Positions 1 through 24,600 of a stretch of 24,600 bases of DNA are shown piece after piece. The notes beneath the pieces were generated by a model. It saw nothing but the letters and a program-made list of their open reading frames with translations. It had not been told where the DNA came from and did no database searches. Location: positions 1 through 24,600 of the forward strand of contig JAPKGD010000001.1 in the NCBI GenBank assembly GCA_026648125.1. The letters run 5' to 3'. Positions within the stretch are counted from its first letter, which is position 1. Every line of letters begins with the position of its first letter. The DNA comes from Bdellovibrionales bacterium (GTDB taxonomy: Bacteria > Bdellovibrionota > Bdellovibrionia > Bdellovibrionales > UBA1609). Made by a program: the position numbers and the translations under genes.

Positions 1-274
1 GGCCTGGTACAACGACACTCACCTGCACAGCGGAATCCGCTACGTCACGCCGAGCGACCGCCACGCCCGTCGTGATCGCGGCATTCTCCGACACAGGGCC
101 GCTGTCTATGCCGCAGCACGCAAGGTGAACCCCAGGCGCTGGACGGGCAGCACGCGCAACTGGACGCCTATCGGCCCAGTCTTCCTCAATCCGATCAAGC
201 AGGAGGTGCGGACACCCGCGATTGCCACACCGGTCTCGTGATGATCTATCGGACAACTACCTTGACACGCGCCG
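1..274 (+). mobile_element. Right end of an IS3-type insertion sequence
   Basis: CGGACAACTACCTTGACA (250-267) follows the transposase stop and ends in CA, as IS3-family right ends do. The left end is outside the window, so the IR cannot be confirmed. The boundary could be 267 or about 274. Confidence 0.55.
2..241 (+). CDS. 3' end of an IS3-type DDE (integrase-core) transposase, partial at window start
   Basis: Frame 2 is open from the window edge to TGA at 239-241 and reads AWYNDTHLHSGIRYVTPSDRH...ARKVNPRRWTGSTRNW. This matches the WYN..H.HSGI..VTP and RW....RNW C-terminal signature of this transposase group. Not in the ORF track. Confidence 0.85.
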   Translation, partial: AWYNDTHLHSGIRYVTPSDRHARRDRGILRHRAAVYAAARKVNPRRWTGSTRNWTPIGPVFLNPIKQEVRTPAIATPVS

Positions 275-356
275 GAACCTTCCAGGCATATCCCGAGATC
301 ATTCGCGGTCATGTGGCGCGGTTTCTATGATCTCGCATCCATGCGACCATGTTTAG

Positions 357-2024
357 CTAGTTCCCATCCCAGAACGCGAATCCGCTGGGATTTTCGAACC
401 AAATAGAAACATCGGAGTGAACGTCCAACTCGTGTTCGACCAAGAACCGAGAGGAGACGCCACTCCGATGCGCAAGACTATAGACCCGCAAGGGCGCCTG
501 AACCCCCCTCCGTTGGAGCATCCGCATGCCGAGGAGTTGCGCGCCATGGGAGCGCTGCTCGATCGATTGCCCGGTGCGGTGGCACGCGTCCGAAACGATC
601 TAACCGGCAAGGGCGTCAGCACCGTGTTGGGCCGCGAGGGGATGCCGGCGGAGCAAGTGCTTCGCGCGCTGTTGGTGAAGCAGATGACGGGCTTCAGCTA
701 CGAGGAGCTCGCGTTCCATCTGGCCGATTCCGCGTCGTACCGGACGTTCTGCCGGATGGGCATGTGCGACCGGCCGCCGAAGAAGTCGACCCTGCAGCGC
801 AACATCAAGGCGGTGACGCCCGAGACGCTCGAGGCGATCAACCGCGGCATCGTGAAGCTGGCGGCGGAGGATGGCATCGACGACGGTCGCAAGGTCCGAA
901 CGGACTGCACGGTGGTCGCGGCCGCGATCCACGACCCGAGCGACTCGTCGCTGCTCTGGGACTGCGTACGTGTCTTGGCGCGCATCGTCCATCGCGCGCA
1001 GGACTTCGTGACGGTCTCGTTCACCGATCACTGCCGACGCGCGAAACGACGCGCGCTCGGCATTCAGCACGCGCCCACGAAGGCAAAGAGACTGCCGCTC
1101 TATCGCGACCTGCTCGTGTGTGCCGACAACACGGTGCGCGCCGCTGAGCGGGCCAGCGAGAGGCTCGAAGCATTTCGAGGCGGCGACGTGTTCGACGAAG
1201 CCGTGGCGCAGGAGCTCGCACGAGAGCTGCGTTCCTTCGTCGGGCTTGCGCAAAGAGTCATCGACCAGACGCGGCGCCGCGTGTTGAAGGGTGAGTCGGT
1301 CCCGGCGCAGGAGAAGGTCGTGTCGATCTTCGAGCCGCACGTCGACATCATCATCAAGGATCGGCGCGAGGTCCTGTACGGCCACAAGATCTGTCTCTCC
1401 GCCGGCGCATCGGGACTCGTCACCGACGTCGTCGTTCACGAGGGCAACCCGTGCGATTCCACGCTGGCGCTCGAGATGATTCGCCGCCAGACGGAGCTGT
1501 ACGGTCGGCCACCGCGGCAGGTCAGCTTCGACGGTGGCTTCGCATCGCGAGCGAACCTCGAGGCGATCAAAGCCCTCGGTGTGAAGGACGTCGCGTTCAG
1601 CAAGGGCCGCGGCCTCGGTGTCACCGAGATGGTCAAGAGCACGTGGGTCTACCGGAAGCTGCGCAACTTCCGAGCGGGAGTGGAAGGCGTCATCTCGTTC
1701 CTCAAACGCGCGCTCGGTCTGGGCCGCTGCACATGGCGATCGGCCGCGTCCTTCGCGGCGTACACGTGGGCGTCGGTGCTCGCGGCCAACCTGCTCGTGG
1801 TAGCGCGTCACAAGCTGGCGTGACGTCGGCCGACGTCCGAGTGCAGCCGGCGCAACCGACGCGGAGCGCCGTGGTCCGTCCAAAGCACACAGCGATTACG
1901 CAAACTCCCCATCCCGCGGCGCGATTGGGTGCTCGATGCATCTCGCGCTGTCGTACCAGTGAATTGCAGCGCGTCGCTCAACGACGCCCGGCCGCGTAAA
2001 CGCGCATTACGGGATGGGAACTAG
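357..2024 (+). mobile_element. Complete IS (ISNCY / IS5-like DDE), about 1.67 kb
   Basis: The left end CTAGTTCCCATCCCagAAcGCG (357-378) matches the reverse complement of the right end (2003-2024): 14 perfect bp, 19/22 overall. One transposase ORF lies inside. The flanks are CTAG-rich, so the exact end/TSD split is ambiguous by a few bp. Confidence 0.9.
468..1823 (+). CDS. ISNCY/IS5-like DDE transposase
   Basis: ATG at 468 after GAGGAG (451-456); the ORF track starts it at GTG 417. It has the N-terminal DUF772-like motif (LSYEELAFHLADSASYRTF-type) and DDE-type residues in RTDCTVV, SFDGGF and RAGVEGVIS. Confidence 0.9.
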   Translation: MRKTIDPQGRLNPPPLEHPHAEELRAMGALLDRLPGAVARVRNDLTGKGVSTVLGREGMPAEQVLRALLVKQMTGFSYEELAFHLADSASYRTFCRMGMCDRPPKKSTLQRNIKAVTPETLEAINRGIVKLAAEDGIDDGRKVRTDCTVVAAAIHDPSDSSLLWDCVRVLARIVHRAQDFVTVSFTDHCRRAKRRALGIQHAPTKAKRLPLYRDLLVCADNTVRAAERASERLEAFRGGDVFDEAVAQELARELRSFVGLAQRVIDQTRRRVLKGESVPAQEKVVSIFEPHVDIIIKDRREVLYGHKICLSAGASGLVTDVVVHEGNPCDSTLALEMIRRQTELYGRPPRQVSFDGGFASRANLEAIKALGVKDVAFSKGRGLGVTEMVKSTWVYRKLRNFRAGVEGVISFLKRALGLGRCTWRSAASFAAYTWASVLAANLLVVARHKLA

Positions 2025-2219
2025 CTAGCTAGCTGGGCTGGTCTCTACGGTTCTCGATGGCTCGAGAGGGAGCTTGTACTCCGGCTCCCCAAGGCTTTCG
2101 GAGAGTTCGCAGAGGCACATTTCGGTCTTTGCGTGGAGCATAAGGGCAACCATACGAATCCTGTAAGGGTCCGACAGGGCCTGAAAAAGCTCATGCAGCG
2201 GTGAATTTACCTTATGCAT
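2025..2219 (-). pseudogene. Truncated ArsR/SmtB-family transcriptional regulator
   Basis: MHKVNSPLHELFQALSDPYRIRMVALMLHAKTEMCLCELSESLGEPEYKL matches the ArsR N-terminal half (FxALSDPxRxRI; CxCEL). Homology stops at about 2070, where the expected SRHLxxL recognition helix is replaced by unrelated sequence ending at the IS. Confidence 0.85.
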
Positions 2220-2341
2220 ATTTTGATTTCTATTCTCAATTGCAGTATGGTGCAAGTGTTTTTCATCTACCTTTCAATGGCATTTGGAATTTTGGGATTG
2301 CTTGTCCTTTGCCGTATCGATGTGTTTGATGGGGCCTAGCT

Positions 2342-4240
2342 ATGAAATTTCTTGCACAGATTTTACCGTTTATCTTCTCTCTCCTCTGTTTTTCTCCTGC
2401 GTTCGGAGTGACGACGAACTCACCCGATCTCGTTGTTCATCTCCTAGACTATTTGGCGAAAGACTATGGCGGAGCTGTCCAAAACGGGAAAGTCATCAGC
2501 AAGTCTGAATATGCGGAGCAGGTCGAGTTCGCTGAGATTGTAGAAAAGAATGCGAATGGCGTTGCGAAGCTCACCCAAAATACTGCCTTCATGGCAGGAG
2601 TGAATGATCTTCGTTCGCTAATTCAGAAGAAAGGTTCTCCCGAAGAAGTTTCAAGGCTAGCCCGCAAACTTCAGCAAGACGCGATTCTTCTTGTTGGTAT
2701 TGAGGTCGCCCCTACAAAGTGGCCCGAGCTTTCAAAGGGGGCGGCGCTCTATCAGGCCAACTGCGTAAGCTGTCATGGTGCGAACGGAAAAGGAGATGGT
2801 GTTGCGGGTGCAAATCTTGATCCCAAGCCCGCGAACTTTCATGATCCCGAACTTGTCTGGAATAGCGCTCCTTACAAATTTTTTAACACGATTCGCCTTG
2901 GAGTCCCCGGAACCGGCATGGCCGCATTTTCTCATTTAACTGATGAGGAGGTTTGGGCGCTTGCGTTCTATCTAAAGTCTTTGCCTTATGTGGATCGCTC
3001 CAAGGGAACGGCGTCGGGTATGGACTTGTCTCTCAAGGAAACTGCGACCCTCACGGACGCTGAAATTGCCGAACGCATGGGCGGAAAAAAGGATGATGCA
3101 GTTGCGGTCATTGGTTCCCTTCGAGTGAATGAGGGCGGCGCTCAAGGCATCGATCCAATCAGGGTTGCCGAGGATCTTTTGAATGAAAGTTTCGCGGCAG
3201 TGAAGAGCGGTGAATTTGACACTGCAAGTAGACTCTCCCTTCGCGCCTATCTTGAAGGTATCGAGCCGCTGGAGCCAAAGATGAAGGCGAACATTCCGGG
3301 CTCCGTGGAAAATATCGAAGCCCTGATGAGTTCCTATCGATCGTCCCTCGATAAGCGCGATCCGATTACCAAAATCGAAGCCAGGAAAACCGAGATTTTC
3401 GGAAAGCTCAAAGAGCTTCGGCTCGCCTTTTCAGAAAAGAAGATGTCTCCAGGAGTTGCATTTGGTGCGGCCTTTTCGATTTTTCTTCGTGAAGGCTTTG
3501 AGGCCGTCCTCATCATTATCGTTCTCATCAGTATTCTTCGGGCCATGGGTCAGCCCGAGGCCGTTAAATGGGTCCATTACGGATGGTCGGCGGCGATCGG
3601 ACTTGGAGTGGTCGCCTGGTTTGCCTCGGGTCTTTTGCTTTCCATGAGTGGGATGAGCCGAGAACTCATGGAGGGCCTCATCTCCGTGCTCGCGGTTGGA
3701 GTGCTCGTATACGTCGGATTTTGGCTCCATCGCTACTCAGAGGTAAAAAAGTGGCACGCCTTCCTTGAGGCAAAACTTCGACACGGACTAAACAAGGGAA
3801 GCTACCTTGCCCTTGCATTGGTCGCCTTCATGGCGGTTTTCCGGGAAGCGTTTGAGGTTGTGTTGTTCCTGCGGGCAATTTGGATTGATCTCGACCCTTC
3901 CGGCCAGACGGTTGCGGGGACAGGAGTTTTAAGTTCCTTTATTTTACTCATGGGGCTTTCATATTTTGCTGTTCGTGAAAGCGGAAAATTGTCGATCAGG
4001 CTTCTCTTTCAGATTTGCTCATGGACAATGGTCGTACTCGCCGTTGTGCTCGCAGGAAAGGGGGTTCATGCTCTCCAGGAGGCGGGACTCGTTCCCGTGT
4101 CGATGCTCTCGATTCCACTCAGAGTCGATCTGGTCGGGCTCTACCCAAGTATTCAAACTCTGTCGGCTCAAGCAGTGGTGATCGCGGTTTTCGGGCTTTT
4201 TCTTTTCAGTGAAAAAAGTCGGCCAACTCCGGCGGCGTAA
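2342..4240 (+). CDS. Cytochrome c / FTR1-family metal permease fusion (PbrT-like)
   Basis: Signal peptide, heme motif CVSCH, FTR1 motifs LREGFEA and FREAFEV, and a multi-TM C-terminal domain; 632 aa. Confidence 0.9.
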   Translation: MKFLAQILPFIFSLLCFSPAFGVTTNSPDLVVHLLDYLAKDYGGAVQNGKVISKSEYAEQVEFAEIVEKNANGVAKLTQNTAFMAGVNDLRSLIQKKGSPEEVSRLARKLQQDAILLVGIEVAPTKWPELSKGAALYQANCVSCHGANGKGDGVAGANLDPKPANFHDPELVWNSAPYKFFNTIRLGVPGTGMAAFSHLTDEEVWALAFYLKSLPYVDRSKGTASGMDLSLKETATLTDAEIAERMGGKKDDAVAVIGSLRVNEGGAQGIDPIRVAEDLLNESFAAVKSGEFDTASRLSLRAYLEGIEPLEPKMKANIPGSVENIEALMSSYRSSLDKRDPITKIEARKTEIFGKLKELRLAFSEKKMSPGVAFGAAFSIFLREGFEAVLIIIVLISILRAMGQPEAVKWVHYGWSAAIGLGVVAWFASGLLLSMSGMSRELMEGLISVLAVGVLVYVGFWLHRYSEVKKWHAFLEAKLRHGLNKGSYLALALVAFMAVFREAFEVVLFLRAIWIDLDPSGQTVAGTGVLSSFILLMGLSYFAVRESGKLSIRLLFQICSWTMVVLAVVLAGKGVHALQEAGLVPVSMLSIPLRVDLVGLYPSIQTLSAQAVVIAVFGLFLFSEKSRPTPAA

Positions 4241-4265
4241 TACTCAGTTGAGTATGGAACTGCAT

Positions 4266-4289
4266 GTGGCGCGGGAGCTGGCCACTTTT
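4266..4289 (+). terminator. Possible weak intrinsic terminator after the FTR1 gene
   Basis: GTGGC...GCCAC stem followed by TTTT; the stem is short. Confidence 0.3.
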
Positions 4290-4421
4290 CTGGCGCACAG
4301 CAAGGTGAGGTAAGAAAAAGTCGCGTGAACTATTGGACGTTTTGAATCGATACGTTGAGTGATCGGAGAAGAGTGAGAACTAAATTGCTTAAAGAAAAAT
4401 TCAGTGTTAGGGATTGAAGGG

Positions 4422-4748
4422 ATGAAATTTGTTTCATGGTTTCTCATTTTAGCTACGTTCATCGGTGTGGTCACCGGGACAGATGGCGCTTGCCTTGAAA
4501 ACCATGAAACCCAGATCGCTGCCCATCATTCTACAAGCCATTCGACCGATTCGAATTCCGTCCCGTCATCCGATTGCCATCATGAAGGATCTCCATGCCA
4601 TAGTTGCCATCTGGGCCACTGTGCATTTGTAGTGGCCGTCTCTTCAAGTGGCCTTATGGCTCCCGTGCAGAAAATTTTGCCACCTGGGTATCTGGCAACA
4701 TTGCCCACGAGTTACCCGTCCAGCCTTTTTAGACCTCCTATCGCCTAA
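4422..4748 (+). CDS. Small exported His/Cys-rich metal-binding protein (CzcI/DUF2946-like)
   Basis: N-terminal hydrophobic segment, a His-rich tract, CHHEGSPCHSCHLGHC and a C-terminal LFRPPIA (RxPP-type ending). It lies at the head of a czcCBA-like operon. ATG 4422 is preferred to GTG 4404. Confidence 0.65.
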   Translation: MKFVSWFLILATFIGVVTGTDGACLENHETQIAAHHSTSHSTDSNSVPSSDCHHEGSPCHSCHLGHCAFVVAVSSSGLMAPVQKILPPGYLATLPTSYPSSLFRPPIA

Positions 4749-4800
4749 GTCTTTTTCTAGACTCAATCTCAATCTTTTTTCACAACCATAAGGAGGTTTT

Positions 4801-4974
4801 GTGTACGCACGCTTATTTTTACTTTTGTTGCCGATTTTCTTTATTGCTTGCTCGTCAATCGAGCGTAAGCCGAATTGTGTTCAGAATCCGAATTCGCAAA
4901 AAGAAGTTAAATGCGAACAGGAGAAAGCTCCCGAATCTCGATCGACCCACGGAGGATATCGTGAAAGGCCATAG
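4801..4974 (+). CDS. Small lipoprotein (57 aa), not in ORF track
   Basis: AAGGAGG at 4790-4796, then GTG 4801: MYARLFLLLLPIFFIA-CSSIERKPNCVQNPNSQKEVKCEQEKAPESRSTHGGYRERP*. It has a hydrophobic core, a lipobox (FIAC) and two more Cys, and overlaps the start of the TolC gene. Confidence 0.75.
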   Translation: MYARLFLLLLPIFFIACSSIERKPNCVQNPNSQKEVKCEQEKAPESRSTHGGYRERP

Positions 4975-6214
4975 CACGTTGAAAGCAAATCTAATTAAAG
5001 CAGGGGGCATCAGCCTCCTGCTTTTTGTGAGTGTGGGTCAGGGTTTTGCGCAGCCCAACGCCTGCCAGCCGAAAGGATATGAGGAACTCTTAAGATGCGC
5101 GATACGCCAGTCCTCAGAAATGCAGATTGCGGACCAGCAATTAAAGGCGGCGGGCAATCTTGAAGGAATTGCCCGTCAGTGGATAAACCCCGAGCTTGAA
5201 GCTGAAAGCGTACAAAAGAATTCCGACAAGTCCGAAACTACGGCAGCTCTGCTATTCAACATCCGTTTGGGCGGAAAAAGAGGCGCCGCTATCCAGGAAG
5301 CCCAAGGTGAATTTCAGAAAGCACAAGCTGAACGTGATTTAAGTTCCTCACAGGCAAAGTTAGATCTGATCCTGAAACTCTACCGGCTAAATCACTTGAA
5401 ACACGAAATTAAGATCGAAGAAGAATCCGTTTCGACATTTTCTAAAATTATCGGTCAATACCGAGGTAAGGCCGCTCTATCTCCTGAACAAGAAGTCTCC
5501 CTTGCAGTCTTCCGAATGGCGACCTCCGATCATCAGTTGAATCTCGTAAAACTGAAAAGTGAAAAAGAAAAGCTCTTGCAAGAACTTTCGTCCTCCACGA
5601 GCCTCTCCAAAGAACTAATTCTAAGTAATCTTCCGGATCACAAAGTAAATTGGCCGGAGATCTCCAGCAAAGCCCAAATCGAATCTTCGCCCCATGCGAG
5701 ATTTGCGGCTGGGGAATTACTTTCAGCTAAAGGACAGAAGGAAAAAGCCGACGCCGAGGCATGGCCCGACCTCAAGGTTGGCCCCGCCATTAAGATCCAA
5801 AAGGATGGCGGAGCAAGCGAAAATTTTTACGGATTATCGCTCTCGATGCCATTACCTGTCTTTAGTCTCAACGGTGCAGGCCGGACCTATGGTTCGCAGA
5901 AATTGGTAGGAGCTGAAATGAACCATTCGCTTACTAGCCGAAAAGTATCGGGACTGCGCGAGCAACTGGCGGAAAAATATCGAGCCACCGTCTCAATTCT
6001 CAAGGCCTCGATTACAGACAAATCCGCCGAAGAAAAACATGAGCGCATTGAACGGCACTTTTTCAGAGGGCTTGTCTCGAGTTCCCTTGTTATCGAGGCG
6101 CATCGTCAACTTATTGAACTTGAGGAAAAGCGAAATGAGTCTGAGCGCGACGCCCTTGAAGCCCTCGGGGCAATCCTCATTATCGACAATCAATTCTCTG
6201 AGGTAATCCTATGA
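4961..6214 (+). CDS. czcC: TolC/CzcC-family outer-membrane efflux channel
   Basis: GTG 4961 after GGAGG (4951-4955), then a signal peptide. Two OEP-like repeats (QWINPELEAE...; EAWPDLKVG...GLSLSMPLPVF). The ORF track's 4799 start is too far upstream. Confidence 0.85.
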   Translation: MKGHSTLKANLIKAGGISLLLFVSVGQGFAQPNACQPKGYEELLRCAIRQSSEMQIADQQLKAAGNLEGIARQWINPELEAESVQKNSDKSETTAALLFNIRLGGKRGAAIQEAQGEFQKAQAERDLSSSQAKLDLILKLYRLNHLKHEIKIEEESVSTFSKIIGQYRGKAALSPEQEVSLAVFRMATSDHQLNLVKLKSEKEKLLQELSSSTSLSKELILSNLPDHKVNWPEISSKAQIESSPHARFAAGELLSAKGQKEKADAEAWPDLKVGPAIKIQKDGGASENFYGLSLSMPLPVFSLNGAGRTYGSQKLVGAEMNHSLTSRKVSGLREQLAEKYRATVSILKASITDKSAEEKHERIERHFFRGLVSSSLVIEAHRQLIELEEKRNESERDALEALGAILIIDNQFSEVIL

Positions 6215-6816
6215 AATACCTATTTATTCTCATCACGCTCTTTGCCTATGGGGTCACTAATTTTGTGAGTGCCGGGGAAAAAGACCATAAGCATACAGAA
6301 AAAAAAGCCGAAGACGACCACGATGAAAATCATGGCGAACACAACGAACATGAGGGCCATGCTGAAAAGCATGCCCACGGGCATGGCGATAATGAAAGTG
6401 AAGATAAACGCGCGGCTCACGATGAACATGAACACGAAGGTCATGGCGAGCACGAAGAGAATGCCCAGGTTGGACCCAATAAAGGCATTTTAGAAGCAAA
6501 TGAAACTGATGGAATCAAATTGTCACCAGAAGCCGAAAAGAATTTTGAAATTTCTAGGATCAAGGCATCGGGAAACCCAATTGAACTTCCTCAGAAGGCG
6601 ATTGTAAGTGCTGTATCTGAAATCAACGTCTATCGCTATCGGAACGGCTTTTATAAGCGCATCGATTTTGAAGAGGTGGCTCGGAAAAGCGACAAAGTCA
6701 CCATTCGTTCTAAAGATATTAGAGCTGGAGATGAAATTGTCACTCAAGGACTTGGCTTCCTTCGGCTTGCAGAAATTGCGGCTTTCGGTGGCGCTCCCGA
6801 AGGTCACTCACATTAA
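6211..6816 (+). CDS. His-rich, very short CzcB/MFP-related periplasmic protein (membrane-proximal domain only)
   Basis: Signal peptide and about 15 His in about 60 aa. IKLSPEAEKNFEI resembles the CzcB N-terminal strand/helix and is joined directly to ELPQKAIV...IRAGDEIVTQGLGFLRLAE, which resembles the CzcB C-terminus. It occupies the czcB position; 201 aa. Confidence 0.7.
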   Translation: MKYLFILITLFAYGVTNFVSAGEKDHKHTEKKAEDDHDENHGEHNEHEGHAEKHAHGHGDNESEDKRAAHDEHEHEGHGEHEENAQVGPNKGILEANETDGIKLSPEAEKNFEISRIKASGNPIELPQKAIVSAVSEINVYRYRNGFYKRIDFEEVARKSDKVTIRSKDIRAGDEIVTQGLGFLRLAEIAAFGGAPEGHSH

Positions 6817-6828
6817 GAGGAATTTAAA

Positions 6829-9800
6829 ATGCTAAACCAAATTATTCGAATTTCCATATACAACCGCGGAGTGGTCCTTTTTATGACTCTCTTGATGGCG
6901 GTCGCGGGACTTTATACGTTTCAGCACCTTCCAATCGATGCAGTTCCAGATATCACTAATAACCAAGTTCAAATTAACACCGTCATTGAGGGACTCGCTC
7001 CGGAAGAAATCGAAAGGACCATTACCTTTCCCGTTGAATCCTCCATGCGAGGAATTGCTGGTGTTGAACAGGTTCGTTCGATTACACGCTTTGGTCTTTC
7101 TCAGGTGACAGTCGTATTCAAGGATGAAGTTGATGTTTATCGAGCGAGGCAACTCGTGACCGAGAGACTTCAGGGCGTTTCAGGAGATTTACCCGCCCAA
7201 GCACGTCCCGAGCTCGGCCCAATCTCGACGGGGTTGGGTGAAATCTATCAGTACGTTCTTGATTTCAAAGAGCGCGCCCAGGGAGAAGCCCGCATTAGAC
7301 AACTCATGGAGCTGAAGTCCCTTCAGGATTGGTTCATCAAACCCCGTCTCTTGACGGCCGAAGGTGTCGCTGAAATCAACACCTCCGGAGGTTTTGAGAA
7401 ACAATACCACGTACAACCTGACCCAAAGAAAATGGCTGCCAACGGCATTCACTTTGACGAAATTAAACAAGCTCTTGAAAAAGTAAATAGGAACGTCGGC
7501 GGAGGATATGTTGAACAAACCGCTGAGCAATTTCTTGTTCAGGGGGTTGGTCTAATTAAATCTGCTAAGGAGATTGAACGAATCCCGGTGAAAACTCTCG
7601 AATCGTTCAAGATCATTACGATTGGGGATATTGCCAAAGTTGCTCTCGGCAAAGAACTCAGGACCGGAGCAGCAACTTACGATGGTGATGAAGCCGTATT
7701 AGGTACAGTCATGATGCTCCTGGGAGAAAACAGCCGAACCGTTTCAACCAGAGTTCATGACAGAGTCGAAGAAATCAGAAAATCGCTTCCTAAAGATATC
7801 GAGCTGACAACGGTTTACAACCGCTCTGATCTTGTGAATGCTACGCTTGGGACGGTCGAGCACAACTTGATAATGGGCGCGATTCTTGTGACGGTCATCC
7901 TTCTCATTTTGCTTGGAAACATTCGCGCGGCCCTTATCACAGCCTTGACGATTCCATTTTCATTGCTTGCTACATTTCTGGTTATGAAGCCCCTTGGAAT
8001 TTCAGGAAACCTGATGAGCCTTGGAGCGCTCGATTTCGGAATCATCGTCGACGGAACAGTGATAGTTCTCGACAACTGTGTCAGATTTATTCATGAACGG
8101 ACAAAATCTTTAAAGCGCGGTCTCTCTGCCGATGAGGTCAAAGAAGCTGTTTATCAGGCTACAGTGGAAATTCGTTCAGCTGCCGGTTTTGGACAGTTCA
8201 TTATTGTGATGGTATTTTTGCCAGTTTTTGCTCTGACTGGCGTTGAAGGCAAAATGTTCATTCCAATGGCATCAACCTTTGCCATCGCTGTGCTTGCGGC
8301 GTTCATTCTCTCGTTTACCACCGCGCCTGCTCTAGCAAGTCTTTTGCTCTCGGGAAATGCCAGCGACAAAGAGCCGCGTCTCATGGTTTGGATTCGTAAA
8401 CTCTATGTTCCCGCGTTCGAATGGTCCTTTAAACGCGCAAAACTCACCATGGCCCTAGCCCTGGCCTCGGTGGTTTTAGGAGTAGGCTTATTCATGACCC
8501 GAGGGGCTGAGTTTTTACCGCAGTTGGGTGAAGGCTCGTTTGCGTTTCATATGATTCGCCCCGTAAATGCGAGCCTTAGCCAATCGGTTGAGTTTCAGAA
8601 AAAGGCCGACCGTGTGGTCGAGAGTTTCCCAGAAGTTGACCACGTTTTTTCAAGAATTGGGACAAGCGAAGTCGCCACCGACCCTATGGGAGTTAACGTG
8701 TCTGATACCTATATCATGTTAAAACCCAGATCGGAGTGGCCAAAGGCGAATGGAAGCCGCAGAACGTATCAAGAGTTGACGGAGTCGATTGTCGAGAAAC
8801 TGAACCGTGAACTTCCGGGCCAAACTTATCTTGCTTCACAGCCGATTCAAATGCGCTTCAACGAGCTCCTAGAGGGCACGAGAGCTGATGTGGCAGTGAA
8901 GATCTTCGGACCAGACTTGGATAAACTGGTCGAATTTGCAAAGAAGACTCAGGAAGTGATTTCGAAGGTCAAAGGAGCTGGCGACGTAGAAGTCGATCTG
9001 GCAGGAACTTCCCCTGTTTTAAAGATCGAGCCAAATGAGAGTAGCCTCATGCGCTACAACGCTTCGATTTCTGATGTGTTGGATTCCATTTCCATTGCTC
9101 TTGGTGGACAGGAAGCCGGATTCTTGTACGAGGCGGAAAAGAAGTTCCCTATCGTTGTTCGGCTCGACGATCAAGCCAGGTCAGATCTGGGAACTATTCG
9201 AGAGCTTCCAGTGGGAATCGGATCGAATACCATTGTTCCTCTAAAGAACCTTGCTTCCATCTCATTTAAAGAGACCTATGGATCAGTCAATAGAGAAAAC
9301 TCAAATCGTAGGTCTGCGGTTCTTATCAACCTTCGAGGGCGTGACACGGAATCATTCGTTAAGGAAGCGCAAGAAGCCGTGGCGAAAGAAATTAAACTCC
9401 CTGATGGATACTATTTTGAGTGGGGAGGAAATTTTAAAAACTTAGAGCAAGCAAGATCTCGGCTCATGATATTAGCACCCATTGCCTTGGTTTTAGTTTT
9501 AATGATGGTCTACGCCGCTTTTGGCAGTATTGGTGAAACGCTTCTAATTTTTGGATGTGTGCCGATGGCTCTCGTAGGTGGAGTTATCGGATTAATTCTC
9601 AATGGCCTTCCCTTTAGCATTTCTGCTGGAATTGGCTTTATCGCTCTTTCGGGAATTGCAGTCTTGAACGGAGTGGTTCTTGTCAATTTCTTTAATCAGC
9701 TCAAAGCCGAAGGCAAGACAGGTAAGGATCTCGTGCTACAGGGAACGCTCGTCCGTCTTCGTCCCGTGATGATGACGGCTCTTGTGGCTGTTTTCGGGTT

Positions 9801-9963
9801 TATTCCGATGATGGTATCGACTGGAGTCGGAGCTGAGGTTCAAAAGCCACTCGCGTCCGTAGTTATCGGCGGAATCATTTCCTCGACACTGCTGACACTC
9901 ATCGTTCTACCAGTCGTATTTTCCGTCTTTGAAATAAAAATGAAAGGGCGCGTGGCCCACTGA
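6829..9963 (+). CDS. czcA: CusA/CzcA-family heavy-metal efflux RND permease
   Basis: 1044 aa. Motifs LPIDAVPDITNNQVQI, TM4 GALDFGIIVDG (divalent-cation HME type) and RLRPVMMTALVA. Confidence 0.95.
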   Translation: MLNQIIRISIYNRGVVLFMTLLMAVAGLYTFQHLPIDAVPDITNNQVQINTVIEGLAPEEIERTITFPVESSMRGIAGVEQVRSITRFGLSQVTVVFKDEVDVYRARQLVTERLQGVSGDLPAQARPELGPISTGLGEIYQYVLDFKERAQGEARIRQLMELKSLQDWFIKPRLLTAEGVAEINTSGGFEKQYHVQPDPKKMAANGIHFDEIKQALEKVNRNVGGGYVEQTAEQFLVQGVGLIKSAKEIERIPVKTLESFKIITIGDIAKVALGKELRTGAATYDGDEAVLGTVMMLLGENSRTVSTRVHDRVEEIRKSLPKDIELTTVYNRSDLVNATLGTVEHNLIMGAILVTVILLILLGNIRAALITALTIPFSLLATFLVMKPLGISGNLMSLGALDFGIIVDGTVIVLDNCVRFIHERTKSLKRGLSADEVKEAVYQATVEIRSAAGFGQFIIVMVFLPVFALTGVEGKMFIPMASTFAIAVLAAFILSFTTAPALASLLLSGNASDKEPRLMVWIRKLYVPAFEWSFKRAKLTMALALASVVLGVGLFMTRGAEFLPQLGEGSFAFHMIRPVNASLSQSVEFQKKADRVVESFPEVDHVFSRIGTSEVATDPMGVNVSDTYIMLKPRSEWPKANGSRRTYQELTESIVEKLNRELPGQTYLASQPIQMRFNELLEGTRADVAVKIFGPDLDKLVEFAKKTQEVISKVKGAGDVEVDLAGTSPVLKIEPNESSLMRYNASISDVLDSISIALGGQEAGFLYEAEKKFPIVVRLDDQARSDLGTIRELPVGIGSNTIVPLKNLASISFKETYGSVNRENSNRRSAVLINLRGRDTESFVKEAQEAVAKEIKLPDGYYFEWGGNFKNLEQARSRLMILAPIALVLVLMMVYAAFGSIGETLLIFGCVPMALVGGVIGLILNGLPFSISAGIGFIALSGIAVLNGVVLVNFFNQLKAEGKTGKDLVLQGTLVRLRPVMMTALVAVFGFIPMMVSTGVGAEVQKPLASVVIGGIISSTLLTLIVLPVVFSVFEIKMKGRVAH

Positions 9964-9990
9964 TTTTAACTGGAACAGGAGAAGAAGAGA

Positions 9991-10335
9991 ATGAAAGCAA
10001 AAGTTGTCCTACTAAGTGTTTTTATGGGAGCCTTTTGGGCCTCTGGATGCGCCCATACTCATTCCGTACAGGGACCAGAACAAAAATCGGAAATCCCCGA
10101 AGGAGTGCGGGTGGCAATTGGATCGAGCGAAGTCAAAGAAGGTGAAAAAGTGGATGTGCTGCGCTCGGTTTGCAAGAAGGTCAGTAGGCCTCGTGGACGC
10201 TCAGGAAACTCTTGTATCGATCAAAAAGTCGGCGAAGCACGCATCCTCAAAGTGCTCGACCATGACTCGGCGATTGTTGAGCCTGACCAAGGCTTGACAA
10301 TGGATTTGAGCATGAAAGTTGAGAAGCAAAAGTAA
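9991..10335 (+). CDS. Lipoprotein of unknown function, beta-rich
   Basis: RBS GGAGAAG, lipobox ASG-C, and an internal Cys pair. Co-oriented 27 bp after czcA. Confidence 0.75.
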   Translation: MKAKVVLLSVFMGAFWASGCAHTHSVQGPEQKSEIPEGVRVAIGSSEVKEGEKVDVLRSVCKKVSRPRGRSGNSCIDQKVGEARILKVLDHDSAIVEPDQGLTMDLSMKVEKQK

Positions 10336-10421
10336 TGCTTATGACGAGGTCGTCGAGCAACAAGAAATTATATCTATGTTGATAGGAATGTTGAAGTGAT
10401 CCGGCTCATTTTTTTGGATCG

Positions 10422-10448
10422 ACGGGCGTACCTAATCCGTGCGCCCGT
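10422..10448. terminator. Hairpin between convergent genes
   Basis: ACGGGCGTAC-7 nt-GTGCGCCCGT (10-bp stem with one G-T pair). No good U-tract on either strand. Confidence 0.45.
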
Positions 10449-10460
10449 GGTTTAGGCGGC

Positions 10461-10811
10461 TCAAAAGGCAATGACTTTGTCGGCCCATTGAGTCCAAGAC
10501 GTTAACTCATCAAGTGTGCTGCGCTTAGTTCCCTCCATGAGTTCAGATTCGGTGATGCCGCGGGCATCCATGCAGGTTCCGCATACGCCGACTTCACCAT
10601 TCTGGCGGCTGACGTTTTTCAACATCACTTCGATATTGTAGTAGCCCTGTGGAACCTTTTGCCCCTTCTTGGCACAAGCGGCAGCGTCGCCCATGAGGAA
10701 GATTTTGACCTCTTGCCCTTCGCGTTTAGAAAGTGAACCGGCTAGGCGCAATCCGTTGTAGGAGTGCTCCGTTCCGTATGGCTGACCATTGAGAATGAAT
10801 AGTGTTTTCAT
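10461..10811 (-). CDS. DsrE/DsrF-like (YchN-type) family protein
   Basis: LFILNGQPYGTE..YNGLRLA, KIFLMGDAAACAK, VCGTCMDARG and STLDELTSW...ADKVIAF are typical of the family. Confidence 0.9.
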   Translation of the reverse strand: MKTLFILNGQPYGTEHSYNGLRLAGSLSKREGQEVKIFLMGDAAACAKKGQKVPQGYYNIEVMLKNVSRQNGEVGVCGTCMDARGITESELMEGTKRSTLDELTSWTQWADKVIAF

Positions 10812-11077
10812 AATGACCTCGGCTCCATCGCGTCGGGTTGCACTCCAAAAGTATCTCTATAATCGTAAGAAATCAAATCTCGAAAAATAGATTGCGAAAT
10901 CCACCTAGAAGTCTTCCTTAAAAGACTTTTCATGGCCGCAGGAATCTCCTTTCTTGGATTCCCAATTTTTCATTCAATAATTCCAGACACATAACCACCT
11001 CTTGCTTTGGCCCGATTTGGGCTCTTCCGTTGCTTTTACTTGCCTCTAGTCGGCGCGTTCAGCGCCAAGGAGGACAA

Positions 11078-11347
11078 GTGAATGCAAAAGTAAAATTGGT
11101 TCGAGTCGGTCAATATTGGCTCGACAAGAAATTACTGAAAGAAGGCTACGGCCTTAAGGACATTATCGACGAAGACGATCCCGTCATCGAGCTGCCCGAA
11201 TTATTCGACGCCGAACGCAGGCGACATACCGGCTGGATGATCTGTCCTGATTGCGGCGAGCGCTCGCAAGTGGATCGACGAAATCCTATCTGTTCAAGTT
11301 GCGGGTGGGAACAAGCAACGGAAGGTCTCACGAAATGTGCAGCCTAG
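11078..11347 (+). CDS. Hypothetical zinc-ribbon protein (89 aa)
   Basis: GTG 11078 after AAGGAGG; CPDC-x12-CSSC. Confidence 0.7.
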   Translation: MNAKVKLVRVGQYWLDKKLLKEGYGLKDIIDEDDPVIELPELFDAERRRHTGWMICPDCGERSQVDRRNPICSSCGWEQATEGLTKCAA

Positions 11348-11497
11348 CGAACCTTGCGCGCCGAGCGCGTGCTTTCGGTCGATGGCTCTCATGTGAGCCG
11401 ATTTACCAAGTCCGCGTGGACCACCAAACCAAATGGATGAGTGTGAGTGAGCTCATTCAAGAAGGGCAACAACAAATTTTTAATCAAGGAGTTTTAT

Positions 11498-11935
11498 ATG
11501 AACCAAGAACAAAAAGAACAATCATCGCAATTGAAAAAACCGAAACTTTACCGCTTCAAGCTGATGCAAGGAAATGTCACGACTGACGGCACCTTTGAGA
11601 AGACCAAGACCGTCGGGATGGCTTATCTAACTGACGGAACGCGGAGTTACTCGCTGAAACTCTGGATGCTGCTCAAGGACAGATTTTATCTCGTCCCGAG
11701 AAGAAAAGACCAGACTCAGTTTCTCGTGCTTACACGGGAAACGAATCGCAATCCGTCTGCAAAGAATCGTAGCTTCTCCAACATCGTTGGAAACGGTCAG
11801 GCGCTCCCCGCGCTCGGAGTCGTTCGCATCGACTTCGATCTCCTGGATAAACCCATCTACATGAGCATGTTTCCCGAGTCGTTCTCCCATTCTTCTAGGA
11901 TGCAAGAGCCGGAGGTCGTCAATGAAGCGGCCTAA
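11498..11935 (+). CDS. Hypothetical beta-rich protein, possibly DUF736-like ssDNA-binding
   Basis: ATG 11498 after AAGGAG. Two related segments, VGMAYLTDGTRSYSLKLWML and IVGNGQALPALGVVRIDFDLL. Confidence 0.6.
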   Translation: MNQEQKEQSSQLKKPKLYRFKLMQGNVTTDGTFEKTKTVGMAYLTDGTRSYSLKLWMLLKDRFYLVPRRKDQTQFLVLTRETNRNPSAKNRSFSNIVGNGQALPALGVVRIDFDLLDKPIYMSMFPESFSHSSRMQEPEVVNEAA

Positions 11936-11972
11936 ATTTCACGCAACACCAACCATCGCACAAGGAGTTTCC

Positions 11973-12260
11973 ATGAAACGCAATCAAGCACTGCTTGTTC
12001 TCGGACTCTTTCTCTTGATCGGGATCTTTATGCCCGATCTCGCTCACGCAAGCCTCGAATCGAGTCTCTTGGGTATTAAAACAAAACTTACGGGAGTGAT
12101 TTTGCCGCTCCTCTCCGTGATCGGGATTGCCTTCGCGGCGATCTCGTTCTTCACCGGCAACCCCAATGCGAAACAACATATCGCTTACGCGATCCTGGGT
12201 TGCATTTTCGGGTTCGGAGCGCAGGCCATCGTCGACTTCATCTCCCAGACGGTTCGCTAG
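11973..12260 (+). CDS. virB2: TrbC/VirB2-family pilin
   Basis: ATG 11973 after AAGGAG. Leader ending in AHA, then two hydrophobic helices separated by GNPNAKQH; 95 aa; first gene of the T4SS block. Confidence 0.85.
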   Translation: MKRNQALLVLGLFLLIGIFMPDLAHASLESSLLGIKTKLTGVILPLLSVIGIAFAAISFFTGNPNAKQHIAYAILGCIFGFGAQAIVDFISQTVR

Positions 12261-12272
12261 AGGAGGCGTGAC

Positions 12273-12605
12273 ATGGATGAACAAGGACTATCGACGACGA
12301 AGGTTCCCCGAGCCCTGGAAATGAAGACGAAGCTGTTTGGCTACGAGCTGCCTGACTTGCTTCTCATCTTCATGAACTTAGCCGTGACGAACCTTGCGTT
12401 TGGCTCCACGTCCTTCCGCTATCCGTTGGTATGGGGAACAACGCTAGGATTGGCGTTGTTCCTCTTTTTTGCGAAGCGCGGACGACCAGACAACTACCTT
12501 CAACACTTGGGCGAATTCATCGCGCAGTCGGCCTACAAAGCCGCAGGCGCGCCGGATCGCCTATACAGAAAATTCAGAAAGGACAACCAAAATGCAGAAA
12601 GCTAA
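12273..12605 (+). CDS. VirB3/PrgI-like small membrane protein
   Basis: 110 aa with two TM segments, lying between the pilin and the VirB4 ATPase and overlapping the virB4 start. Confidence 0.7.
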   Translation: MDEQGLSTTKVPRALEMKTKLFGYELPDLLLIFMNLAVTNLAFGSTSFRYPLVWGTTLGLALFLFFAKRGRPDNYLQHLGEFIAQSAYKAAGAPDRLYRKFRKDNQNAES

Positions 12606-15111
12606 AGACGACGCTCTAGCGCATGAACTCCCGTATTGGGATTTTATGGAAACGCCGGAGCCACACGCCATTCTTTTCGATGGCTCCCTGGTCGGCGGCA
12701 TCAAAGTCTCCCTGAAAGACATCGAGTGCCTATCTGACGACGAGGTAAACGGATTTACCGTGGGCCTACGCACGGCCCTTAACTCCATCAGTGAGGGAAC
12801 AGCACTGCAATTCGTTCTCGGCGTCACTTCCGACTTTTCGGATTTGATTCAACGTCATGTGGACGGATTTTCCTCGACCGCGCATCCACTGGTGAAGACC
12901 ATCGCGGAATACCGAGAGAAGAAGCTCAAGGAAGCCGTCGAAAATCGAGAACTCTACAAACCGGAGCTCTGCGTGTATCTGCGCACAGCTATGGTGGAGC
13001 AAAAGCGGGCCGGATTTTTTAGGAGAAAAGAAATTTTCTCCGCAAACGCGGCGAAGTCCTACCAGGACACGCTCGACGTATTGAGCCAGAATATCGACAC
13101 GCTTGTTTCCTCGTTTCATTCCATCGGGCTTGAATCGCGGAGGCTCACGAAGACTGAAATTCTCTCGAATATCTATGGATTTCTGAATCCCAAACGAGTC
13201 TACGAAGAACCCACTCCCAAAATCATCATGTTCAAGGAGAATGATCTTGAAAAAGAAGTGATTGATGAGGCGGAATGGCTTGCTGCGCAGTCGCCGCGTG
13301 AGCAGCTAGTTTTTGGCGATCTCATCTTGAACTTCGATCAGTTCACGCTTGATTCGCACTACCACAAAGTCGTAACGCTCAAGACTCTGCCGGAAGTGAC
13401 TTATGCAGGACAGCTCGCGCAGTTTTTACGAATGCCGTTCCACTACAATCTCAATCTGTCACTCGAAGTTCCGCCTCAGGCGAACGAGATGGCGAAGCTC
13501 CAGCAAAAGCGCAAGATGGCGCACTCGATGGCCGTTACCAGCGGAGGCAAAGCGAGTGATTTGGAGAGTGAATCGAAGCTCTCCTCAACGGAGGAGCTGA
13601 TTCGAGAGCTGCTGAACACGGGACAGCGTATCTATGCCGCGCAAATGAGTGTCATCCTCCGAGCGCCGGCCACACCGGAGGGAGCCAAGAGGCTAAACCG
13701 TGAGGTGCGCGAAGTGCTGGCGCGGTTTCGCGCGCTACAGGGAGCCGAAGGTTTGGAAGAAAGCGTCGGTAGTTGGAAGATCGTCAAAGGAAGTCTCCCG
13801 GCAGCGCCTATCAATCTTGAACGGGCACGAAAGATGAAAACAAATAATCTCGCCGATTTTCTGCCAGTCTATGGCCCGAGAGAAGGCGATCGCGATCCCG
13901 CAGTGATTTTCCGAAATCGCTTGGGCGGACTCGTGGGCTACAACGCTTTCGATCCGGGCCTTGGCAACTATTCGTCCCTGGTCACGGGGTCGTCCGGGTC
14001 CGGCAAGAGTTTTCTGAACAACGCCATTCTCTTGCAGGAATTTGCCCGCAAGATGCGCGTTTATATCATCGACATCGGCGGCTCCTATAAGAAGCTCACC
14101 GAGGCACTGGGCGGCCAGTATCTGGAAGTCAATCTCTCCGATCAATATCGGCTAAACCCTTTCGCACTTCCCGACCCGAGAGAAGAACCGAGCAACCAGA
14201 AAATCAAGTCTTTACTTTCCATTGTTGAAAGTATGGTGAGCGAGGATGAGAAGGCGAAGCTCCCGAAGCTCGACCGTGCGCTTTTGGAGCGGGCCTTGAT
14301 CGAGCTTTATAAATCGCGCCGAGCCAAGGGAGAGGTGCCGACACTTTCGGACCTTGCCCGTTATCTATCGGCTTTTGAGGAAGACTCGATGCGGGCCATC
14401 TCGAAGATGCTTTATCTCTGGACTGGCGAACGCCCCTACGGGCGGTTGCTCGATAGTCACGGAAGCCTTCGCGCTGATGCCGATATTTGCACGTTCGACT
14501 TGAAGGGACTTTCAAGCTACCCCGACCTACAAAGCGTGATGATCCTGATTCTGACTGACTTCATTCTTTCGCAAATTGCGAGCGAAAAAGAAAAGAAGTC
14601 TCGGATCATTATCGACGAGGCGTGGGAGTTGCTGAAGTCGAACGCGGCGGCTTCGTTCATGGAGCTTTCCGTGCGAACGCTGCGAAAAATGGGCATGGGT
14701 TCGGGAATTACCTTCATTACTCAGGGTGTAGAGGAAATCGTCGCAAGCCCCATCGGCTCCGCGATCCTCAATAACACGGCTACGAAATTCATCATGCTCC
14801 AGCGAGGTGATTCAGAGGTTCTAGCAAATGTTCTAAAACTCAACGATCAGGAGCTCTCTCTAATTCACTCTCTACAGCAGAAGAAAGGCGAATATTCAGA
14901 CGGGTTCATGATCGAAGGAGATCACCGTCAGGTTGTCAGAATTTTTCCAAGCCCATTTGAATATTGGCTTTCCACTTCGGACGCTCAGGACAACCGCTAC
15001 CTCGAAGAACTGAAAGAGCAAGGGCTTGATCTTGTGGCCGCAATCACCAAAGCGGCGGCAGTCTACCCGAACGGAGTGGCATCTGGCCCCGCCGCGAAGG
15101 AGTCTGCATGA
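12592..15111 (+). CDS. virB4: VirB4/TraC-family T4SS ATPase
   Basis: Walker A GSSGSGKS, IIDIGGSY, Walker B IIIDEAW and a C-terminal RIFPSPFEYWLSTS motif. ATG 12592 (MQKAKDD) is preferred to 12469. Confidence 0.93.
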   Translation: MQKAKDDALAHELPYWDFMETPEPHAILFDGSLVGGIKVSLKDIECLSDDEVNGFTVGLRTALNSISEGTALQFVLGVTSDFSDLIQRHVDGFSSTAHPLVKTIAEYREKKLKEAVENRELYKPELCVYLRTAMVEQKRAGFFRRKEIFSANAAKSYQDTLDVLSQNIDTLVSSFHSIGLESRRLTKTEILSNIYGFLNPKRVYEEPTPKIIMFKENDLEKEVIDEAEWLAAQSPREQLVFGDLILNFDQFTLDSHYHKVVTLKTLPEVTYAGQLAQFLRMPFHYNLNLSLEVPPQANEMAKLQQKRKMAHSMAVTSGGKASDLESESKLSSTEELIRELLNTGQRIYAAQMSVILRAPATPEGAKRLNREVREVLARFRALQGAEGLEESVGSWKIVKGSLPAAPINLERARKMKTNNLADFLPVYGPREGDRDPAVIFRNRLGGLVGYNAFDPGLGNYSSLVTGSSGSGKSFLNNAILLQEFARKMRVYIIDIGGSYKKLTEALGGQYLEVNLSDQYRLNPFALPDPREEPSNQKIKSLLSIVESMVSEDEKAKLPKLDRALLERALIELYKSRRAKGEVPTLSDLARYLSAFEEDSMRAISKMLYLWTGERPYGRLLDSHGSLRADADICTFDLKGLSSYPDLQSVMILILTDFILSQIASEKEKKSRIIIDEAWELLKSNAAASFMELSVRTLRKMGMGSGITFITQGVEEIVASPIGSAILNNTATKFIMLQRGDSEVLANVLKLNDQELSLIHSLQQKKGEYSDGFMIEGDHRQVVRIFPSPFEYWLSTSDAQDNRYLEELKEQGLDLVAAITKAAAVYPNGVASGPAAKESA

Positions 15112-15815
15112 GGAAGCTAAGGAAATTGCTTCTAGTTGGAGTGATGAGCCTATGTCTTGTAGTGCCTAAGCCCGCAAAGGCTGATCTCTTCGGCGGTGAT
15201 GTGGCTGTGTTGGTGCAGATTTTAGCGAATGCCATTCAGCAACTCGCGCAACTTCGTCAGATACTTGGAACTGGAGCGGATACACTCGACCTCTTGCGAG
15301 ACATCAACCGAGGGATAAGAGACGGGCTCGCCATTATCCAAGTCATCAATCCCAGATTCAATCCCGGACTTTATGGGGATCTGGATACTGCGGATCGCGT
15401 ATTGTCGGTCATCCAAGACCTTTACGGACGAATTCCACAAACAGGAGAAGCACGGCTCCAAGAGGCGCAAGACAGATCGGTGGCGGAAAGCATTGCCATG
15501 AACGGCACTCTTTTCCGTTTCGCTGATCAAGCGGATGAGGAAAGCAAACGGATTATCGCTCATGCGCGAGACGTAAGCCCTCAAGGAGCCGCCAAGCTCC
15601 ACGCGCAATCGCTTGCCGTTCTAATTGGCGTTACGACTCAGGTGCTTCGTACAAACTCGATGATGCTCAAGATGATGGCTGAAAACATGGCGCTGCAAAA
15701 CCGCAAAGACAAGGTACAGGCAGCGCAGTTTCGGAATCAATACGACGGCCTGAGTGACGCTTTCCGAGGACTCCCCACAACCACGAGTCTTCAGCCGTTG
15801 AAGGGAGAAAACTGA
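15108..15815 (+). CDS. VirB5/TrbJ-like exported helical protein
   Basis: Signal peptide (AKA-D), amphipathic Q/L-rich helices, ATGA overlap with virB4, and position. Confidence 0.65.
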   Translation: MRKLRKLLLVGVMSLCLVVPKPAKADLFGGDVAVLVQILANAIQQLAQLRQILGTGADTLDLLRDINRGIRDGLAIIQVINPRFNPGLYGDLDTADRVLSVIQDLYGRIPQTGEARLQEAQDRSVAESIAMNGTLFRFADQADEESKRIIAHARDVSPQGAAKLHAQSLAVLIGVTTQVLRTNSMMLKMMAENMALQNRKDKVQAAQFRNQYDGLSDAFRGLPTTTSLQPLKGEN

Positions 15816-15816
15816 T

Positions 15817-16707
15817 ATGCCGCATTTTGATCTATTGGGGTCACTCATGCGTGACCTTCACCAGGAATTCGTGAGGATTTACTACCTCATGCTTCCGGTC
15901 TTTTTCGCTCTTGCCGTGGCGGTGGCTTGGTTTCGCTCTCCGCAGGGAGGACTTGATTTCCTCGATACGTTCAAGCGGGCCGTGGTCGCCACGATCTTAC
16001 TTTCCGCGTTCCCCGAGATCAGCTCCGCCATTGTTTTCGTCGCGGACGGAATCGCGGAGCGAATCGACAATCTCAACCGCATCGACACAGTTATCCGAAT
16101 GGCGCAGGAAAAGTCGCAGGGCTATTCGCTTTCGGCGACGAGTATTCTGCTGCAATTCGATGATCTAATAGTCGCTGTTCTTTCGTTCGCGAGCTACTTG
16201 GTTCTCTATATAGCACGATACCTCACCATAGCCATGTATCACTTTTTTTGGTTGTTCTACATGGTTTCGGCTCCGATTCTCCTTCTCTTCAATCTCTTCC
16301 CTGGAACAAGCCAGATCACGTCCAATTTGTTCCGTGGAATGGCTGAAGTCGCCTGTTGGAAAATTGTGTGGGCGATTCTCGGCGCAATGCTCGCATCCCT
16401 TAGCTTTGGCGAAATGTATCGCTCTGAAGGGAGTTACGTCGAAATGATCGTGATGAACTTCGTCATTGCGGTTTCGATGCTCGCAACACCGATGGTGGTG
16501 CGCTCCCTCGTTGGTTCCGGCCTTCAGTCGATGTCATCCATGCTCGGAGCCGCGACAGTCGGAGCGATGGTCGCCGCTCCTGCTAGGGCCGCAACCGTAT
16601 TCACCACGGCTAGATCAGGAGTATCCCAAGGTATGAATTTCGTTAGCTCACAATTGGAGAAACGTAGAAATGAAAAGGAAAAACGACGTGCAATGTATCA
16701 CTACTAG
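15817..16707 (+). CDS. VirB6/TrbL-like polytopic membrane protein
   Basis: Several TM helices, the motif SAPILLLFNLFPGTSQ...FRG...CWKIVWAIL, and position. Confidence 0.7.
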   Translation: MPHFDLLGSLMRDLHQEFVRIYYLMLPVFFALAVAVAWFRSPQGGLDFLDTFKRAVVATILLSAFPEISSAIVFVADGIAERIDNLNRIDTVIRMAQEKSQGYSLSATSILLQFDDLIVAVLSFASYLVLYIARYLTIAMYHFFWLFYMVSAPILLLFNLFPGTSQITSNLFRGMAEVACWKIVWAILGAMLASLSFGEMYRSEGSYVEMIVMNFVIAVSMLATPMVVRSLVGSGLQSMSSMLGAATVGAMVAAPARAATVFTTARSGVSQGMNFVSSQLEKRRNEKEKRRAMYHY

Positions 16708-16722
16708 AAAGGAAGTATAGAT

Positions 16723-17310
16723 ATGAATACACCTGTAAAATTAACCGCATCAAAGTTGCCGAAAATATTGAGTGATTTGTCTCACTCGAACCAATTTCTA
16801 AAAGTGTTTTCGCTTTCGTGTCTCTGCGTCTTGTTGCTGACCATAGTGGCTGTGCTGGTTCTTTCCAGCAAAGCTCCGGTTGTTCTAACGCTGACGCCTG
16901 AGGGAAACCGGCTTGAAGCGGCGACACCGCCGAAAGCTGAAGATGAAATTAAAGCCGCTATCGAGCGGTATCTTGATCGTCGCTATAAGTGGGAACCGGA
17001 AAATGTGAAACAACGCCTTTTTGAATCGGAAGCATTTGTTTTGCCTGGCAGTAGACGCGCCTTTCAGGGGGCCATCGCCAACGTCATTCGGTTTTCCACG
17101 GAAAAAAGCGTCTCGCAACGAGTTTACCCGGACAAGATCATAGTGAGCCTTGAGAAGAAAGCCGCGCTCATCTCCGGGGATCGCGTGACCGTGATCCAAG
17201 GGCTTAAAGCAGCGGGAAATCTGCGGCTTGAACTGAGCTTCGAGAGTGGTCCGCGCACGAGAGAAAATCCGTGGGGAATCTATATCACCAAAGAAAGAGA
17301 GGAAATGTGA
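16723..17310 (+). CDS. VirB8/TrbF-like protein
   Basis: One N-terminal TM followed by PVVLTL, an NTF2-like helical/beta pattern, and a C-terminal RTRENPWGIYI typical of VirB8. Confidence 0.8.
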   Translation: MNTPVKLTASKLPKILSDLSHSNQFLKVFSLSCLCVLLLTIVAVLVLSSKAPVVLTLTPEGNRLEAATPPKAEDEIKAAIERYLDRRYKWEPENVKQRLFESEAFVLPGSRRAFQGAIANVIRFSTEKSVSQRVYPDKIIVSLEKKAALISGDRVTVIQGLKAAGNLRLELSFESGPRTRENPWGIYITKEREEM

Positions 17311-18020
17311 TGAATTTCATCATCGCAGCGATCCTGGTGCTCTCTTCGGCGAGCGCGAGTGCGGACACCCGCGTGAGGAAAATCGCGGTGCAAAATGACC
17401 AAATTGTAACGGTCAAAACGGCGCTTGGAATTGCCACGATGATCCAGGTGCCCGATCGACCCAATAGCGTCGTGGTTGGCGACCAAGAATCCTTTAAAGT
17501 GGAGTATCTCGACCAAGCCATCACGATCAAGCCCCTACACTCAGGAGCAAGAAGCAATCTCTACGTCTATACGGACTACCAACGCTACAACGTGCAGATT
17601 GTAACCGGAAGCGAGAGCACCGCGGATTATGTGGTGTATCTGGAACATCCAAAACCAAGGGAACAAAAATCTTCCCTAGTGTGGATGACATTTCGTAATC
17701 ACCTGAAAAATGAAGACCTGATGCTGGAAGTGAAACGCCTTGGACGGGCGAAAGATGGCGTCTTGATCGTGGAGTTTCGCGTTTCCGGCGTGAAGCGAGA
17801 ACCACTGAAGCCCGAATGGATTTGGCTCACGCAAAACGGCACGAGTAGGCCCATCCACAATCTGTTTCTCTCAAACCTCGAAGTTCGGCCTAGAAACGAT
17901 GCAGAGGGTTTTATGCAAATCATGCGGAAAGACGTTGATCCGAATGAACCGCTACGAATCGAACTGCGAAGAAAGAAGGATTCCTATCTCACAATACCCA
18001 AGGTGAACGCATGGAAGTGA
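17310..18020 (+). CDS. virB9: VirB9/TrbG-family outer-membrane core protein
   Basis: TGATG coupling at 17308-17312, signal peptide, and VKTALGIATMIQV...VVGD...ITIKP...SNLYVYTD..RY. Confidence 0.8.
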   Translation: MNFIIAAILVLSSASASADTRVRKIAVQNDQIVTVKTALGIATMIQVPDRPNSVVVGDQESFKVEYLDQAITIKPLHSGARSNLYVYTDYQRYNVQIVTGSESTADYVVYLEHPKPREQKSSLVWMTFRNHLKNEDLMLEVKRLGRAKDGVLIVEFRVSGVKREPLKPEWIWLTQNGTSRPIHNLFLSNLEVRPRNDAEGFMQIMRKDVDPNEPLRIELRRKKDSYLTIPKVNAWK

Positions 18021-18961
18021 TAAAAAGCCAGCTTTCAAAGTTGCTCTTGAAAGACGCGCTTCCTCTCACGAAGAAGCGCGATGTGAATTGGTCGGTGCTG
18101 AAAAAATTCGCGGGAATCGGAATCGGTATTGCGATTCTAACCGTCCTTCTTTTACCAGCTCCAAAGGAAGAACAGACGGTTTTTCATGAGACAAACCAAG
18201 GCGGAGGTTCCCGTGCCTCGGTAGAGAACAATCCCACGCAAGACACTTTGGCGCAGCTCCAATCGGCGCGAATGAATACCGCAGCGGTTCCGAATTCGCT
18301 GGACCCACTCTATATGGGTGGCGGTGCGAGTGGGTCTATGCGCGATCGAAATAGCAGTATGATCCTGACCCGCGGCGGAGTTGACTCCAGAACACAGCTC
18401 CCACCAGGCAGCCGCATTCTTGTGCGACTTGTACAAGGAGCAACCGTGGCAAATCAGGCTATGCCTGTTATTGCCGTGGTCGCAAAGGATGTCGTGCAGG
18501 AGGACAACCTAGTTATTCCCAAGGATTCAAAACTCTTTGGTGATGTTTCCTTCGACGATGGCTCGGAGCGAGCGCAAGTGAGCTGGAAGTCGCTCCAGTT
18601 TCCCGATGGACGCGAGCGCCAGTTCTCCGCCATCGGCGTCGCTTCCGACGGACAAGTCGGAGTGAACGGGAAAATCCACTCCGATGCGCTAAAAAATACG
18701 GTTGGACAAACCCTTACGCGATTCATCGGCGCCTATGCCGAAGGCTCCATGCAACGGGGTTCTTTTGGAGCGAACGAAGGAGGCCGCGACAACGGATTTA
18801 AGAACGCCATCGCGGAAACCGCGAAAGATCGCGCTGAAGCATGGGCTGAGGATATGAAGAAGGAGAGAAAATGGATCGAACTTCGAGCTGGCGACGAGTT
18901 CTTCGCGGTCGTGACCCAGCCCTTCACCTTCCGCGATCCAGGGGCGACCTATGGCCGATAA
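18011..18961 (+). CDS. virB10: VirB10/TrbI-family core protein
   Basis: N-terminal TM, a low-complexity linker, then LPPGSRILVRL...VIPKDSKLFG...RAQVSWKSLQFPDG and the C-terminal LRAGDEFFAVV beta-barrel pattern. Confidence 0.85.
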   Translation: MEVIKSQLSKLLLKDALPLTKKRDVNWSVLKKFAGIGIGIAILTVLLLPAPKEEQTVFHETNQGGGSRASVENNPTQDTLAQLQSARMNTAAVPNSLDPLYMGGGASGSMRDRNSSMILTRGGVDSRTQLPPGSRILVRLVQGATVANQAMPVIAVVAKDVVQEDNLVIPKDSKLFGDVSFDDGSERAQVSWKSLQFPDGRERQFSAIGVASDGQVGVNGKIHSDALKNTVGQTLTRFIGAYAEGSMQRGSFGANEGGRDNGFKNAIAETAKDRAEAWAEDMKKERKWIELRAGDEFFAVVTQPFTFRDPGATYGR

Positions 18962-20546
18962 AAATCCTGGCGGCGACAACCACCAATTCGTGTATCTCGC
19001 GGGCCTCCTCTTCACGCTTCTGCTTCTAAACCGCTTTGAGGCGTGGTTTTCAGTTTGGATTTCGCGAGGTGAAAATCAAATGCTCCTTACGGGTTCAATT
19101 GGCGTACTCTCGGCGGCCTTTTGTTATTGGGCGGCGCAAAAGCGAAAGACCATGATGAAGAAAAAAGAGCGCGAGGCCGCGGTGATCGGGAACGCCGATC
19201 ATGCAGTCTATTGCGGAAATACGAAAGAAGGAGACCCGGTACACATTAAGCCGCGCCAACGGGCGATGCACACACAAGTCATTGGGACGACGAACGCTGG
19301 AAAAACGGAGTCGGTCATTCTGCCTTGGGCGATCCAAGACATCGAACAAGGCAGAGGGTTGATCCTGATTGACGGAAAATCAGACAGGAGCCTCCTCGAC
19401 AAGCTGTGGGCTTATACGGTGAAAGCCGGAAGGGAAAAGGATTTTCGTCTCTTCTCTTTGAGTAATATCAGCGAATCGCACCAGTTCAACCCATTGATCG
19501 GCGGAACGCCGGAGGAAATTTCAGAACGGGTCTTCAATGCCTTCGACTTTGAGAATCCTTACTACCGAAGTCTGCAATACGAGGTCTTTTCGCAAGTCAT
19601 GCGGATTTTCGACGGGGCCGGCAGGGTTCCAACCTTTCTTCGCATCCATCAAGCGATCACGACGCCGGAACTCCTGGTGTCGATGACCGCGAGCTGCGAA
19701 GAGATGGGACTCAGAGAATGGGCCGAGTATTTCCGCGACCTACCGGAGAAAGATCGGATTCAGAGGACAAGCGGCCTCACAGCCGCCATCAGTCATTTTG
19801 CGTTCGGCAAAACGGCGCTGTTATTCAACACGGAAAGTCCGGCCATCACAATTGAAAATGCCTTGCTGGAAAATAGGATCATTTACTTTCAGTTGCCCGT
19901 GCTGCTATCGCCGTTCCTCGGGAAAGCCGCTGGAAAGATGATTCTCCAGTGTTTGCAAAGCACCGTTGCCAATCGTCACAGAGGAAAGAATAGAACGCCG
20001 GATTTCTATTCCGTCTTTCTGGATGACTTTTCCGAGTATCTGTATCCCGGATTCGTTTCGATCCTGAATAAGTCGCGAAGCGCCAACGTGGGGGTCGTAT
20101 TCGCCCATCAGGCGCTCGGAGACATCAAAACACTTGGCGATGCTATCGCCAATTCCATTCTGACCAACGCGAATATCAAGGTCTTCATGCGTGGGAACGA
20201 TCCCGAGTCCGCCGAATACTTTTCCAAAGTAATCGGCACTGTGAAAGCCATGAAGTACACCGAGCGCACGAAGAAAGGGCTTTGGAAGAAGGAGCAGACT
20301 GGTGAGGCATCAGCCCGTGAAGTGGATGAATTCATTGTTCACCCCAACCGATTCAAGCGCGAGCTTGGCGTGGGCGAGGCTGTGATGATCGTTCCTCACG
20401 AATCTGGAAGCCGAGCTCTCAATATCAAATTTTATAAATACGACGACCTAGCCCCTGTGACGATCCCCGCCGTTGAGAAGTACGCAGCGGGCAAGCTCAC
20501 GGCGGAAAACTCTCAAAACCAAACTACCTCAAAGGAGGCCGCATGA
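18951..20546 (+). CDS. virD4: VirD4/TraD-type coupling protein (T4CP)
   Basis: Two N-terminal TMs, Walker A GTTNAGKT, LILIDGKSD, Walker B-like VFLDDF and KSRSANVGVVFAHQALGD. Confidence 0.92.
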   Translation: MADKNPGGDNHQFVYLAGLLFTLLLLNRFEAWFSVWISRGENQMLLTGSIGVLSAAFCYWAAQKRKTMMKKKEREAAVIGNADHAVYCGNTKEGDPVHIKPRQRAMHTQVIGTTNAGKTESVILPWAIQDIEQGRGLILIDGKSDRSLLDKLWAYTVKAGREKDFRLFSLSNISESHQFNPLIGGTPEEISERVFNAFDFENPYYRSLQYEVFSQVMRIFDGAGRVPTFLRIHQAITTPELLVSMTASCEEMGLREWAEYFRDLPEKDRIQRTSGLTAAISHFAFGKTALLFNTESPAITIENALLENRIIYFQLPVLLSPFLGKAAGKMILQCLQSTVANRHRGKNRTPDFYSVFLDDFSEYLYPGFVSILNKSRSANVGVVFAHQALGDIKTLGDAIANSILTNANIKVFMRGNDPESAEYFSKVIGTVKAMKYTERTKKGLWKKEQTGEASAREVDEFIVHPNRFKRELGVGEAVMIVPHESGSRALNIKFYKYDDLAPVTIPAVEKYAAGKLTAENSQNQTTSKEAA

Positions 20547-20977
20547 ATAAAGCGACCTTTTGTTATTTTGTTCCACTTGTCGCGCTTACCCTGGCTGCCG
20601 CCGGATGCGCGACGCAATCGAAGAGCATTGGTCTGGGCGGAGCCATTGGTGCCGGAGGCGGCGCTGTCCTTGGTGGCATCGCCGATCCTGGAAAAAACGG
20701 AGAATACCGGACAAGAAACGTGATCGTGGGAAGCGCCCTTGGCGGCATGGCTGGAATGATTGCTGGTTCCGTGATTCACGAGAATACGGAAAAGCAAAAG
20801 CAGGAAGCCTTTAAGCGTGGGCAATCTTCTCCTGCCAAACAACCCGGCTCGATGCCTAATCTCAAAGATCCCAAAGTAGATGCCCGATGGGTTGATGGGC
20901 GCATTGTCGGAAATCGCTATGTCGAAGGCCATTGGGAGTACGTGATCGTGGAGCCCGCGCGCTGGGAGGAAAACTGA
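20543..20977 (+). CDS. Glycine-zipper lipoprotein
   Basis: Lipobox AAG-C and GxxxG repeats (GLGGAIGAGGGAVLGG; GSALGGMAGMIAG). Coupled to virD4 by ATGA and to the relaxase by TGATG. Confidence 0.8.
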   Translation: MNKATFCYFVPLVALTLAAAGCATQSKSIGLGGAIGAGGGAVLGGIADPGKNGEYRTRNVIVGSALGGMAGMIAGSVIHENTEKQKQEAFKRGQSSPAKQPGSMPNLKDPKVDARWVDGRIVGNRYVEGHWEYVIVEPARWEEN

Positions 20978-21711
20978 TGGCAAGGCATGAGTTTCCCGCT
21001 CGCGCACTACAGATCGCAGCGAAAGCCGGTTTCATCACGAAAGAATTATGGCGAGATCATGTATTTGGCGAAGTGCCGAAATCAGAGAGCGGTAAGCGAC
21101 GATACCACTGGGCCTGGAAAAGTCTTATGCAAAGGGGCTATCTCCGGCCACACCCGAACCGCCATCTCTCGAACGTTTTGATCCTGGGGCACAAAAAACT
21201 CGGGATCATTCGCGAGCAATTCGGCGCGGCCTCGCGCAGTCCCTATGAAAGCCAGTTCCACCACGACGAGCTGCTTTTGCATGGTGTGTTGCAAGCCGAG
21301 CAAGCTGGACTTCTTCGCCACTGGACTCTCGAATCGGAGCTGAAATCGAACGAGCGGGACGAATTTAAGCTCACGAGCCAGGGTAAGGGACTTAAATACC
21401 CCGACGCGATTCTCTATCTTCTGAGCCGCAAGATGGCGGTGGAAATGGAACTGACGCTCAAAAACCGAAAGCGCTACAAGCAGATCATCGGAGCCTATGA
21501 ATTTTTGAAAGACCTGCCAGTGATCCTGTTCGTGACGGCGACGCCGGCCATCGAGAGAGCCATCCGAGAGACGATCAAAGACAACCCTGCGGCGTTTGCG
21601 AGTGCACGCTTTGGATTCATGTCGCTCGATGAATGGCGAAAGAGTCCCGTAGATGGGGAAATCATCTGGAATAACGAACGTACCACGCTCAGAAAAATCG
21701 CTGCGAATTGA
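20977..21711 (+). CDS. MOBC-type (Replic_Relax / PD-(D/E)xK-like) relaxase
   Basis: Winged-helix-like N-terminus, FHHDELL, and the motif D-x12-E-x-E-L-x2-K-x3-R-Y (21403-21477), which fits the MOBC consensus. It lies just after the T4CP; ATG 20977. Confidence 0.8.
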   Translation: MARHEFPARALQIAAKAGFITKELWRDHVFGEVPKSESGKRRYHWAWKSLMQRGYLRPHPNRHLSNVLILGHKKLGIIREQFGAASRSPYESQFHHDELLLHGVLQAEQAGLLRHWTLESELKSNERDEFKLTSQGKGLKYPDAILYLLSRKMAVEMELTLKNRKRYKQIIGAYEFLKDLPVILFVTATPAIERAIRETIKDNPAAFASARFGFMSLDEWRKSPVDGEIIWNNERTTLRKIAAN

Positions 21712-21724
21712 AAGCGAAAAACCA

Positions 21725-21921
21725 TATCTCACTCGTATCTCGCTAGTGAGATACACGGCGAATGCTGATAGGAGCTAGAGAACCAGCAAATAGCTGAATT
21801 TAATACAAACACCGCTGCCGCCGCCCCTTGCCACTCCCCCGAGTCGCTGCTGACCCCTCCCTCTCCACGATGTTTCGATGTAGGGGTCAGCAGCTGGTGA
21901 CTGGACAAGGGGCGACGGCGG
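21725..21921. promoter_or_regulatory. Candidate oriT / structured intergenic region
   Basis: A 9-bp IR (21725-21733/21745-21753), a 20-bp near-palindrome (21735-21754), a perfect 13-bp IR (21846-21858/21882-21894) and an outer 16-bp IR (21815-21830/21906-21921), next to the relaxase. Confidence 0.55.
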
Positions 21922-21937
21922 AATACCAAGGAGAAAT

Positions 21938-22339
21938 ATGGAAGAACAAAATCTAGATACCAAAGAATTAAAGACAGAAGAAATACACAGGATCACTGTC
22001 TCAAAGGCAGCAGAGGAAGCATTGTCGGCGATTATGGAACGAGTGAATGACGGGTTCGACGGCGGCAAAATCAATCGTATGCAAGTAGCCAACTGGATCA
22101 TACTGCGATTTAGCGACAGTTACGGTGATTCAGAGATCAAAGATATTCGGGCCGAGAACTTTGACGAAGTCGCCGTTCTCGAAGCGATTTTGCGCAGAGC
22201 AAAGAAGAACGGAAAAGTTCCCTTGGAAATTAAGGCCCTACTGCAAAAGCAGCTTGGCTTTGAGGAACCGCCAAAAAAGCGTAAAAAGTCCTTGCCAGAC
22301 AATATCATCAATGATGATATGGAGAGCAACGGAGTATAA
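21938..22339 (+). CDS. Hypothetical protein, possible ribbon-helix-helix relaxosome accessory factor
   Basis: RBS AAGGAG. HRITVSKAAEEALSAIMERV...KINRMQVANWIILRF has the strand-helix-helix pattern of RHH proteins; basic C-terminal tail. Confidence 0.65.
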   Translation: MEEQNLDTKELKTEEIHRITVSKAAEEALSAIMERVNDGFDGGKINRMQVANWIILRFSDSYGDSEIKDIRAENFDEVAVLEAILRRAKKNGKVPLEIKALLQKQLGFEEPPKKRKKSLPDNIINDDMESNGV

Positions 22340-22342
22340 GGA

Positions 22343-22687
22343 ATGGCTTTGCCTCAGCTTACGAAGAAGCAGATTGAAAAGACGCTGGCGGAGTATTGCG
22401 ACAGCCGCGTACCGAAGCATATTCGTCACCAGCTGCGGCTCGAATTTGCTTTCCGTGGGAATACTGTTTCCATCTATGAGGTGCGCCCGGTGTGGGACGA
22501 CCCAACTCGATTTACCGAAGGTCCCGTCGCACAGTTCCGCTTCGACCCGAAGGCCAAGACATGGACACTCTACTGGCGCGACCGTAATTTGAAGTGGCAT
22601 GTGTACGACAGGAAGAAGCCGTCGCGCACATTTGATTCGCTTTTAAAGGAAGTAGATGCAGACCCAACTGGAATTTTTTGGGGCTGA
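22343..22687 (+). CDS. DUF3024-family protein
   Basis: RVPKHIRHQLRLEF..RGNTVSIYEVRP.W...PVAQFR......WTLYWRDRNLKWH.Y...LLKEVDADPTGIFWG is the characteristic family pattern. Confidence 0.85.
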   Translation: MALPQLTKKQIEKTLAEYCDSRVPKHIRHQLRLEFAFRGNTVSIYEVRPVWDDPTRFTEGPVAQFRFDPKAKTWTLYWRDRNLKWHVYDRKKPSRTFDSLLKEVDADPTGIFWG

Positions 22688-22701
22688 GGCTGGCAGCAAT
22701 T

Positions 22702-22926
22702 ATGAAAGGCGAAGAAGTTAAACGCATTCGAGAGAAACTAGAAATGAACCGCAACGACCTTGCGGAGCTTCTTTGCTTGGCTGGCTATCAGAGTATGATG
22801 AACATTGAAACAGATTTTAGGAGGCCAGCAAAGCTGGCCGTCCGACTGCTTCGTTATTTGGACTCGCTTCCAAAATCGAAGGCTATGGTTTTGATCGAGG
22901 AGCTTAAACGCCATGACTCTCGTTAG
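22702..22926 (+). CDS. Xre/Cro-type helix-turn-helix protein
   Basis: EVKRIREKLEMNRNDLAELL...SMMNIET..RRP; ATG 22702. Confidence 0.8.
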   Translation: MKGEEVKRIREKLEMNRNDLAELLCLAGYQSMMNIETDFRRPAKLAVRLLRYLDSLPKSKAMVLIEELKRHDSR

Positions 22927-22951
22927 AGTTTTACAAATTTGGAGTTTGTCT

Positions 22952-23152
22952 ATGGCAAAGCGGCTCTCTTCTCGTGCCATAAAATGCATGGATCAACTTC
23001 CGCCGATACAACTTATTCCGATTTCTTCGGTTGAAGGTACTGACATTCTGAGAGTGAAAGAAATTGAAAATCTCGTCGCCCAAATTGTCCTCATTGGGCA
23101 AAAACGCGGGCGACCTTCTCGCAAAGAGGAGGAAACAAAAGATGCCGCATAA
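22952..23152 (+). CDS. Small basic protein overlapping the recombinase start
   Basis: ATG 22952 after GGAG (alternative start 22913). Contains KRGRPSRK, and its stop overlaps the recombinase 5' end by 11 bp. Confidence 0.6.
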   Translation: MAKRLSSRAIKCMDQLPPIQLIPISSVEGTDILRVKEIENLVAQIVLIGQKRGRPSRKEEETKDAA

Positions 23153-24600
23153 AATCGGAGCCTATGTTCGTGTGTCCACCGAAGAGCAGGCCCAAGTCCT
23201 CGAAGGCTCGCTAGAAAGCCAGCAACATCGTTTGAAGGGATTTATCGCCCTAAAGAGCGCGCATGAATCAGGCTGGGGAAAGATCGTAGAAACTTATATT
23301 GATGACGGATATTCAGCGAAAGATACCAATCGCCCGGCCTATCAACGGATGATGAGAGACATCCGCGCTGGCAAAATTAATTTGATTCTTGTCACCGATA
23401 TCTCCCGCCTTTCAAGAAGTATTCATGATTTTTGTGTCCTCTTAAAAGAGCTCGACGAACACAAAGCGAAGTTCCTCTCAGTCAAGGAACAGTTCGATAC
23501 AAGCACCCCGGCTGGGGAAATGATGATCTATAATATGGTGAATCTCGCTCAGTTCGAGCGGAAGCAAACCTCCGAACGCGTATCGATGAATTTCCATTCA
23601 CGCGCTCTTCGCGGGCTACTCAATGGTGGCAGCCCTATCCTTGGGTACGACAAAGATCCTTCCAATCCGGGAAAGCTGGTTGTCAATAATGATGAAGTGC
23701 CGATGGTTAGGAAGGTATTTGAAATTTACCTCGAAACAGGCAGCTTGCAGGAAACGGCGATTCGCCTCAATGGAACCGGAATTCTTCCGAAAATCGGCAA
23801 GGGTCGCAAGTATAGGCACATCGCGAGCGGCAGATGGACCGTGAGTACCGTTAGAAGTCACTTAACGAACCTCGCTTACGCTGGTAAACGCGAGGTAAAT
23901 CGAAGGTACAAATGCGAGGATCAAGATTACTTGAAGCCTTGGCAAAGATACCAGATCGTAAGCGCCTCCTGGCCAGCAATCATCAATGAAGAGTCCTTCA
24001 ACATTGTCCAAAAGATGATCGAGGACAATCGGCTCAAGGAACGAGATCGTTTCAAAAAGGGTGAGCGACGATTTTTTCTTTTGTCGGGTATCATTCGTTG
24101 CGGTGATTGTGGCCGGGCCTTGATAGGTCAAGCGGCGACAGGCCGTAACCAAACCCACCGCTATTACGGGCATCGGCAAGTGGTCGGGGAAGCAATCACT
24201 TGCAAGCATAAACGCTTTCGTTCCGAAGAAATCGAAACCGCTGTAGTTGACCACCTGGACGACATTCTTTTGCGTGCTGGTCACTTGGACTCGATCGAAA
24301 TGAATATCAAGAAGATTTACGGCGCTCATGGATCAGACCTGACTTCGGAAAGAGATCGCGTCGCCAAGGAATTAGTGAAGCTGGATAAAGACATCGAATC
24401 CGCGTTTCGACTCCACGCCGAGATGAATGGATCGCCTGAAGTTCTGAACGTGGTTCAGGAGAAGTTACAGAATTTGGCGGAGAAGAAACGAAAGCTGGTT
24501 TCTTACAAAGAGTCTTTGCTGGCTCAGATCGATACACACAAGGACGCCAGAGAAGCGAGATCTGTTATTGAAGATCGCGCCCTGGCATTTAAGAAGGGCT
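23142..24600 (+). CDS. Large serine recombinase (integrase), partial at window end
   Basis: The frame is open from ATG 23142 to the window edge. It reads MPHKIGAYVRVSTEEQ (catalytic Ser), DDGYSAKDTNRPAYQRM, DISRLSRS and AQFERKQTSER, then a recombinase domain, the zinc ribbon LSGIIRCGDCG and a coiled coil. Not in the ORF track because there is no stop. Confidence 0.95.
   Translation, partial: MPHKIGAYVRVSTEEQAQVLEGSLESQQHRLKGFIALKSAHESGWGKIVETYIDDGYSAKDTNRPAYQRMMRDIRAGKINLILVTDISRLSRSIHDFCVLLKELDEHKAKFLSVKEQFDTSTPAGEMMIYNMVNLAQFERKQTSERVSMNFHSRALRGLLNGGSPILGYDKDPSNPGKLVVNNDEVPMVRKVFEIYLETGSLQETAIRLNGTGILPKIGKGRKYRHIASGRWTVSTVRSHLTNLAYAGKREVNRRYKCEDQDYLKPWQRYQIVSASWPAIINEESFNIVQKMIEDNRLKERDRFKKGERRFFLLSGIIRCGDCGRALIGQAATGRNQTHRYYGHRQVVGEAITCKHKRFRSEEIETAVVDHLDDILLRAGHLDSIEMNIKKIYGAHGSDLTSERDRVAKELVKLDKDIESAFRLHAEMNGSPEVLNVVQEKLQNLAEKKRKLVSYKESLLAQIDTHKDAREARSVIEDRALAFKKG

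Follow-up and report, generated by a model that had tools for sequence, protein, structure and literature searches.

Models of tripartite efflux systems (AcrAB-TolC, MexAB-OprM, CusCBA) hold that the hairpins of an adaptor hexamer are the only link between the pump and its outer-membrane channel. As the gene in the czcB slot of a metal-efflux operon in the Bdellovibrionales DNA analyzed here (a stretch of 24,600 nucleotides, hereafter the window) encodes only 201 residues, we asked what this protein is, and how a pump served by it could be joined to a channel. We find that the gene encodes a real, conserved adaptor, which consists of a pump-binding domain and histidine-rich tails only, and we refer to it as the mini-adaptor. 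Such genes are currently annotated as 'hypothetical protein' and belong to no Pfam family, and we found no description of the mini-adaptor family in the literature; its identification corrects the annotation of these genes.

The mini-adaptor open reading frame occupies positions 6211-6816 of the forward strand and can be translated without a stop up to its TAA codon (6814-6816). Its ATG shares the sequence ATGA (6211-6214) with the TGA of the upstream outer-membrane factor (OMF) gene and has a GAGG 8 nt upstream, and the RND pump gene starts at 6829, 12 nt past the mini-adaptor, with another GAGG inside the gap. This matches the first-pass annotation, made from the sequence alone, which had placed a 201-aa gene with an intact frame in the czcB slot and czcA 12 bp further on. 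The translational coupling suggests that the OMF, the mini-adaptor and the RND pump are co-produced subunits. The features of the operon are collected in the table. The signal peptide is of the Sec type, ends in NFVSA before GEK and has no Cys. Of the 64 residues in the tract that follows it, 15 are His, 16 are Glu and 7 are Asp; together, the two account for the roughly 80 residues that had been assigned to signal peptide plus His tract.

Table. Features of the efflux operon in the window, with the evidence for each.
Feature	Position	Strand	Evidence
Cys/His-rich small protein, 114 aa, N-terminal hydrophobic segment, weakly CopL-like	4404..4748	+	NF033807
Outer-membrane factor (TolC/CzcC family), 417 aa from GTG 4961	4961..6214	+	Pfam OEP, AF2, Foldseek
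Mini-adaptor, signal peptide, residues 1-21	6211..6273	+	read as MKYLFILITLFAYGVTNFVSA followed by GEK; AF2 helix residues 2-15
Mini-adaptor, disordered His/Glu/Asp-rich tract, residues 22-85	6274..6465	+	composition; pLDDT ~50
Mini-adaptor, membrane-proximal (MP) domain, residues 86-196, ~110 aa	6466..6798	+	VIA, complex model, omega
Mini-adaptor, flexible C-terminal E-G-H-S-H tail and stop codon	6799..6816	+	family motif; pLDDT <50
HME-type RND pump (CzcA/ZneA-like), 1044 aa	6829..9963	+	TIGR00914, ZneA/CusA alignment
Lipoprotein, 114 aa, lipobox ASGC, optional accessory gene	9991..10335	+	translation

Both neighbors of the mini-adaptor belong to well-known families. The OMF gene most likely starts at GTG 4961, giving 417 aa, rather than at 4799, the start of a 471-aa open reading frame; GGAGGA lies just before the GTG, and homologues are 403-436 aa long. 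The OMF has a signal peptide and no lipobox, and scores 36.6 bits against Pfam OEP (PF02321, cut-off 22) with only one repeat scored. In its AF2 model (pLDDT 86.6) the topology is that expected of an OMF, the long helices measuring 63 and 45+16 residues, and Foldseek matches it to CmeC, TolC, VceC and CusC (TMq 0.60-0.72, 12-15% identity) as well as OprM (E 1e-13, TMq up to 0.72 for the set), placing it in the TolC fold of a beta-barrel plus a long alpha-barrel. The pump scores 1230.6 bits against TIGR00914 (cut-off 701.45), with residues 1-1037 covering profile positions 1-1038 of 1051, and aligns end to end with ZneA (E 3.7e-182) and CusA (E 4.7e-167). With this full-length match and a 12-TM architecture with two large periplasmic loops, it is a member of the CusA/CzcA family.

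In the AF2 model of the mini-adaptor, pLDDT exceeds 90 for approximately residues 90-190, the only helices are the signal peptide and residues 106-111 and 181-192, and none of the coiled-coil hairpin, lipoyl or beta-barrel elements is present. We compared this model with solved adaptors, and the MP fold emerged. By VIA, model residues 99-193 align with residues 79..396 of CusB (3ne5_C) with Z 9.9 and rmsd 2.5 over 94 residues, and the model aligns with residues 10..350 of ZneB with Z 8.4 over 91 residues; BesA gave Z 7.2, TriA/B, AcrA, MexA and MacA gave 5.5-6.9, and unrelated folds gave at most 2.7. The CusB and ZneB alignments jump from an N-terminal to a C-terminal piece, both of which are matched, consistent with the earlier proposal that the two parts of the MP domain are fused directly. 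The top Foldseek matches were CusB, AcrA, BesA, an engineered SilB construct and ZneB (probability 0.99-1.00), and full-length CzcB/CusB clusters in the ESM Atlas align over only about 93-102 residues. The Atlas also contains CzcB_C-only clusters of 148 and 245 aa from Verrucomicrobiota. The MP domain takes up all 110 ordered residues. CusF-type metallochaperones are small five-stranded OB-like barrels with a Met/His/Trp metal site; the structural hit list contains no CusF-like chain, which leaves room for distant likeness.

Sequence profiles point the same way, if faintly. TIGR01730 matches residues 118-185 only, corresponding to profile positions 247-314 of 322, its C-terminal end, at 20.6 bits (E 1.8e-4), below the curated cut-off of 94.9. 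Pfam has no match in the mini-adaptor and gave chance-level matches only on MP-domain pieces from 45 diverse members; for Biotin_lipoyl, HlyD_D23 and BSH, there was no Pfam match at E <=0.1 in the mini-adaptor and 45 diverse members, and no hairpin family was hit. These searches and the model bear out the first-pass claim that no remnant of the missing domains is visible. An hhalign comparison with a canonical adaptor of the same phylum was correctly placed but weak (E 0.0056, probability 6.5%) and is a hint only. When the full-length family alignment was run as a profile against solved structures, the only matches were of low complexity (calnexin, ryanodine receptor) and driven by the acidic His tract, and the result was set aside. 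Judged by its modeled fold, the mini-adaptor is a descendant of the CzcB/CusB-type adaptors of metal RND pumps that has kept the MP domain alone.

The mini-adaptor recurs widely, and always in short form. A word-based search returned 311 family matches of 148-218 aa, and HMMER returned 503 cluster representatives, the best 150 of which are all <=251 aa bar one oddity. All homologues, even those with only about 31% identity, have lengths of 51-251 aa, the opposite of the full-length adaptors that a strain-specific loss would have left as close relatives; longer relatives (353-2000 aa) were absent from the word-based search at E <=0.01, itself weak evidence. Carriers make up 127 of 401 Bdellovibrionota genomes and 74 of the phylum's 203 genera, in frames ranging from 133 to 277 aa, apart from one of 325 aa that contains an internal TGA. 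Among the carriers are strains in culture whose genomes are complete, namely B. bacteriovorus Bd5 (operon at about 2,678,500-2,683,500 of NZ_CP168968.1), Bdellovibrio sp. qaytius, HCB-162 and HCB-110. As the first-pass annotation had asked whether proteins of about 200 aa recur in the same operon, we examined 59 homologous loci; the related-loci list was built from the closer alignment and is biased to close relatives. An OMF gene lies upstream in 55 of these and an RND gene downstream in 57, the exceptions being contig ends or OMFs too divergent for BLAST. The dN/dS check likewise indicates purifying selection, with an omega of 0.058-0.134 for the MP domain in the few locus pairs with unsaturated dS, dS being saturated for most. 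Conservation is highest in the folded MP domain and its surface motifs (QVGPxKGIL, LSPEAEKNF and GFLRxAEIAAFGG), and the His/Glu/Asp tract evolves faster.

All 12 mini-adaptor-linked pumps sampled fall in one clade of the RND tree with 100/100 support, and this clade has its own residues at E138, H574, R577, D618, M620, D626 and E679. Complex modeling, which had been suggested for a larger assembly, was run for the mini-adaptor and the pump and predicts docking with ipSAE values of 0.70, 0.71 and 0.70, against 0.00 for the best control. The mark used was reached by 58/80 solved complexes and 2/110 mismatched pairs, a calibration that holds only roughly for the shallow alignments used here. At least 84% of contacts agreed among runs, and partner pLDDT was at least 77. 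In the model, the conserved motifs sit against the PC1 flank of the periplasmic part of the pump: the predicted interface comprises mini-adaptor residues 86, 90-93, 104-111, 133-136 and 182-194, positions that make up the conserved motifs of the family, and pump residues R577, Q585, F589, K592, E661, G664 and F813, which are kept in the clade and different in the phylum's other RNDs. In the CusBA complex, salt bridges reportedly form between CusA Glu584 and CusB C-terminal residues. Our model may score well because the method has memorized the solved CusBA complex (3ne5). The two genes are adjacent in 57 of 59 loci, and the model, which may reflect likeness to CusBA, suggests that the mini-adaptor may bind its cognate pump.

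The flexible ends of the protein are rich in candidate metal ligands. Across the family, the median length of the N-terminal tract is 57 aa (range 0-115), with 17.5% His, 53% His plus Asp plus Glu, and no Met or Cys. Its limits can be drawn in 219 of the 266 family sequences, and in 16 of these it is absent or shorter than 10 residues; it therefore cannot be essential. The C-terminal GHxH is near-universal and is placed after the interface helix; H-x-H forms the last three residues of 241 of the 266 members, and H199 and H201 of the window's protein are invariant or nearly so. The composition, His and carboxylates, would suit a metal of the Zn/Co/Cd/Ni type. The first-pass annotation had suggested a metallochaperone; the putative metal-binding tails make such a chaperone-like role plausible, and our preferred reading makes the protein a docked subunit of the pump.

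Two readings would deny the mini-adaptor a place in the pump. The first-pass annotation had allowed for a clean in-frame deletion of czcB, which would leave a decaying, non-functional remnant confined to a strain or lineage, and the domain boundary does resemble a clean excision of three central domains. The hundreds of equally short homologues in 74 genera, the fixed OMF-mini-adaptor-RND arrangement of their operons, an omega well below 1, the invariant terminal motifs and the lack of any full-length relative detectable by sequence refute this reading, to which we attach practically no credence. Alternatively, the protein could be a free periplasmic buffer or chaperone like CusF, CzcE or SilE, its His arms binding metal in solution with no docking on the pump. 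It is, after all, a soluble signal-peptide protein with a long disordered His/Glu/Asp tract, and metal-resistance operons often encode small metal-binding proteins of the periplasm (PMC4338810). We consider this improbable: what is best conserved is the folded domain with its surface motifs and not the tract, the fold is the one with which adaptors bind their pumps, the complex model stands up to its controls, and the family is strictly tied to one RND clade whose matching surface is conserved. The translational coupling, too, suggests subunits made together.

Other readings keep the hairpin tube and find its maker elsewhere. In one, the mini-adaptor is an accessory chaperone and a full-length adaptor from another locus, perhaps borrowed, forms the hexameric bridge. 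Canonical tripartite pumps require a hairpin-bearing adaptor (PMC4446572, PMC8277102), carriers do have adaptor genes, a canonical adaptor adjoins the pump in 3 of 30 RND loci of the phylum (sampled as one locus per genome in 30 genomes), and the genome of the window is only 74% complete. However, in the carriers' complete genomes, canonical adaptors occur only in ABC operons. All four recognizable adaptors of B. bacteriovorus Bd5 lie in such operons (OEP-MFP-MacB, MFP+ABC, OEP-MFP-ABC2, and a 582-aa protein), the MP region is missing from two of the four (those of 245 and 261 aa), no adaptor gene adjoins any of the eight RND genes of Bd5, and most RND genes in the 30-genome sample stand beside an OMF gene and without an adaptor. 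The window's own genome gave no tblastn match to any of the four Bd5 adaptors. Pairing of adaptor and pump is normally specific and operon-encoded, which also speaks against borrowing. We regard a fourth component of this kind, including the trans-encoded MFP of the first-pass annotation, as unlikely. In Bd5, small open reading frames (132 and 139 aa) around RND and OMF genes of another adaptor-less operon type (L070) are unrelated to the mini-adaptor. The bridge could also be some other unrecognized protein: a small lipoprotein of the operon, the CopL-like protein, or a member of some adaptor family of the phylum that has yet to be described. The operon does contain small proteins of unassigned function, and recent work on E. 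coli pumps has shown a lipoprotein, YbjP, attached to TolC (PMC13095208; PDB titles). The CopL-like protein scores 26.7 bits against NF033807 (CopL_fam), below the cut-off of 40, and the 114-aa lipoprotein has no Pfam or NCBIfam match. None of these is universal in the 59 loci. The CopL-like gene is often first in the operon, with an upstream homologue in 36; a homologue of the 114-aa lipoprotein lies downstream of the pump in 15 and a 57-aa lipoprotein in 3, leaving the earlier idea of bridging by two operon lipoproteins unsupported. At 57-114 aa, they are probably too small to span the gap filled by the hairpin hexamer, and we think very little of this possibility.

On balance we lean, by a little, towards the mini-adaptor as a pump-bound subunit that presents metal to the pump or activates it, combined with a putative non-canonical coupling of pump and channel. 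The mini-adaptor would be a soluble periplasmic protein with an MP domain between two flexible histidine-bearing arms, the variable N-terminal His/Glu/Asp tract and the nearly universal C-terminal G-H-x-H. Its conserved motifs would bind the periplasmic domain of the pump along the PC1 flank, and the C-terminal His pair, placed by sequence adjacency alone, might come to lie near the periplasmic cleft with His574 and Glu679, which stand where CusA has Met573 and Met672. By analogy with CusB, the arms could gather a divalent metal (Zn/Co/Cd/Ni-type) and hand it to the pump's periplasmic site, or else switch the pump on. In the Cus system, metal passes from CusF to CusB to CusA, and MP domains have been linked to substrate presentation (PMC8277102).

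The domains thought to be needed to join pump and channel are missing, and the predatory carriers therefore probably assemble this pump in a non-standard way. No part of the mini-adaptor is able to extend as far as the channel, so coupling between OMF and pump has to work without a hairpin tube. Direct tip-to-crown docking would be the most likely route, and is the least certain step of the scheme. The docking region of the pump and the helices of the OMF are of ordinary length, with none of the length changes that would hint at direct docking, and so give no positive sign of it. Such a direct-docking geometry, or 'deep interpenetration', has been abandoned for E. coli. Tentatively, and with doubts that outweigh our confidence, one may go further: the Bdellovibrionota would largely have dispensed with hairpin-bearing RND adaptors, pump and channel would dock directly, and the metal-pump clade would keep the MP stub as a substrate-presenting or gating subunit, not a bridge. 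If true, nature itself would have proved that RND efflux across the envelope does not always need the adaptor tube. A widespread, selected MP-only adaptor splits in nature the two jobs of an adaptor: contact with the pump together with substrate presentation, and the bridge to the channel. MP-domain function and metal hand-off could be studied in it as a minimal system, and how a pump is coupled to a channel when there is no tube becomes a question that can be tested; as a compact three-gene module in cultured strains, the system is within reach of genetics, reconstitution and cryo-EM.

The reviews consulted list as exceptions to the full adaptor architecture only BesA, which has no hairpin, and EmrA, which has no MP domain, and recognize both as aberrant adaptors (PMC4446572, PMC8277102). 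BesA of Borrelia burgdorferi (PDB 4kks-4kku), a structural match to the mini-adaptor (Z 7.2), and EmrA of Aquifex aeolicus each miss one domain, whereas the mini-adaptor misses three and keeps only the one that EmrA has not. CusF, SilE and CzcE resemble it as small secreted metal binders encoded with an RND metal pump that they likely feed or regulate. The ordered domain of the mini-adaptor, however, is explained by an adaptor fold and not by a CusF-type barrel, and the prediction is of a subunit docked on the pump, not of a shuttle. With CusB, ZneB and CzcB (PDB 3ne5, 3lnn), it shares an MP fold built from an N-terminal strand and a C-terminal part, a slot beside a CzcA/CusA-type pump, flexible, putatively metal-binding termini and predicted docking on the pump's periplasmic domain. 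It differs from them in having no beta-barrel, lipoyl or alpha-hairpin domain and no hexameric tube to the channel, in scoring far below the adaptor profile cut-off, and in arms that use His and carboxylates, not Met. The engineered SilB construct (180 residues, PDB 5a4g), retrieved by both Foldseek and VIA, likewise joins an N-terminal metal-binding stretch to an MP domain alone, but that construct is a laboratory truncation of a full-length adaptor, whereas the mini-adaptor is a natural, conserved product with an extra C-terminal GHxH.

Running the 201-residue product of the gene between the outer-membrane factor (OMF) and the RND pump, here the mini-adaptor, through a Pfam scan gave no match, and TIGR01730, the NCBIfam adaptor model, aligned only positions 247-314 of its 322 with residues 118-185, scoring 20.6 bits where the cut-off is 94.9. 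Its structural model, however, had CusB (from the CusBA complex), AcrA, BesA, ZneB and an engineered SilB construct as top Foldseek matches. VIA realignment gave Z 9.9 for CusB (3ne5_C; rmsd 2.5 over 94 residues, model 99-193 on chain 79..396), Z 8.4 for ZneB (3lnn_A; rmsd 3.0 over 91 residues, chain 10..350) and Z 7.2 for BesA (rmsd 2.5-2.6 over 77-79 residues, model 106/111-188 on chain 43/45..300); unrelated folds reached Z 2.7 or less. As these alignments pair the mini-adaptor with the first and last pieces of full-length adaptors and skip what lies between, the part that folds is a membrane-proximal (MP) domain on its own, its N- and C-terminal parts joined, as the first-pass annotation had proposed from the sequence. 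No hairpin, lipoyl or beta-barrel element was found in the model.

That annotation had left two readings of so short an adaptor, a non-canonical assembly or a clean in-frame deletion in one strain. A word-based search returned 311 homologues of 148-218 aa, and an exhaustive HMMER search with residues 85-201 found 503 representatives among 1.84 billion, of which 230 have E 1e-10 or lower; the top 150 span 51-251 aa, save one 1440-aa oddity. A search limited to longer proteins returned no relative. Within Bdellovibrionota, a profile of 45 diverse members matched in 127 of 401 genomes and 74 of 203 genera, in frames of 133-277 aa; a single 325-aa frame has an internal TGA. Named records among the carriers belong to Bdellovibrio, Pseudobdellovibrio and Bacteriovoracaceae, and cultured carriers with complete genomes include B. 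bacteriovorus Bd5, Bdellovibrio sp. qaytius, HCB-162 and HCB-110. Synteny is fixed: an OMF gene lies upstream in 55 of 59 loci and an RND gene downstream in 57, the exceptions being contig ends or OMFs too divergent for BLAST. Most loci have the 4-bp overlap between the OMF and mini-adaptor genes, and the layout persists in members with as little as 34-37% identity. The dN/dS comparison proposed earlier gave an omega of 0.058-0.134 for the MP domain, in comparisons with unsaturated synonymous sites, and 0.02-0.06 for the pump, while the N-terminal tract evolves faster. Short, widespread homologues in a constant operon under low omega, with no longer relative detected by sequence, refute the strain-deletion reading.

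In the window, the mini-adaptor ATG shares ATGA with the stop of the OMF gene and follows a GAGG by 8 nt; a 12-nt spacer, also with GAGG, separates its stop from the RND start (see the table). The OMF has a Pfam OEP match, and its AlphaFold model (pLDDT 86.6) has the topology canonical for TolC, the long helices running to 63 and 45+16 residues; CmeC, TolC, VceC, OprM and CusC are its top structural matches. The pump belongs to the CusA/CzcA family (TIGR00914, 1230 bits), with ZneA and CusA its nearest solved structures. None of the operon's small proteins is present throughout the 59 loci: the CopL-like protein, upstream of the OMF, occurs in 36 of them, against 15 for the 114-aa lipoprotein and 3 for the 57-aa one. 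The last, at 59-63% identity, is confined to the three nearest loci (L001, L016, L017) and is thus a clade-specific accessory at most. The CopL-like protein may be an operon sensor or regulator, and the 114-aa lipoprotein could, by analogy with recent YbjP-TolC structures, be an OMF- or pump-associated accessory. In L001 and L017, too, the cytochrome c/FTR1 fusion gene adjoins the efflux module.

Features of the efflux module, its flanks and the mini-adaptor
Feature	Position	Description
DDE transposase	417-1823	flanks the module on one side
Cytochrome c/FTR1 fusion	2342-4240	upstream; 632 aa, cytochrome c domain plus FTR1-type iron permease
Small protein, weakly CopL-like	4404-4748	114 aa; hydrophobic N-terminus, Cys/His-rich core (…CHHEGSPCHSCHLGHC…)
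57-aa lipoprotein ORF	4801-4974	lipobox FIAC; overlaps the OMF reading frame in its over-long form
OMF	probably from GTG 4961, not 4799	417 aa, same as homologues
Mini-adaptor	6211-6816 (+)	uninterrupted, 201 residues
Mini-adaptor, Sec signal peptide	residues 1-21	without lipobox
Mini-adaptor, disordered tract	residues 22-85	15 His, 16 Glu, 7 Asp
Mini-adaptor, folded domain	residues about 86-196	pLDDT above 90
Mini-adaptor, flexible C-terminal end		E-G-H-S-H
RND pump	6829-9963	1044 aa
114-aa lipoprotein	9991-10335	lipobox ASGC; just 3' of the pump gene; no family match
Conjugative element	from about 11970	flanks the module on the other side

In an ML tree of the phylum's RND pumps, the pumps encoded beside mini-adaptor genes, 12 of 12, fall in one clade (100/100 support) whose sister is a CusA-like pair, L111/L112; the L112 pump adjoins a full-length adaptor, and beside L111 no neighbour was recognised. 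Across the phylum these pumps are unusually well conserved, at 56-93% identity (alignment A3), whereas the OMFs fall to 28%; this conservation, together with the transposase and conjugative element flanks, suggests that the module spread horizontally within the phylum.

A complex model that paired pump residues 1-878 with residues 85-201 of the mini-adaptor, on alignments drawn from the same set of loci, scored ipSAE 0.70, 0.71 and 0.70, while the best of three controls scored 0.00; in calibration, 58 of 80 solved complexes and 2 of 110 mismatched pairs attained this mark. At least 84% of contacts agree between runs, and the partner pLDDT is at least 77. The model supports binding of the mini-adaptor to the pump, although the pass may partly reflect memory, because CusBA is already solved. 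The predicted interface comprises residues 86, 90-93, 104-111, 133-136 and 182-194 of the mini-adaptor, which are its conserved motifs, and 577-596 and 656-666 (PC1) of the pump, along with 729, 785, 787 and 813. At the pump interface, R577, Q585, F589, K592, E661, G664 and F813 are kept in the mini-linked clade and differ in the phylum's other RNDs, a contrast that is partly family-level as those are mostly from other subfamilies.

The family's folded domain carries the motifs QVGPxKGIL, LSPEAEKNF and GFLRxAEIAAFGG, followed by a terminal G-H-x-H in which H-x-H forms the final three residues of 241 of 266 members. The N-terminal tracts (median 57 residues, range 0-115) contain 17.5% His, reach 53% for His, Asp and Glu together and lack Met and Cys across the family, a composition that points away from Cu(I) or Ag(I) and towards divalent metals of the borderline or hard class. 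Reviews describe Cu(I) as handed from CusF through CusB to CusA and tie MP domains to the selection and presentation of substrate, a link called 'clearly demonstrated' for the adaptors of metal pumps (PMC8277102). On the pump side, His574 (26/30) and Glu679 (30/30) of the mini-linked clade align with CusA Met573 and Met672, and Glu138, Asp618 and Asp626 with ZneA Glu136, Asp602 and Glu610. Since His574 lies three residues ahead of the first predicted contact and the mini-adaptor's His pair directly C-terminal to the predicted interface helix, it is geometrically plausible that the mini-adaptor hands over metal or acts as a switch at the periplasmic cleft. Most likely, the mini-adaptor would act as a pump-docked metal-presenting or activating subunit.

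The point of interest is how pump and channel couple with an MP-only adaptor, no part of which can reach the OMF. In the complete Bd5 genome (NZ_CP168968.1), none of eight RND genes has an adaptor neighbour: four are in two-gene OMF-RND pairs (L069, L072, L074, L075), one is in an RND-small-OMF cluster and one is of the OMF-mini-RND type; all four recognisable adaptors sit in ABC-transporter operons. The window's own genome (74% complete) contains no adaptor above cut-off and no tblastn match to the Bd5 adaptors, and its other RND fragments adjoin OMF genes too. In a sample of 30 genomes spread over the phylum (L087-L113), each represented by its best RND gene, we found a canonical adaptor adjacent in 3, an OMF directly upstream without adaptor in 14, an OMF plus mini-adaptor in 4, the RND-small-OMF layout in 3 and nothing recognisable within 1.5 kb in 6. 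With so few adaptor neighbours, the missing bridge is a phylum trait rather than one of the mini-adaptor operon, which favours non-canonical, probably direct, pump-channel docking. The OMF helices and the docking region of the pump, being of ordinary length, give no positive sign of direct docking. According to a 2015 review, a hairpin-less adaptor is compatible only with the direct pump-channel contact model (PMC4446572).

Another adaptor-less metal-pump layout occurs in L070 (Bd5; 4030-9500) and L002/L003 (1-4500), in the order 90-aa ORF, RND (1041 aa), 132-aa ORF, OMF (408 aa) and 139-aa ORF; hhalign showed no relationship between its small ORFs and the mini-adaptors.

Set against six defining features of adaptors, the mini-adaptor lacks the hairpin, the lipoyl domain, the beta-barrel and a sufficient profile score; it has the MP domain and lies next to a pump, to which its binding is predicted by the model. 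On that basis we class it as a one-domain, derived variant rather than an ordinary member. Full-text literature searches on Bdellovibrio RND, adaptor and TolC returned no paper describing an MP-only adaptor. Similar short clusters from Bdellovibrionota, bearing no Pfam labels, are present in the ESM Atlas. It also holds 148-aa (312 members) and 245-aa clusters with only CzcB_C / RND-MFP_C, mostly from Verrucomicrobiota, a hint at one-domain adaptors elsewhere too, perhaps as an independent lineage. The only aberrant adaptors named in the literature cited here are BesA, without a hairpin, and EmrA, without an MP domain (PMC4446572, PMC8277102). The mini-adaptor differs from both in having the MP domain only, and in this it resembles the engineered SilB construct, whose 180 residues join an N-terminal metal site to an MP domain.

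Follow-up and report, generated by a model that had tools for sequence, protein, structure and literature searches.

The 24.6-kb window analysed here, a whole contig with both ends open from a MAG of 629 contigs (74% complete), very probably comprises, as judged from sequence, most of an ICE from a family that extends across the Bdellovibrionota, in which the absence of VirB11 and of a lytic transglycosylase (SLT) is native and not the result of decay, and whose VirB4 proteins form a lineage apart from the representatives sampled for the eight MPF classes. The ICE family is real and lean, a new variant built from known parts, and it is large, conserved and apparently undescribed; a literature search retrieved no paper on these Bdellovibrionota elements. 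The analysis was computational, and every close relative of the element is a MAG.

The conjugation genes are located at 11973-21711 on the + strand (ORF listing, Pfam and NCBIfam scans), with 9.74 kb from the pilin start to the relaxase stop. The original prediction of eight virB-like genes (here pilin, VirB3-, VirB4-, VirB5-position, VirB6-, VirB8-, VirB9- and VirB10-like) together with virD4, a lipoprotein and a relaxase in less than 10 kb is thereby confirmed, and so, by reading of the letters, are the overlaps that it placed at 15108 and 20543 (ATGA) and at 17308 and 20975 (TGATG). The operon order is a 145-aa protein, VirB2, VirB3/TraL-like, VirB4/TraC-like, VirB5-position, VirB6/TrbL-like, VirB8/TraE-like, VirB9 and VirB10 proteins and the coupling ATPase, followed by a Gly-zipper lipoprotein, a MOBC-type relaxase and a small accessory protein (13 genes in total); this gene content bears out a compact diderm T4SS with two ATPases only. 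Integrase, relaxase, T4CP and a VirB4-based MPF are found together at one chromosomal locus, and in relatives the locus is embedded in contigs of 0.2-3.3 Mb.

The first module gene (11498..11935; this and all genes below are on the + strand) encodes the 145-aa protein, without signal peptide or TM segment, for which no match was obtained in Pfam or NCBIfam and which in Atlas is close to unnamed Bdellovibrionota clusters only; in almost all of 80 further loci that were fetched for comparison, the gene directly precedes that of the pilin. The VirB2/TrbC-type pilin (11973..12260, 95 aa; PF04956 TrbC/VirB2, E 2e-8) has a signal peptide and two hydrophobic helices in its hydropathy profile, was aligned with the VirB2 profile at a probability of 89% (hhalign), and its family HMM matches R751 TrbC. 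Between pilin and VirB4 is the position of the VirB3/TraL-like small membrane protein (12273..12605, 110 aa), which was aligned with F TraL (hhalign probability 78%) and whose HMM matches F TraL and ICEHin1056 TIGR03750. The VirB4/TraC-like ATPase (12592..15111, 839 aa) is identified by P-loop_TraG (E 3e-37) and the Walker A motif GSSGSGKS. The two core proteins are a VirB9-like outer-membrane core protein (17310..18020, 236 aa; PF03524 CagX, E 7e-12; TIGR02781, E 1e-14; hhalign against VirB9, 84%) and a VirB10/TrbI-like protein (18011..18961, 316 aa; PF03743 TrbI, E 9e-17; hhalign against VirB10, 97%).

Three further envelope proteins are assigned less firmly. The secreted, all-helical 235-aa protein (15108..15815, with signal peptide) is a candidate VirB5 by position only, every direct test of VirB5 identity having failed: hhalign against VirB5 was weak (probability 19%, across the mature N-terminus), a profile search against PDB sequences matched nothing, and the AlphaFold model (pLDDT 57) retrieved generic helical bundles only in a fold search; Atlas points to PF07996/TrbJ clusters at 0.89-0.91. 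The polytopic inner-membrane protein (15817..16707, 296 aa, five to six hydrophobic segments) gave no HMM, hhalign or PDB match to VirB6 references; its ten best named neighbours in Atlas are all TrbL-clan families (score 0.93), and these language-model neighbours suggest indirectly a VirB6/TrbL-like protein. The bitopic 195-aa protein (16723..17310) has one N-terminal TM segment, a weak match to PF05309 TraE and hhalign probabilities of 26% for TraE and 24% for VirB8, which weakly suggest a VirB8/TraE-like protein.

The type IV coupling protein (18951..20546, 531 aa; TraG-D_C, E 6e-14; T4SS-DNA_transf; Walker A GTTNAGKT) scored 119 bits with TIGR03743 SXT_TraD; its HMM matched ICEHin1056 TraD best and CloDF13 MobB as well, and its plasmid relatives are mostly found on small mobilizable plasmids. 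The lipoprotein (20543..20977, 144 aa; lipobox LAAAGC, Gly-zipper) is a candidate VirB7 analogue or exclusion factor; it is present in most loci and was undetected in one large subclade at about 50% VirB4 identity.

MOBC is a restriction-endonuclease-like relaxase family of plasmids and ICEs (PMC12857230), and the 244-aa protein encoded at 20977..21711 has an N-terminal winged helix and a C-terminal PD-(D/E)xK nuclease domain. An alignment of 15 sequences, down to 16% identity, was assembled by synteny, since a word-indexed homologue search gave only nine close relatives; H96, D97, P142, D143, E156, E158 and K162 are invariant in it, and R166 and Y167 nearly so. Profile matches are sub-threshold for NF041423 MobC_subf (E 4e-7, 30 bits against a cut-off of 200) and were obtained for PF13814 (Replic_Relax) in three of the 15 members (best E 7e-4). 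The structure model (pLDDT 91) matches restriction endonucleases in PDB by Foldseek and, over its full length, 'replication-relaxation' proteins in AFDB (E 1e-12 to 1e-7, TM up to 0.72). Among 1726 reference-plasmid ORFs, the best match of the family profile was in the mobC region of CloDF13, to an unannotated ORF, as the CloDF13 record is without annotated mobC. The invariant PD..ExE..K residues and the fold matches thus support the proposed nuclease-fold relaxase of MOBC type; site-specific nicking at an oriT is predicted for it. The signature PD..ExE..K..RY, the winged helix with PD-(D/E)xK fold and an adjoining coupling protein of the same broad clade are common to the family and to MOBC relaxases with a partner T4CP (CloDF13 MobC/MobB; pAD1 TraX), whereas the sequence likeness is marginal and the family has the pair as part of an entire diderm T4SS carried by an ICE.

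Directly 3' of the relaxase gene, a nested two-tier hairpin (21817..21919, strandless; outer arms 21817-21830/21906-21919, inner arms 21846-21863/21877-21894) is a candidate oriT; the same architecture, with other sequence, is found between the relaxase gene and the next gene in four relatives (L009, L011, L038 and L039). The conserved 133-aa protein encoded 3' of the hairpin (21938..22339), which had no family match in Pfam or NCBIfam, follows the relaxase gene in most loci and is a candidate relaxosome accessory factor. In the proposed mechanism, relaxase and accessory protein would bind and nick this hairpin, the coupling protein would pass the DNA to the VirB4-powered envelope channel of VirB6/8/9/10 homologues with its VirB2 pilus, and the large serine integrase would then insert the element at the 3' end of a tRNA or tmRNA gene.

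The predicted large serine integrase gene (23143..24599) was recovered after the module, with all three domains (Resolvase PF00239, Recombinase PF07508, Zn_ribbon_recom PF13408) and the catalytic Ser motif YVRVSTEEQ. The contig end truncates the gene after some 486 codons (570-630 aa in relatives), and the missing C-terminus was sought on the other contigs of the genome and not found; in six relatives whose copy of the module likewise ends with an integrase gene, the integrase shares 37-47% identity with the available part. Between module and integrase are genes for a DUF3024 protein (22343-22687; PF11225, E 8e-39), an MqsA/Xre-like HTH protein (22678-22926; weak MqsA_antitoxin) and a small basic protein (22952-23152); the HTH gene is present in 29 and the gene for the small basic protein in seven of the 80 loci, and both go with serine-integrase copies. 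In relatives, the integrase gene is the last gene of the element, and a tRNA or tmRNA gene marks the right end; there is therefore no gene hidden beyond the right end. The serine integrase genes of the family end within tRNA or tmRNA genes. For the left end, direct repeats of the tRNA/tmRNA genes were sought, and none were found within 20-40 kb.

The cargo upstream of the module comprises genes for an outer-membrane factor (4799-6214; Pfam OEP), a short adaptor-like protein (6211-6816) and a CusA/CzcA-family heavy-metal RND pump (6829-9963; Pfam ACR_tran; TIGR00914, 1231 bits with a cut-off of 701). The predicted metal-resistance cargo is therefore present in this copy and is particular to it, as RND pumps were found near the module in only six of the 80 loci; a similar pump set is located directly upstream of the module in L011 and L059.

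The module is distributed widely in the phylum. Homologues of VirB4 at 70-98% identity number in the hundreds, with all named ones from Bdellovibrionota, and VirB4 at 31-77% identity was detected in 142 of the 401 genomes sampled from the phylum and in 104 of the 203 genera; several diverged copies of the module can share one genome. Seventeen loci, with VirB4 identities as low as 31%, have the same gene order, and the 13-gene order is identical in 80 of the 80 further loci, so that the module recurs with its order kept; the conserved module has no genes beyond the 13 in either set (17 + 80 loci). The 80 loci are from Bdellovibrionota or Oligoflexia MAGs, save one labelled Fimbriimonadaceae and a few with loose labels.

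With this conservation, it is exceedingly improbable that the locus is a decaying, non-functional remnant from which VirB11, VirB1 and other genes were lost. Some relatives do have stops in VirB4 or insertions in the operon (L037, 2.4 kb between VirB8 and VirB9), and an ISNCY element is located at the left end of the window; against decay, all 13 genes are intact and translationally coupled here, and the same content is kept over 31-98% identity and in each of the 80 loci. It is also very unlikely that the T4SS serves not, or not only, for conjugation, i.e. as an effector or DNA-release system of predators beside an incidental integrase, a reading for which it can be said that the hosts are predatory bacteria, that T4SSs are often exapted and that transfer is so far without observation. 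Against it, the operon has a relaxase, a coupling protein and a structured intergenic hairpin as constant components, the module is followed by an integrase gene (24 serine and 18 tyrosine integrases at the 60 of 80 loci that are complete through the relaxase), the flanking cargo is variable, and the copies within a genome can be several and diverged; these features are hallmarks of self-transmissible elements.

No match to T2SSE/VirB11 or SLT was obtained among the ORFs of the window (Pfam/NCBIfam), as had been predicted. Absences from the window alone prove little, as it is one contig of a fragmentary MAG, and the absence of VirB11 was therefore checked in relatives. Zero VirB11-family ORFs were detected within 10 kb of the 80 loci (1.47 Mb in all) with an HMM that detects the T2SSE paralogues of the element's own genome, and four of five contiguous genomes have none within 100 kb of their module; the fifth contains a 588-aa PilB/GspE-type gene 17 kb from the module. 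Similarly, no SLT genes were found near the module in the five genomes (Pfam search, SLT family only). With relatives thus free of VirB11 (80 loci) and of SLT (five genomes) nearby, the two genes probably do not lie just outside the window. The lack of VirB11 is less notable in itself than the original prediction held, since VirB11 is 'rarely found outside MPF_T (19%)' (PMC4027160) and its lack is ordinary there.

The T2SSE genes of the own genome comprise GspE, PilB, PilT (three genes), CpaE-TadA and a 348-aa TadA/VirB11-like gene (on contig C241), and one such 348-aa gene is found in each relative examined, far from the ICE. A VirB11-like ATPase might therefore be supplied in trans by the chromosome, and the own copy scored 165 bits with TIGR02782 TrbB_P and 145 bits with VirB11. 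We consider this very unlikely: the 348-aa protein best matches TadA/CpaF and is below the cut-offs of the TrbB and VirB11 models, the gene is distant from the ICE (1.29 Mb in G385), the related plasmid pYRE carries none, and the majority of MPF classes function without VirB11 (PMC4027160).

For the placement of the family among MPF systems, a VirB4 tree was calculated with 34 rows, including 17 references from all eight MPF classes (1-4 representatives per class, long branches). The family forms its own clade (96/96) and is excluded from the MPF_F crown (F, Legionella, pRA1, pHCM1; 99/99) and from the MPF_T crown (R388, Ti, R751; 100/98); it is sister to Myxococcus pYRE plus Thermus pTTJL1802 (80/83), with deeper nodes without resolution. 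The VirB4 of the family hence nests in none of the sampled MPF classes. Sisterhood with MPF_T (AU test, p 0.051, constrained tree 11.3 lnL worse) and with MPF_F (p 0.066) was not rejected.

The MPF_T markers are the VirB3, VirB6, VirB8 and VirB9 profiles (PMC3158045); here, VirB9 matches, VirB3 is closer to F TraL, VirB8 is weak, and VirB6 is represented by language-model neighbours only. The best NCBIfam model for VirB4 is TIGR02746 TraC-F-type (317 bits, cut-off 567), followed by the general VirB4_CagE (195 bits), and the NCBIfam VirB4 models for single classes all stay far short of their cut-offs. No Pfam/NCBIfam match to the F-specific TraF, TraH, TraN, TraU, TraW or TrbC was obtained among the window ORFs. 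The proposal of a stripped-down P-type system was not supported, since the profile scores of VirB4, VirB3 and VirB8 lean to the F-type (TraC, TraL, TraE), which makes the system a mosaic and no reduced MPF_T. That of an undescribed MPF class stands in so far as VirB4 forms its own clade and the gene set is fixed, but the AU tests are borderline and the references thin; a new MPF class is possible.

In its widest form, this reading would have the family and Myxococcus pYRE-type plasmids as a ninth MPF lineage, with the leanest conjugation machine known from diderms (about ten genes for envelope and energy functions, two ATPases), linked to a MOBC relaxase and a hairpin oriT, found on ICEs with large serine integrases that target tRNA/tmRNA genes, with the att site within the 3' end of the integrase gene, and missed by current typing tools; we put it forward tentatively. 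The family may also, and here too our judgement is a hesitant one, be merely a reduced and divergent branch of an existing class without separate rank, either F-like minus TraF/H/N/U/W/TrbC or P-like minus VirB11/VirB1. Such a branch would account for the TraC-F-type score of VirB4, for PLSDB tblastn matches that after Myxococcus and Thermus are at the top all F-type TraC (24% identity, 92-95% length), for the matches of VirB3 to TraL and of VirB8 to TraE about equally to VirB8, for a gene order that is the same as in R388 and Ti virB, and for the sisterhood with F or T that the AU tests allow. It is opposed by the low scores with class-specific VirB4 models, by the exclusion of the family from each of the F and T crown groups at 99-100% support, by an identity of 27% or less to any plasmid VirB4, by the lack of F-specific genes in the window, and by the MOB-suite results in PLSDB, where the related pYRE is without MPF or MOB type and is listed as non-mobilizable.

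With MPF_T (R388, Ti virB), the family has in common the gene order B2-B3-B4-B5-B6-B8-B9-B10, the P-type Pfam/TIGR families of pilin, VirB9 and VirB10, and a similarly small gene count; unlike MPF_T, it is without VirB11, VirB1 and a short VirB7, its VirB4 is outside the MPF_T clade, and its coupling protein and relaxase are encoded within the operon after VirB10, the relaxase being MOBC and not MOBF/P/Q. With MPF_F (F, SXT/IncA/C, IncHI), it has in common the best VirB4 score, the TraL- and TraE-like VirB3 and VirB8, and two ATPases with no VirB11; it differs by the lack of TraF/H/N/U/W/TrbC/TraG_N in the window, by a TrbC/VirB2-type pilin, by the VirB-like gene order, and by a VirB4 (24% identity) outside the F crown clade.

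The closest relatives found for VirB4 are those of Myxococcus pYRE (NZ_CP102771.1; 27% identity) and of Thermus plasmids (e.g. pTTJL1802; 25% identity), whose systems are plasmid-borne and not integrated, unlike those of the family. As in the family, pYRE has a MobC-like gene next to the T4CP gene and encodes homologues of the 235-aa, 296-aa and VirB8-like proteins; like the family module, it is devoid of T2SSE genes (over the whole plasmid), whereas its T4CP-relaxase pair is located upstream of the channel genes. The Thermus cluster differs by additional large proteins, an SLT gene and an ATPase of the T2SS/T4P/T4SS family. The MPF_C of Nostoc pCC7120alpha is a precedent for lean diderm systems, since its compact cluster comprises some ten genes, among them those for VirB4, VirB10 and T4CP, and the stretch that was read has no annotated VirB11; its VirB4 is very distant and groups with R64 TraU in the tree, its relaxase is MOBV, and its host is from another phylum.

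A fixed ten-gene, two-ATPase diderm T4SS would be a useful minimal model for the needs of VirB11, VirB1 and VirB7. MOBC is, to our knowledge, the least understood relaxase family, and the conserved partner hairpin makes its chemistry testable; furthermore, new site-specific tools might be developed from serine integrases with tRNA and tmRNA genes as targets. Because this type of system apparently escapes the typing tools, mobility is under-called in these genomes. Conjugation in Bdellovibrionota has hardly been described so far, and since about one third of the sampled genomes of the phylum carry the module, often in multiple copies, it is probably the main route of gene exchange in the Bdellovibrionota, metal-efflux cargo included.

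Gene calls for the window were made from an ORF listing and family scans, and every gene named in the original prediction was recovered in its place. A pilin gene (11973-12260; PF04956) precedes genes for a 110-aa membrane protein (12273-12605) and for the VirB4-type ATPase, whose start is most likely the ATG at 12592, with AGGA ahead and a 14-nt overlap with the preceding gene. Genes for a 235-aa secreted, a 296-aa polytopic membrane and a 195-aa bitopic protein follow in this order, and then those with family matches, i.e. VirB9 (PF03524), VirB10 (PF03743) and the coupling protein (PF12696, PF02534), directly followed by a lipoprotein and a 244-aa protein; a 226-nt gap 3' of the latter gene leads to four small genes and to a large serine recombinase (PF00239, PF07508, PF13408), which is cut short by the contig end. 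The four overlaps claimed between these genes are borne out by the bases themselves, with ATGA at 15108 and 20543 and TGATG at 17308 and 20975, and the window holds no ORF of the T2SSE/VirB11 or SLT families; thus, the gene set, overlaps and absences originally observed were confirmed.

The predicted topologies fit the assigned roles: signal peptides in the pilin, the 235-aa protein and VirB9; one N-terminal transmembrane segment each in the VirB8-like 195-aa protein and VirB10; five to six hydrophobic segments in the 296-aa protein; an LAAAGC lipobox in the lipoprotein; and Walker A motifs in both ATPases. For the weakly annotated channel proteins, family alignments from syntenic relatives were compared with the reference proteins of F, R388, R751 and Ti. 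Profile-profile scores were 89% for VirB2, 84% for VirB9, 97% for VirB10 and, via TraL of F, 78% for VirB3, and the 195-aa protein gave weak matches to TraE (26%) and VirB8 (24%). The 296-aa protein had no direct match among the reference proteins; the ten named entries closest to it in the ESM Atlas all carry TrbL-clan families. The 235-aa protein is an unproven candidate for VirB5, as suggested by its position, its signal peptide, an all-helical prediction, faint Atlas leads and a weak hhalign match that covers the mature N-terminus; its structure model was poor, and a fold search with that model was empty.

The window is one entire contig of a fragmented metagenome-assembled genome (MAG; 2.72 Mb, 629 contigs, 48.8% G+C, 74% complete), and therefore both of its ends are assembly breaks. 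Since the window alone is insufficient to settle the VirB11 question, this was moved to relatives of the module. Of five contiguous genomes from the phylum, four have no PF00437 gene within 100 kb of the module; the fifth has its nearest one, a 588-aa PilB/GspE-type gene, 17 kb away. SLT genes were found near the module in none of five genomes. A VirB11/T2SSE HMM, which recovers the paralogues of the window's own genome, had no match when run on another 80 loci, flanks of 10 kb included (1.47 Mb). The eight T2SSE matches in the own genome comprise GspE, PilB, three PilT, a CpaE-TadA fusion, one sub-cut-off fragment and a 348-aa TadA/VirB11-like protein, the last being below the cut-offs for both TrbB and VirB11; each of five relatives has a comparable weakest PF00437 match (about 330-380 aa) far from the ICE. 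VirB11 was not found across the relatives' loci, and its absence is therefore the normal state of the family. Most classes are described likewise, VirB11 being 'rarely found outside MPF_T (19%)' (PMC4027160).

The integrase end bears on the possibility that virB11 or virB1 lies just beyond the right end of the window. In all six serine-integrase relatives fetched first (L037, L038, L039, L045, L046 and L048), the integrase ORF runs at its 3' end into a convergent tRNA or tmRNA gene, and the one on C219, a contig of the window's own MAG, into a convergent tRNA gene; on another, C212, an integrase fragment is followed by a convergent tRNA-Leu gene about 300 nt further on. Among the 60 loci complete through the relaxase, a serine integrase stands at the end in 24 and a tyrosine integrase in 18. 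In the whole independent set of 80 loci (which includes L060-L130), 20 of the 24 serine-integrase loci have a tRNA or tmRNA gene at the 3' end, and of the four exceptions three ORFs look truncated and one is full-length with no such gene nearby. Integrase ORF and RNA gene often overlap by exactly 21 nt, and the target varies among tRNA-Ala, -Arg, -Gln, -His, -Met, -Pro and -Val genes and tmRNA; copies with a tyrosine integrase have no tRNA/tmRNA neighbour, save one exception at 115 nt. This suggests serine integrases that target tRNA/tmRNA genes, with a putative attP within the 3' end of their own gene; tRNA-gene targeting with attP in the integrase 3' end is typical of tyrosine integrases. 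The position of the 3' end at a tRNA/tmRNA gene makes the integrase the last gene of the element, so that only about 0.3-0.45 kb of the element is left beyond the right end of the window, which is no room for virB11 or virB1.

For the 244-aa protein, an alignment of 15 homologues with identities as low as 16% shows invariant H96, D97, P142, D143, E156, E158 and K162 and almost invariant R166 and Y167; the conserved residues form the PD..ExE..K nuclease signature. Relaxase sequence models stay below threshold (NF041423, 30 bits; PF13814 in 3 of the 15 members). An AlphaFold model of high confidence (pLDDT 91) was searched against structure databases: PDB matches to its C-terminal domain were restriction endonucleases and further PD-(D/E)xK nucleases, and the model as a whole matched 'replication-relaxation' clusters of AlphaFold-DB (E 1e-12 to 1e-7, TM up to 0.72). 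When the family profile was run on 1,726 ORFs from twelve reference plasmids, the top match was the mobC region of CloDF13, and the second was the gene adjoining the coupling-protein gene of the Myxococcus plasmid pYRE (NZ_CP102771.1). The assignment as a predicted MOBC-type relaxase is thus well supported. The coupling-protein profile also matched MobB of CloDF13, and the plasmid relatives of the coupling protein are mostly small mobilizable plasmids; hence, coupling protein and relaxase fit a T4CP-MOBC pair. Two 11-12 kb plasmids of Bdellovibrio sp. HAGR004 in PLSDB (AP029180.1, AP029181.1) encode a coupling protein 26% identical to that of the window, and may be mobilizable plasmids that ride the T4SS of this family.

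The 226-nt gap after the relaxase gene contains a nested hairpin (outer arms 21817-21830/21906-21919, inner arms 21846-21863/21877-21894). A two-tier hairpin of about 100 nt and of different sequence is present in four relatives (L009:19234-19335, L011:19280-19424, L038:6740-6833 and L039:6993-7087), and in each of the five elements the hairpin separates the relaxase gene from the one that follows; an architecture that is kept while the sequence differs argues for a conserved structure. We read the hairpin as a candidate oriT for the MOBC relaxase, and the 133-aa protein encoded after it, conserved in most loci, as a candidate relaxosome accessory factor. The remaining steps of transfer would follow the standard T4SS scheme.

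VirB4 homologues at 70-98% identity number in the hundreds, and those named are all from Bdellovibrionota; among 401 genomes sampled from the phylum, 142 carry this VirB4 at 31-77% identity, which amounts to 104 of 203 genera. The gene order (unknown 145-aa protein, VirB2, VirB3, VirB4, 235-aa, 296-aa, VirB8, VirB9, VirB10, T4CP, lipoprotein where present, MobC, 133-aa, integrase) is the same in 17 loci, down to 31% identity, and in 80 of 80 further loci, barring truncations at contig ends; the lipoprotein was not detected in a subclade with about 50% VirB4 identity. Record titles of the 80 loci name Bdellovibrionaceae, Pseudobdellovibrionaceae, Bacteriovoracaceae, Halobacteriovoraceae and Oligoflexia MAGs, and also one MAG labelled Fimbriimonadaceae and a few labelled Pseudomonadota or Proteobacteria. 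At genus level, MAGs with the family bear the labels Bdellovibrio, Pseudobdellovibrio, Bacteriovorax and Halobacteriovorax. The Fimbriimonadaceae-labelled (Armatimonadota) MAG carries the whole module at 77% identity (JAHBTE010000002.1), which represents either a cross-phylum transfer or a binning error. One relative locus (L037:8709-11119) has a 2.4-kb insertion between the VirB8-like and VirB9 genes of the operon.

The cargo differs between copies of the module: on two metagenomic contigs of 225 and 232 kb, the same operon has variable cargo on one side and an integrase on the other, and RND pumps occur near the module in 6 of the 80 loci, the window's other cargo genes in none. The cargo of the window includes a gene for a 632-aa protein in which a c-type cytochrome domain is fused to an EfeU/FTR1 iron permease (2342-4240), adjoined by a CopL-like gene (4404-4748). 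Beyond roughly its first 2 kb, the window has a G+C content (45-55%) like that of the genome; those first 2 kb (63-66%) hold a complete ISNCY-family insertion sequence (about 349-2030; transposase 417-1823; terminal inverted repeats CTAGTTCCCATCCC / GGGATGGGAACTAG). With 65% G+C in a genome of 49% and one copy in the assembly, it either arrived recently from a foreign source or marks a chimeric contig end. Elsewhere in the same MAG, a contig of 4.3 kb (C158:82-3881) bears a second copy of the module at 65% identity, spanning the pilin gene to that of the 235-aa protein, and another contig (C219:732-2540) has a second full-length serine integrase, next to a tRNA-Ala gene and preceded by the same small genes; at least two elements of the family are thus present in this genome.

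The VirB4 of the window is below the cut-off for each NCBIfam model in its ranking (TraC-F-type, 317 bits with a cut-off of 567; VirB4_CagE, 195; CD1110, 168; MPF_G, 88; TrbE, 70; Bacteroidetes TraG, 62), and its best PLSDB matches are from Myxococcus pYRE (27%), Thermus plasmids (25%) and then IncA/C TraC (24%). VirB4 references for all eight described MPF classes were taken from annotated records (F, Legionella, pRA1 and pHCM1; R388, Ti and R751; R64; ICEHin1056; Bacteroides p5482; Nostoc pCC7120alpha; pCW3; and two Firmicutes plasmids). In the maximum-likelihood tree (LG+C20; 34 rows, 818 columns), which has 1-4 references per class and long branches, the family does not nest in any sampled class; it forms a clade (96/96), as do MPF_F (99/99) and MPF_T (100/98), and is sister to the Myxococcus and Thermus VirB4s (80/83), with deeper nodes lacking support. 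In AU tests, grouping the family with MPF_T (p 0.051) or with MPF_F (p 0.066) was not quite rejected. The plasmid pYRE lacks a T2SSE gene and has in common with the family three channel genes otherwise called 'unknown'.

We conclude that the window represents an ICE that is real and intact and that combines a lean T4SS (two ATPases) with a MOBC relaxase and a serine integrase; it belongs to a large family of Bdellovibrionota. The original interpretation is partly supported; its proposal of a separate MPF class is plausible but less likely than not. The ICE family is apparently undescribed, and assembled from known parts. PLSDB typing gives pYRE as non-mobilizable and without an MPF, so common typing tools appear to miss such systems, and if so, mobility is under-called.
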